64,000 nt of DNA, taken from positions 38,688,001 to 38,752,000 of the forward strand of contig OZ024741.1 in NCBI GenBank assembly GCA_964016885.1, given 5' to 3'. Positions 1 through 64,000 of this stretch are shown piece after piece; position 1 is the first letter of the stretch; every line of letters begins with the position of its first letter. A program made the translations under genes and the position numbers. Origin of the DNA: Eledone cirrhosa (lineage: Eukaryota). The notes beneath the pieces were generated by a model. The model was not told the DNA's origin. It searched no databases and saw only the letters and a program-made list of their open reading frames with translations.

Positions 1-77
1 TTCATATACCAAGAAGAATCAATATCTCTAGATTTGACGTTACACACACGCACACACACACATACACACACATACAC

Positions 78-129
<52 letters not shown>

Positions 130-333
130 CCGGGTCCGGGAATCGAAATCACAACCTCACGATTGCGAATGCAATCACCCAACGCACCAGATGACACGTT
201 TTGTCCTTCAGCAAGACACTTTATTCCACGTTGCTCCTACTACCGACAGATAGACAGATAGCATTAACAATTAGAAAGACCAATAGATACATTGTATTCC
301 CGGTACCATTTGACGAGCTCCACCACTCGTAAC

Positions 334-582
334 GATTGGTTACGCCTTCATTACGTTTATTGCTTGGTGACGCGCGTTTCGCCACTGATCAGCTCAAGGT
401 TCGATCTGTATCGATCTGACCCGACTCTGTAATCCGCGGTTTTTTTTCCATTAACATTACAAGGAGTCTGACGAGCCGCGGATTACAGAGTCGGGTCTGA
501 TCAAATATAGATCGAACCTTGAGCTGATCAGTGGCGAAACGCGCGTCACCAACCAATAAACGTAATGAAAGAGTAACCAATC
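334..582. repeat. Inverted repeat (~106-bp arms, 36-bp spacer), probable PLE pseudo-LTR remnant
   Basis: 334-439 is a near-exact reverse complement of 476-582. The right side carries a hammerhead-like core. Confidence 0.85.
461..550 (+). ncRNA. Minimal hammerhead ribozyme motif (PLE type, palindromic helix III)
   Basis: CTGACGA (468-474), helix II GCCGC/GTGGC, GAAA (536-539), C-GCGC-G, TC. Helix I is weak. Confidence 0.65.
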
Positions 583-638
583 ATCCTTGTTATCTTATTT
601 CACTATATATATATATATATATAGTTTTAATATAGATG

Positions 639-689
639 AGATTCTACAGGACTAGAACTGTTTCATTCTTTAGAAATCATCAGGAATCT
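639..689 (-). ncRNA. Type I hammerhead ribozyme (inverted copy)
   Basis: Exact reverse complement of 1358-1408. Confidence 0.75.
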
Positions 690-1129
690 GGCTTTCCAAA
701 ATAAATGTTATGGTATTTATATCTTTTTAGGTGGTAGGAGAGGGCGGGGAGTGGGGTCGGTGGACGTCATTGGTTGAAAGAAAAGGGAATTCATTAAAAG
801 CTAATACTTAAAGGCTATAATGTATATTTAGAGTGACAAAGGCAGAGAGAATTCTATAAACAAGTTCAGAATCAGGTGCCACTCCTTATTTTTAAGTTTC
901 TCTTAAGCTAACAATGCCTATATTTCAGGTGTCTATAAGATGGTTGGGGGGTCGGTCATGGTTGATGGATTTAAAGAAAAGGGAAATTCTTTAAAAGCTA
1001 ATTCTTTTAAGCTCTACTGAGAGTGACAGAGGCCAAGAGAATTCTATAAACCAGTTCAAAATATTGGGTACCTATCATATTATTGTCATGTTTCTCTTAA
1101 GCTATATTCCAGGTGTCAACAGACACATT

Positions 1130-1184
<55 letters not shown>

Positions 1185-1357
1185 TGTTAGCTTAAGAGAA
1201 ACTTAAAAATAAGGAATGGCACCCCAATCTGAACTTGTTTATAGAATTCTTTCTGCCTTTGTCACTCTAAATATAAATTATAGCCTTAAAGAATTAAGTT
1301 TTAATGAAATCCGTTTCTTTCAACCAATGACCTCCACAACATTTATTTTGGAAAGCC

Positions 1358-1408
1358 AGATTCCTGATGATTTCTAAAGAATGAAACAGTTCTAGTCCTG
1401 TAGAATCT
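1358..1408 (+). ncRNA. Type I hammerhead ribozyme
   Basis: AGATTC-CTGATGA-t TTC taaa GAA t-GAAA-CAG ttctagtc CTG-TA-GAATCT: 6-bp helix I, 3-bp helices II and III, GUA cleavage triplet. Confidence 0.78.
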
Positions 1409-1506
1409 CATCTATATTAAAACTGTTATACTCTGCTATGTATTGAGTACCTTACTTACTGTGGTTACCTCCGATTCAACCCGGAATAACTTACCTATAT
1501 ATATAT

Positions 1507-1753
1507 AGAAAAAAAGATGAAATCGAAAATGCAACTGGAGTCTTATTTTAAAAAATATATATATTTATTTGGTTCCTTTACCGGTTTCGCAGTTCTTCTG
1601 CTTTTCAAAAGTAGAGTTGAGATGGAGGGTCTGTGGTTTTTCAACTCTACTTTTGAAAAGCAGAAGAACTGCGAAACCGGTAAAGGCACCAAATAAATAT
1701 ATATATTTTTTAAAATAAGACTCCAGTTGCATTTTCGATTTCATCTTTTTTTC
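1507..1753. repeat. Near-perfect inverted repeat (~113-bp arms, 20-bp spacer) with a variant hammerhead in each arm
   Basis: 1507-1620 vs 1641-1753 reverse-complementary. CTT-TTGAAAA-GCAG aagaa CTGC-GAAA-CCGG-TA-AAG at 1650-1685 (+) and 1576-1611 (-). Confidence 0.85.
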
Positions 1754-1814
1754 TTTATACTTTCACTCGTGTAGGACACCTCGGTTATTTTTCATTTTGT
1801 TAAAAGATCCTCAC

Positions 1815-1875
<61 letters not shown>

Positions 1876-2141
1876 GAGATATCCACGGTAAGTTGTGGGG
1901 TCCAGTCTGTATGAAGAACTCAATGTAATCCTTATGTTGAAAATGTTGTAGGTTAAAATAAATCCCGGAAAACAATAAAACATTAAAAGGAAAACAGAGT
2001 CATGATATAAGTTAAAACAATTTGAATTTTTATTTCATTGTTTTAACTTATATATATATATATAACGAAGGAAATGTGGCAAGGAACCAGGTGGACCATA
2101 ACGCACCAAAGTACTCAATACTTAGGGTAGTAGAGTGGGTA

Positions 2142-2263
2142 ATAGGAACGAGTAGGACCCCGACGGCTGAGCTCAAGCCGTTTCGACGGCTAATTCTGGA
2201 CTCGTCCAGAATTAGCCGTCGAAACGGCTTGAGCTCAGCCGTCGGGGTCCTACTCGTTCCTAT
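2142..2263. repeat. Perfect palindrome (59-bp arms, 4-nt loop CTCG)
   Basis: 2142-2200 is the reverse complement of 2205-2263. Contains GAAA-CGGCT..AGCCG-TC (3' half of a hammerhead). Abuts (TA)n. Confidence 0.9.
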
Positions 2264-2273
2264 ATATATATAA

Positions 2274-2338
<65 letters not shown>

Positions 2339-2907
2339 GTGGGGAGTGTGAAGTACTGCATGAGAGTTCAAGAAAAACAAGCACAAAGTCAATGAAACGG
2401 AACAAACCAGAGACAAACATCAGAACGTTCCCTTATCAGCTGCCAAGTGTGAATTCATGACGATTTTGACATATAAACAGCAGGATCGATACCATTTTCA
2501 AGTAGTGTCTGTAGTTATTATAAACACTATAGCTACTCTGGGATTGTTGCCATCAAGACGAAACAAGAATAAAACTAAAACAGAATGTACGAACAATGTA
2601 TATAAAATATATATATGACAAATACAGGAGTATTACGACTGTGAAAAACAATACATATATACTGTAAACATGAAAACCGACATCTTCCGACTAGACAATA
2701 ACAGGTAGTGCTTTAATATAACGGAGGAGAATATATGTACGTATTTGTGTGCATATGACTGTGTGACAATGTGTGAGCATTGTTTGTGTATATGTCCATA
2801 TTTTGTTTGGTTTGTTACAATGGCGTGGACCCTTCCCTCTTACTATTATTACTGTTTCTGTTGTTAGTGTTGATATTGCGTTTATATTTGTTGTTTTATT
2901 ACTGTTG

Positions 2908-3230
2908 GAGGACGCAACATGATTTAATGGTTAAGAAGTTTGTTTCCTTTTGTGCTCGAATCCACAGACCGGCATCTTGGATAAATGTCGTTTACCATGG
3001 TGTTGCGCCGTTTTGTGAGTGGAATTGGGTAGACGGAAACCGTGTAAAAATCTGTTGGATGGATTGTACCTGTAATTCAAAGCATCAGCTCTGTCATACG
3101 TTGTCATTCTGAATCTCTCTGAAAATTCCGCTGAGGTTACACATGTTTGTGGAATACACAAGCACTTGCATGTTGAATTTACAATCAAGTTGTCCATTTG
3201 ATCGAACTTCTGAAACATTTCATTCCGGCT
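2908..3230 (+). mobile_element. Degenerate SINE (cephalopod-type)
   Basis: tRNA-like head 'atggttaagaagtttg' and body 'ttgtgagtggaattgggtagacggaaac'. A homologous copy lies on the minus strand at ~21945-22515. Confidence 0.55.
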
Positions 3231-3339
3231 ATTGTTGTTGTCAAGGCTGGTCTAGCAGACATGAGCAACATCAATCAAATCATTTGTCTATTATATAGGG
3301 GAGCAACAAACACAGTACCCAACCTGCTTTGAGCAAGCA

Positions 3340-3582
3340 CCTGTAAATTGGAGGAGGGTAACTGAGAGATGGCATTTGCCCTACCACGGCTTTTTGTGGG
3401 TTTTCTCCTTGAGTGATCCCACTTTTGGGGAAATTGTTATGTTTGATATTTTAAATGTATATCTTTTAGTCTTTGTTATAAACCTTTCTTTCACTCAAAA
3501 ATCTAACACTGTACCAACCTATACCGTTGTATTGTCCTCGTAATGTAAGCCCTGTATAGGTAATATAGAAAACATTATTGTT
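3340..3582 (+). mobile_element. 3' UTR of a Tx1-like LINE, directly upstream of another copy
   Basis: End 'gtattgtcctcgtaatgtaagccctgtatagggtaat..attattgttg' parallels the 3' end of the next copy at 5162-5240. Confidence 0.5.
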
Positions 3583-5220
3583 GTGTCGGCTTATGCGGAC
3601 GACATCACCGTGATGGTGTCGGACACCTCGGAAATCGAGCTGGTCGGCAGCTTATTGGAGGAATATGAAAGGTTGACGAGAACAAAACTTAACCCGGAAA
3701 AGTCGGAAGGCTTGCAACTCGGCACCTGGAGAGTCAAGTCCCTACCACCCAACAGCGTCATTGGACGCTGGACGGACGGACCAGCAAAGTTGCTCGGGGT
3801 TTGGTTCGAGCCAGACCTCCAGGTGGATAAGACTTGTGACGAGGTGACGGGCAGGGTAGCCAGTCTCACCCAGAAATGGGCTGCGAGGAAGCTATCACTG
3901 GAAGGTCGGTTGGAGATGGCGAACGCGTACATAACGTCCGTCATCTACCACCGCCTGACTGTCGTCCCTTGCCCCCGTCCCCGCCTCGCCAACTTGGAAC
4001 GGCTCTTCTTCAAATTTTTGTGGAGGGACTGGTTCCGTTGGTGAGACGGTCCCTCTGCTGCTAGCACTCTCTACGTGGCGGGCTGGGCATGCCTTGGCTA
4101 ATGATGCGCAAACATGCGCTGAGGCTGCGGCATCTCCAGATATTCTGCCTAAACGGTCAACAGGTGTGGTCGCCGTTTATCAGACGAGCCTTTCCGCAGC
4201 TCGTCTCTTTGACTGAGCTGCAGTCGTGTGTCAAGAAGAGACCGAGACTGTGTGACTGGCATCTGGAATATTGCCAGGCACTCACTGCCCTCTACCAGGC
4301 GGGCAATGTGGTCAGTGAAACTTCCACTCTCGAGTTCGATAGAGGGTTAGTGGTGGGAAAGTGCGACATCGCACTCGGAGAGGCTCTGGACGTCGATGAA
4401 GTCGAACTAAACAATCTGTTCCGGATGACTTACGAGCCGGGTACGATGGATAACTTCCAAAAATCCCTCGCTTCGCAGTGCTACCGGAGAGGGGGGGGCA
4501 CTACCGGTTCGAGATAAACTCTACAGGTACTGAAGAGCTCGCAAACCAACCTGCCTGAGATGCGCGCCAAACGACGAAACCGTTCTGCACGCTCTCATCC
4601 AATGTCGGTGCATTACTGACTTGTGGAGTTATGTCGAACAGCTGTTGTCGTGATAGAAAGGATCCGGCTATTAGCCAAGTCCATAGTGTAGATCGACCCG
4701 CTGCCTTCTTTTGGCCAGGAAGGGCAAGCAATTTTCCTCTGTCTGGTGACAGTAGTGAATGAGGTTGTATGGTGGACCAGGTTGAAAGGACTGAAGACAG
4801 ACACTTTTCTCTTCGGCCAATTCCTTATAATCTTTTTCAAATTTCATTTGGAAAAGCAGGTGAGGGTGGAGAGAGAAGTGCTGCCCCCCCCCCCCAGTAT
4901 ATTTGCTGAAAGGTCGGTGAATGTGGCTAGAATAACCCGTGTGAGTAGGCCTACTTTGAACATGCGCCTGTAGAGTGTAGTGCCCTTCCAGGATGCCCTC
5001 GAAGTGTCAGGTGGTCAGGATTGGTGAGGTACCTAAATCAACCCTGGGTGGTTATCCCCCTATTGGGGAATTTTCATTGTTGTATTTTTCTTGTTTATTG
5101 TTATTGTTTTCCTATTTTTTTTACTCGATTTTTATGTAAAATTTCCACTGTCCCCGTCTAGTGTATTGTCTCCTCTATGTCGGCCCTTGTGGCCAATAAA
5201 TAAAACCAATAAATAGAACA
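3583..5220 (+). mobile_element. 5'-truncated, decayed Tx1-clade LINE (RT C-half, CCHC region, 3' UTR)
   Basis: SAYADDITVMV, GLQLGTWR, KLSLEGR and MPWLMMRKHALRLRHL all match ORF2 of the right-hand array. Stops and frameshifts present. Ends AATAAA then (ATT)n(GTT)n. Confidence 0.9.
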
Positions 5221-5245
5221 ATTATTATTATTGTTGTTGTTGTAG

Positions 5246-5440
5246 GGCGGTGAATTGGCAGTATCGGTAGAGGGTCGGACGCCATGCTTTGACGCATAGA
5301 GTTACGGCCTTTGCCATTCTGAGTTCAAATCCCGCCGAGGTTAACTTTGCTTTTCATCCTTACGGGGTCGATAAAATAAAGTACCAGTAATACACTGGGT
5401 AATTGCTGGCCTTGTTCCAAAAGTAGAAACGATTATTATT
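5246..5440 (+). mobile_element. tRNA-derived SINE (Octopus-type, 'tttcatccttacggggtcgataaaataaagtaccag' core)
   Basis: A-box-like 'tggcagtatcgg', B box 'gagttcaaatccc'. Further copies at 22146, 23665 and 24130. Confidence 0.8.
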
Positions 5441-5454
5441 GTCAGAGAGGAGTT

Positions 5455-5580
5455 GCGTATGTGTAAGTTTGTCTGTGAATATTAGTGGAACAGCGTGTAT
5501 GTATGTATGTGTGTGTTTGTGTATTTGTGTGTGTGAATACATATTTGCGTAATATTTAAATGTGGGCGTATCCATGTATA

Positions 5581-5614
<34 letters not shown>

Positions 5615-6283
5615 CGTGAGAATATGTATGTGTGTGTCTGGGTGTATATGAGGGGTGTGCACGGGTGCAAAATGTTGTACATGTGTGTATATAAATATGT
5701 GAGAATGTATATGTGAATATGTGTGTGTTTTGGTGCATATTTGTTTATATACACACACAGACACACACACACTCACACACAAACACACACACACGCGCAC
5801 ATACGCGCACACACACATACACACACATATTTATTTATTTATATGTCTGTGCATGTGTGTGTGTGTGCGTGTGTGTGTGTGTGTGAGGGGGGGGGGGGGG
5901 GTATGTGTGTGTGATATGCTGTTTAAGGAGGTGTGAGGTGTGAGATGGCTGACATTTCACAGAGAGATTGTCATGACTGAGCGGCATGAAGAGAACGTGA
6001 TGGCTAGGTCAAAAACAAGGGAATTAATTCTGGTTGGCTTCCACGAAGAGAATTTAAAAAGAGGGAAAATAAAATAAAAAAAATGAAATGAAATGAAATA
6101 AAGAAAAATAAAATACACACGCATACACACACACTTACACACACAAACACACTTACACACACACACACAAACACACACAAACACACATACACACACAAAC
6201 ACACACACACACACACACACAAACACACACTTACACACATACACAAAAACACACACTTACACACACACACACACAAACACACA

Positions 6284-6319
<36 letters not shown>

Positions 6320-6879
6320 CAAAGACACAGTTACGCACACACACACAAATGAACAAACAATAAAATATATTGTAATAAAAGTTAATTGAAAAGGAAAACA
6401 AAACCTGTTGCATAGAGGGGGGGGGGAGGCGAGAGGAAGAGAAAAAGAGAGAGAAAGAGAGAAACAGCGAGGAAAGAGGAGAAGAGAAAAGAGTCAAGAC
6501 GAAGGGGGAAAACGGAAAAAAATTAATTTTCTAAAGATTTTCCTAATCATAAACACATCTAAACACACACATACATACACACATACATACACATACAGTG
6601 ACACACAAACACACACATACATATGTACATACAAATACACTCCCAACTCACATACACTCACATAAAGCCACGCACATACACAAAGCCACACACACACACA
6701 CAAAACCACTTTTACACATATAAACACACACACGCTCGCACACACATAAATACTTGCACAAACACAAACACTTGCAGACACCATTCTTTTTCAAACTATG
6801 AGGCGTGATTTCATATACCAAACAATTATCTTTCTCATTTAAAACATCTCCGTCTTTTTATATATATATATACATCTAC

Positions 6880-6928
<49 letters not shown>

Positions 6929-6955
6929 CACACACAGTCACACACACTCTCTCTC
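5455..6955. repeat. Compound (GT)n/(CA)n/(GA)n low-complexity region
   Basis: Alternating degenerate GT and CA tracts. Overlapping ORFs are compositional artefacts. Confidence 0.9.
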
Positions 6956-7308
6956 TGGAAGCTTCCATGGAAGTGTTTGCCTGTGACATATGAACTCCTT
7001 CATATAATTGTCTTAAGGTCTGATGAAGTAACACAAGTGCCAGTTACTGTTGTAATGATTGCATCACAGCTGTACACTGCTTTCACTGAAATACGTATTG
7101 TGCAATAAATACAATTATGTAACATCTGTTTTAACGTTAATTCATACATAGAAACTCCGTCGCATATCATCACCAACGAAATGCTAGACTTATATGACTG
7201 TTGTGGAGTGCTCTTACTGCTTACGCCGGTTTGTCAACGAGATATCTCAAAGCATCTCTTACGGATAAACCACTCAGTAATTAGTAACCACACACAAACA
7301 TACACGCA

Positions 7309-7367
<59 letters not shown>

Positions 7368-7704
7368 ACATGGCATGTTGCGTGGTTGCAAATGGGTTAC
7401 ATATGAATAAATTTATTCCTTCATCAGTGATCTGCCAACCTTCATTGGTATTTCATTGCTTTAAAGACCATATACCTCCGGTTGGTGCGAGCAATGGCTA
7501 AAGAAAGTCGTTGGGACACGTAAATAAGGGGAACGCGCGAGACTGTAAACAATCAAAGATGGCAATGCAACGAAAAGTGAGGAAGAAGGAGTCAAGTCCC
7601 TGAAATCGATATGTATGTATGTAAAACGTAAACAGAAATAACACAATCGGTAAGTATATAGAAGGAATATATTAGGTTAACGCTTGAAATAGCAGGAAGA
7701 GGGT

Positions 7705-7740
7705 AATAACGTTTCGGACGCTAGTCCTTCATTAGAAGAA
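7705..7740 (-). ncRNA. Degenerate PLE-type hammerhead motif
   Basis: Minus strand reads CTAATGA-A-GGAC tagc GTCC-GAAA-CGTTA. The G5 position is mutated to A. Adjacent to (TA)n. Confidence 0.45.
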
Positions 7741-7818
7741 AGAATGAAGAATAAGATAGATTGAAGGGACGGGCGGGTTGGAATATATATATAATGATTA
7801 TATATACACCCCTCCCGC

Positions 7819-7941
<123 letters not shown>

Positions 7942-8175
7942 AAAGATATCGATCGAAATAAAATAATATTATATCGATCGGGTTGTATCTCAAAAGCTCA
8001 ACGCAAATTATATGCGAAAATGTCATAAATTCAGAGCATACACACAGGATAAAGTTACGGACAACCATAGTTATATTTTATGATAATTGTGACCAGGTAT
8101 TAAAAGTAAGCAAAACGGACATTTAAATGATCGACGTAATTTTTACTTATATTACCATAAGAAAATACCTATGCA

Positions 8176-8345
8176 GTTGCTCCAGTATACTCTGCTGAAA
8201 ATGAGTACCAGCAATAGCTGCGTGTTTAATCCTGCGATAGACTGGCGTCCTCTCCATGGGGTGTGTTGTATTCTCAGTCGCATTACGCCACGAAACCTGG
8301 ATAAATGTCCCCCGGACGAGCCTCATGGCTTGAGACAGGCTATAC
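8176..8345 (+). mobile_element. MetaSINE-like fragment (3' part)
   Basis: 'cctgcgatagactggcgtcctctccatgggg..ctcagtcgc..gaaacc' matches the full copy at 21107-21391. Confidence 0.65.
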
Positions 8346-9224
8346 CGCGGTTACAAACCAAGGAAAACAATACCATTTATCGTAATTGAAATAATTAGCA
8401 ATCTAAGACAATGGTTATCATCTGTAGGCATGTCGTTGGTGTAACAACGTAATTAGTATCTACTGAGATTTCAAATTGAAAAGTGAACTCACGCGTGTTG
8501 TTAGGGTAGCTAACACCACACACACACACGTGCACACACATATATATATATATATGCATAAGAGGCATATGGAAGCATATACAGCATGTCTATATATAAT
8601 AAACTCACTTAAACTATGATAATGTCATAGTTATTTCAGTAACCGTTTGAGAACCTCAAATACGAGAATTTCAGGATCATTATTCATCTTCAGTAACGTA
8701 TATTCACTCGGCGCTGAGGCAGATAATTTGAAAACTCGTATATATATATTTGCAAATAATAGAATTCCACACAAAATAAGGCGAACAACTATGAAAGCTC
8801 TCTTAACACCAGAATATAAATGAAAAATTAAAACACAGATAGAACGTACTCAAACCACTTATAATAACTTGAGAAGGTTTGCTACATACATGAGGAAAAG
8901 GTTAGGCGCCGTGGTCGGATTTATAACTTCCTTTATATATTGAACGCGGTGAATTGGCGGAGCCGTTAGAACGGTGGATAGAATGATTTGCAGCATTCGT
9001 TTCAGCTCTCTGTTGGTGTCGATTCTACCTCCATATCTCTTTCTTGCATTCAGTCTCTCACTCTCTCCTCTCCCCTAGAAGAAATTTGCTGCATTCAGAC
9101 ACGGTGAAGGATAGGCTTCTCCAGGTTTAAAATGCCCTAGAAAAGCTGCATATAAATATGGTACCCCAACGAACCCCGCAGGAAGTACGGGACCATGCCT
9201 GCATTATATAAGTAATGCGCAAGC

Positions 9225-9692
9225 TTCAGCATTTGGTAATCAAAAGGGAAGTAGGTGTAAAAGCCAAACTTGCTACCCTCAATTCGGTATTCGTGCCAAC
9301 CCTTACCTATGGTCACGAATCTTGGGTAATAACCGAAAAAATATGATCGCAAAAACGAGCGGCTGAATTGGGGTCCTTGCGAAGGGTCTTTGGAGTAACG
9401 TTACTCGATAGAGTGTGTAGCTCGGAGATCAGGTAGAGCCGCTACTTCTCCAAATTGAGAGATCACAGCTCCGGTAATATGGGCATGTGGTTAGAATGTC
9501 TCAAGAAAGAATCGCTGGACAGATTTTAAGGGCAAAACTAACTGACAAGAAACCCAGGGGTAGACCCGGAGCAAGATCGTTGGATAACATTCATGAGCAT
9601 CGCTGGTATCGCTTGGGGATCCAGCTGGATCAATTGGAGACGGTTGCTTCTGACAGGACACTCTTAGGAATAAGCGGGTCACCTCGTCCCTG
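9225..9692 (+). mobile_element. RTE-clade LINE 3' remnant
   Basis: Translations LTYGHESW, LLDRV, GHVVRMSQERIAGQIL, KKPRGRP. A related copy with a (GAA)n tail lies at 23155. Confidence 0.75.
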
Positions 9693-12197
9693 GAATGACA
9701 TCAATTGAACAGAGACAGACGGAGTCCCTGCTGGCTCTAACACACATGCTTTTCATGGAACAAAACGTACTCCTCCCCAAAACAGGCGAGAATATCTTGG
9801 ATCTTTGCTTTATAAATAACGCAGGACTCATCCACAATGTAAAGGTGAAACCAACGATTTTCTCGGATCATAACTAATGATATATGGTCCGACAGAGTCA
9901 GCAGAGACGCAACCATTAAAAAGCACCGGGAATTTATCCAGCCTAAACTTTCACAAGGCTAACTGGAAAAAGATCAAGGAAGAGCTCCCGAAGAAAAACT
10001 GGAGCGACATCATCACAACAAAAGACACCAACACTCATCTTCAACATTTCATGACAACAGTACAAACTATATAACATAAGTTTGGCCCGGAGAAAAAGGC
10101 CAACGGACTCAAAAATCTTATTCCCAGAGACAGGAACATCCTTATGAGACGAAGAACTAAGCTCTCAAACCAGTTAAATGCACAACAGAAAAACAAGAAG
10201 GAACCCTATCTGAAATAGGTACTACTTGAAATTAAAGCTGCACTCAAACTTTCCCATGAGAAGGAGAGGGCAGGGCAGAGAAAGAAGCCAGGGCCACAGA
10301 AAATATTAAAACAAACCCTAAGGCCTTCTTTAAATTTGCAAAAGAAACTGCCTCGGTACACGGCAAGATTGAGCCACTCTTCCATGAAAATGGTTCATTA
10401 ACCGAGGATCTCCAAGGGATAAGTGAAATACTGAATAAACAGTACAAAAGTGTGTTTACACCACCACTGAGGCACATGCAATTTATAAAGCGAGAGGATT
10501 TCTTTGATGCCACAATACTCCACGAAGAAATGGCGACCGTCAACCACAAAGACGTAATGGAGGAAGATGTGATATCCACCATAGAAGAAATTAGAACAAA
10601 CTCAGCTGCTGGACTTGATGGATTCCCAGCAGTCCTCCTAAAAACATATAAGCGTGCCTTAGCAAGACCACTGAAGAGCCTCTTCACAAGTTCTTTGGCT
10701 AGCGGTAAACTACCCAGAGAGTTAAAAGAAGGCACAATATGCCCTATCCATGAAGGAGAAAGCAGAGCGGAGGCCAAAATTTACAGGCCAGTCTCCCTGA
10801 CGCCACATATCAGTAAGAACATGGATCATCAGAAAGAAACTGATCATGTTCCTCGAGGAAAATGACTGCCTAACTAGCACGCAGCATGGCTTTCGCCCCG
10901 GAAGAAGATGCCTTACACAGCTGTTATAACACTATGACTGGGTACTGAAACAACTGCTGGACAGCTCACATGTGGGCGTGATATATCTTCACTTTGCGAA
11001 GGCATTTGACAAGGTCGACCACGGAATGATATGTCACAAACTACACAGAGTCGGTATAACTGGAAAAGTAGGTGAGTGGCTGCATGATTTCTTAAAAGAC
11101 AAAAGCCAGACAGTTTCAGCCAATGGGGCCTTCTCAAAGGACACAGTCTTGCGATCACTACCGTTTTTGGTGGCTCTCTCAGACATGCCTCCTGTAGTAC
11201 ATACAACATTCCTCACTAGCAATGCTGATGAAATAAAGGTAGCACAGGTAATAAAAAAAAAACCGGCTGATGCTGCCCTTTTACAACAAGATATGGATGC
11301 CATATACAATGGGCTGAGAACAACATGCAGTTTAATTCTGGAAAATTTCAATGCCTACAATATCAAACTGCTAAAACAAAGATAGTACAACACAGCATCA
11401 CCGGACCAGGAGGATCGAGATCCCCGTGTCGAAATCGATACGAGACCTGAGGATAGATATGAGCGAGATGTATCTTTTCCTTCAAACAATATGAGGGTGG
11501 CGACAATGTGCAGACAACTCGCTGGCTGGATCTTGAGAACTTTTCCGACAAGAGAACGAGAGACCATGTTGATACTATGGAGGACATACGTCCTAAGCTG
11601 ACTAGACTACTGCTCCCAAATTTGGTCACCCATAGTATCAAACTAACCACGGAGCTTGAGGCAATCCAACTAAGCTATACCAAGAGGATTGCCACGATGA
11701 AGGAGATGGGCTACTGGGAAAGACTAAAAGAATTGAAACTCTACTCTTTGGAACAAAGACGGGAGAGGTACGCAGTGATATACATATGGGAAATCCTAGA
11801 GGGACTAGCACCAAACTTTGGCATTAAGAGCTGGACCAACCCCTGAACAGGACGTCACTGTGTGGTGCCAAAACTCTTTCACATCTAGAATAAGGAGCAC
11901 ATATTGCAATAGACTGGAGTTCAAAGGCCCTCAACTGTTCAACAATCTGCCTAGAAATTTGAGAAATCTGCATGGTGTGGACGTAGATATTTTCAAGAAA
12001 GATCTTGACACCCTGCTATCCAGGATCCTGGAGGAGCCCACAGCACGGTACGAAGGTAACCTAAGGGTAGCAACAACGAACTCCCTCTTACACCAATGGC
12101 CAGCCAGCACAGGCTGGAGATAGAACGTGTAGCAACAAGGGCGGTGCCCCAGCATAGCTTCAGCCGGATGGCTGGAACAGGTAAAAGAGTAAAAGAG
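9693..12197 (+). mobile_element. Decayed CR1-like LINE ORF2 (APE C-terminus, RT, C-terminal domain) with (GTAAAAGA)n tail
   Basis: ILDLCF..SDHN, YRPVSLT, FAKAFDKVDHG, YWERLKELKLYSLEQRRER, GPQLFNNLP. Many stops and frameshifts. Confidence 0.85.
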
Positions 12198-12210
12198 TAT
12201 ATATATATAT

Positions 12211-14994
12211 TAGAGTGTGCCATAAAAAGCAAGGTCACAATACTAACGCCCCCTGTGTATTTTCTCGTTATAAATGCCCCGTGTGGTAAAATAAAACATA
12301 TTTTGTATAAAATAAATTATTTTGAGCCTTGCCTATAAGATGGTGATTATAGTGGAAAGTGTGATTATGTTGCATGAAATCATGAAAATGTGAAACCAAA
12401 TATGACCATGCAATAATTGTTTATTTTATTAATCCTTTATATTTAGTAAATCAGCTTTGAATATAAAGGCGTACAAGGAAGAAACAAGTTCAGTTAAGTT
12501 AACTCCAGTCATATTTTTTTCAGAGTTTCTTTTTTGAAATCCGGGACCTTGCGACGATGAGCTTCGACTACTTGAAGAACACACTGCTTCTCCTCCTCAT
12601 TCTTGGTGATGGCAACAAAATCAGTTATCAACTTGACTGCTCTCTCCGCCAGATCGTTGACTACCTTGATATTGTGAACAACAGCACAGGTATTTTGATA
12701 TGACGCTTGTGATGACCAAGTTGCAGGTGACAGCTCAAGCTAAGTATCGTCGAGACCAAGGTGATCGAATAGATGCCTTGATTTCTTCCCAACTAGATGA
12801 GGCAGCTTCGTGGACGACTTCAACTCGGGAAATACTGGAGAATCACGGTCGAGAGGCACAGACGTTTTCGTTTTGACAAGACGTTGGGCTATTTGTTTCT
12901 TCTCGGACTCTTGGACCCGACTTGAAAACAGCGCTAGCGGAATGGCTTCCTCCGTCAGGTACCAAAGATGCCTGCTCAGAGCAGTAGTGGCTGCCTGCGA
13001 GAGATCTCTGTCAACCTTACTGTACTGTGTCAACTCCACGTAGAATTGAAGGTCATTGGATGGTGCATCAGCATACTTGACTGCTGTCAGCCAGTATCGC
13101 ACGTAGAACAGAGCATTGAACATACAGATCCGGTGCAACTTTTCCATTTTAGCTTGATCGTAATTGAGTCGCTCACCAAATGCACACATCTTTGCACTAT
13201 AGATGATTGTGGACATCCACCGAGCGTTATGATGTGCACCAGGCAGCATCCAATGAATTAGACGAGGAGGGGTGACATCAAGCAAGATCAACATCAACTC
13301 GGAACATTCTCTGTAGTCGTCCCGTGGAAGAGAACTCATTTTCCCATTGTCGGATGTCAGCAAATCTTGGAGGAACTTGATGTTCTCAGAACACAGACGC
13401 TTGAGTCTCCGGTCGACAATGTTCAATGTTTTAAAGTTGGTCTTGTCCGTGAGTGACACCCAATCTTTTTTGAACTCCTTGAACTCTGGGGTGTCTGGAC
13501 TGTACATTGCTCCGAATAGTTGTTGCCACACTGCACAAAAGATACGTTCCATGACATGGTGCCGACAAGCAAAATAAAACACCTTTTTGTTGAGCATCTC
13601 TTCTAGTTTCACGCAGGCACCATTTTTCCATCCAGAATTCGAAGCAGTTGTGTCGAAGACCAAGCCCACCACAGACCCAACCACATTCCAATCTTTAACA
13701 TGATCAAATGATGCTTTGGCTTGAGTGGTTCCAGGGCCATCAGGAATTATGGGAACACCCAGGAGTTTACCTTCTCTGAAGTGTGGAGTTCCAGTAACTA
13801 GCACACATAGCCTCTCGTGGTCACCAGGAATTATTTTGCCATCTCAGTGCAAGGTAACAAAGTCTGGTACAGTAAATTGTTCCTCTATGTGTTCAGCCCC
13901 CACAGCTCTGATCTTGTTAGCTTCACGTCTGCTACTATTCTTGGAGAGAGTTGTGGCGTCTATGACAGTCCCACCCTCAGAAATAATTGATGCCATAAAT
14001 GCTGTTCTCTGGCCCAGTATCAGGTTTAGACGATCAGCCATTAGAGAAATTTTGGACTTTGAAATGGATTCTTTGGGAGTTCCAGCTGGATTTTTCGTTT
14101 CTTGTCTGACTTTGAGCTATCTCTGGGTGGGTTTGAGGCCTGAAATTCAGGATCCTGTTCATCTTCAGTTTCATCATTGGTTGAACTTCAATCACTCAGT
14201 TATTTACGTGGAAGTTGTGCTGCTACAGATCCTGACAAACGCTTTCTATGGTTCTCTGACTCTCGACGAGCCACAGAAACCTGATCACGCTTAAACTTTG
14301 AAGATACCTTTTCCTGGTAACCCTTGTCTTCAGTACCCAAAGATACTTTTTTCTGGCAACGCAGGGCTTCGAGAAATGTAGCATCTTCCATTTTCTGTTC
14401 ATTATTACGAAGACGGTCTTTCAAACTTTTCTTTTGAGCATTAGTATGTCCAATGTAGAAATACGAATCCAATTCAGAAATAAATAGTGCTTCCTTTTCT
14501 TTGTTTGACTTAGAATCTTTGTTTTTTTTGTAAATTTCTGTATTCACTGTACATGTTCATAATTTTCAGTTTCACTTTGTCTTTTCGTTGAGTCGCCACA
14601 CCAGATTTTTCCCACTGACTAACTACTTCCATCACAAGCCGATCCACAATAGCACCATTGAAGCTCAAAGGGTTTTCGTGTTTCATAGGACCATCTTTCA
14701 GGTAGAAGAAATATCTTAGAACATCCCATTTTGTTGGTATTTTGTTTGGTGAAAAGGATGTAACATTGCCCAAGGAGCCATATTGCTCGATCATCAAAAC
14801 GGAGCGAGTAGCTACAACTAGGCCACTGGTTTCTGTCATTATTCTGCCAATTTGCAACTATTAGGCAAGGCTTAAATTAGTCTGAAGTAATCAAAATGAC
14901 ATTATAAATTGATAATATACAAAATTGCATGAGAAAATGCATGAAGAGCTAAGAAAAAAACACTTTTGTGTAAAATGTGGGATTCTGGAACACC

Positions 14995-14997
<3 letters not shown>
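12211..14997 (-). mobile_element. Full-length defective hAT-superfamily (hATm-like) DNA transposon
   Basis: Imperfect TIRs TAGAGTGTGCCA / TAGGGTGTTCCA within (TA)n. Transposase motifs LH*DGK, FDTTASN, ACRHH, VVNDLAERAVK. Confidence 0.75.
12500..14857 (-). pseudogene. DDE transposase pseudogene
   Basis: ORF pieces 14510-14857, 14200-14547, 13844-14041 and 12740-13804, plus a C-terminal NDLAER segment beyond a premature stop. Stops at 13844 and 12740 and two frameshifts. Confidence 0.8.
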
Positions 14998-15039
<42 letters not shown>

Positions 15040-15042
<3 letters not shown>

Positions 15043-17275
15043 TTAGTTAAGCAAAACAAGACCACAAATTTCACAAGGAAGACATTATTAAAAGATTGTC
15101 AACATATTTAGTTTGATGTAAGGAATGTAGAGAATAATAATAATAATAATAATATTAATAATAATAATGCCCGTTTACAATTGTTTCGCCACTCCGTATA
15201 ATATTTCTGGATCAGATGACTATGTATCATAATTGATCTGGTTCAGTTGAAAATAATTAACATATTTAAAAAAACAGAGTGGCTCATCGGAACTCAAAGG
15301 AATATAAATTATAATAATGTTACATAATATAATGTTCCATATATTAGTTTTTACTATTGTGCCTTTGTTTCATCAGCTGTCAGCCATAATCAAGCAGTAC
15401 TCATCTGTCGAGGCTGCATTGTGTGAGATCTGCCTATGGGTAACAAGATGGCTGCCAAAGGGCATATTTACCTCACTAATTAGAGGGTGGTTTCAGGGGA
15501 AGTAACTTCTAAAGAGATTAGAGATTGTGTGTATTTTATAGTTATGTGCTAGTATTTAAATTATTTAATTGAGAGACAATGTAGGGGAGGTAACTTATAA
15601 TTATCGAGTTGTTCATAGCAATTTAACTTATTAGCTACAATTAGAGATTGGGCTTCATGACTAAGTTGGGTCAAAAACTCTATTGGCGAAGGAATTAGCC
15701 CTTCGATGTTGACAGCTAATGGTTACCTCCGTTCTATCGTTAATTGGTAGAGGTCTTGATAGAGTTATGTAATATGCTTCCGTAACACAGAGATCGCAAG
15801 ATTTCCTTCGTCCATTGAACGGTTGGGCCCTAGCTACGATATCCCATTTTAGTGAGTGTTGAACTTTGTTTAATTTAAGGTTTTTAATGAGCCTAGCTAA
15901 CGATGTCGAACATCTGTTGCTAGGGTCTCGGAAGGAAAAAGAGTGCGCGTTATAGCGTACCTTAAAAGGGTTAGAGGTAGACCCGATATAAGAGCTGGTA
16001 TTCGAAGCAGTCTCAACTGTGCACCTATAGACTATGTTGGGTGTCAGGCAGTGTCCATTTAATGGGCATGCATTGGGGTACCGGCAGTTGCAGTTGCTTC
16101 TGCGGTTAGTGATAGTAGGGTTATTTAACCTAAGCAGTTGGTCCGTGCCAGAAGGATTAGATGGGGGAGGTGTGCTACTAGAGTAATTATTGGTGTAGTG
16201 GCGTGGTGTATTTGATAGGGGTGGTGGTACCGCGGTGTGGGAGTTATAGTGTCTTAGCTTATGATGGTTACTGAACGCGATGTGGCTAGCTAGGTTAGGT
16301 GTAGTGGAGAATAAGATTTTAATGTTGTTTTTATTAAAGAGTTTGTATTATCTATGGTTAGGGGGAAGTGTTTGGATAGGATAGAGAAGAAGCGATTGGG
16401 GATATTAGTGGCTAGATTAGATGAGAATGGTGGGTTAAGCCAGGCGATATTTCTAGGCCTATTCCTTCTAGGGGTTCTAGTGGAGTTGGTAGGGACCTTC
16501 CTAGGGTTATTATTACCTGGGGGTTTGTTATTTGTCATCCCATTTCTCATTCCTATTCTATGGTTGATTCTAAGTTTGATACTAGGAGTGGGGAGCAGGC
16601 CGCTGCCACCATTAAAGTTCCCTGTATAGGTGCTGTTACTGCTAAAATTCCGGCGAATCTGGCTATATGCTAAGGTATTTCTAGTTCTAGTGTTAAGTTT
16701 ATTATGGTGAGTTGCTGTGTTATGGCATTTTGGTATGTAATAAATTGATTGTTTATAACCAGATTCAGAGAGAGCCTTATTATTATATTGTGCGTGGTTT
16801 ATAAATATCTCTTCATTTGCTGATAGCATTGAGATCCTATAGGAGATAGATTTGATTACTGCTCTGATGACTGCCGGTGGGTGGTTAGAGTGTGGACTAA
16901 TATATGTGAGTATTTCGCCTGGTTTATGGTAAGGGTTATAAAGGTTATTGTTGAGATCAAGGGTGACGTCTAGGAAGTTTACTACTTTATGGTTCAGCTC
17001 GATGGTGATAGAAAGACCGTTATTTTTGTAGAATCTATGAAATTGTTTCTTAAGCAAATCGATTCCCCGATTAGTGCAATTGTGGACTGCAAATAGGGCG
17101 TCGTCCCTGTATATTCCACCTTGCATGGGTTGTATTTCGGCTCTGATGTTACGTAATAGGTAAATCCCAACTAAATCGGTGACTTGCGCGGAGTCACTTG
17201 ATCCCATCGTAATGTCAAAGTTATCTGTTCTATCTTTTCTAGTCCAGAGTGCTCCGTTGAATTCAATGATAGTCT
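15040..17275 (-). mobile_element. 5'-truncated Penelope-like element (Naiad-type): RT, Zn linker, GIY-YIG, 3' pseudo-LTR
   Basis: MGSSDSAQVTDLVG, YRDD, FLDVTL, SNHPP, WLNPPFS. After a frameshift and stop at ~16350: CNCRYPNACPLNGHCL..IVY..YIG..CDLC..E..SCQH, stop at 15661-15663. Confidence 0.88.
15173..15293 (-). ncRNA. Hammerhead ribozyme motif in the PLE 3' pseudo-LTR
   Basis: GTT-CCGATGA-GCCACTC..(~80-nt loop)..GAGTGGC-GAAA-C AATT G-TA-AAC: 7-bp helix II, palindromic helix III, U4C variant core. Confidence 0.7.
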
Positions 17276-17279
17276 GAAA

Positions 17280-17997
17280 ATAACTAGAACTAAATCAGTC
17301 ATATGGTTCCCCCCACCCCCCTGCTTCGATACCAGTTAGAACACCAATTGCAAAATTATTCTTTAATGCTTTGGACACCTCTTTCCCTACTCAACATAAA
17401 TACCATTCCATTTTTAATAGACACATCATTAAATTGTCTTATTCTACAACTATGAATATGACCCAAAACATTGCTAAATTAAACACTAAAATTCTAAAGC
17501 AGAATCAGCATAATGATCTTAATAATAGCGTTAACATAAATGATAATAAACCAAAATGTAATTGTAGAAATAAAATTGATTGCCCTCTGCAAAATAATTG
17601 TTTAGATCGTAATTTGGTGTATAAATGCACCGTAAAAACTGATTACAGCACATACAACTACATAGGATCGTCTTCTTCTACATTTAAAGCCAGATTTGCG
17701 AACCATAAATGCTCATTTTCGAACTCCAAGAGGAAATCATCCACTTCTTTATCACAGCTTAGATGGTCATTAAAAGAGAATTTAAAATACTCCATTTTTT
17801 GGACGAAACTTCGGAATAGTGGAGTTTACCGCAACTCAAGTATATCAAGTAACTACGCCCTTTGTACAATGGAGACCCTGTTGATTATTAATAATTATGA
17901 GACCTTAATTAACAAAAAAAGTGAATTATTCTCTAATTGCCTTCATAAAGCTTTGTCTACATTTAAAGCCTCCCATAAGACCAGGAAAAAACACTAA
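17280..17997 (+). mobile_element. Second Naiad-type PLE fragment (linker and GIY-YIG endonuclease), different family
   Basis: ORF 17371-17997: KLSYSTTMNM, CNCRNKIDCPLQNNCL, LVY..YIG, LC..E, NKKSELFSNCLH. Confidence 0.85.
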
Positions 17998-18186
17998 GCA
18001 ACTAAACTTGGTTTTTAGACGTACATAATCAACAGTTGAACACATTAATGGCCTTTAATATTGCTTTATCTTATAACTATCTATAAAAGAAATAACGTTT
18101 GAATGAATGACACTTGTTTAATAACATGCTGACACGTTGATATATATAACATAATATTATTAACTTTGATCCATACCATCATTTCT

Positions 18187-18470
18187 CTATCTTTATTTTT
18201 CTATCTACGTTTTAAATATAGTTCAAATATCCAACCTGTAAATTTTTACGGACCTTACTTTGAACTGTGAATCATTCATGCGTTTACACTCCTTTATTTA
18301 TATATATGTATGTATTTAACTGTTGCATGTTTTTAATTATACCTATCTTTATTTTTCTAGCTATGTTTTAAATATAGTGCAAATAAATTTTTACGGACCT
18401 TATTTTGAACTGTGAATCATTCATGCGTTTACACTCTTTTATATATATGTACGTATTTAAGTTTTGCATT
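18187..18470. repeat. Two-copy ~155-bp tandem repeat in the PLE 3' region
   Basis: 'aaatttttacggacctta.tttgaactgtgaatcattcatgcgtttacactc' occurs at ~18240 and ~18385. Confidence 0.8.
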
Positions 18471-18792
18471 TACCAGAAGTATACTGTCTCATTAATACTT
18501 AGTATATCTCTCTATACCTAATTTTTTGCAAATATGTGTATATTGTATAATAACATAATTATATTATTAGTTAAGTATATCTCTGCATTAGGTTTTTTTT
18601 TGCATCTATATTTATAATGTATAATAACTTAATCATAATTACCGTTTCGGTTTAACGCTATATATAGTCTGTGCAAATATAGATATATTGTACAATAACA
18701 TATTCATTATTTAGAGTTCATTCCTCCTATGAAGGTAGAAATAATATAGTGATTTAATATAATATAATAAATATTAATTTATTACGATAAAT

Positions 18793-18901
<109 letters not shown>

Positions 18902-19474
18902 TGAAAAATCTGAGTTAATCATTATACTTTAGACAATGTATCTACTTGACAATACATTTTTCGATATTTCTAACAATAAGTACTTCATAAATTTTACATA
19001 CCGAAAATGTTGACACTGTTATAGGTAATTTTTGTTAAAGATTATATTTATAGGTATATTCAACAGAGTATATTTTTCTTTCGCGGGCCTAGTAAATCCT
19101 TTAATTTTGTTTTCATAAAATTCAGACTTTTAGAAATGTAACACATTTAAAAAATTTATAACATTTATAAAATTAATAAATATAAATGACCATCAACTTT
19201 TAAAAACTTAAAATTTTGTTCTTCACCCTAAAATAACATAAATTAAATATTTTGAAACTTAACCGCTTAGTCCTTAAGGGGAAGAAAGAAAAAAAATGTT
19301 TCTGCATAAATTACTCCCCTTTATCTCTCCCTCTCTTTAATCATCTATCAGATGCCTTCATAAACTGTAATAAATTTTATTATATTTTGTCTGATGGGGA
19401 CGTACTGTTGTACCTCTGAAATATGTATAATAAAATTTAATTGATCAAAAGAACATCTATTTTATTAATATTTG

Positions 19475-19525
<51 letters not shown>

Positions 19526-21106
19526 GTATATATAATTTAACTTAGTGCCGCATCACCTTATGTTTCTTAGGCGTAAAGATACACGTTTACTTTGTATATA
19601 TATATCTGATGGTTAAACGTATATTTTCACGTCTCGAATACGTAAAGTAATGCAAAACTAAGTTAAACTCTGTGCCTGTATATGTGTAAACACTTCTTAT
19701 GTGTGAATGTGTATATATATTTGTGTGGGAGTTTGTAATGCTTCTTGCTCAGAAAATCCCACTCTTTGCAGAAATCCACTCCATCTCTCCTCAACCAGGG
19801 TTTTCTACATTATCTACTCAAATTGATACGATTTACTGTATGTCAAAGTTGTATTAACGTACTTTGCTAAACTGTGGTTATTCACCAGTGAATATAGAAA
19901 TAGATCTATTTATGTTGTTTTTCTGTGCATTCTTGTATGAAGTATTGACTCGGAGATAAGAACTCACTGGAAAATATTCCTTTTTCTGATATTTCTTTTT
20001 CTCTTCCATTTTCTGATATTTCTTTTTCTCTTCCATTTTCTTAAGACTTCAAACCGTTTGTCACATTCTATCTTTGGCAATATATATCGGCTGATGTCGA
20101 ATATTTCAGTAAGTTATTCTCTCACAGGTATGCATTTTATGTAGTTGAAAGTTGCGAGAGAAATCAAGTTGCCAAATCACCAAAAAAATACCGTCTTAAA
20201 AATTATGTGATATACATTTAAAAATCTTGTTCCTGATATACAAAATGGTGGGATGGGCTCGGCTAGAATCCTTCTCAATACAGGTTTGCTTGGTTAGTGC
20301 TGCTCTGGGTGAAAAATGACAAGAATAGAAAAAAAATAACATTAAAAAATTATTTCATGCGTAAAACAAAGTAATTTATTCACAACGTTTATTTTTATTT
20401 TTATTTTCTTACTGTTTAGCAGGAAAGAGAGGGGCAGTTGTCAGGACTCTTTTCCAGGCCATTCGATACCAGTGAGAGGGATAGAGGAAAATTAATTCAG
20501 AAGTTTGTAATAGAATGTACTCCGTTAAAGGCATACAAAGGTGAAGTGGTACTATTAAACCGGGTGACTGGTCAAGTCTATCAATCAAGTAGGTCGTAGT
20601 GTGATTTAAACCCATAATCAGAATAAAAACCGGGTGGTATCTCGTTCAAAACTCAACTAATATCATCAATCAATTGCACTAGATGGTACTTTATTTATCG
20701 ACCACGAAGGCTGAAAAGCAATGCTGATCTCAGCTGTATTTAAACTCAGGAAGTAAAGTGACACATCCAGACACTTTGCCACAAAGCTTTTTTCCTGACA
20801 ATCTAAAGTGATATAGTGGTTTCTTATTTAGGCACAATGGCAGAACATTTTAGAGAAGGATTAAGTTAATTAAATTAACCACAGTATATGATCTAACAAA
20901 TTTTGCCACGCCATTGCCCTAGATTGGTAATTTATATTATCTACTCCAGGAAGAATGCAAGGAAAAGCTGACCACGGAGCTTAACGGGATCTGAATTCAG
21001 AGAGCATAGAGAGCCGGAGCCTATACCGTAAGATATTTTGTCCCATATCTTGACGACTCAGCCACACTGTTTCTCCCACTTACATGTTAATTTTAGGAGC
21101 AGTATG

Positions 21107-21391
21107 TTCTTCTTCTTTCTGTCTTAAGCCAGAAGGCTCATTTGGCCGGTGATTATCCCGGTTTCATGGCGTGAAGCGACTGAGAGTACAAGACTCCCCC
21201 CTGGACAGGACGCCAGTCCATCGCAGGGTTAAACCTCCAGCTATTGCTGGTACTCATTTTCAGCTGAGTAAACTGGAGCAACGTGAAATAAAGTGTCTTG
21301 CTCAAGGAAGCAACACATCAGTCGGTCCGAGAATTGAACTCACAACCTTTCGATTGCAAGCCTAATGCTCTAACCACTAAGCCATGCGCCT
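21107..21391 (-). mobile_element. Full-length tRNA-derived SINE with MetaSINE-like core and (GAA)n tail
   Basis: Minus strand: ggcgcatggcttagtggttagagc (A box), gagttcaattctc (B box), aaccctgcgatggactggcgtcctgtccagggggg core, gaagaagaa tail. Confidence 0.8.
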
Positions 21392-21944
21392 TCATGAACA
21401 CTGGAACACTCACCTTCGAAAACGATAGATCTTCATTCCATAACTGTATAAAATAAACGATCCCAACCATACGGTACACATAGTCATACTGTTTCAATAA
21501 TTCTTATATTTTACATGTTTTCTGCTAACATGTGTAAAGTACATATTGATATTATACGCAATTATATATGCATGTAGATATGATACATCAAATAAAATCG
21601 TAATTGACAATGTACACAGAAATTGAACGAAGTCTGCGTTACATTGTCTTATGTAATCAGTAACGTATTCCATGATACATTAAAAAAAAGACGATATTAT
21701 ATATAAACTGAATTAGGAGAAAAAGCGATCGCTAACCGGAAGTATTGACATTTGAAAATTTTAAAGAAGTGAATCTTGAAATAAGCCAAAAAATTATTTA
21801 TATTTAATCAAGAATAACGAAATTTAGTAGATAAATTATGTAATATTCATTTATTATTTATTCAAAGAAATCCAACTTATTTTACAAGCGGGATAAAAAT
21901 ATATTCTGGACGCAGTCCCGCACTCCTTACTTTAATATAGATTA

Positions 21945-22515
21945 GATACAGTTATGGAATTAAGCCCTATCATTTTCGAAGGAGAGTTTCCAGTGTTCGT
22001 TCAACGGAACATACTGCTCCTAAAGTTAACATGTATGTAGCAAAAAATTCCACAGACATATGTAAGATTAATGTAATTCTCAGGGAGATTCAGCATGACA
22101 CAGTTTGTGACGAGAGTGGTCTCATTTAATTACAAGTGTATGTAGAGCGGTAGATTGGCAGTATGATTAAAGCGTACGACACCATGCTTCACAGCATAGA
22201 GTTACGCCCCTTTACATTCTGAGTTAAAATCCCGCCGAGGTTAGCTTTGCCTTTCATCCTTACGGGGTCGATAACATAAAGTACCAGTAATGCACTGGGG
22301 TCGATTTAATCGGCTTTTTCCTAAATTGCTGGCCTTGTGCCTATAGTAGAAATTGTTCAATTACAGGTATATGTCATCTAAACAGTTTTCGTCAACCAAA
22401 TTTCACTCACAAAGCTTGGGTAGACACGAAGCGATGGTAAATGACACTTGCCCAAGTCGGATTAAACCCGGGACTTTATGATTGCGAATCAAACTTCTTA
22501 AATATTCGACCCTGT
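21945..22515 (-). mobile_element. SINE (same family as 2908-3230) interrupted by another SINE
   Basis: Homologous to 2908-3230, split at ~22141-22357. Confidence 0.55.
22146..22355 (+). mobile_element. tRNA-derived SINE (same family as 5246)
   Basis: 'gcctttcatccttacggggtcgataacataaagtaccagt' core and matching head. Confidence 0.8.
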
Positions 22516-23154
22516 ATCGTCCACATATACAACAATGAGACTTTACTGCACGACCCAATTTCGTTTTACATTTTTAGATCTTTCGCTTCATTTATTATAT
22601 TTAATGGTCTACAGTAGAGCATGGACGCCACAAATTTAAAACATCGTTGCCCTCTCTCCTGTAAAATAATAAGTACATACACATAAAATAATCAATAATG
22701 CTTTAAAAAAAACTATTATCGTTTATGACGTACGGGGAATGTGCGTTAAATTTAAATATTTTCTTTTCGATTTTTTTAAAAAATATCTCAAATAGTTAAC
22801 TATTGAACTATTAGAAGGTAAATAGTTTTTTTTTTCAGATTATTCTCATAGTTATAACATTTCTCTCGTTATACTGGGCCTATATTTAGATGATTGGTTA
22901 CCATCTGCGTCAAAGTAATCGAAATTGCGTTAAAATCGAAATATAGTACAGACACACACAGCACATACATAGGTGCATGCATGTGAACCGATAAAGACAC
23001 AGGCAGGCACCCACACTCATATCTATTTTTAAGGATTGTTCTTGCAGTTCTGCTATCATTCTGATATTAGCAGAACAGCCATTATTTACAATCGAATATG
23101 ACTTGGTAGTATGTACCACGCTTTCACTAAGGATTTTACTTCTCCGTGTAGTTG

Positions 23155-23528
23155 TATGGAATAACATTACTTGATAGAGTGCGTAACTCGGAAATCAGAG
23201 AAGTACTACAGGTAGAGCTGCTACTTCTTCGAGTTGAAAGATCACAGATCCGATACTATGGACATGCGGTTAGAAGTCTCAGGAAAGAATCGCTGGACAG
23301 ATTTTATGAGCGAAACCAACAGACAAGAGAACTTGGAGTATACCCGAGCAAGATGGTTGAATAATATCCATGAGCTCGGCTGGTCTTGCTTGGGGGATCT
23401 ATCCGGATTAGTTGGAGACGATTGTTTCTGACAGGACCCGCTGGAAAGAGTGTTTGAGGACTCTGTCCCCATGACGACCTCAGGGATAAGTGGAAGAAGA
23501 AGAAGAAGAAGAAGAAGAAGAAGAAGAT
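23155..23528 (+). mobile_element. RTE LINE 3' fragment with (GAA)n tail
   Basis: GITLLDRVRNSEIREVLQVELLLLRVERSQIRYYGH, followed by (GAA)n at 23492-23526. Confidence 0.8.
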
Positions 23529-23664
23529 AACGCTCTCTCAGATTTACGGAACAAACAAAACCCCATGCCGCGACAAGGCCAGGCCCAGAAAGTGGATATC
23601 AGCGTGATTTGAACTCAGAGGGCAGATTGCGGAAAGAAATATCTAACGACTATGCTGAATCAAG

Positions 23665-23843
23665 TTTGGTAGTATCGGTAGAGCGTCAGACACCATGCTT
23701 TGCAGCATAGAGTTATGGCCCTTTGTGATCTGAGTTCAAATCAGCCGAGGTAAACTTTGTCTTTCATCCTTACGGGGTCGATAAAATAAAGTACCAGTGA
23801 TGCACTGAGGTAATCGCTGGCCTTGTGCCAAAAGTAGAAAGAC
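23665..23843 (+). mobile_element. tRNA-derived SINE (same family as 5246)
   Basis: Same head, B box and core. Confidence 0.8.
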
Positions 23844-24319
23844 TATGCTGAAGCAACCGCTTTCCCAATCCTACTATATTGAAAGTATATTTAGATTACC
23901 GACTACTGCTTGCGTCAGAATAATTGAAATTACGTTGAAATCGAAATATTATATAAAGAAGAACATATTGACTCACCCACGTACAATGTCTCTGACATAC
24001 ACAGATATATACAAATACATAAAAACACACACATACACACATGCAGACACATTACAGATTTTTCAAACTTTGCTGTTGTCAGCCCTTTTTTCTCAATCAG
24101 GATCAAATATATGACATAAGAGGAAATCAATAGTCGGCAAATTAGCAGAGTGATTCAGATGTCAGAGAGAATACTTTACAATATTCCTTTCGGCTCTCTG
24201 CACTCTGAGTTCAAATCTAACCAAGGTCAACTCTGTCTTTCATCTTTTCGGGTTCAATAAAAAAGAGTCCCAGTCCAGTTTCTACCTCTATATCTATTTC
24301 TGACTTCCTTCGTATCACC

Positions 24320-24372
<53 letters not shown>

Positions 24373-24405
24373 TCTTTCTCCTTCTCTCTATCTATTTCTT
24401 CCCCC

Positions 24406-24438
<33 letters not shown>

Positions 24439-24608
24439 TGTATCTCTCTTTCTCTCACTCTCTCTTTATATATATTTTCTCTTTCTCTCTCTCTGTGTCT
24501 CTCTCTCTCTCGCTCTCCCTTTCTCTCTCTCTCTATATATCTATCTATTTCTATCTTTCTCTCCCTTTCTTTCTCTCTCTCTCTCTCTCTCTCTCTCACC
24601 CTCTCTTA
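24320..24608. repeat. (CT)n-rich microsatellite
   Basis: Direct observation. Confidence 0.95.
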
Positions 24609-24829
24609 TTCTCTGGAAGAAAGCTGTTTTCAGACTTGGAGAGATAATGGGCTCAATCTGGTTTAGAAACTGCCCAAGACCTGAAATATGTCAATATGGC
24701 GTCTCTATCATTTCAATAGAAAGATGGAAAATTCCAACATATGTTGTCACGATTAGAAGTATATGTGAAATTGAGCAGCTTAACATTTTACAAGAAGTCA
24801 CCAGCTTTGATGTCTTTATGTTCATTGGT

Positions 24830-27800
24830 TAGGCATGAGGTCAGAATTACGTTTGGGTTAGGCATAGGATTAGCATTAGTATTAAGATAAAGGATATAGT
24901 TATAGTTAATGTTCGGTTTAGACTGAGGCTTAGAATTAGGGTTAGGGTTAATGTTATTAATAGGGATAGTGTTAGATTGGGGGATAAAGTTCGAATTAAG
25001 GTAAACGTTAGTGATAAGGTTAGTAATAGAGTTGGATTTAGTGGTGGGCTAAGGGTTGGGGTTAGTGGTAGGCTAAGGGTTAGGGTTAGTGGTAGGCTAA
25101 GGGTTGGGCATAGTGGTAGGCTAAGGCTTGGGCATAGTGGTAGGCTAAGGGTTGGGGTTAGTGGTAGGCTAAGGGTTGGGTTTAGTGGTAGGCTTATGGT
25201 TGGGGTTAGTGGTAGACTAAGGTTTGGGATTAGTGGTAGGATTAGGGTTGGACTTAGTGGTAGGCTAAGTGTTGGGTTTAGTTGTAGACTAAGGTTTGGG
25301 GTTAGTAGTAGACTAAGGGTCGGGGTTAGTGGTAGACTAAGGGTTGTGGTTAGTGGTAGGCTAAGGGTTGTGGTTAGTGGTAGGCTTGGGTTTGGGGTTA
25401 GTGGTAGACTAAGGGTTGGACTTAGTGGTAGACTAATGGTTGGGGTTAGTGGTAGACTAAGGGTTGGGGTTAGTGGTAGGGTTACAGTTGAGGTTAGTGG
25501 TAGGCTAGGGTTGAAGTTAGAGGTAGGTTTGGGTGGGGTTAGTGGTAGACTAACGGTTGTGGTTAGTGGTAGGCTAAGTGTTGGGGTTAGTGATAGGCTT
25601 AGGGTTGGGGTTAGTGGTAGACAAATAGTTGGGGTTAGTGGTAGGCTTATGGTTGGGGTTATTCGTAGACTGAGGGTTGGGGTTAGTGGTAGGCTAAGGG
25701 TTGGGGTTAGTGGTAGGCTTAGGGTTGGGGTTAGTGGTAGGCTAAGGGTTGGGATTAGTGGTAAACTAAGGGTTGGGGTTAGAGGTAGGCTTAGGGTTGA
25801 GGTTAGTGGTAGGCTTACGGTTGAGGTTAGTGGTAGGCTTAGGCTTGGGGTTAGTGGTAGGCTATGTGTTGGTGTTAGTGTTAGGCTTAAAGTTGAGGTT
25901 AGTGGTAGACTAAGGGTTGGGATTAATCGTAGGCTTAGGGTTGAGGATAGTGGTAGATTTAAGGTTGAGGTTAGTGGTAGGCTTAGGCTTGAAGTTAGTG
26001 GTAGGCTTAGGCTTGAAGTTAGTGGTAGGCTTAGGGCTGATGTTAGTGGCAGAATTAGGGTTGGGGTTATTGGTAGGCTAGGGGTTGGGGTTAGTGGTAG
26101 GCTTAGGGTTGGATTTAGTGGTAGACTAAGGGCTGGGGTTAGTGGTAGGCCTAGGATTGGGGTTAGTTGTAAGCTTAGAGTTGAGGTTAGTGGTAGAATA
26201 AGGGTTGGGGTTAGTGGTAGGCTAACGGTTGGGGTTAGTGGTAGGCTTAGGGTTGAGGTTAGTGGTAGGCTTAGGGTTGGGGTTAGTGGTAGGCTAATGG
26301 TTTATGTTTAGTGGTAGGCTAAGGGTTGGGGTTAGTGGTAGGCTTAGGGTTGAGGTTACTGGTAGGCTAGGCTTCAGGTTGGTGGTAGGCTAAGAGTTGG
26401 GCTTTGTGGTAGACTAAGGTTTGGAGTTAGGGGTAAGCTAAGGGTTGGGGTTAGTGGTAGACTAAGGGTTGGGGATAGTGATAGGCTAAGGGTTGGGGTT
26501 AGTGGCAGATTAATGGTTGTGGTTAGTGGTAGGCTAAGGGTTGTGGTTAATTGTAGGCTTAGGTTTGGGGTTAGTGGTAGACTAAGGGTTGGACTTAGTG
26601 GTAGACTAATGGTTGGGGTTAGTGGTAGACCAAGGGTTGGGGTTAGTGGTAGGGTTAGGGTTGAGATTAGTGGTAGGCTAGGGTTGAAGTTAGAGGTAGG
26701 TTTGGGTGGGGTTAGTGGTAGACTAAGGCTTGTGGTTAGTGGTAGGCTAAGGGTTGGGGTTAGTGATAGGCTTAGGGTTGGGGTTAGTGGTAGAGAAATA
26801 GTTGGGGTTAGTGGTAGGATTATGGTTGGGGTTAATCGTAGACTGAGGGTTGGGGTTAGTGGTAGGCTAAGAGTTGGAGTTAGTGGTAGGTCTATGTTTG
26901 GGGTTAGTGGTAGACTAAGGTTTGGGTTAGTGGTAGACTTAGGGTTGGGGTTAGAGGTAGGCTTAGGGTTGAGGTTAGTGGTAGGCTTACGGTTGAGGTT
27001 AGTGGTAGGCTTAGGTTGGGGTTAGTGGTAGGCTAAGGCTTGGGGTTAGTGGTAGGCTATGGGTTGGTGTTAGTGGTAGGCTTAAAGTTGAAGTTAGTGG
27101 TAGACTAAGGGTTGGGATTAGTCGTAGGCATAAGGTTGAGGATAGTCGTAGATTTAGGGTTGAGGTTAGTGGTAGGCTTAGGCTTGAAGTTAGTGGTAGG
27201 CTTAGGGCTGATGTTAGTGGTAGGATTAGGGTTGGGGTTATTGGTAGGCTAAGGGCTGGGGTTAGTGGTAGGCTTAGTGTTGGGCTTAGTGGTAGACTAA
27301 GGGTTGGGGTTAGTGGTAGGCTTAGGATTGGGGTTAGTTGTAGGCTTAGAGTTGAGGTTAGTGGTAGAATAAGTGATGGGGTTAGTGGTAGACTAAGGGT
27401 TTGGGTTAATGGTAGGCTAAAGATTTGGGTTAGTGGTAGGCTAAGGGTTGGAGTTAGTGGTAGACGAAGGGTTGGGTTGAGTGGTAGATTAAGGGTTGGG
27501 GTTAGTGGTAGGCTAACGGTTGGGAACAGTGGTAGGCTTATGGTCGAAGTTAGTGGTAGGCTTAGGGTTGGGGTTAAAGGTAGGCTAATGGTTTAGGTTT
27601 AGTGGTAGGCTAAGTGTTTGGGTTAGTGGTAGGCTTAGGGTTGAGGTTAGTGGTAGGCTTAGGCTTTAGGTTAGTGGTAGGCTAAGAGTTGGGCTTTGTG
27701 GTAGACTAAGGTTTGGGGTTAGGGGTAAGCTAAGGGTTGGGGTTAGTGGTAGGATTAGGGTCGGGGTTAGTGGTAGACTAAGGGTTTGGGTTAGTGGTAG

Positions 27801-30800
27801 ACTAAGCCTTGGAGATAGAGGTAGGCGAAGGGTTGGGGTTAGTGGCAGGATTAGACTTGGGGTTAGTGGTAGACTAACGGTTGGGGTTAATGCTATGTTA
27901 AAGGTTTGGGTTAGTGGTAGACTAAGGGTTGGGCTTTGTGGTAGGCTTAGGGTTGGGGTTAGTGGTAGGCAAAGGGTTGGGCTTAGTGCTAGGCTAAGGG
28001 TTCTGGTTAGTGGTAGGCTAAGGGTTGGGCTTAGTGTTAGGCTAAGGGTTGGGGTTAGTGGTAGACTAAGAATTGGGGCTAGAGTTAGACTAAGTGTTGG
28101 GGTTAGAGGTAGGCGAAGGGTTGGAGTTAGTCGTAGACTAAAGGTTGGGGTTAGTGGTAGGCTAATGGTTGTGGTTAGTGGTAGACTAAGTGTTGTTGTT
28201 AGTGGCAGGCTTAGGGTTAGGCTTAGTCGTAGGCTAAGGGTTGGGGTTAATGGTAGACTAAGGGTTGGGGTTAGTGGTAGGCGTAAGATTGGGTTAGTTG
28301 TAGGCTTAGAGTTGGGGTAAGTGGTAGAAAAAGGGTTGGGGTTAGTGGTAGGCTAAGGGTTGTGGTTAGTGGTAGGCTTAGGGTTGAGGTTAGTGGTAGG
28401 CTTAGGGTTGGTGGTAGACTAATGTTATAGGTTTAGTGGTAGGCTAAGTGTTGGGGTTAGTGGTAGGCTTAGGGTTGAGTTTAGAGGAAGACTAAGGGTC
28501 GGGGTTAGTGGTAGGCTTAGTGTTGGGGTTAGTGGTAGACTAAAGGTTGGGGATAGTGGTTGGCTAAGGGTTGGGGTTAGTGGCAGTCTTAGGTTTGGGG
28601 TTAGTGGTAGACTAAGGGATGGGGTTAGTGGTAGACTAAGGGTTTGGGTTAATGGTAGGCTAAAGGTTTGGGTTAGTGGTTGACTTAGGGTTGTGCTTAG
28701 TGGTAGACAAAAGGTTGGGGTTAGCGGTAGGCTTAGGGTTGGGATTAGTGGTAGCCTAAGGGTTGGGGTTAGTGGTAGACTAAGGGTTGGGGTTAGTGGT
28801 AGGCTTATGGTAGGGGTTATTGGTAGACTGAGGGTTGGGGTTAGTGGTAGGCTAAGGTTTGGGGTTAGTGGTAAAATAAGGGTCGGGGTTTGTGGTAGAC
28901 TATGGTTTTGTCTTAGTGGTAGGCTAAACTTTGAGGTTAGTGGTAGGCTAAGGGTTGGGCTTTGTGGTAGGCTTAGGGTTGGAGTTAGTGGTAGGCTAAG
29001 GTTTGGGCTTAGTGGTAGGCTAAGGGTTGGGGTTAGTGCTAGGCTAAGGGCTGGGCTTATTGGAAGGCTAACGGTTGGGGTCAGTGGTAGACTAAGGGTT
29101 GGGGTCAGTGGTAGACTAAGGCTTGGGGCTAGAGGTAGACTAAGGATTGTGGTTAGTGGTAGACTAAGGGTTGGAGTTAGTGGTAGGCTAAGTATTGAGG
29201 TTAGTTGTAGGCTTAGAGTTGGGGTTAGTGGTAGGCTAAGGGTTGGGATTAATGGTAGACTAAGGGTTGGGGTTAGTCGTAGGCATACTGTTGGGTTCAG
29301 TGGTATGATTAGGGTTGGGGTTAGTAGTAGAGTAAGGGTTGTGGTTAGTGGTACACTCAGGGTTGGGGTTAGTGGTAGGCTAAGGGTTGCGGTTACTGTT
29401 CGACTAAGTGTGAGGTTAGTGGTAGATTAATGGTTGGGGTTAGTTGTAGGGTTAGGGTTGGGGTTAGTGGTAGGGTTAGGGTTGGAGTTAATGGTTGGCT
29501 TAGGGTTGAGGTTAGTGATAGTCTTAGGGTGGAGATTAGTGGTAGGCTTTGGGTGCGTTTACTGGTAGGCTAAGGGTTGGGGTTAGTGCTAGGGTTAGGG
29601 TTGAAGTTAGTGGTAGACTAAGGGTTGGGTTTAGTGGTAGACTAAGGGTTGGGGTTGATGATAGGCTTAGGGTTGGTGTTACCGGTAGACAAACAGTTGG
29701 GGTTAGCGTAGGCTTAGGGTTGAGGTTAATGTTAGGCTTAGGTTTGAGATTAGTGGTAGCCTTAGGGTTGGAGTTAGTGGTAGGCTAAGGCTTGGGGCTA
29801 GTGGTAGCCTAAGGGTTTGGGGTTAGTGGTAGGCTTAGGGTTGGGGTCAGTCGTTGGCTTAGGGTTGAGGTTAGTGGTAGGGTTAGGGTTGAGGTTAGTG
29901 GTAGGCTAAGGGTTGCGCTTTGTGGTAGACTAAGGTTTGGTGTTAGTGATAAACAAAGGGTTGGGTTTAGTGGAAGGCTTAGGTTTGATGTCAGTGGTAA
30001 GCTTAGGGTTGGGGTCAGTGGTGGACTAAGGGTTCGGGTTAGCGGTAGGCCTAGGGTTGTGGTCAGTGGTCAGTTTAGGGTTGGGGTTAGTTGTAGGCTT
30101 CGGGTTGGGGTTAATGGTAGGCTTAGGGTTGAGGTTAGTGGTAGACTAAATGTTGGGGTTAGTGGTAACCTTAGGGTTGGGGTTAATCGGGTAGGCTTAG
30201 GGTTGAGGTTAGTGGTAGACTAAGGGTTGAGGTTAGTATTAGGCTTAGTGTTGGAGTTAGTGGTAGACTATGGGTTGGGGTTAGTGGTAGTCTAAGGGTT
30301 GGGGTTAGTGGTAGACTAAGAGTTGGGCTTTTTGGAATTCTAAGCGTTGGGGTTACTGGGAGGCTAAGGGTTGGGTTAGTGGCAGACAAAAGTCGGGGTT
30401 AGTGGTAGGATTAGGGTTGGGGTTAGTTTTAGATTAAGGGTTGGGGTTAGTGGTAGACTAAGGGTTGGGATTATTGTTAGGCATATGGTTGGGGTTATTG
30501 TACGCTTATAGTTGGGGTTAGTAGGATAGTAAGCGATGAGGTTACTGTTACATTAAGGGCGGGGTTAGCGGTAGGCTTATGGTTGGGGTTAGTGGTAGGT
30601 TTAGTGTTGAGGGTAGTGTTAAGAATAAGGTTGTGGTTAGAGGTTTTCTTAGGGTTGGGGTTAGTGGTAGTCTAAGGGTTGGGGCTAGTGGTAGGCTAAG
30701 GGCTGGGGTTAGTGGTAGCCTTAGGGTTGAGGTTAGTGGTAGACTAAGGGTCGGGGTTAGTTGTAGACTTAGAGTTGAGGTTAGTGGTAGACTAAGGTTC

Positions 30801-33800
30801 GGGCTTAGAGGTAGGCTTAGGGTTGAGGTTAGTGTTAGGCTTAGGGTTGAGGTTAGTCGTAGGCTTAGGGTTGGGGTTATTGGTAGACTAAGGCTTGGGT
30901 TTAGTGGTAGGCTATGGGTCGGTGTTAGTGGTAAGCTTAAGTTTGAGGTTAGTTGTAGACTAAGGGTTGGGATTAGTGGTAGGCTTAGGCTTGAAGTTAC
31001 TGGTAGACTAGGTGTTGAGTTTAGTGGTAGGCTTAGGGTTGAGGTTAGTGGTAGGCTTAGGGTTGATGTTAGTGGTAGGAATAGGGTTTGAGTTATTGGT
31101 AGGCTAAGGTTGGGCTTAGTCGTAGGCTAAATGTTGGGGTTAGTGGTAGGCTTAGATTTGGGGTTAGTGGTAGGCTAAAGTTTGGGTTAGTGGTAGAATA
31201 AGTGTTGGCGTTAGTGGTGGCTAAGGGTTGGTGTTAGTGGTAGGCTCAGTGTTGAGGTTAGTGGTAGGCTTAGGGTTGGAGTTAGTGGTAGGTTAATGGT
31301 TGGGGTTAGTGGTAGGCTAAGTGTTGGGGTTAGTGGTAGGCTTATGGTTGAGGTTAGTGGTAGGCTAAGTGTTGGGCTTTGTGGTAGATTATGGTTTGGG
31401 GTTAGTGATAAGCTAAGAGTTGGGCTTAAAGGTAGGGTAAAGGTTGGGGTTAGTGGTAGACTAGGGGTTGAGGTTAGTGGTAGAATTAGGGTTTGGGTTA
31501 GTGGTAGGCTGAGATTTGGGGTTAGTGGTAGGCTTAGGTTTGATTTTAGTGGTAGACTAATGGTTGGGTTTAGTGGTAGGCTTAGTATTGCGGTTAGTGG
31601 TAATCTAATGGTTGTGGTTAGTGGTAGACTAAGGGTTGGGCTTAGTGGTAGGCTTAGGGTTGGGGTAAGTGTTAGACTAAGGGTTGGGGTTAATGGTTGG
31701 CTTATGGTTGGGGTTATTGTTACACTGAGGTTTGCTGTTAGTGGTAGACTAAGTGTTGGGGTTAGTGGTAATTATAGGGTTGGGGTTATTAGTAGACTAA
31801 GGGTTGGGGTTAGTGGCAGAGAATGGGTTGGGGTTAGTGTTAGGCTAAGGGTTGGATTTAGTGGTATGCTAAGGGTTGGGGTTAGTGACAGGCTTAGGGT
31901 TGGTGTTAGTGGTAGGCTTAGTGTTGAGGTTAGTGGTAGGCTTACGGTTGAGGTTAGTGGTAGGCTAAGGTCTGCGCTTTGTAGTAGACTAAGGTTTGGG
32001 GTTAGTGGTAGGCTAAGGGTTGGGATTAGTGGTAGGCCTAGGGTTGGGGTCAGTGGTGGACTAAGGGTTGGGGTTAGTATTAGGCTTACGGTTGAGGTTA
32101 GTGGTAGAATAAGGGTTGGGGTTAGTGGTAGATTAGGGTTGGGGTAAGTCGGGTAGATTATGGGTTGGGGTTAGTGCTAGTCTAAGGGTTGGAGTTAGTG
32201 GTAGCTTAGAGTTGGGGTTAGTGGTAGGCTAAGGGTTGGGGTTAGTGGGAGGCTAAGGGTTGGGGTTAGTGGTAGACTAAGGGTTGGTGTTAATGTTAGG
32301 CTATTGGTTGGGGCTAGTGGTCGGCTAAGGGTCGGTGTTAGTGGTAGGCTTAGGGTTGTGGTTAGTATTACATTAAGGGTGGGGTTAGTGGTAGGCTTAT
32401 GGTTGGGGTTAGTGGTAGGCTCAGGGTTGAGGGTAGTGGTAGGCTTATGGTTGTGGTTACAAGTATGCTTAGGGTTGGGGTTTGTGATAGTCTAAGAGTT
32501 GTGGTTAGTGGTAGTCTAAGAGTTGTGGTTAGTGGTAGGCTAAGGGCTGGGGTCAGTGGTAGCCTTAGGGTTGATGTTAGTGGTAGAACAAGGGTCGGGG
32601 TTAGTGGTAGATTAAGTGTTGTGTTTAGTGGTAGGCTAAGAGTTGAGGTTAGTTGTAGGCTTAGGTTTGGGGTTAGTGGTAGACTAAGGGTTGCGGTTAG
32701 TGGTGGACTAATGGTTGGGGTTAGTGGTAGACTAAGGGTTGGAGTTAGTGGTAGGCTTAGGGTTGGGGTCAGAGGTAGGCTTACGGTGGGGTTAGTAGTA
32801 GACTAAGAGTTGGGGTTAGTGGTAATGTTGGGTTTAGTGGTAGGGTTGGGTTTAGTGGTCGGCTAAGGGTTGGGGTTAGTGGTAGGCTTAGGGTTGAGGT
32901 TAGTGGTAGCCTAAGGGTTGGGGTCAGTGGTAGACTAAGGGTTGGAATTAGTGGTAGGCTAAGGGTTGGGGTTAGTAATAGGCTTAGTGTTGGGGTTAGT
33001 GGTAGACAAATAGTTGGGGTTAATGGTAGGCTTACGTTGGGGTTAGTAGTAGACTAAGAGTTGGGGTTAGTGGTAGGTTTGGGGTTAGTGGTAGCCTAAG
33101 GGTTGGGGTTATTGGTAGACTGAGGGTTGAGGTTAGTGGTAGGCTAAGGGTTGGGCTTAGAGGTAGGCTTAGGTTTGAGGTTAGTGGTAAGCTTACGGTT
33201 GAGGTTAGTGGTAGGCTTAGGGTTGGGATTTGTGGTAGACTAAGGTTTGGGGTTAGGGGTAAGCTAAGTGTTGGTGTTAGTGGTAGGCTTAGGATTGGGG
33301 TTAGTGGTAGGTTAATGGTTGGGGTTATTGGTAGACTAAGGGTCGGGGTTAGTGGTAGGCTTAGGGTTGAGGTTAGTGGTAGACTAAGGGTCGGGGTTAG
33401 TGGTAGGCTTAGTGTTGGGGTTAGTGGTAGACGAAGGGTTGGTGTTAGTGATAGACTAAGGGTTTGGGGATAGTTGTAGGCTAAGGGTTGGGGTTAGTGG
33501 CAGGATTATGTTTTGGGTTAGTGGTAGACTAAGGGGTGGGGTTAGTGGTAGACTAAGGGTTGGGTTAATGGTAGGCTAAAAGTTTGGGTTAGTGGTAGGC
33601 TTAGAGTTGGGCTTAGTGGTAGGATTAGTGTTAGGGTTATTGGTAGGCTAAGGGTTGGTGTCAATAGTAGGTTTAGGGTTGGGCATAGTGGTAGGCTTAG
33701 GGTTGGGGTTATTTTATGACTAAGGGTTGGGGTTATTGGTAGGCTATGGTTGGGGTTATTGGCAGACTGAGGGTTCTGTTAGTGGTAGACTATGTGTTGG

Positions 33801-36800
33801 GGTTAGTGGTAAACTTAGGGTTGGGGTTAGTAGTAGACTAATGGTTGGGGTTAGTGGTAGACTATGGGGTGGGGTCAGTGTTAGGCTAAGGGTTGGGTTT
33901 AGTGGTATGCTAAGGGTTGGGGTTAGTGGTAGGTTTAGGGTTGAGGTCAGTGGTGGACTAAGGGTTGGGGTTAGTGGTAGTCTAAGGTTTGGGGTTAGTG
34001 ATAGACTAAGGGTTGGGTTTAGTGGTAGCCTAGGGTTGGGGTTAGTGGTAGGCTAAGGGTTAGGGTTAGTGGTAGACTAAGGGTTGGGCTTATTGGTAGA
34101 CTAAGGGTTGGTGTTAGTGGGAGGCTATTGGTTGGCGCTAGTGGTGGGTTAAGGGTTGGAGTTAATGGTAGACTAAGGGTTGGGCTTTGTGGAAGGCTTA
34201 GGGTTGGGGTTAGTGGGAGGCTAAGGGTTGGGGTTAGTGGTAGACTAAGGGTCGAAGTTAGTGGTAGGATTAAGGTTGGGGTTAGTGGTAGATTAAGGGT
34301 TGGGGTTAGTGGTAAGATAAGTTTTGGTGTTAGTGGTAGAGAAAGGGTTTGGGTTAATGGTAGGCTTAGGGTTGAGGTTAATGGTAGGCTTAGGGTTGAG
34401 GTTAGTGGTAGGCTTAGGGTTGGGGTTAGAAGTAGGCTAAAGGTGGGGGTTAATATTAGGCTAAGGTTTGGTTTTAGTGGTAGGCTTAGAGTTGTGGTTA
34501 GTGTTCCATTAAGGGTGGTTTAGTAGTAGGCTTAGGGTTGGGGTTTGTGGTAGGCTTAGGGTTGAGGGTAGTGGTAGGCTTAGGGTTGTGGTTAGAGGTA
34601 TGCTTAGGGTGGGGGTTAGTGATAGTCTAAGTGTTGGGGTTAGTGGTAGGCTAAGGGTTGTGGTTAGTGGTAGCCTTAGGGTTGAGATTAGTGGTAGATT
34701 AATGGTTGCGGTTAGTGGTAGGGTTAGGGTTGAGGTTAGTGGTAGGCTTAGGGTTGAGGTTAGGGGTAGGCTTAGGGTGGGGTTAGTAGTAGACTAAGGG
34801 TTGGGGTTAGTGGTAGGCTTACGGTTAAGGTTAGTGGTAGGATTAGGGTTGGGGTTATTGGTAGGCTAAGGGTTGGGCTTAGTCGTAGGCTAAAGGTTGG
34901 GGTTAGTGGCAGACTTAGGGTTGGGGTTAGTGGTAGGCTAAGTGTTGGGGTTAGTGGTAGCTTAGAGTTGGGGTTAGTGGTAGGCTAAGGGTTGGGGTTA
35001 GTGGGAGGCTAAGGGTTGGGGTTAGTGGTAGACTAAGGGTTGGTGTTAATGTTAGGCTATTGGTTGGGGCTAGTGGTCGGCTAAGGGTCGGTGTTAGTGG
35101 TAGGATTAAGATTGGTGTTAGTGGTAGACTAAGGTTTGGAGTTAGTGGTAAACTAAGGGTTGGGGTTATTGGTAGTATAAGGGTTGGGTTTAGTGGTAGA
35201 GAAAGGGTTGGGGTTAATGGTAGGCTTAGGGTTGAGTTTAGTGGTAGGCTTAGGGTTGGTGTTAGTAGTAGACTAAAGGTCGGGGTTAATATCAGGCTAA
35301 GGTTTGGTGTTAGTGGTAGGCTTAGGGTTGTGGTTAGTATTACATTAACGGTGGGGTTAGTGGTAGGCTTATGGTTGGGGTTAGTGGTAGGCTCAGGGTT
35401 GAGGTTAATGGTAGGCTTAGGGTTGAGGTTAGTGGTAGGCTTAGGGTTGGGGTTAGAAGTAGGCTAAAGGTGGGGGTTAATATTAGGCTAAGGTTTGGTT
35501 TTAGTGGTAGGCTTAGAGTTGTGGTTAGTGTTCCATTAAGGGTGGTTTAGTAGTAGGCTTAGGGTTGGGGTTTGTGGTAGGCTTAGGGTTGAGGGTAGTG
35601 GTAGGCTTAGGGTTGTGGTTAGAGGTATGCTTAGGGTGGGGGTTAGTGATAGTCTAAGTGTTGGGGTTAGTGGTAGGCTAAGGGTTGTGGTTAGTGGTAG
35701 CCTTAGGGTTGAGATTAGTGGTAGATTAATGGTTGCGGTTAGTGGTAGGGTTAGGGTTGAGGTTAGTGGTAGGCTTAGGGTTGAGGTTAGGGGTAGGCTT
35801 AGGGTGGGGTTAGTAGTAGACTAAGGGTTGGGGTTAGTGGTAGGCTTACGGTTAAGGTTAGTGGTAGGATTAGGGTTGGGGTTATTGGTAGGCTAAGGGT
35901 TGGGCTTAGTCGTAGGCTAAAGGTTGGGGTTAGTGGCAGACTTAGGGTTGGGGTTAGTGGTAGGCTAAGTGTTGGGGTTAGTGGTAGCTTAGAGTTGGGG
36001 TTAGTGGTAGGCTAAGGGTTGGGGTTAGTGGGAGGCTAAGGGTTGGGGTTAGTGGTAGACTAAGGGTTGGTGTTAATGTTAGGCTATTGGTTGGGGCTAG
36101 TGGTCGGCTAAGGGTCGGTGTTAGTGGTAGGATTAAGATTGGTGTTAGTGGTAGACTAAGGTTTGGAGTTAGTGGTAAACTAAGGGTTGGGGTTATTGGT
36201 AGTATAAGGGTTGGGTTTAGTGGTAGAGAAAGGGTTGGGGTTAATGGTAGGCTTAGGGTTGAGTTTAGTGGTAGGCTTAGGGTTGGTGTTAGTAGTAGAC
36301 TAAAGGTCGGGGTTAATATCAGGCTAAGGTTTGGTGTTAGTGGTAGGCTTAGGGTTGTGGTTAGTATTACATTAACGGTGGGGTTAGTGGTAGGCTTATG
36401 GTTGGGGTTAGTGGTAGGCTCAGGGTTGAGGGTAGTGGTAGGCTTATGGTTGTGGTTACAAGTATGCTTAGGGTTGGGGTTTGTGATAGTCTAAGAGTTG
36501 TGGTTAGTGGTAGTCTAAGAGTTGTGGTTAGTGGTAGGCTAAGGGCTGGGGTCAGTGGTAGCCTTAGGGTTGATGTTAGTGGTAGAACAAGGGTCGGGGT
36601 TAGTGGTAGATTAAGTGTTGTGTTTAGTGGTAGGCTAAGAGTTGAGGTTAGTTGTAGGCTTAGGTTTGGGGTTAGTGGTAGACTAAGGGTTGCGGTTAGT
36701 GGTAGACTAATGGTTGGGGTTAGTGGTAGACTAAGGGTTGGAGTTAGTGGTAGGCTTAGGGTTGGGGTCAGAGGTAGGCTTACGGTGGGGTTAGTAGTAG

Positions 36801-39800
36801 ACTAAGAGTTGGGGTTAGTGGTAATGTTGGGTTTAGTGGTAGGGTTGGGTTTAGTGGTCGGCTAAGGGTTGGGGTTAGTGGTAGGCTTAGGGTTGAGGTT
36901 AGTGGTAGCCTAAGGGTTGGGGTCAGTGGTAGACTAAGGGTTGGAATTAGTGGTAGGCTAAGGGTTGGGGTTAGTAATAGGCTTAGTGTTGGGGTTAGTG
37001 GTAGACAAATAGTTGGGGTTAGTGGTAGGCTTACGTTGGGGTTAGTAGTAGACTAAGAGTTGGGGTTAGTGGTAGGTTTGGGGTTAGTGGTAAAATAAGG
37101 GTTGGGGTTATTGGTAGACTGAGGGTTGAGGTTAGTGGTAGGCTAAGGGTTGGGCTTAGAGGTAGGCTTAGGTTTGAGGTTAGTGGTAAGCTTACGGTTG
37201 AGGTTAGTGGTAGGCTTAGGGTTGGGATTTGTGGTAGACTAAGGTTTGGGGTTAGGGGTAAGCTAAGTGTTGGTGTTAGTGGTAGGCTTAGGATTGGGGT
37301 TAGTGGTAGGTTAATAGTTGGGGTTATTGGTAGACTAAGGGTCGGGGTTAGTGGTAGGCTTAGGGTTGAGGTTAGTGGTAGACTAAGGGTCGGGGTTAGT
37401 GGTAGGCTTAGTGTTGGGGTTAGTGGTAGACGAAGGGTTGGTGTTAGTGATAGACTAAGGGTTTGGGGATAGTTGTAGGCTAAGGGTTGGGGTTTGTGGC
37501 AGGATTATGTTTTGGGTTAGTGGTAGACTAAGGGATGGGGTTAGTGGTAGACTAAGGGTTGGTTTAATGGTAGGCTAAACGTTTGGGTTAGTGGTAGGCT
37601 TAGAGTTGGGCTTAGTGGTAGGATTAGTGTTAGGGTTATTCGTAGGCTAAGGGTTGGTGTCAATGGTAGGCTTAGGGTTGGGCTTAGTGGTAGGCTTAGG
37701 GTTGGGGTTATTTTATGACTAAGGGTTGGGGTTATTGGTAGGCTATTGTTGGGGTTATTGGCAGACTGAGGGTTCTGTTAGTGGTAGACTATGTGTTGGG
37801 GTTAGTGGTAAACTTAGGGTTGGGGTTAGTGGTAGACTAATGGTTGGGGTTAGTGGTAGACTATGGGGTGGGGTCAGTGTTAGGCTAAGGGTTGGGTTTA
37901 GTGGTATGCTAAGGGTTGGGGTTAGTGGTAGGTTTAGGGTTGAGGTCAGTGGTGGACTAAGGGTTGTGGTTAGTGGTAGTCTAAGGGTTGGGGTTAGTGA
38001 TAGCCTAAGGGTTGGGTTTAGTGGTAGCCTAGGGTTGGGGTTAGTGGTAGGCTAAGGGTTAGGGTTAGTGGTAGACTAAGGGTTGGGCTTATTGGTAGAC
38101 TAAGGGTTGGTGTTAGTGGGAGGCTATTGGTTGGCGCTAGTGGTGGGTTAAGGGTTGGAGTTAATGGTAGACTAAGGGTTGGGCTTTGTGGAAGGCTAAG
38201 GGTTGGGGTTAGTGGGAGGCTAAGGGTTGGGGTTAGTGGTAGACTAAGGGTCGAAGTTAGTGGTAGGATTAAGGTTGGGGTTAGTGGTAGATTAAGGGTT
38301 GGGGTTAGTGGTAAGATAAGTTTTGGTGTTAGTGGTAGAGAAAGGGTTTGGGTTAATGGTAGGCTTAGGGTTGGGGTTAGTAGTAGGCTAAAGGTGGGGG
38401 TTAATATTAGGCTAAGGTTTGGTGTTAGTGGTAGGCTTAGAGTTGTGGTTAGTGTTACATTAAGGGTGGTTTAGTAGTAGGCTTAGGGTTGGGGTTTGTG
38501 GTAGGCTTAGGGTTGAGGGTAGTGGTAGGGTTAGGGTTGTGGTTAGAGGTATGCTTAGGGTGGGGGTTAGTGATAGTCTAAGTGTTGGGGTTAGTGGTAG
38601 GCTAAGGGTTGTGGTTAGTGGTAGCCTTAGGGTTGAGATTAGTGGTAGATTAATGGTTGCGGTTAGTGGTAGGGTTAGGGTTGAGGTTAGTGGTAGGCTT
38701 AGGGTTGAGGTTAGAGGTAGGCTTAGGGTGGGGTTAGTAGTAGACTAAGGGTTGGGGTTAGTGGTAGGCTTACGGTTAAGGTTAGTGGTAGGATTAGGGT
38801 TGGGGTTATTGGTAGGCTAAGGGTTGGGCTTAGTCGTAGGCTAAAGGTTGGGGTTAGTGGCAGACTTAGGGTTGGGGTTAGTGGTAGGCTAAGTGTTGGG
38901 CTTAGTGGTAGACTAAGTGTTGGGTTTAGTGGTAGACTAAGGTTTGGTGTTAGTAGTAGACTAAGGGTCGGAGTTAGTGGTAGACTAAGGGTTGTGGTTA
39001 GTGGTAGACTAAGGGTTGAAGTTAGTTGTAGGCTTAGGATTGGGGTTAGTGGTCGGCTAAGGGTTGGGGTTAGTGGTAGATTAAGGGTTGGGTTTAGTGG
39101 TAGGGTTAGGGTTGAGTTTAGTGGTAGGCTTAGGCTTGAGGTTACAGGTAGGCTTAGGGTGGGGTTAGTGGTAGACTAAGGGTTGGAGTTAGTGGTAGGC
39201 TAAGCGTTGGGGTTAGGGATATGCTTAGTGTTGACGTTAGTGGTAGACAAATAGTTGGGGTTAGTGGTAGGCTTATGGTTGGGCTAGTGGTAGACTAAGT
39301 GTTGGGCTTAGAGGTATGCTTAGGGTTGAGGTTAGTGCTAGGCTTACGGTTGAGGTTAGTGGTAGGCTTAGGGTTGGGCTTTGTGGTAGACTATTATTTG
39401 GGGTTAGGGGTAAGCTAAGGTTTGGGGTTAGTGGTAGGCTTAGGGTTGAGGTTAGTGGTAGACCAAGGGTCGGGGTTAGTGGTAGGCTTAGTGTTGGTGT
39501 TAGTGGTAGACTAAGGGTTGGGGATAGTCGTAGGCTAAGGGTTGGGGTTAGTGGCAGGATTAGGTTTGGGGTTAGTGGTAGACTAAGGGTTGTGGTTAGT
39601 GGTAGGCTTAGGGGTGGGGTTAGTGGTAGACAAATAGTTGGGGTTAGTGGTAGGCTTATGGTTGGAGTTATTGGTAGACTGAGGGTTGGGGTTAGTGTTA
39701 GGCTAAGGGTTGGTCTTAGTGGTAGGCTAACAGTTGGTGTTAGTGGTAGGCTTAGGGTTGGGGTTAGGGGTAGACTAAGGTTTGGTGTTAGTGGTAGGCT

Positions 39801-41690
39801 TAGGGTTGGGGTTAGTGGTATGCTAAGGGTTAGGATTAGTGGTATACTAAGGGTTGGGCTTAGAGGTAGGCTTAGGGTCTAGTTTAGTGGTAGGCTTACG
39901 GTTGAGGTTAGTGGTAGGCTTAGGTTTGGGCTTTGTGGTAGACTAAGGATTGGATTAGGAGTAATCTAAGGGTTGGGGTTACTTGTAGGCTTAGGGTTGA
40001 GGTTAATGGTAGACTAAGGGTCGGGTTAGTGGTTGGCTTAGTGTTGGGGTTAGTGGTAGATTAAGGGTTGGTGTTAGTGGTAGACTAAGGGTTGGGGATA
40101 GTGGTCGGCTAAGGGTTGGGGTTAGTGGCAGGATTATTTGGGATTAGTGGTATACTAAGGGATGGGGTTAGTGGTAGAATAAGGGTTTGTGTTAATGGTA
40201 GGCTAAATATTCGGGTTAGTGGTAGGCTTAGGGTTGGGCTTAGTGGTAGACTAAGGGATGGGCTTAGTGGTAGACTTAGGGTAGGGGTTAGTTGTAGGCT
40301 TAGAGTTGAGGTTAGTGGTAGGCTTAGGCTTCATGTTAGTGATAGGCTAAGAGTTGGGCTTTGTGATAGACTAAGTTTTGGGGGTTAGCGGTAAGCTAAG
40401 TCTTGGGGTTAGTGTTAGGCTTAGGGTTGAGGTTAGTGTTAGACTAAGGGTTGGGGTTAGTGGTAGGTTTAGTGTTGGGGATAGTGGTAGGCTAAGGGAT
40501 GGGTTAGTGGTAGGCTAAGGGTTTCGGTTAATGGTAGGCTAAATGTTTGGGTTAGTGGTAGGCTTAGGGTTGGGCTTAGTGGTAGTATGAGGGTTGTGGT
40601 TATTGGTAGGCTAAGGGTTGTGCTTAGTCGTAGGCTAAATATTGGGGTTAGTGGCAGGCTTAGGGTTGGTGTTAGTGGTAGGCTAAATGTTGTGTTTAGT
40701 GGTAGGCTTAGGGTTGGGGTTAATGGTAGGCTTAGGTTTGAGGTTAGTGGTAGAATAAGGGTTGGGCTTAGTGGTAGTCTAAGGGTTGGTGTTAATGGTA
40801 GGCTTAGGGTTGAGGTTAGTGGTAGGCTTAGGGTTGGTGTTAATGGTAGGCTAATGGTTGGGGTTAGTGGTAGGCTTAGGGATGTGGGTAGTGGTAGGCT
40901 TATGGTTGAGGTTAGTAGTAGGATTAGGGTTGGGGTTATTGGTAGGCTAAGATTTGGGCTTCGTCGTAGGCTAAAGGTTGGGGTTAGTGGCAGGCTTAGG
41001 GTTGGGGTTAGTGGTAGGTTAAAGGTTGGGTTTAGTGGTAGGCTTAGTATTGGCTTAGGGTTGAGGTTAGTGGTAGAATAAGGGTTGGAGTTAGTGGTAG
41101 GCTAAGGTTTGGTGTTACTGGTAGGCTTAGGGTTGAGGTTAGTGGTAGACTAAGGGTTGGGTTTAGTGGTAGGCTTAGTATTGGGGTTAGTGGTAGACTA
41201 AAGGTTGGGCTTAGTGGTAGGCTTAGGGTTGGGGTTAGTGTTAGACTAAGGGTTGGTGTTATTGGTTGGCTTATGGTTGGGGTTATTGGTATGCTAATGG
41301 TTGGGTTTAGTGATAGAGTAAGTGTTGTTGTTAGTGGTAGGCTTAGGGTTGGGCTCAGTGGTAGGCTAAGTGTTGGGGTTAGTGGTAGACTAAGGGTTGA
41401 GTCTAGTGGCAGACTAAGGTTTGGTTTTAGTTGTACACTAAGGGTTGGGGTTAGTGGTAGACTAAGGTTTGGGGTTAGTGGTAGGCTAAGGGTTGAGTTT
41501 AGTGGTAGGCTTAGGTTTGGGGTTAGTGGTAGGGTATGGGTTTGGCTTTGTGGTATGTTTAGGGTTCACCTTAGTGAAGGTTAAGGTTCAAACTATGAGA
41601 GGGTTCATGACTAGTATTAAAGATAGGGTGAGAATGGGAGCTATGATTATCGCGAGGATCAGTTTGAGAGTTAGAATTAGGCCTAGTATT
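24830..41690 (+). repeat. Telomere-like G-rich satellite, 24-bp unit GTTAGT-GGTAGR-CTWAGG-GTTGGG (~690 units), fraying to degenerate (GTTAGG)n at both edges
   Basis: Continuous 24-bp periodicity from ~25010 to ~41560. Each hexamer is a variant of GTTAGG. All VSGRLRVG ORFs are translations of the unit. Confidence 0.97.
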
Positions 41691-41696
41691 ATGTAT

Positions 41697-41850
<154 letters not shown>

Positions 41851-42051
41851 GACTATGTGTATGTGAACGTGAGTTTTTATTCAGCTCGATGAACAAAATA
41901 CCTGGAGTAAGTATTATCAACTGAAATCGATACAGGTGTTGCACTAGAACAACCAAAGTTTTGAAGGTGTTGCACCACTACAGCCAACACATTTGCATGA
42001 TTTGTGTGTCAGTATAGATGGAGTTCAATGACCGGAACAGACAAAAGGTTT

Positions 42052-42082
<31 letters not shown>

Positions 42083-42149
42083 AGCCGTGTATAGGCGTGT
42101 CGTTACATGTGAAAAAGAGACAAAGAGACATAGTTAGATATATAAACAG

Positions 42150-44003
42150 ATATCTATCTTTCTTTATTTGCCACAAGGGCGCACAAAAAATGGGACATTA
42201 CAAGACGTGACGGCGGAGGTTTTACATAAAAATCATATAACATTAATAAATAACAATAAACTATATATAAAATAAAATAACAATTGAAACGTTACTGCGG
42301 GGTTCTTTTACACCCCGTAGATAGAACAACTCTCCACACCAGGAGCACGTTTTGTAGGTGTTCCCTCTTCCCTCTATTTGTGTTCTTCAACCTACAGGTT
42401 TATATACAGAGAAGGCCCATTAACTCGGGCCATCTTCGCCACATTCACCCACCTTTCGGCGAATTTACTGGGGTGTAGCACCTCTCTCTCCACTCTCACC
42501 TTCCTTCTGAAGTGGTACTTAAAGAAGGGGATGAGCTGCTGTCCGGAGAGAAAGGTTTTTGTCCTCAGTCCTTTTAACTTCGTCCACCATATTACCTCTT
42601 TCGCCATAGCCACCAGACAGAGGAAAACCGCCTCTCCTTCGTTCTTAAATGAAGGCGACGGAGTGATCCTCACGATGGACTCGGCTGACAACTGAATTTG
42701 TCCGACACCTGACAGTAGCTGTTCGACATAATTCCACAGGTCGTTCACCCCTGGGCACAGAACAATTGCGTGCAGAACGGTTCCGATGCCCTACTCGCAT
42801 CTTGCTCAGGTACTTTTGGCAAGATCTCTGCAAGGGCGTCCGTGTCTGTAAAATTTTTCTCGAACTGGTAGAGCTCCTCGGTAGCCGTGTCAGGCCAGAG
42901 ACCTCTGGAAGTTATCTATAGGCCCTGGACGGAAAGTCCTCCCGAACAGACTGCTCAGTTCGCCCTCCTCGATGCCTAGAGTTTCCCCGAGAACGTCGTC
43001 GCACTTATCCTCCACTATTCCCCTATAGAATGTCGAAGTGGAGTCTCCGCTGATTGCCGTTTCTGCTTGGTAGAGGGCTGTGAGCGCTTGTAGGCACTCG
43101 AGGTGCCAGGCACCCATTTTCGGTCTTCGCTTGACCCAGGACTGCAGCTCTGTTAGTGAGACGAGTTGTGGAAGAGCTTGTCTCACAAACGACAGCCACA
43201 CCGGTTCACTGGTCAGGAATACCTGGAGATGGCGCAGCCTCAGCGCGTGTTTGTGCCACGGCATGCCCATCCCTCCGTTAGAAGGGTGTTGACAGCAGAT
43301 AGATCTCTTCACTAATGGAGCCTGTTTCTTCCAGAGGAACTTGAAGAGTAGGCGTTCCATTTTGGTAAGTTATTCGCGGGGGCAAGGCACCACTGTCAAG
43401 CGGTATTAGATGACGGACGCTATGTAAGTGTTCACCACCTCCGCTCGACCTTTCAAGGAGAGTTTGCACTCAGCCCACTTCTGGGTGAGTGCTAACACCT
43501 TCGCCGTGACCTCGTTCCAGTTCTTGTCCACCAGGAGATCTGAACCAAACCAGACCCCAAGCAATTTCACCGGTCCTTCCGTCCAGCGTCCAACGACACT
43601 GTTGGAAGGCATGGGTTTCCCTCTCCATGTGCCGAGTTGCAAACCAACAGACTTATTTGGGTTTAGTCTTGTTCTTGTCAACGTTTCGTATTCCTGTAAT
43701 AGGTTGCCGATTACCCCGATTTCCGAGGTTTTCGACACCATTGCGGTTATGTCGTCGGCATAGGCCGACGTTGCTTTCCGCAGTCCTGGTTCCGCAGTAA
43801 CGGCTCGAGAGTCAGTACATACAGAATGGAGGAGAGAGGGCATGCCTGACGGATGAAACGCATGATTTGGAATGGCTCTGATAGGTAGCCATTCGCCTTG
43901 ACTGCCGAGCAGATGCTGGTGTGCATTGCAGCGATCCAGCCTCTGAAGATGGGACCGAAACCCGCCGCCTTGAGAACTGCTTCCATGTATTGATGATCGA
44001 CCT
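42150..44003 (-). mobile_element. Tx1-clade LINE copy A: older subfamily, 5'-truncated in RT, decayed
   Basis: ORF pieces with SAYADD, KLSLKGRAEV and RVNGPSLYINL. The 3' end has AATAAA and a degenerate GATA/TATC flank. Confidence 0.9.
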
Positions 44004-44242
44004 TAAAGATGATCGCTTAAAGACGATCCTTAAAGATGATTGATCTTAAAGATGATCGCTTTTAAAGAGCACCGACATGCTCCCGTACTGCTTGGCCCTC
44101 TGGAGGTAAGCAATATCTGGCATTGCCTCTTTTATCTGGCATTGCCTCTACCGTGCCATTGCTTAAAGCCATCGGTTTCTTGGTTTGCGAGCAGATCGTC
44201 CGGAAGAAAATTGTTTTTCTTAAGGTCGCGGCTCCAATTTCC

Positions 44243-44688
44243 GGGGTGATCCTCACGATGGACTCGGTTGACAACTGAATGCGTCCCATACGTGACAGTA
44301 GCTGTTTGACATAATTCCACATGTTGGTCACCTCTGTGCACTGAACAATTGCGTGCAGAACGGTTTCGATGTCCTACTCGCATCTTGGACAGGTCATTTT
44401 GGCAGGATCTCTGCCAGGGCGTCCGAGATTTTGTCTCGAACTGGTAGAGCTCCTCAGTAGCACTACCAGGCCAGAGACCTCTGGAAGTTATCCATAGGCC
44501 CTGGACGGAAAGTCCTCCCGAACAGACTGGTCAGTTCGTCCTGCTCGATGCCTAGAGTGTCCCCGAGAACGTCGTCGCACTTATCCTCCAATAATCCCCT
44601 ATAGAACGTCGAAGTGGAGTCTCCGCTGTTTGCCGTTTCCGCTTGGTAAAGGGCTGTGAGCGCCTGTAGGCTCTCTCTCTCTCTCGAG
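44243..44688 (-). mobile_element. Tx1 copy B: internal 3'-region fragment similar to copy A
   Basis: Parallels ~42660-43100. Its 5' junction abuts (GATA)n. Confidence 0.85.
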
Positions 44689-44707
44689 ATAGATAGATAG
44701 ATAGATG

Positions 44708-44768
<61 letters not shown>
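44687..44768. repeat. (GATA)n microsatellite, ~20 units
   Basis: Direct observation. Forms the junction between copies B and C. Confidence 0.97.
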
Positions 44769-44999
44769 ATTTCTATTTATTTGCCACGAGGGCACAAAAG
44801 AAGGGGACATTTACACAGTGGGGGAGTTTACATAAATCGAGTAAAGAAAAAAGGAATAACAATAATAATATAACAATAAAAAGTCCTCAAAAGGGAGGGG
44901 GCGTGTTGGGGATTGCACATACCCCCGAAAAGTGTGCAACTCTTTTCGCGGGGGAAGCCCAGAGAGGAGGCGCTCCCCCTTTCCTCTTCACTTCTTCAC

Positions 45000-47900
45000 C
45001 TACAGAACAATGTAGAGAGAAGGCCCATTTACACGGGCCATTCTCGCTTCTTTCACCCGCCTTTCATAAAACTGTCTGGGGCCAAGCACTTCTCTCTCCA
45101 TCCTGATCCTTCTTCCGAAGTGGTATCGGAAGAAGTAAACCAGGTGATGGCCGGAGAGAAAGTCACCCGACCTCAGACCTTTCAGGCGCGTCCACCACAC
45201 AACCTCTTTCATCATGGCTATTACGCACAGAAAGACCGCCTCTGCTTCATTTCTGAAGGGAGGAGGCGGCTTGATGTTCACCACAGACTCGGCGGTTAAT
45301 CGAATCGGCGCCACACGCGACAGCAGTCGTTCGACGTAGCCCCACAGATCGGCAACGCCCGGGCAGTGTACCAGTGCATGCGCAACGGTTTCCTCGTCGC
45401 GCACGCATCTGGGACAGATCTTTTTCGCGGGATCCCTGCCCGGGCGCCCGTGTCTGTAGAGCTTTTCTCGAACGGGCAGAGCCCCCCGGTAACACTGCCA
45501 GGCTAGGGACCTCTGGAAGTTGTCCATGGGTCCCGGGCCGAAAGTTCTACCGAACAGGCTGGCCAGTTCGTCCTCCTCCATGCCTAGCGACTCTCCAAGG
45601 GTGTCGTCGCCCCTGCTAGCCACCAACCCTCTATAGAATGTCGAGGTGGATTCTCCACTGACAGTCGGGTCCGCTTGCCAGATAGCCGTGAGCGCCTGGG
45701 CACACTCGGTGTGCCAGTTGCCCAGTTTTCTCGGTCTTTGCTTCACCCAGGATTGCAGTTCGGTGAGCGAGACGAGCTGTGGGAAGGCTCGCCTCACAAA
45801 CGGGGCCCACACCGGCTGACCGTTGAGGAATACCTGTAGATGCCGTAGCCTCAATGCGTGCCTACGCATCAACAGCCACGGCATACCCAGCCCTCCTTTC
45901 GAAGGGTGCTGGCAGCAGATGGATCTCCTCACCATGGGAGGCCGCTTCTTCCAGAGGAACTGGAAGAGCATGCGTTCCATGATGGTGAGCTTTTCCTTAG
46001 GGCAAGGCACGACGGTCAGGCGGTAGTAGATGACGGACGCTATGTAAGCGTTCGTCACCTCCGCCCGACCTTTCAGTGATAGTTTGCACTTGGCCCACTT
46101 CTGGGTCAGCGCAAACACCCTGCTCGTCACCTCGCCCCAATTCTTCTCCACCTGGAGGTCCGGTCCGAACCAGACCCCGAGCAGCTTCACCGGGCCCTCC
46201 GTCCACCGCCCGACGACACCGTCTAACGGCATCGGTTTGCCCCTCCACGTTCCGAGTTGCAAACCGACTGACTTGTCCTGGTTCAGCTTAGCCCCCGTCA
46301 GCCTTTCGTATTCCTCCAGTAGGGTGGCGATCGCCCCGATTTCCGAGGCGTCCGCCACCATTACTGTTACGTCGTCGGCAGAGGCCGAGACCGCTTTGTG
46401 CAATCCCGGTTCCAGGGGTATGCCCCGCAGCAACTCCAACTTCCGCAGCAGTGGCTCGAGAGTCAATACGTACAGAAGGGAGGAGAGGGGGCACCCCTGT
46501 CTGATGGATCGGGTGATTTGAAACGGCTCCGAGAGGTAGCCGTTTACTTTAATCCTAGAGTAGATGATGCCACTGTGCATGGCAGAAATCCAGCCCCTGA
46601 AAACGGGTCCGAAGCCCGCCGCCGCTAGCACCGCATCCAGGTAACCATGGTCGACCCTATCGAACGCCTTAGATTGATCCAAGTTGATCAGGGCCCCACC
46701 AAAGCCGGGTTCGTAGCCAACCCTCTCTATGATGTATCGCATGAGGTGGAGGTTGTCGTGAATGGACCTGGACGGGATAGCGCATGTCTGCGCGTCTCCC
46801 ACCAAACCACCCACCACAAGCGCCAACCTCTTCGCCAACACCTTGGCCAAAATCTGTAACTCTGCATTCAGCAGAGTTATGGGCCTAAAGTTACTTAAGT
46901 CGTCCCCCTTGCTCTCGTCCTTCCTCACTAGCGTGACCACGCCCTTGGTCACAGAACAGGGAATTCTCCCGTTCTGTTGCCAGTTGCAATAGACAGCCTC
47001 GAGGAGTTCGGAGAACAAGACCGGCATAGCTAAATAAAGTTCGTATGGTAGACCATCGAGACCCGGGGATTTGCGTCTGCTGCATTGGCTGAGCGCTTCC
47101 CCGATTTCAGTGGCTGTGATTGGCCTTTCGCAGCACTCCGCTTCGCCGCTCGAAAGACGCGGTAGACCGTCGAGGTATGGACCGAAGTCCACATCCCCGT
47201 CCGGCCCCCCGCCACCTCCGAACAGTCGAGCAAAGTGCCTTTGAAAGGTCTCGCACATTCGCTCAGGTTCAAGGATCACCCGTCCATCCTGGTCTCGCAA
47301 AGACCGAATGGTGGATTTAATCCCACTCTTGGCTTCTGTCACGCGGGCCCAGCTAACAGCTTTGGTCCCCTCGTTTCCTAAAGCACGTATTTTACTTCGG
47401 ACAACGCAGCCTTCGTGCTTCGCGTCAAAGAACTGGCTCAATGCCGTTCTCGTCGCTAACACTCTGGCTACGTCTCCGCTCCTAATCGCCTCTTCTAGTT
47501 TATCTGTTAACTCCCTTTCCTTCCTATTTCTATTCGCCGCTAGTTCCTTACTGTAACCTATCGAACTTACTCTAATCTCTCTCTTTAGAGATACCCACCA
47601 CCTACTGTTGACGATCGCTCCCGTCAACCGGATCTTAACTAAGCTACTAATCCGGTTTCTGTAATCTTTCTTTGTCGGTAAGGACAAGTTCATCTTCCAG
47701 TAACCGGGACCCTGTCTATGCGTTCTATCAAGGTTGACCACGCAGGTCACTAATTTGTGATCTGAATAGCCAACCATGATCAGTTCTGGACAACTAAATA
47801 CGTCCCTATCCTTACTCCTAACCAAAAACCTATCTAGGTACGATCTAGATTGTCCACTGCGGTTTGCCCAGGTCCAGGTTGGCGCAGTTGGACAATCTAG

Positions 47901-48418
47901 TCGAAATCTATCGACCAGGTCGAATCGATCGAGTAACCCCTTGAGGCTGCTACACCCCCCTCTATCGGGACATGCCCCTGCATAGTCCCAACGCGCATCT
48001 AGGATTCCATTCCAGTCCCCCACTAAAAGCAGGGAACGCGACGTTCCTAGAAAAGTCTCCAGACGCTGGAAGAAGTCGGCTCTTTCCGCCCCGAAGGGAG
48101 CATAAAGACCGACCAGTCTGAAAGCCCCGCCTTCACCGCCTCCGACGTCCAGCACCAGTAATCGACCCCCCGGGTCCGAGTGAACAATCTGTACGTCGAG
48201 AGTCAGACGTTTATCCAGCAGTACGGCAACTCCCCCCCCCGCCTCCGGGTTGACAGAGAGATGCGTGCATCTCAAAGTCATCGAAGGCGGGCGCCAGCTG
48301 TCTCACGCTGCTGATCCGACTCTCGCAAACAACCATCACATCTATACTTTGTGACCTGAGGTCACTTAGAAGCTTTGCTTGCTTCCAAGCTGAGCGCGTT
48401 CAAACAGCCAACTCTCAA
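45000..48418 (-). pseudogene. ORF2 (APE-RT-CCHC) of copy C, disrupted
   Basis: GDWN, SDH, KAFDRVDH, QGCPLS, ASADD, CPRC..H..HC. Confidence 0.9.
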
Positions 48419-48423
48419 TTGAT

Positions 48424-50256
48424 CTATTTTGGTGTTGAAAGTGAAGAAAGAAAAGCACTTACCTCTCCGGGTTGCGTAATTTCCATGGCATCAGGTGTGT
48501 TGGGTGGAGGGATGTTTTGTGGTGGTGTGGGGGTACACGTGTGTGGTGGGGTTGGGGTATTTGGAGTTGTGTCAGGGAGAGGGGCGGTTATGGGGAAATC
48601 TTTCAAGAGGACGCGATTCAACGGTTTTAAACAGGGGGGGCTCACGTCCCGTCTAAATTGTTCTTTTAAGGAACGATAAAGGTCCAGAGGGACCTTTATC
48701 ATTTTTAAATGGGTGAAGTTCTCTGTTGAGATAAAGTTTGGCCCTTCGGTCTGCACCATAGGGTTATTGTTTATTAATTTAACCAGTTTTTTGTTTTCTT
48801 TATTTATATATGTGTATTGCAACGTCTTTTTTTGTGATGCTGTCAATGTTTCGGAGAGGGGAGGCGCAGATTTATTTTTGTTTGTTGAGGGTGGGGTGTT
48901 TTTGATTGGAGTTGGTGTTTGTGTGTGGGTTATTTGTGGTGTGCTGGGTGTGTGTTTTCTTTTTTTTCTTTTAACTTGTCTGAAGGCTTCTCCTCCTTCT
49001 TCTTCAGAAGTTGGGGAAACTCTTCAGCGCTAGGTGGGAGGGACGTGTTGTGTGGTTGTTTTTTTTTTTGCGGGAGGGGTAGATTTGTTACTGTTTTTTT
49101 TATTATTTGTTTGGAATGGGTTTTGTGGTGGTGGTGGTAATGTTTGTGTCGTGCTTGTGGTTGGTGATGGTGGTGGTGATGTTTGTGTTGTGGTTGGTGG
49201 TGGTGATTTTTGTGTCGTGCTTGTGTTTGGTGCTGGTGGTGGTGATGTTTGTGTTGTGTTTGTGGTTGGTGGTGTCTGTATTTTGTTTGCTGTGTGTGGT
49301 ATTAGTGTATTTTTGGAGGTGGGTGGTGTTGGTGTACTGTTTGTGGTGGGTGTGGGTAATAGTCCTTTTTGGGGGATACGTTTCGGGCAGTTAGCCTTAA
49401 CGTGTCCCCTTTCCATGCATAAATAGCATGCTGGTCTTCTCCCCTCTACAATTATGTCTATTGGGGTAAGGTCATCCAGCCAGATGCGATCCGGGATTTG
49501 TGCTATTCTTTCGGGCCTCATTTGGACTAGTATGTCGAGGCCCATTCCCAGGAACGCATCTCCAGTTGCCTTCCCCATTGACAGCATTGAGTCTTCGCCC
49601 ATATCAATGAAGCCAGCAATAGCCCACCAGAAGTCCATTGTGGGCAGCATTGTTTTTACTTTTACTCTCTGTGTTCTTCTACCCAAGTAGGAGGGATAGA
49701 AGCTATATGTTGTCGATGAGAGTGGGCTTAGGGAAAGCTTCTCCGCCGTTTCTTTGTCTCGTGTTAGGACCGAAATGCTGCCATAGAGTCGGTCCTTTCG
49801 TATGAAGAGAATATTCTTCATATAGTCTTTTAGGACTAACTCTATTTCCATTTGGCTGGGCTGTGCTGGCTTTCTTGTCTGGTTGAGTATAGTTCTGTAG
49901 AGAACTGTGTTTTCTGCTCTGGCTTTCTTGAATTCAGGGGGGGAGTTAATGGAAAACATTCCGTTCTCCCCCAAAACAATGTGTTTCTTTGCTTCGGCCA
50001 GTTTTTCTCTGGCGGCAGTTAGGTCAATTGGTGTGTATGTAATGGATTGTTTTGTTTTCTGGGCGAAAGTTGCCCTGTCGTTATTTGTATTATTTTCTGT
50101 TTGTTTGTTTTCTGTTTGCTCATTTTCCTTAACATTTGTTTTATCATTTTCTTTGTTTGTTTCAATGTCTAATTTTGTTGTAATTATTTTTTGTTCTTCA
50201 GACTTGGGGGGCGTGGCAGAGCTAATGGCAGACATGTCTGCCGTCTTTTCCGCCAT
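48424..50256 (-). pseudogene. ORF1 of copy C, frameshifted
   Basis: Split into 49030-50283 and 48424-48846, versus the intact ORF1 in copies D and F. Confidence 0.85.
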
Positions 50257-50711
50257 GCTGCCAAGAAAGAAATTTTTCGGCAAAAATAGATATTTATTTT
50301 ACCCCCTAAAAAGGGGGTAAATGCAAAAATGTTTCCCTAAATAACAGGGGTTAGTGTTCCAAATGTGTTGCACTAAAAAATTTATCCGGTACTTACAATA
50401 GTAAGGGTAAATCCCGATGGAATAGCGGAGCCGATGCGAAGCGTGTCTTACTCTATCAAGATAGATAGATAGATAGATAAATTTCTATTTATTTGCCACG
50501 AGGGCACAAAAGAAGGGGACATTTACACAGTGGGGGAGTTTACATAAATCGAGTAAAGAAAAAAGGAATAACAATAATAATATAACAATAAAAAGTCCTC
50601 AAAAGGGAGGGGGCGTGTTGGGGATTGCACATACCCCCGAAAAGTGTGCAACTCTTTTCGCGGGGGAAGCCCAGAGAGGAGGCGCTCCCCCTTTCCTCTT
50701 CACTTCTTCAC

Positions 50712-53700
50712 CTACAGAACAATGTAGAGAGAAGGCCCATTTACACGGGCCATTCTCGCTTCTTTCACCCACCTTTCATAAAACTGTCTGGGACCAAGCA
50801 CTTCTCTCTCCATCCTGATTCTTCTTCCGAAGTGGTATCGGAAGAAGTAAACCAGGTGATGGCCGGAGAGAAAGTCACCCGACCTCAGACCTTTCAGGCG
50901 CGTCCACCACACAACCTCTTTCATCATGGCTATTACGCAGAGAAAGACCGCCTCTGCTTCATTTCTGAAGGGAGGAGGCGGCTTGATGTTCACCACAGAC
51001 TCGGCGGTTAATCGAATCGGCGCCACACGCGACAGCAGTCGTTCGACGTAGCCCCACAGATCGGCAACGCCCGGGCAGTGTACCAGTGCATGCGCAACGG
51101 TTTCCTCGTCGCGCACGCATCTGGGACAGATCTTTTTCGCGGGATCCCTGCCCGGGCGCCCGTGTCTGTAGAGCTTTTCTCGAACGGGCAGAGCCCCCCG
51201 GTAACACTGCCAGGCTAGGGACCTCTGGAAGTTGTCCATGGGTCCCGGGCCGAAAGTTCTACCGAACAGGCTGGCCAGTTCGTCCTCCTCCATGCCTAGC
51301 GACTCTCCAAGGGTGTCGTCGCCCCTGCTAGCCACCAACCCTCTATAGAATGTCGAGGTGGATTCTCCACTGACAGTCGGGTCCGCTTGCCAGATAGCCG
51401 TGAGCGCCTGGGCACACTCAGTGTGCCAGTTGCCCAGTTTTCTCGGTCTTTGCTTCACCCAGGATTGCAGTTCGGTGAGCGAGACGAGCTGTGGGAAGGC
51501 TCGCCTCACAAACGGGGCCCACACCGGCTGACCGTTGAGGAATACCTGTAGATGCCGTAGCCTCAATGCGTGCCTACGCATCAACAGCCACGGCATACCC
51601 AGCCCTCCTTTCGAAGGGTGCTGGCAGCAGATGGATCTCCTCACCATGGGAGGCCGCTTCTTCCAGAGGAACTGGAAGAGCATGCGTTCCATGATGGTGA
51701 GCTTTTCCTTGGGGCAAGGCACGACGGTCAGGCGGTAGTAGATGACGGACGCTATGTAAGCGTTCGTCACCTCCGCCCGACCTTTCAGTGATAGTTTGCA
51801 CTTGGCCCACTTCTGGGTCAGCGCAAACACCCTGCTCGTCACCTCGCCCCAATTCTTCTCCACCTGGAGGTCCGGTCCGAACCAGACCCCGAGCAGCTTC
51901 ACCGGGCCCTCCGTCCACCGCCCGACGACACCGTCTAACGGCATCGGTTTGCCCCTCCACGTTCCGAGTTGCAAACCGACTGACTTGTCCTGGTTCAGCT
52001 TAGCCCCCGTCAGCCTTTCGTATTCCTCCAGTAGGGTGGCGATCGCCCCGATTTCCGAGGCGTCCGCCACCATTACTGTTACGTCGTCGGCATAGGCCGA
52101 GACCGCTTTGTGCAATCCCGGTTCCAGGGGTATGCCCCGCAGCAACTCCAACTTCCGCAGCAGTGGCTCGAGAGTCAATACGTACAGAAGGGAGGAGAGG
52201 GGGCACCCCTGTCTGATGGATCGGGTGATTTGAAACGGCTCCGAGAGGTAGCCGTTTACTTTAATCCTAGAGTAGATGTTGCCACTGTGCATGGCAGAAA
52301 TCCAGCCCCTGAAAACGGGTCCGAAGCCCGCCGCCGCTAGCACCGCATCCAGGTAACCATGGTCGACCCTATCGAACGCCTTAGATTGATCCAAGTTGAT
52401 CAGGGCCCCACCAAAGCCGGGTTCGTAGCCAACCCTCTCTATGATGTATCGCATGAGGTGGAGGTTGTCGTGAATGGACCTGGACGGGATAGCGCATGTC
52501 TGCGCGTCTCCCACCAAACCACCCACCACAAGCGCCAACCTCTTCGCCAACACCTTGGCCAAAATCTGTAACTCTGCATTCAGCAGAGTTATGGGCCTAA
52601 AGTTACTTAAGTCGTCCCCCTTGCTCTCGTCCTTCCTCACTAGCGTGACCACGCCCTTGGTCACAGAACAGGGAATTCTCCCGTTCTGTTGCCAGTTGCA
52701 ATAGACAGCCTCGAGGAGTTCGGAGAACAAGACCGGCATAGCTAAATAAAGTTCGTATGGTAGACCATCGAGACCCGGGGATTTGCGTCTGCTGCATTGG
52801 CTGAGCGCTTCCCCGATTTCAGTGGCTGTGATTGGCCCTTCGCAGCACTCCGCTTCGCCGCTCGAAAGACGCGGTAGACCGTCGAGGTATGGACCGAAGT
52901 CCACATCCCCGTCCGGCCCCCCGCCACCTCCGAACAGTCGAGCAAAGTGCCTTTGAAAGGTCTCGCACATTCGCTCAGGTTCAAGGATCACCCGTCCATC
53001 CTGGTCTCGCAAAGACCGAATGGTGGATTTAATTCCACTCTTGGCTTCTGTCACGCGGGCCCAGCTAACAGCTTTGGTCCCCTCGTTTCCTAAAGCACGT
53101 ATTTTACTTCGGACAACGCAGCCTTCGTGCTTCGCGTCAAAGAACTGGCTCAATGCCGTTCTCGTCGCTAACACTCTGGCTACGTCTCCGCTCCTAATCG
53201 CCTCTTCTAGTTTATCTGTTAACTCCCTTTCCCTCCTATTTCTATTCGCCGCTAGTTCCTTACTGTAACCTATCGAACTTACTCTAATCTCTCTCTTTAG
53301 AGATATCCACCACCTACTGTTGACGATCGCTCCCGTCAACCGCATCTTAACTAAGCTACTAATCCGGTTTCTGTAATCTTTCTTTGTCGGTAAGGACAAG
53401 TTCATCTTCCAGTAACCGGGACCCTGTCTATGCGTTCTATCAAGGTTGACCACGCAGGTCACTAATTTGTGATCTGAATAGCCAACCATGATCAGTTCTG
53501 GACAACTAAATACGTCCCTATCCTTACTCCTAACCAAAAACCTATCTAGGTACGATCTAGATTGTCCACTGCGGTTTGCCCAGGTCCAGGTTGGCGCAGT
53601 TGGACAATCTAGTCGAAATCTATCGACCAGGTCGAATCGATCGAGTAACCCCTTGAGGCTGCTACACCCCCCTCTATCGGGACATGCCCCTGCATAGTCC

Positions 53701-54145
53701 CAACGCGCATCTAGGATTCCATTCCAGTCCCCCACTAAAAGCAGGGAACGCGACGTTCCTAGAAAAGTCTCCAGACGTTGGAAGAAGTCGGCTCTCTCCG
53801 CCCCGAAGGGAGCATAAAGACCGACCAGTCTGAAAGCCCCGCCTTCACCACCTCCGACGTCCAGCACCAGTAATCGACCCCCCGGGTCCGAGTGAACAAT
53901 CTGTACGTCGAGAGTCAGACGTTTATCCAGCAGTACGGCAACTCCCCCCCCCCCCCGCCTCCGGGTTGACAGAGAGATGCGTGCATCTCAAAGTCATCGA
54001 AGGCGGGCGCCAGCTGTCTCACGCTGCTGATCCGACTCTCGCAAACAACCATCACATCTATACTTTGTGACCTGAGGTCACTTAGAAGCTTTGCTTGCTT
54101 CCAAGCTGAGCTCAGGCCACGCGCGTTCAAACAGCCAACTCTCAA
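50712..54145 (-). CDS. ORF2 (APE endonuclease, RT, CCHC) of copy D, one homopolymer frameshift
   Basis: ORF pieces 53915-54145 and 50712-53867. YADD intact. Confidence 0.85.
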
Positions 54146-54150
54146 TTGAT

Positions 54151-55986
54151 CTATTTTGGTGTTGAAAGTGAAGAAAGAAAAGCACTTACCTCTCCGGGTT
54201 GCGTAATTTCCATGGCATCAGGTGTGTTGGGTGGAGGGATGTTTTGTGGTGGTGTGGGGGTACACGTGTGTGGTGGGGTTGGGGTATTTGGAGTTGTGTC
54301 AGGGAGAGGGGCGGTTATGGGGAAATCTTTCAAGAGGACGCGATTCAACGGTTTTAAACAGGGGGGGCTCACGTCCCGTCTAAATTGTTCTTTTAAGGAA
54401 CGATAAAGGTCCAGAGGGACCTTTATCATTTTTAAATGGGTGAAGTTCTCTGTTGAGATAAAGTTTGGCCCTTCGGTCTGCACCATAGGGTTATTGTTTA
54501 TTAATTTAACCAGTTTTTTGTTTTCTTTATTTATATATGTGTATTGCAACGTCTTTTTTTGTGATGCTGTCAATGTTTCGGAGAGGGGAGGCGCAGATTT
54601 ATTTTTGTTTGTTGAGGGTGGGGTGTTTTTGATTGGAGTTGGTGTTTGTGTGTGGGTTATTTGTGGTGTGCTGGGTGTGTGTTTTCTTTTTTTTCTTTTA
54701 ACTTGTCTGAAGGCTTCTCCTCCTTCTTCTTCAGAAGTTGGGGGAAACTCTTCAGCGCTAGGTGGGAGGGACGTGTTGTGTGGTTGTTTTTTTTTTGCGG
54801 GAGGGGTAGATTTGTTACTGTTTTTTTTATTATTTGTTTGGAATGGGTTTTGTGGTGGTGGTGGTGGTAATGTTTGTGTCGTGCTTGTGGTTGGTAATGG
54901 TGGTGGTGATGTTTGTGTTGTGGTTGGTGGTGGTGATTTTTGTGTCGTGCTTGTGTTTGGTGCTGGTGGTGGTGATGTTTGTGTTGTGTTTGTGGTTGGT
55001 GGTGTCTGTATTTTGTTTGCTGTGTGTGGTATTAGTGTATTTTTGGAGGTGGGTGGTGCTGGTGTACTGTTTGTGGTGGATGTGGGCAATAGTCCTTTTT
55101 GGGGGATACGTTTCGGGCAGTTAGCCTTAACGTGTCCCCTTTCCATGCATAAATAGCATGCTGGTCTTCTCCCCTCTACAATTATGTCTATTGGGGTAAG
55201 GTCATCCAGCCAGATGCGATCCGGGATTTGTGCTATTCTTTCGGGCCTCATTTGGACTAGTATATCGAGGCCCATTCCCAGGAACGCATCTCCAGTTGCC
55301 TTCCCCATTGACAGCATAGTGTCTTCGCCCATATCAATGAAGCCAGCAATAGCCCACCAGAAGTCCATTGTGGGCAGCATTGTTTTTACTTTTATTCTCT
55401 GTGTTCTTCTACCCATGTAGGAGGGATAGAAGCTATATGTTGTCGACGAGAGTGGGCTTAGGGAAAGCTGAACCGCCGTTTCTTTGTCTCTTGTTAGGAC
55501 CGAAATGCTGCCATAGAGTCGGTCCTTTCGTATGAAGAGAATATTCTTCATATAGTCTTTTAGGACTAACTCTATTTCCATTTGGCTGGGCTGTGCTGGC
55601 TTTCTTGACTGGTTTAGTATAGTTCTGTATATAACTGTGTTTTCTGCTCTGGCTTTCTTGAATTCTGGGGGGGAGTTAATGGAAAACATTCCGTTCTCCC
55701 CCAAAACAATATGTTTCTTTGCTTCGGCCAGTTTTTCTCTGGCGGCAGTTAGGTCAATTGGTGTGTATGTAATGGATTGCTTTGTTTTCTGGGCGAAAGT
55801 TGCCCTGTCGTTATTTGTATTATTTTCTGTTTGTTTGTTTTCTGTTTGCTCATTTTCCTTAACATTTGTTTTTTCATTTTGTTTGTTTGTTTCAATGTCT
55901 AATTTTGTTGTAATTATTTTTTGTTCTTCAGACTTGGGGGGCGTGGCAGAGCTAATGGCAGACATGTCTGCCATCTTTTCCGCCAT
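54151..55986 (-). CDS. ORF1 (gag-like, CCHC knuckle, Pro/Thr-rich tail) of copy D
   Basis: First ATG at 55986 (MAEKMAD). CYLCMERGHVKANC = CX2CX4HX4C. Basic patch KRKKRK. Confidence 0.92.
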   Translation of the reverse strand: MAEKMADMSAISSATPPKSEEQKIITTKLDIETNKQNEKTNVKENEQTENKQTENNTNNDRATFAQKTKQSITYTPIDLTAAREKLAEAKKHIVLGENGMFSINSPPEFKKARAENTVIYRTILNQSRKPAQPSQMEIELVLKDYMKNILFIRKDRLYGSISVLTRDKETAVQLSLSPLSSTTYSFYPSYMGRRTQRIKVKTMLPTMDFWWAIAGFIDMGEDTMLSMGKATGDAFLGMGLDILVQMRPERIAQIPDRIWLDDLTPIDIIVEGRRPACYLCMERGHVKANCPKRIPQKGLLPTSTTNSTPAPPTSKNTLIPHTANKIQTPPTTNTTQTSPPPAPNTSTTQKSPPPTTTQTSPPPLPTTSTTQTLPPPPPQNPFQTNNKKNSNKSTPPAKKKQPHNTSLPPSAEEFPPTSEEEGGEAFRQVKRKKRKHTPSTPQITHTQTPTPIKNTPPSTNKNKSAPPLSETLTASQKKTLQYTYINKENKKLVKLINNNPMVQTEGPNFISTENFTHLKMIKVPLDLYRSLKEQFRRDVSPPCLKPLNRVLLKDFPITAPLPDTTPNTPTPPHTCTPTPPQNIPPPNTPDAMEITQPGEVSAFLSSLSTPK

Positions 55987-56197
55987 GCTGCCAAGAAAGA
56001 AATTTTTCGGCAAAAATAGATATTTATTTTACCCCCTAAAAAGGGGGTAAATGCAAAAATGTTTCCCTAAATAACAGGGGTTAGTGTTCCAAATGTGTTG
56101 CACTAAAAAATTTATCCGGTACTTACAATAGTAAGGGTAAATCCCGATGGAATAGCGGAGCCGATGCGAAGCGTGTCTTACTCTATCAAGATAGATA

Positions 56198-56941
56198 TAT
56201 TTCTTTATTAGCCACAGGGGCACAAAAGAAGGGGACAAATACAAAGGGGGAAGTTTACATACAATAAAAACGTGTAAAATGTTATCACAGATGGAATTTA
56301 AAAGTTAGTCGATTTTCCCCAATAGAGGGAGACAGTTTATATGGGTAACACAGACCCCCGAAAAAAATGTGCAACCCTCATCTCCAGGAGTACGAAGAGC
56401 TTGTACTCCTTTCCTCTCCTCCTCCTTTTCCTCAACCTACAGGCTGATATAGAGAGAAGGCCCATTCACTCGGGCCATTCTCGCCACTTTCACCCACCTT
56501 TCATAAAACTTGCTGGGGTACAGCACCTCTCTCTCCATCCTGATTCTTCTTCCAAAGTGGTATTTGAAAAAAAGAATCAGTTGTTGGCCGGAGAGAAAGG
56601 TGTCTGACCTCAGCCCTTTCAACCTTGTCCACCATACAACCTCTTTCGCCATAGCTATCACACAAAGGAAAACCGCCTCTCCTTCGTTTTTGAAGGAGGG
56701 TGGCGGTTTGATCATGACAATGGACTCGGTGGTCAACTGGATTGGTCCCACCCGCGACAATAGTCGTTCCACATAGCCCCACAGGTCAGTGACGCCCGGG
56801 CAGTGTATGAATGCGTGCGCGACGGTTTCTTCGTCTCGCACGCACCTCGGACAGATCTTTTTTGCAGGGTCCCTGCCCGGGCGCCCATGTCTGTAGAGCT
56901 TGTCTCGAACTGGTAGAGCTCCTCGGTAGCACTGCCAGGCC
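56198..56941 (-). mobile_element. Tx1 copy E: 5'-truncated 0.74-kb 3' end of a third subfamily
   Basis: ORF 56437-56841 is homologous to the ORF2 C-terminus. Distinct 3' UTR. GATA at both junctions. Confidence 0.92.
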
Positions 56942-57190
56942 AGATAGATAGATAGATAAATTTCTATTTATTTGCCACGAGGGCACAAAAGAAGGGGACA
57001 TTTACACAGTGGGGGAGTTTACATAAATCGAGTAAAGAAAAAAGGAATAACAATAATAATATAACAATAAAAAGTCCTCAAAAGGGAGGGGGCGTGTTGG
57101 GGATTGCACATACCCCCGAAAAGTGTGCAACTCTTTTCGCGGGGGAAGCCCAGAGAGGAGGCGCTCCCCCTTTCCTCTTCACTTCTTCAC

Positions 57191-60100
57191 CTACAGAACA
57201 ATGTAGAGAGAAGGCCCATTTACACGGGCCATTCTCGCTTCTTTCACCCACCTTTCATAAAACTGTCTGGGACCAAGCACTTCTCTCTCCATCCTGATTC
57301 TTCTTCCGAAGTGGTATCGGAAGAAGTAAACCAGGTGATGGCCGGAGAGAAAGTCACCCGACCTCAGACCTTTCAGGCGCGTCCACCACACAACCTCTTT
57401 CATCATGGCTATTACGCACAGAAAGACCGCCTCTGCTTCATTTCTGAAGGGAGGAGGCGGCTTGATGTTCACCACAGACTCGGCGGTTAATCGAATCGGC
57501 GCCACACGCGACAGCAGTCGTTCGACGTAGCCCCACAGATCGGCAACGCCCGGGCAGTGTACCAGTGCATGCGCAACGGTTTCCTCGTCGCGCACGCATC
57601 TGGGACAGATCTTTTTCGCGGGATCCCTGCCCGGGCGCCCGTGTCTGTAGAGCTTTTCTCGAACGGGCAGAGCCCCCCGGTAACACTGCCAGGCTAGGGA
57701 CCTCTGGAAGTTGTCCATGGGTCCCGGGCCGAAAGTTCTACCGAACAGGCTGGCCAGTTCGTCCTCCTCCATGCCTAGCGACTCTCCAAGGGTGTCGTCG
57801 CCCCTGCTAGCCACCAACCCTCTATAGAATGTCGAGGTGGATTCTCCACTGACAGTCGGGTCCGCTTGCCAGATAGCCGTGAGCGCCTGGGCACACTCAG
57901 TGTGCCAGTTGCCCAGTTTTCTCGGTCTTTGCTTCACCCAGGATTGCAGTTCGGTGAGCGAGACGAGCTGTGGGAAGGCTCGCCTCACAAACGGGGCCCA
58001 CACCGGCTGACCGTTGAGGAATACCTGTAGATGCCGTAGCCTCAATGCGTGCCTACGCATCAACAGCCACGGCATACCCAGCCCTCCTTTCGAAGGGTGC
58101 TGGCAGCAGATGGATCTCCTCACCATGGGAGGCCGCTTCTTCCAGAGGAACTGGAAGAGCATGCGTTCCATGATGGTGAGCTTTTCCTTGGGGCAAGGCA
58201 CGACGGTCAGGCGGTAGTAGATGACGGACGCTATGTAAGCGTTCGTCACCTCCGCCCGACCTTTCAGTGATAGTTTGCACTTGGCCCACTTCTGGGTCAG
58301 CGCAAACACCCTGCTCGTCACCTCGCCCCAATTCTTCTCCACCTGGAGGTCCGGTCCGAACCAGACCCCGAGCAGCTTCACCGGGCCCTCCGTCCACCGC
58401 CCGACGACACCGTCCAACGGCATCGGTTTGCCCCTCCACGTTCCGAGTTGCAAACCGACCGACTTGTCCTGGTTCAGCTTAGCCCCCGTCAGCCTTTCGT
58501 ATTCCTCCAGTAGGGTGGCGATCGCCCCGATTTCCGAGGCGTCCGCCACCATTACTGTTACGTCGTCGGCATAGGCCGAGACCGCTTTGTGCAATCCCGG
58601 TTCCAGGGGTATGCCCCGCAGCAACTCCAACTTCCGCAGCAGTGGCTCGAGAGTCAATACGTACAGAAGGGAGGAGAGGGGGCACCCCTGTCTGATGGAT
58701 CGGGTGATTTGAAACGGCTCCGAGAGGTAGCCGTTTACTTTAATCCTAGAGTAGATGTTGCCACTGTGCATGGCAGAAATCCAGCCCCTGAAAACGGGTC
58801 CGAAGCCCGCCGCCGCTAGCACCGCATCCAGGTAACCATGGTCGACCCTATCGAACGCCTTAGATTGATCCAAGTTGATCAGGGCCCCACCAAAGCCGGG
58901 TTCGTAGCCAACCCTCTCTATGATGTATCGCATGAGGTGGAGGTTGTCGTGAATGGACCTGGACGGGATAGCGCATGTCTGCGCGTCTCCCACCAAACCA
59001 CCCACCACAAGCGCCAACCTCTTCGTCAACACCTTGGCCAAAATCTGTAACTCTGCATTCAGCAGAGTTATGGGCCTAAAGTTACTTAAGTCGTCCCCCT
59101 TGCTCTCGTCCTTCCTCACTAGCGTGACCACGCCCTTGGTCACAGAACAGGGAATTCTCCCGTTCTGTTGCCAGTTGCAATAGACAGCCTCGAGGAGTTC
59201 GGAGAACAAGACCGGCATAGCTAAATAAAGTTCGTATGGTAGACCATCGAGACCCGGGGATTTGCGTCTGCTGCATTGGCTGAGCGCTTCCCCGATTTCA
59301 GTGGCTGTGATTGGCCCTTCGCAGCACTCCGCTTCGCCGCTCGAAAGACGCGGTAGACCGTCGAGGTATGGACCGAAGTCCACATCCCCGTCCGGCCCCC
59401 CGCCACCTCCGAACAGTCGAGCAAAGTGCCTTTGAAAGGTCTCGCACATTCGCTCAGGTTCAAGGATCACCCGTCCATCCTGGTCTCGCAAAGACCGAAT
59501 GGTGGATTTAATCCCACTCTTGGCTTCTGTCGCGCGGGCCCAGCTAACAGCTTTGGTCCCCTCGTTTCCTAAAGCACGTATTTTACTTCGGACAACGCAG
59601 CCTTCGTGCTTCGCGTCAAAGAACTGGCTCAATGCCGTTCTCGTCGCTAACACTCTGGCTACGTCTCCGCTCCTAATCGCCTCTTCTAGTTTATCTGTTA
59701 ACTCCCTTTCCCTCCTATTTCTATTCGCCGCTAGTTCCTTACTGTAACCTATCGAACTTACTCTAATCTCTCTCTTTAGAGATACCCACCACCTGCTGTT
59801 GACGATCGCTCCCGTCAACCGCATCTTAACTAAGCTACTAATCCGGTTTCTGTAATCTTTCTTTGTCGGTAAGGACAAGTTCATCTTCCAGTAACCGGGA
59901 CCCTGTCTATGCGTTCTATCAAGGTTGACCACGCAGGTCACTAATTTGTGATCTGAATAGCCAACCATGATCAGTTCTGGACAACTAAATACGTCCCTAT
60001 CCTTACTCCTAACCAAAAACCTATCTAGGTACGATCTAGATTGTCCACTGCGGTTTGCCCAGGTCCAGGTTGGCGCAGTTGGACAATCTAGTCGAAATCT

Positions 60101-60619
60101 ATCGACCAGGTCGAATCGATCGAGTAACCCCTTGAGGCTGCTACACCCCCCTCTATCGGGACATGCCCCTGCATAGTCCCAACGCGCATCTAGGATTCCA
60201 TTCCAGTCCCCCACTAAAAGCAGGGAACGCGACGTTCCTAGAAAAGTCTCCAGACGTTGGAAGAAGTCGGCTCTCTCCGCCCCGAAGGGAGCATAAAGAC
60301 CGACCAGTCTGAAAGCCCCGCCTTCACCACCTCCGACGTCCAGCACCAGTAATCGACCCCCCGGGTCCGAGTGAACAATCTGTACGTCGAGAGTCAGACG
60401 TTTATCCAGCAGTACGGCAACTCCCCCCCCGCCTCCGGGTTGACAGAGAGATGCGTGCATCTCAAAGTCATCGAAGGCGGGCGCCAGCTGTCTCACGCTG
60501 CTGATCCGACTCTCGCAAACAACCATCACATCTATACTTTGTGACCTGAGGTCACTTAGAAGCTTTGCTTGCTTCCAAGCTGAGCTCAGGCCACGCGCGT
60601 TCAAACAGCCAACTCTCAA
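57191..60619 (-). CDS. ORF2: APE endonuclease, reverse transcriptase and CCHC zinc finger (non-AUG start)
   Basis: LRVGCLNARGL, VCES, GVA, YAP, GDWN, LDR, SDH; KSPGLDG, FRPITLLN, DQSKAFDRV, QGCPLS, YADD, LLGVWF; CPRC-X8-H-X4-C. Confidence 0.96.
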   Translation of the reverse strand: MRVGCLNARGLSSAWKQAKLLSDLRSQSIDVMVVCESRISSVRQLAPAFDDFEMHASLCQPGGGGGVAVLLDKRLTLDVQIVHSDPGGRLLVLDVGGGEGGAFRLVGLYAPFGAERADFFQRLETFLGTSRSLLLVGDWNGILDARWDYAGACPDRGGCSSLKGLLDRFDLVDRFRLDCPTAPTWTWANRSGQSRSYLDRFLVRSKDRDVFSCPELIMVGYSDHKLVTCVVNLDRTHRQGPGYWKMNLSLPTKKDYRNRISSLVKMRLTGAIVNSRWWVSLKREIRVSSIGYSKELAANRNRRERELTDKLEEAIRSGDVARVLATRTALSQFFDAKHEGCVVRSKIRALGNEGTKAVSWARATEAKSGIKSTIRSLRDQDGRVILEPERMCETFQRHFARLFGGGGGPDGDVDFGPYLDGLPRLSSGEAECCEGPITATEIGEALSQCSRRKSPGLDGLPYELYLAMPVLFSELLEAVYCNWQQNGRIPCSVTKGVVTLVRKDESKGDDLSNFRPITLLNAELQILAKVLTKRLALVVGGLVGDAQTCAIPSRSIHDNLHLMRYIIERVGYEPGFGGALINLDQSKAFDRVDHGYLDAVLAAAGFGPVFRGWISAMHSGNIYSRIKVNGYLSEPFQITRSIRQGCPLSSLLYVLTLEPLLRKLELLRGIPLEPGLHKAVSAYADDVTVMVADASEIGAIATLLEEYERLTGAKLNQDKSVGLQLGTWRGKPMPLDGVVGRWTEGPVKLLGVWFGPDLQVEKNWGEVTSRVFALTQKWAKCKLSLKGRAEVTNAYIASVIYYRLTVVPCPKEKLTIMERMLFQFLWKKRPPMVRRSICCQHPSKGGLGMPWLLMRRHALRLRHLQVFLNGQPVWAPFVRRAFPQLVSLTELQSWVKQRPRKLGNWHTECAQALTAIWQADPTVSGESTSTFYRGLVASRGDDTLGESLGMEEDELASLFGRTFGPGPMDNFQRSLAWQCYRGALPVREKLYRHGRPGRDPAKKICPRCVRDEETVAHALVHCPGVADLWGYVERLLSRVAPIRLTAESVVNIKPPPPFRNEAEAVFLCVIAMMKEVVWWTRLKGLRSGDFLSGHHLVYFFRYHFGRRIRMEREVLGPRQFYERWVKEARMARVNGPSLYIVL

Positions 60620-60624
60620 TTGAT

Positions 60625-62460
60625 CTATTTTGGTGTTGAAAGTGAAGAAAGAAAAGCACTTACCTCTCCGGGTTGCGTAATTTCCATGGCATCAGGTGTG
60701 TTGGGTGGAGGGATGTTTTGTGGTGGTGTGGGGGTACACGTGTGTGGTGGGGTTGGGGTATTTGGAGTTGTGTCAGGGAGAGGGGCGGTTATGGGGAAAT
60801 CTTTCAAGAGGACGCGATTCAACGGTTTTAAACAGGGGGGGCTCACGTCCCGTCTAAATTGTTCTTTTAAGGAACGATAAAGGTCCAGAGGGACCTTTAT
60901 CATTTTTAAATGGGTGAAGTTCTCTGTTGAGATAAAGTTTGGCCCTTCGGTCTGCACCATAGGGTTATTGTTTATTAATTTAACCAGTTTTTTGTTTTCT
61001 TTATTTATATATGTGTATTGCAACGTCTTTTTTTGTGATGCTGTCAATGTTTCGGAGAGGGGAGGCGCAGATTTATTTTTGTTTGTTGAGGGTGGGGTGT
61101 TTTTGATTGGAGTTGGTGTTTGTGTGTGGGTTATTTGTGGTGTGCTGGGTGTGTGTTTTCTTTTTTTTCTTTTAACTTGTCTGAAGGCTTCTCCTCCTTC
61201 TTCTTCAGAAGTTGGGGGAAACTCTTCAGCGCTAGGTGGGAGGGACGTGTTGTGTGGTTGTTTTTTTTTTGCGGGAGGGGTAGATTTGTTACTGTTTTTT
61301 TTATTATTTGTTTGGAATGGGTTTTGTGGTGGTGGTGGTGGTAATGTTTGTGTCGTGCTTGTGGTTGGTAATGGTGGTGGTGATGTTTGTGTTGTGGTTG
61401 GTGGTGGTGATTTTTGTGTCGTGCTTGTGTTTGGTGCTGGTGGTGGTGATGTTTGTGTTGTGTTTGTGGTTGGTGGTGTCTGTATTTTGTTTGCTGTGTG
61501 TGGTATTAGTGTATTTTTGGAGGTGGGTGGTGCTGGTGTACTGTTTGTGGTGGATGTGGGCAATAGTCCTTTTTGGGGGATACGTTTCGGGCAGTTAGCC
61601 TTAACGTGTCCCCTTTCCATGCATAAATAGCATGCTGGTCTTCTCCCCTCTACAATTATGTCTTTTGGGGTAAGGTCATCCAGCCAGATGCGATCCGGGA
61701 TTTGTGCTATTCTTTCGGGCCTCATTTGGACTAGTATATCGAGGCCCATTCCCAGGAACGCATCTCCAGTTGCCTTCCCCATTGACAGCATAGTGTCTTC
61801 GCCCATATCAATGAAGCCAGCAATAGCCCACCAGAAGTCCATTGTGGGCAGCATTGTTTTTACTTTTATTCTCTGTGTTCTTCTACCCATGTAGGAGGGA
61901 TAGAAGCTATATGTTGTCGACGAGAGTGGGCTTAGGGAAAGCTGAACCGCCGTTTCTTTGTCTCTTGTTAGGACCGAAATGCTGCCATAGAGTCGGTCCT
62001 TTCGTATGAAGAGAATATTCTTCATATAGTCTTTTAGGACTAACTCTATTTCCATTTGGCTGGGCTGTGCTGGCTTTCTTGACTGGTTTAGTATAGTTCT
62101 GTATATAACTGTGTTTTCTGCTCTGGCTTTCTTGAATTCTGGGGGGGAGTTAATGGAAAACATTCCGTTCTCCCCCAAAACAATATGTTTCTTTGCTTCG
62201 GCCAGTTTTTCTCTGGCGGCAGTTAGGTCAATTGGTGTGTATGTAATGGATTGCTTTGTTTTCTGGGCGAAAGTTGCCCTGTCGTTATTTGTATTATTTT
62301 CTGTTTGTTTGTTTTCTGTTTGCTCATTTTCCTTAACATTTGTTTTTTCATTTTGTTTGTTTGTTTCAATGTCTAATTTTGTTGTAATTATTTTTTGTTC
62401 TTCAGACTTGGGGGGCGTGGCAGAGCTAATGGCAGACATGTCTGCCATCTTTTCCGCCAT
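60625..62460 (-). CDS. ORF1 (gag-like CCHC protein) of copy F
   Basis: ATG at 62460, zinc knuckle, stop TAG at 60625-60627. Confidence 0.93.
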   Translation of the reverse strand: MAEKMADMSAISSATPPKSEEQKIITTKLDIETNKQNEKTNVKENEQTENKQTENNTNNDRATFAQKTKQSITYTPIDLTAAREKLAEAKKHIVLGENGMFSINSPPEFKKARAENTVIYRTILNQSRKPAQPSQMEIELVLKDYMKNILFIRKDRLYGSISVLTRDKETAVQLSLSPLSSTTYSFYPSYMGRRTQRIKVKTMLPTMDFWWAIAGFIDMGEDTMLSMGKATGDAFLGMGLDILVQMRPERIAQIPDRIWLDDLTPKDIIVEGRRPACYLCMERGHVKANCPKRIPQKGLLPTSTTNSTPAPPTSKNTLIPHTANKIQTPPTTNTTQTSPPPAPNTSTTQKSPPPTTTQTSPPPLPTTSTTQTLPPPPPQNPFQTNNKKNSNKSTPPAKKKQPHNTSLPPSAEEFPPTSEEEGGEAFRQVKRKKRKHTPSTPQITHTQTPTPIKNTPPSTNKNKSAPPLSETLTASQKKTLQYTYINKENKKLVKLINNNPMVQTEGPNFISTENFTHLKMIKVPLDLYRSLKEQFRRDVSPPCLKPLNRVLLKDFPITAPLPDTTPNTPTPPHTCTPTPPQNIPPPNTPDAMEITQPGEVSAFLSSLSTPK

Positions 62461-62671
62461 GCTGCCAAGAAAGAAATTTTTCGGCAAAAATAGATATTTA
62501 TTTTACCCCCTAAAAAGGGGGTAAATGCAAAAATGTTTCCCTAAATAACAGGGGTTAGTGTTCCAAATGTGTTGCACTAAAAAATTTATCCGGTACTTAC
62601 AATAGTAAGGGTAAATCCCGATGGAATAGCGGAGCCGATGCGAAGCGTGTCTTACTCTATCAAGATAGATA

Positions 62672-63415
62672 TATTTCTTTATTAGCCACAGGGGCACAAA
62701 AGAAGGGGACAAATACAAAGGGGGAAGTTTACATACAATAAAAACGTGTAAAATGTTATCACAGATGGAATTTAAAAGTTAGTCGATTTTCCCCAATAGA
62801 GGGAGACAGTTTATATGGGTAACACAGACCCCCGAAAAAAATGTGCAACCCTCATCTCCAGGAGTACGAAGAGCTTGTACTCCTTTCCTCTCCTCCTCCT
62901 TTTCCTCAACCTACAGGCTGATATAGAGAGAAGGCCCATTCACTCGGGCCATTCTCGCCACTTTCACCCACCTTTCATAAAACTTGCTGGGGTACAGCAC
63001 CTCTCTCTCCATCCTGATTCTTCTTCCAAAGTGGTATTTGAAAAAAAGAATCAGTTGTTGGCCGGAGAGAAAGGTGTCTGACCTCAGCCCTTTCAACCTT
63101 GTCCACCATACAACCTCTTTCGCCATAGCTATCACACAAAGGAAAACCGCCTCTCCTTCGTTTTTGAAGGAGGGTGGCGGTTTGATCATGACAATGGACT
63201 CGGTGGTCAACTGGATTGGTCCCACCCGCGACAATAGTCGTTCCACATAGCCCCACAGGTCAGTGACGCCCGGGCAGTGTATGAATGCGTGCGCGACGGT
63301 TTCTTCGTCTCGCACGCACCTCGGACAGATCTTTTTTGCAGGGTCCCTGCCCGGGCGCCCATGTCTGTAGAGCTTGTCTCGAACTGGTAGAGCTCCTCGG
63401 TAGCACTGCCAGGCC
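62672..63415 (-). mobile_element. Tx1 copy G: duplicate of copy E with the same truncation point
   Basis: Same sequence as 56198-56941 at an offset of 6474. Followed by (GATA)n at 63416-63445. Confidence 0.93.
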
Positions 63416-63494
63416 AGATAGATAGATAGATAGATAGATTGATAGAAACAGAGGGGAGTGTGCAGTTGAGGAGGACCGTGTCTTTGTGATAGAG

Positions 63495-64000
63495 TATATG
63501 TGTGTATCTGTGTCTGTGTATGTGTGTATCTGTGTCTGTCTATGTGTGTATCTGTGTCTATGTAAGTGTGTATCTGTGTCTGTGTATGTGTGTATCTGTG
63601 TCTGTATATGTGTGTATCTGTGTATGTGTGTATCTGTGTCTGTATATGTGTGTATCTGTGTCTGTATATGTGTGTATCTGTGTCTGTATATGTGTGTATC
63701 TGTGTCTGTATATGTGTGTATCTGTGTCTGTATATGTGTGTATCTGTGTCTGTGTATGTGTGTATCTGTGTCTGTATGTGTGTGTATCTGTGTCTGCGTA
63801 TCTGTGTCTGTATATGTGTGTATCTGTGTCTGTATATGTGTGTATCTGTGTCTGTATATGTGTGTATCTGTGTCTGTATATGTGTGTATCTGTGTCTGTA
63901 TATGTGTGTATCTGTGTCTGTATATGTGTGTATCTGTGTCTGTGTATGTGTGTATCTGTGTCTGTATGTGTGTGTATCTGTGTCTGTATATGTGTGTATC
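63495..64000. repeat. 22-bp minisatellite TCTGTATATGTGTGTATCTGTG, running off the window end
   Basis: Direct 22-bp periodicity. Confidence 0.95.

Follow-up and report, generated by a model that had tools for sequence, protein, structure and literature searches.

The window analysed here, a 64,000-nucleotide stretch of Eledone cirrhosa DNA, contains seven LINE segments between 42159 and 63415, all on the minus strand and, in element orientation, in the order G-F-E-D-C-B-A. Why do so many related copies stand at one place, and are the (GATA)n tracts between them the target of the elements? The features of the array are as follows.

42159..43991, minus strand: copy A, old and 5'-truncated, with a broken ORF2 3' part; it ends GTGGCAAATAAAGAAAGA, followed by a degenerate TATC flank
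43992..44068, unstranded: A/B scar, a short imperfect tandem repeat with periods of 13-27 bp and without GATA
44069..44686, minus strand: copy B, an A-type ORF2 fragment without the 3' end
44687..44767, plus strand: B/C junction, an (AGAT)20 tract of 20 units with one GGAT
44768..50458, minus strand: copy C, full-length, subfamily F, ORF1 frameshifted
50459..50479, plus strand: C/D junction, an (AGAT)5 tract
50480..56188, minus strand: copy D, full-length, subfamily F, with an intact ORF1 of 625 aa from stop to stop
56189..56197, plus strand: D/E junction, AGATAGATA, 9 nt
56198..56941, minus strand: copy E, a 744-bp 5'-truncated subfamily E copy, identical to G
56942..56958, plus strand: E/F junction, an (AGAT)4 tract
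56959..62662, minus strand: copy F, full-length, 5704 bp, both ORFs open
62663..62671, plus strand: F/G junction, AGATAGATA, 9 nt, the same as the D/E junction
62672..63415, minus strand: copy G, a 744-bp 5'-truncated subfamily E copy
63416..63446, plus strand: outer tract beyond G, (AGAT)n of 7.8 units with one interruption

At these five junctions and beyond G, the (AGAT)n tracts range from 9 to 81 nt. Outside the array only two (GATA/TATC)2 runs exist in the 64-kb window, so the GATA junctions of the array are not due to chance. Copies C, D, E, F and G end AATAAA..GAAA(TT/TA), followed by TATC and without poly(A). These ends, the (GATA)n at all six places, the A/B scar and the degenerate TATC flank 3' of A had been described in the original prediction, and we saw all of them. 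The prediction also named three subfamilies of different ages. Three subfamilies are present in the window: C/D/F, with full-length copies spanning 5691-5709 bp; E/G, about 76-80% identical to F; and A/B, about 72-77% identical to F. However, intact full-length copies of subfamily E were found at other genomic loci, which makes E/G as young as C/D/F, and only A/B is old. Copy A is 87-90% identical to its best relatives among the fetched loci, and 44242-44686 of copy B is 88.7% identical to A. The lower part of copy B is similar to an inverted ORF1-region fragment, and the first bases of this copy include (CT)7 at 44671-44686, read as an expansion of AG. Copy C differs from copy D by 40 substitutions and is the oldest among C/D/F; the ORF2 of copy D is shifted at a G run.

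Copy F encodes the two proteins used for classification:

60625-62502, minus strand: ORF1, 625 aa stop to stop, with a weak zf-CCHC
57191-60691, minus strand: ORF2, 1166 aa stop to stop, with APE endonuclease, RT and a C-terminal zinc motif

Pfam domains in ORF2 were Exo_endo_phos (41-248), RVT_1 (533-777) and zf-RVT (998-1053, below the cut-off). Through the search of solved structures, human L1 ORF2p was found as the top match (E 7.8e-49 over 26-876), and the match to R2 (E 2.6e-23) covered the RT only, in a coarse comparison against a structure library with few clades. The APE catalytic motifs align to human L1 ORF2p. A single-sequence fold of the endonuclease was of low confidence (pLDDT 52), and no reading given here rests on it. 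The zf-CCHC of ORF1 (E 0.018) is below the cut-off and has one knuckle only; the Atlas look-alikes of ORF1 are CCHC/RRM proteins (score 0.89-0.92). A separate ORF1 with a zinc knuckle is a feature of Tx1, not unique to it. One relative, at 64% identity, came from Argonauta hians, in line with an octopod host. None of the 30 relatives looked up was a named Tx1 protein, their names being "hypothetical" or generic, and the tree of relatives was composed of unnamed sequences only. Judged by domain content and the closeness of the RT to L1, the family belongs to the L1 group (L1 and Tx1) of APE non-LTR retrotransposons, within which the predicted Tx1 clade is a candidate placement.

The exact last 25 nt of F gave 552 matches in the genome, of which 544 were followed by TATC and eight were not; reversed controls gave 0. 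The ends of subfamily E were followed by TATC at all 40 top loci. On the other side, the 30 full-length 5' junctions of F that were fetched (from 40 scored matches, two of the 30 being window copies) all read ATCT directly followed by TGATAGAG. Because the 5' repeat of a full-length copy could be an inherited head, truncated copies were chosen as the 5' test. Among the 40 top loci of subfamily E, 34 were 5'-truncated (including two tandem-duplicate pairs), and 28 of the 34 had a TATC-phase repeat of at least 8 nt within 12 nt of the 5' junction, against a background of 51 in 75,216 positions (0.07%). Two of the misses (L112, L132) fit duplications ending in non-repeat bases and one (L117) has lost sequence at a site known to hold TATC. 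The other three (L131, L134, L139) are off-target: (TATC)2 is nowhere in the loci of L131 and L134, and none is at the 5' junction of L139. The 3' flanks of L131 and L134 still start TATCT.

Poly(A) tails and 5' flanks lacking GATA, named beforehand as findings that would speak against GATA targeting, were not the rule: none of the 47 F ends and none of the 40 E ends examined had A6 within 30 nt, and most truncated 5' flanks carried the repeat. A more general end motif, AATAAA-GAAA-(TATC)3, occurred 11,323 times genome-wide (control, 2), and the first 30 checked were all family ends. From 204 collected ends, seven clusters of four or more members and further singletons were obtained. Among 38 F copies selected through their 3' end, 37 retained the 5' end, versus 6 of 40 E copies. 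These samples consist of top-scoring young copies, mostly from contigs C1-C2, and older copies are therefore under-represented.

Junctions in pure repeats hide the nick position and the head length, and a dispersed host repeat containing a marked tract was informative here. It was collected through 94 exact anchors and contains the tract TACAC[AG](TCTA)n, often with the marker TATTTATC, before CCAACAGG. Among 41 sampled copies, 27 were empty and 14 were filled with family insertions inside the TCTA tract, one of the 14 being the locus through which the repeat was noticed. Of the 27 empty copies, 26 had two or more TCTA units. All 14 insertions had the plus orientation, with various subfamilies and breakpoints, and L262, L264 and L277 contained two or three elements within a single marked tract. 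Target duplications in the marked tract were 17 bp (L240), 16-18 bp (L263), 15 bp (L262), and 17-20 and 19 bp (L277); other informative duplications were 21 bp (L132), 21 bp (L053/L016/L017), 13 bp (L123/124), 11 bp (L113) and 10 bp (L103). All duplications of 10-21 bp start at the TATC after the element end. L074/L022 and L279 had no duplication longer than 4-7 nt, and L117 and L254 had a 5' deletion. At L264 an imperfect repeat of ~57 nt follows the host TATTTATC marker, and a TCTCTCTCTAT head variant precedes E copies at the unlinked L140, L141 and L146. The target thus pre-exists the insertion, the orientation is fixed, the 3' junction always starts in TATC phase and poly(A) is not integrated; a full-length copy can also carry with it a 5' head of some additional repeat units.

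Microsatellite specificity of a LINE has been defined by more than 20% of flanks sharing one sequence type (the Kojima criterion, in the available methods text of PMC4494074). Here the shares were 544/552 for 3' flanks and 28/34 for truncated 5' flanks. As to a target that pre-exists and is duplicated or truncated, the 27 empty versus 14 filled sites and the 10-21-bp duplications show both.

A second repeat type appeared in a related lineage, of which one old copy lies in the window and was used as a control:

3583..5219, plus strand: old truncated sister-lineage copy, about 70% identical to F, ending in ATT repeats

Of its 30 best matches, most likewise end in ATT repeats, and duplications near 20 bp were seen at two of its relatives (L162 and L178). 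Through protein search we found a young family of this kind, J, with many open ORF2s of 1150 aa. The 3' ends of J that were read, 25 from 29 loci, were all AATAAATGAAATC followed by ATTATT. J copies stand in arrays of 10 and of 4, and in additional pairs or triples, with (ATT)5-7 spacers between them. Its ORF2 is 67-71% identical to those of F, E and a third TATC subfamily (58-64% in the endonuclease and 81-84% in the RT), and 35 endonuclease positions are common to the three TATC proteins but different in J.

Genome-wide 3' ends, truncated 5' junctions, empty and filled sites and target duplications all agree with the predicted targeting of (GATA)n. We consider it probable that young L1/Tx1-type LINE families occupy almost only (TATC)n/(GATA)n in one orientation, likely via APE nicking of the GATA strand, and that stacking follows from the survival of target on either side of each insertion. 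The bottom (GATA) strand would be nicked in phase by the element's own APE endonuclease. The RNA may be cleaved slightly downstream of the near-end AATAAA, so that a short read-through UAUC(U) could pair with the primer; the TATCT at the off-target L131 and L134 is consistent with a short UAUCU on the RNA. The top strand would then be cut up to about 21 nt downstream. If the transcript starts in the upstream repeat, the end of the cDNA could pair with the (TATC)n overhang and give the precise full-length 5' junction. The claim that priming goes through a TATC tail holds at most for this short read-through. A long element-encoded TATC tail was rejected: the perfect TATC run after the element end is 4-70 nt, and the informative runs match the target. 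Considering runs as short as 4-5 nt and the duplications of target, the 3' "TATC tail" is mostly target.

Specificity might instead be set by RNA-DNA pairing, with a loose endonuclease nicking many sites and priming confined to those able to pair with a read-through UAUC 3' end. Such pairing has been invoked for RTE tails and, in an assisting role, for R1Bm and SART1 (available parts of PMC6007223 and PMC7265360), and these models speak for it, as do the TATC that starts every 3' junction, even at L131 and L134, and the sister families, in which the switch of target parallels the switch of 3' flank. However, pairing at the RNA 3' end explains the downstream side only, and the headless truncated copies with upstream TATC repeat (28/34), often more than downstream, count against it. 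The TATC and ATT proteins also differ more in the endonuclease than in the RT, although endonucleases may evolve faster anyway. We regard pairing as the main determinant as quite improbable. It is extremely improbable that insertion is indiscriminate and the GATA tracts are the elements' own product, generated as a tail is copied over and over, with later copies accumulating there passively. In the first 21 Mb of C1, 26 of 100 T-phase (TATC)3 starts lie directly after a family end, as tract creation would predict, and a few 3' tracts exceed typical empty tracts (L254). But the tract is already in 26 of 27 empty paralogous sites, the duplications include the host's own marker bases, and 3' runs go down to 4-5 nt, by which tract creation is largely refuted.

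Stacking is common. A family-type 3' end lay just upstream of 19 of 44 F copies, and a family member just downstream of 25 of 49. About one third of the host-repeat tracts are filled, and random choice of tracts would give stacking rates of this order. Special self-homing is unnecessary, as an unrelated host repeat has 14 of 41 tracts filled. With about one third of suitable tracts occupied, a new copy would frequently insert next to an existing one, with the 5' side favoured, and further duplicates could arise when flanking tracts or adjacent copies recombine unequally. Local duplication does contribute, as one triple on C2 has identical 69-nt spacers and rare alleles in common. The prediction that each insertion leaves target beside itself was supported genome-wide in the persistence of target, but part of the window array came from recombination or misassembly. 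Head-to-tail stacking is likely the product of target persistence and recombination together.

By private substitutions or lower identity, the 3'-most copy of same-family arrays was the oldest in 11 cases, equal in one and younger in one; four near-identical pairs or triples gave no polarity information. Besides one clear reverse case (L364/L096) and one tie, the counts were small in several J pairs. Growth of the arrays in the 5' direction, with the oldest copies at the 3' end, may be suggested by these comparisons, and only suggested, because several differences are small and the F pairs are biased by ascertainment.

The window array had been read as seven head-to-tail copies. The seven minus-strand segments stand, but copy B lacks a 3' end and contains the inverted ORF1-like fragment, and E and G are not separate events. 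E and G agree at 744/744 positions and have their 5' breakpoint and 9-nt junction in common, which indicates a single insertion that unequal exchange or misassembly has doubled. D and F differ by nine substitutions and the G-run difference; among 48 F-type full-length copies compared, they alone have the alleles at positions 925 and 1109, which are in none of the 46 others. Seven independent insertions are ruled out by the E/G identity and the D/F private alleles, and on these alleles [G-F] and [E-D] are read as not four independent insertions. Copy F also has five alleles between 2868 and 4248 in common with the unlinked copy L076 and absent from D. From sequence comparison, about six insertions would account for the array (A, B, C, D, E/G and an F-type copy), together with a single unequal exchange or the mis-joining of two haplotypes. 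The present F could be the product of an exchange within the 5.7-kb element, in which the alleles outer-G-D-C and outer-F'-E-D-C took part.

The same two haplotypes might instead have been joined in the assembly, so that the G-F-E-D part is a chimera and no chromosome carries seven pieces. The equality of E and G, and an F that is D-like up to 1109 and L076-like from 2868 to 4248, are as expected of a join inside a 5.7-kb repeat. However, a true unequal crossover gives the same sequence, and other loci have similar local duplicates (the triple at C2 33.30-33.32 Mb with its identical 69-nt spacers, and near-identical J pairs). We think a chimera unlikely, though not far-fetched, and it would leave the genome-wide targeting result unaffected. 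The same 9-nt junction between an E and an F element occurs at two other loci, which suggested that an E-F composite had moved as one RNA. This is disfavoured, as the E breakpoints differ at those two loci; the F copies there are 33-34 substitutions from window F, with no mutual private alleles. The repeated junction is more likely a coincidence or an older event, as far as breakpoints and alleles can tell.

More broadly, we might speculate, with doubt slightly outweighing belief, that octopods contain an undescribed LINE radiation whose families each keep to a microsatellite of their own (TATC in F, E and five or more further subfamilies, ATT in J), use the upstream repeat as RNA head and insert preferentially just 5' of an earlier copy. 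The result would be polarised, age-ordered arrays at thousands of interstitial sites, with about one third of suitable GATA tracts occupied, and the switch from TATC to ATT would lie within a few of the 35 endonuclease positions. If this is true, it offers a natural system for reprogramming the target choice of LINEs.

The mechanism of microsatellite recognition by APE-type elements has been described as not well understood (in the available part of PMC3812793), and RNA-target pairing and endonuclease loops have been discussed (in parts of PMC6007223, PMC7265360 and PMC1950540). Young intact sister families on different repeats, with ORF2 67-71% identical, form a natural pair for tests of target choice. 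Since marked tracts also give the nick phase and the duplication length, control by endonuclease versus RNA is testable by domain swaps. The families, with at least 11,323 ends, are also a major force in this genome and make its GATA microsatellites insertion hot spots; in cephalopods this matters for marker design, for assembling repeat arrays and for structural variation.

In Octopus vulgaris, 13 recently active L1-Tx1 families were reported (PMC13282606), and the words "target" and "GATA" are absent from the available part of that paper. The available parts of PMC8967140 and PMC9115989 contain no target analysis, and those of PMC4640811, PMC5753468, PMC8869645 and PMC9004415 no GATA-targeting case. 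The literature searched contained no GATA/TATC-specific LINE family.

Among solved structures the ORF2 described here is closest to L1, and several other microsatellite-specific non-LTR elements belong to different clades, Waldo and Mino to R1 and Dong to R4. Microsatellite targets of non-LTR elements include ACAY (Waldo), AC (Mino), TC, TTC and TAA (Dong), in the available part of PMC3812793; Dong uses the repeat class of the ATT sister family. SART1/TRAS1 and R1Bm are, like the elements proposed here, repeat-specific APE elements with RNA-target pairing at priming (available part of PMC7265360). SART1 integrates its poly(A) tail, whereas no poly(A) is integrated here. Head-to-tail arrays growing from one side are formed by Drosophila HeT-A/TART. 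All of SART1/TRAS1, R1Bm and HeT-A/TART are telomeric or rDNA-specific, whereas the targets here are interstitial microsatellites. In crocodilians, tandem insertions in the SINEU-3/Tx1-Mar system sandwich a target-site duplication and were read as sequential insertion (available part of PMC4494074). This resembles the window family in tandem insertion, but SINEU-3 has a Mariner-element target and poly(A), whereas autonomous LINEs stack here up to 10 deep on a microsatellite.

The closest systems are Kibi on (TC)n and Koshi on (TTC)n of teleosts and the crocodilian Tx1 on (TTCC)n/(TTTC)n, described in the available part of PMC4494074, from whose main text, so far as available, TATC is absent. 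Like F and E, they are APE-encoding two-ORF LINEs, each on one microsatellite type named by its pyrimidine-rich strand. By the descriptions of the targets rather than by sequence alignment, F and E are set apart from Kibi and Koshi by (TATC)n, with (ATT)n in the sister lineage; from all three, the octopod host and the thousands of copies differ. This is a real microsatellite-specific LINE system which works like Kibi and Koshi, has an ATT-specific sister and, within the literature searched, is new in its GATA target and its host group.

Subfamily F, which like subfamily E belongs to the young L1/Tx1-type LINEs in (TATC)n/(GATA)n tracts, contained no AUG in ORF2 ahead of the first catalytic motif (window 60623-60628, minus strand). 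An ATA codon overlapping the ORF1 stop (ATAG) was found there in all subfamily F copies listed, whereas E, a third subfamily and the (ATT)n-associated sister family J carried Met at the equivalent position. This difference suggests that ORF2 of F is translated through non-AUG coupled initiation, or that the ORF2 protein of another family is used.

The 5' junction of F (window 62658-62669 and equivalent junctions) was CTATC-TT-GATAG, a short palindrome spanning the boundary of repeat and element; TGATAG was also present in the head of another subfamily.

Two repeats flank the LINE array of the window:
25031-41566, satellite of 16.5 kb with a degenerate 24-bp unit, similar to telomeric TTAGGG repeats
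63494-64000, minisatellite with a 22-bp unit (GTATATGTGTGTATCTGTGTCT), adjoining the outer GATA tract
About 600 bp lie between the satellite and the array. The minisatellite contains single TATC motifs, yet no insertion in it was found inside the window.

Elsewhere in the genome, an unclassified dispersed repeat (94 copies, loci L237-L281) has a (TCTA)n tract inside it, and roughly a third of these tracts were occupied by LINEs of the TATC-associated families. One copy, L275, held what looks like an 8-nt leftover of the F 3' end. The ATT-specific family J formed an array of ten full-length, head-to-tail copies (L332-L338; G000 C1, 423.36-423.42 Mb), which are graded in age and separated by 15-nt (ATT)5 spacers.

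Three unlinked truncated E copies (L088, L147 and L149) had a common 5' breakpoint at approximately E position 3441-3443. This site might be a hot spot for pausing or microhomology; alternatively, a copy that was already truncated may have been re-mobilised. Of the F copies picked by their 3' end, 37 of 38 were full-length, against 6 of 40 in E, which is unusual for a LINE.

Follow-up and report, generated by a model that had tools for sequence, protein, structure and literature searches.

Within the window, that is, the whole stretch of 64,000 nucleotides of DNA that was analysed, three full-length copies of a LINE lie on the minus strand, alongside remnants of a sister family:

44768..50459, minus strand: copy 1, decaying (ATA at 48427-48425)
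50480..56189, minus strand: copy 2, tandem duplicate of copy 3, with a poly-G frameshift in ORF2 (ATA at 54154-54152)
56959..62663, minus strand: copy 3, full-length L1/Tx1-type LINE with both ORFs intact and (TATC)n flanks (ends within a few bases)
60625..62460, minus strand: ORF1 of copy 3, 611 aa, C-terminus ...STPK followed by TAG
57191..60628, minus strand: ORF2 of copy 3 read from ATA, 1145 aa, with APE endonuclease, reverse transcriptase and zf-RVT
62675..63417, minus strand: 3' fragment of the sister family (5'-truncated, 76% identical), in the same (TATC)n array

Both ORFs are intact only in copy 3. Copies 2 and 3 constitute a single 6.5-kb tandem duplicate with 99.8% identity, and the sister-family fragment has its own duplicate at about 56200-56943; (TATC)n adjoins all three full copies and both fragments, forming a single array with duplicates. 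The defect of copy 2 is a poly-G indel, while copy 1 has a poly-G indel along with frameshifts in ORF1 and an 11-nt deletion directly 3' of the ORF1/ORF2 junction; the 5' portion of its ORF1 has diverged more than the remainder. Judged by the domains of ORF2 (APE, RT and a C-terminal zinc motif), the element appears to belong to the L1 group (L1/Tx1) of non-LTR retrotransposons. PF03372 and PF00078 scored over the Pfam cutoff, PF13966 (zf-RVT) fell below its curated cutoff (E 2.8e-5), and the best solved relative of ORF2 was human L1 ORF2p (E 9e-49), far above R2. For ORF1, the Pfam domain search returned a single weak zf-CCHC match (E 0.018, under the cutoff) for the CCHC knuckle and no RRM. 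The homologue searches yielded no named Tx1 reference sequence, three viral-contig scans gave no relative, no protein of 2005-5000 aa emerged from a weak search, and Rfam gave no match in 44000-62200.

The features of the ORF1/ORF2 junction, with the codons given for copy 3, are:

48412-48432, 54139-54159 and 60613-60633, minus strand: the three junction copies, exact matches
60626..60628, minus strand: ATA codon, likely ORF2 start, overlapping the ORF1 stop as A-TAG
60627-60625, minus strand: ORF1 stop TAG
60617..60619, minus strand: TTG codon, first proposed as the start, aligned with a conserved Leu
60599..60601, minus strand: Asn of the APE N-x-R-G motif, ORF2 residue 10

The string CCA AAA TAG ATCAA TTG AGA GTT occurs exactly three times in the window, always on the minus strand, and never in 100 shuffles; since copies 2 and 3 are one tandem duplicate, these occurrences are not independent. 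The original prediction that ORF2 lacks an ATG ahead of its endonuclease motif is true of all three copies (two of them being the tandem duplicate), and its first Met indeed falls downstream of the NARG motif, the earliest ATG being codon 35 (60526-60524). We also confirmed that the ORF2 frame is -1 relative to ORF1 and open from 60691, 24 codons ahead of the TTG; this openness is within chance, as a run of 21 open codons upstream of the ATA has a probability of about one third ((61/64)^21, by arithmetic). As a start candidate, the TTG had been named and the in-frame ATA at 60628-60626 passed over. The ATA shares two bases with the TAG and stands in a strong context (A at -3, G at +4), and the context of the TTG is poor (C at -3, A at +4). 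In all three related copies of this one window, the codon in the overlap is ATA, not AUG.

The position of the ATA is homologous to the start codon of related elements. It aligns with the initiator Met of Argonauta hians P0178, the closest full-length relative (59% identity), known as a protein-level gene model flagged partial, in which the Met stands 9 residues ahead of the APE Asn, matching the spacing of the ATA. Read as DNA, each of the 81 junction hits among relatives (14 different sequences) shows an ATG 8-11 codons before this Asn; the tally is of junction hits, and a set chosen by an ATG-requiring start pattern was left out as evidence of ATG. Among 65 proteins of at least 36% identity, 28 pattern matches place the Asn at residue 9 (19 proteins), 10 (6), 12 (2) or 5 (1), and none at residue 7, where a TTG start would put it. 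The TTG aligns with a Leu kept across the close clade, and a TTG-equivalent start is found in 8 of 83 proteins of the broad homologue set. In close relatives ORF2 is a separate Met-initiated protein, and in the closest DNA family the ORF1 stop lies 14 nt ahead of the ATG, with an ORF2-frame stop in between and no overlap. An ATG at this place in most family members had been named beforehand as evidence against an AUG-less ORF2, and it is what the relatives at 31-59% identity carry. Left out were P0174 (66%), which starts with Leu at residue 30, possibly at a contig edge, and, from the counts, the fish ORF1-ORF2 fused gene models P0065 (about 31%) and P0179, which are predictions.

The junction also forms one side of a predicted long-range RNA clamp:

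60609..60672, minus strand: predicted 5' arm, comprising the ORF1 end, a pyrimidine tract, the stop/start and the first ORF2 codons
57149..57215, minus strand: predicted 3' arm, comprising the last ORF2 codons, the ORF2 stop and a 3' UTR purine tract

Pairing between the junction and the ORF2 end, 3.4 kb away, is predicted at -56.4 kcal/mol, which ranks first among 489 partner windows (the runner-up reaches -36.6 kcal/mol) and is matched by none of 100 shuffles of either arm. Adjusted for GC, the clamp ranks first of 87 arms in the window (z -4.6); when raw energy is used, this arm comes 14th of 87 in the window and 11th of 103 in the relative L026 (4th after GC adjustment). In all six subfamilies of a family with 44% identity, the junction again finds its best partner in the ORF2 end, in the same codon register, and the positions in common are occupied by different base pairs. 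Of the 46 pairs in this family, 2 have changed on both sides and 5 on one side, and 4 are broken in some relatives, the arm pairs of L043 and L044 (an indel and a truncation) being excluded from the pair counts; in L003 and L004 the clamp has no significance. When the entire 3.8-kb ORF2 region of the window is folded, the clamp is missing from the minimum-energy structure, and it is present for only one of five relatives. A 231+221-nt fold does give the clamp as its minimum-energy structure, but with only about 0.17-0.19 of the ensemble, and a wider fold loses it. Its retention in register across families 44% alike points to a predicted RNA-level control of ORF2. The literature searched, which lay outside Repbase and most subscription papers, offered no description of ORF2 control by such a clamp or by the splice-donor motif described below.

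Given how the element is built, that the ATA position is homologous and that the clamp arms are complementary, we postulate, with about even confidence for and against, that ribosomes finishing ORF1 reinitiate at the AUA, a former AUG altered by a G-to-A change, and produce a separate ORF2 protein from a start located in the predicted clamp. That single change would have removed the AUG and created the UAG at once; with G at this base, ORF1 would extend three codons to a TGA. Known geometries of reinitiation include overlaps with shared nucleotides, such as AUGA and UAAUG, and a stop and start that overlap or lie within about 20 nt of each other (PMC10275272). Compared with coupled termination-reinitiation of the SART1/calicivirus type, the overlap is present, as ATA and TAG share two bases, whereas the AUG is replaced by ATA in all three copies. 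Low-level near-cognate initiation at the AUA would presumably suffice, since little ORF2p is needed and initiation of L1 ORF2 is reported to be AUG-independent (PMC5009743). The clamp would probably hold ORF2 closed until a ribosome translating ORF1 unwinds the 5' arm, an unwinding that would couple ORF2 synthesis to ORF1 and ration ORF2. Of the AUG-independent termination-reinitiation first suggested, the kind of mechanism is thus retained, at the stop-overlapping ATA, and the TTG, a conserved Leu, is abandoned as its site.

Several splice motifs accompany the junction:

60658..60663, minus strand: 5' splice-donor motif GAG/GTAAGT, in ORF1 phase 0, 35 nt ahead of the ATA
57191..57214, minus strand: acceptor-like motif, pyrimidine tract and TGTAG/G, its AG being that of the ORF2 stop
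62462..62600, minus strand: possible 5' UTR intron by motif only, ATT/GTAAGT to a pyrimidine tract and CAG

The donor motif at the ORF1 end is found in three lineages, ORF2 terminates in TGTAG in all four window subfamilies, and the possible 5' UTR intron ends 1 nt ahead of the ORF1 ATG. From these motifs we tentatively consider that splicing from the ORF1-end donor may generate an ORF1-only mRNA as a parallel layer, which is possible though doubtful. Within the relative family, the donor's invariance does not reach significance (83% of fourfold sites are invariant, and 0.83^7 = 0.27), and spliced retrocopies were found neither among 77 relative junction matches, whose loci overlap, nor among the three window copies. 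An ORF1-ORF2 fusion by splicing was considered and rejected for this element, because the 39-nt intron from the donor to TAG/AT, which keeps the ORF1 frame, gives a product that terminates once Ile-Asn has been added, and neither of the two AGs that follow is in the ORF2 frame either.

The ribosomal frameshift originally predicted, a -1 shift at CCA-AAA-UAG yielding an ORF1-ORF2 fusion, appears very improbable. A P-site tRNA-Lys could re-pair on A-AAA (as a single-tRNA event only) while the stop occupies the A site, and ORF2 lies in an open -1 frame, though one no more open upstream than expected by chance. The slippery consensus for -1 frameshifting is an X XXY YYZ heptamer, and none was found in the overlap, i.e., the last 23 codons of ORF1. 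Conservation of A-AAA-UAG and of the -1 phase in related families, a check proposed together with the frameshift, proved absent: A-AAA-TAG occurs in none of the 14 relative junction types, every one of which carries ATG, and in the closest DNA family the ORFs do not overlap and a stop lies in the ORF2 frame, so the shift is not conserved; the separate Met-initiated ORF2 protein of close relatives speaks against it as well. Local folds 3' of the shift site differ between folding windows (pseudoknots are outside the model), and a local hairpin over the UAG was discarded as unstable from one folding window to another. Least probable of all do we hold initiation at the UUG, either by reinitiation or from a spliced ORF2-only mRNA (5' UTR donor to TAG/AT) that removes the AUA. 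The UUG is in frame 6 codons ahead of the Asn, a spacing shared by the 8 of 83 distant homologues, a pyrimidine tract and TAG lie upstream and a 5' UTR donor is present; however, by alignment it is the conserved Leu, it serves as the start in none of the 28 close proteins, its context is poor, and none of the three copies in the window is spliced. An unlikely but more serious alternative is that ATG became ATA only in the founder of this array and spread by DNA duplication and conversion, leaving ORF2 hardly translated. Such a history would fit the tandem duplication of copies 2 and 3, the frameshifts in copies 1 and 2, the ATG of every relative examined, and a tract of ~1065 nt including the junction that is free of substitutions between copies 1 and 3, the copies looking mosaic; this gap is, however, not significant (p 0.10). 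Moreover, differences in ORF2 are enriched for synonymous changes, both between copies 1 and 3 (10/18, p 0.004-0.03) and among all three copies (12/21, p 0.001-0.015), which argues that selected templates likely gave rise to the copies with ATA; this excess could also stem from gene conversion with copies elsewhere that carry ATG. A chance hit on this one base would also be unlikely a priori, since both ORFs of copy 3 are otherwise undamaged.

ADAR might instead edit the A shared by UAG and AUA, so that AUI is read as AUG, the ORF1 stop becomes Trp and ORF2 depends on host editing, which we regard as improbable. One edit would restore the state of the relatives, of which the closest named are octopod; G-to-A changes are described as commonly restored by editing in coleoids (PMC6881472), the preferred targets as repeats of young age and As preceded by U (PMC9989829), and an AUA-to-AUI start is reported in tau circRNA (PMC9825173). 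In the predicted clamp, this A would fall in one of the helices of an imperfect duplex some 60 nt long. Its pairing nevertheless ranges from 0.03 to 0.98 by folding window, and it is unpaired in the 3.8-kb fold and clamp-paired at about 0.17 or less. Editing prefers a C mismatch opposite the edited A, whereas here the A is opposite U in a 5-bp helix. Furthermore, the high coleoid rates are those reported from neural tissue, not the germ line (PMC6881472). More improbable still is a fully editing-gated element, in which the conserved clamp would be the ADAR substrate and the edit of A-UAG to AUI-G would make the ORF2 start and remove the ORF1 stop. If true, the editing enzyme of a cephalopod host would license reverse-transcriptase synthesis, chiefly in high-editing tissue such as nerve, and an enzyme usually seen as a restraint on retroelements would switch this element on.

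LINE ORF2 translation is still called an open question (PMC3894237, PMC5009743). A natural intact element in which an AUG has turned into AUA atop the ORF1 stop provides a compact test case, since four mechanisms predict four different N-termini. Control of ORF2 at the RNA level is suggested by the predicted start-to-stop clamp and, at the end of ORF1, by the splice-donor motif.

Human LINE-1 resembles the element in its L1-group bicistronic RNA, its APE-RT ORF2 and an initiation that does not need AUG; termination-reinitiation of its ORF2 was reportedly described by Alisch et al. in 2006. LINE-1 keeps an AUG after a short spacer, and its AUG independence is described as shown by mutation (PMC5009743, PMC5381506). 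The element here, by contrast, naturally lacks the AUG, has a start that overlaps with the stop, and is predicted to form a long-range clamp. SART1 belongs to the R1 clade, and its UAAUG translational coupling was reportedly described by Kojima et al. in 2005. Also a non-LTR element, it shares the stop/start overlap and an RNA structure affecting ORF2 initiation, and is described with UAAUG, containing a real AUG, and a local downstream structure (PMC3894237, PMC10275272), whereas the present element overlaps as A-UAG (AUGA-type geometry) and has its predicted pairing partner at a distance of 3.4 kb. The Tx1 families Kibi, with (TC)n, and Koshi, with (TTC)n, share the L1/Tx1-type anatomy and microsatellite-stacked copies; compared by description, they differ in that the repeat here is (TATC)n and the host likely octopod (PMC4494074). 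Finally, Ty1/Copia are LTR elements in which a spliced GAG-only subgenomic RNA is reported from experiment (PMC5580714); here motifs alone suggest that splicing, from a donor at the ORF1 end, could similarly yield structural protein in excess of enzyme.

The ORF1/ORF2 junction claimed for all full-length copies was confirmed at three places on the minus strand of the window, and ORF2 begins without an ATG and lies -1 relative to ORF1, as originally predicted: its frame is open from 60691 and the first ATG is codon 35, the run of open codons ahead of the start being no longer than chance allows. Although three copies are present, they are not independent, since copies 2 and 3 form a single tandem duplicate of 6.5 kb (99.8% identical, including a truncated sister-family fragment). 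Frameshifts interrupt copies 1 and 2, and the sequence of copy 1 appears mosaic.

Features of the window
62460-60625, minus strand: ORF1 (611 aa, C-terminus STPK-TAG)
60691-57191, minus strand: open reading frame that contains ORF2, -1 relative to ORF1
42356-44005, 3583-4973, 56200-56943 and 62675-63417: 3' fragments of three sister families (69-76% identical)
25031-41566: satellite of 16.5 kb made of about 690 copies of a 24-bp unit; it contains GGGTTA words resembling telomere repeats, and its G skew is extreme
15661-17294, minus strand: RT and GIY-YIG-like piece, by eye presumably a Penelope-type remnant
12740-13843, minus strand: transposase-like ORF, by eye presumably a mobile-element remnant
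10260-10865, plus strand: by eye presumably a LINE RT fragment

The TTG proposed as the ORF2 start is a Leu in the Argonauta hians protein P0178, and homology favours the ATA three codons upstream. P0178 has a Met nine residues N-terminal of the APE Asn, at the position of the window Ile (ATA). Among 28 close proteins (motif-pattern matches among 65 proteins with at least 36% identity), this Asn is residue 9 or 10 in 25 and residue 7 in none, while it is residue 7 in 8 of the 83 proteins of a broad homologue set. As automatic gene calling produced many of these protein models, DNA evidence weighs more: a true ATG lies 8-11 codons before the Asn in all 81 junction matches from relatives (loci L003-L063, which overlap and comprise 14 distinct sequences). 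Flanked by A at -3 and G at +4, the ATA overlaps the ORF1 stop by two bases, which is the geometry of the AUGA overlaps described for coupled reinitiation (PMC10275272). A single G-to-A change would remove AUG and create UAG at once, and we infer that this happened here. Several distant L1-group ORF2 predictions have hydrophobic N-terminal extensions, which suggests that T-rich DNA precedes the true start in many families.

The suggested -1 frameshift at CCA-AAA-UAG is possible on paper and found no comparative support: the junction contains no slippery heptamer, leaving single-tRNA re-pairing only, and A-AAA-TAG, whose conservation the original prediction proposed to check, occurs in none of the relatives. 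In the closest DNA family (44% identity; eukaryote-type arrays within a bacterial genome bin), the ORF1 stop lies 14 nt before the ATG and a stop within the spacer closes the ORF2 frame, while relative locus L003 has an open ORF1/ORF2 overlap, yet an ATG is present. In the L022-L063 spacer, an ORF1-frame TGA overlaps the ORF2 ATG as TGATG. Alternatively, A-to-I editing of the A of UAG, the changed base, would yield an AUI start and a Trp codon at once; AUI starts have precedent (PMC9825173), restorative editing is known in coleoids (PMC6881472), and young repeats, as well as As preceded by U, are favoured targets (PMC9989829), but structural support at this base is weak, hence we consider editing quite unlikely. 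That the ATA is a local dead mutation also seems improbable, as judged on the three window copies. Synonymous changes are enriched among ORF2 differences between copies (10/18, p 0.004 to 0.03 according to the transition bias assumed; 12/21 over all three copies, p 0.001 to 0.015), which suggests that the copies descend from selected templates already carrying ATA. A substitution-free stretch of 1065 nt spans the junction and could reflect gene conversion, its length not being significant (p 0.10). According to reviews, initiation of ORF2 in mammalian L1 does not depend on its AUG (PMC5009743) and small amounts of ORF2p suffice (PMC3894237).

In a duplex scan, the best partner of the junction was the end of ORF2. 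Sixty nucleotides around the start are predicted to pair with 57215-57149 at -56.4 kcal/mol, forming a clamp that ranks first among 489 windows, leads the next-best site by 20 kcal/mol and beats 100 of 100 shuffles of either arm; among 87 arms, the junction arm is 1st after GC adjustment and 14th by raw energy. This sets the AUA against bases of the ORF2 stop and those immediately preceding it. All six subfamilies of the 44%-identical family likewise have the ORF2 end as best partner (-54 to -61 kcal/mol; no more than 1 of 100 shuffles does as well). Mapped via protein alignment, their register agrees with that of the window (position sums 3432-3433 in the family vs 3433-3435 in the window), shared positions show exchanged base pairs between the two, and the family's AUG is fully paired. 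Of 46 clamp pairs compared within that family, 36 are invariant, 2 have substitutions in both partners and 5 in one partner, and 4 are disrupted in some of the sequences; arms from one copy match each other better than arms exchanged between copies (p 0.01, uncorrected for kinship). The whole-ORF minimum-energy fold contains the clamp in 0/1 window copies and 1/5 relatives, local hairpins and a second partner being its competitors, and neither L003 nor L004 shows a significant clamp. All sister-family 3' fragments keep the terminal TGTAG of ORF2, followed in two of the three families by a purine-rich tract, and fit the 5' arm of the full-length family much more poorly (-37 and -27 for the purine-rich pair and -21 for the third, vs -56). 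On these predictions, the clamp is probably real, as an alternative conformation. A strong hairpin also lies inside ORF1 at about 60870-60905 (minus strand), about 250 nt before the stop; the junction region as a whole (601 nt) is more stably folded than its shuffled versions (z -4.5, 20 shuffles).

A candidate splice donor, GT(A/G)AGT, stands upstream of the ORF2 start by 35 nt in the window, 13 in the closest family, 56 in L004/L005 and 88 in L006, and is not present at the ORF1 end in L003; the background chance is 2-8% per element. Since L003-L006 are one group (68-100%), the donor counts for three lineages, of which one is the case that led to its discovery. Wherever it occurs, the motif lies close to the ORF1 stop or at it, which means that splicing would spare almost all of ORF1p. 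Window ORF2 ends have a pyrimidine tract and TGTAG in 4/4 subfamilies, with G next in three, and splicing across ORF2 in the window element would give an ORF1 ending QPGE-VKK. Because the closest relatives lack such an acceptor at the ORF2 stop and no spliced copy was found among window copies or relative junction matches, splicing across ORF2 is a tentative lead drawn from motifs. Functional splice sites are present in human L1 too (PMC5860796), and an ORF1-only RNA made by splicing here would be a counterpart of the GAG-only RNA that Copia elements produce (PMC5580714). The L004, L005 and L006 junctions have AATAG within about 30-60 nt after the donor, as in the window, and excising 29 nt in L004/L005, very short for an intron, would fuse ORF1 and ORF2 in frame. 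Around the ORF2 stop of L022-L063, a hairpin of the form GGGTCC-loop-GGACCC, whose loop is TTAG or TTCG, precedes a second GT(A/G)AGT donor motif, a pyrimidine tract and AG.

Eukaryote-type LINE DNA occurs inside two bacterial genome bins, G001 (L022-L062) and G002 (L063-L064). G001 holds dozens of head-to-tail copies of six subfamilies, spaced about 6.4-6.8 kb and likely host contamination; the DNA that separates the copies is well conserved and may include the target.

Both AUG-independent and coupled initiation of ORF2 have been described before. For L1/Tx1 elements, no description of an ORF2 start-to-stop clamp or of a conserved ORF1-end donor was found in the literature outside Repbase reports, subscription papers and supplements, which may describe either already; the word "splice" is absent from the available part of a vertebrate L1 survey (PMC5381506). 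The window ORF2 has APE and RT domains and a weaker zf-RVT match, its best solved-structure relative is human L1 ORF2p, and its nearest named proteins are from Argonauta hians (59-63% identity), which makes an octopod the probable host. In Octopus vulgaris, 13 L1-Tx1 families were recently active (PMC13282606). The window copies lie head to tail within (TATC)n and in this resemble target-preferring Tx1 families, which occupy other microsatellites (PMC4494074).
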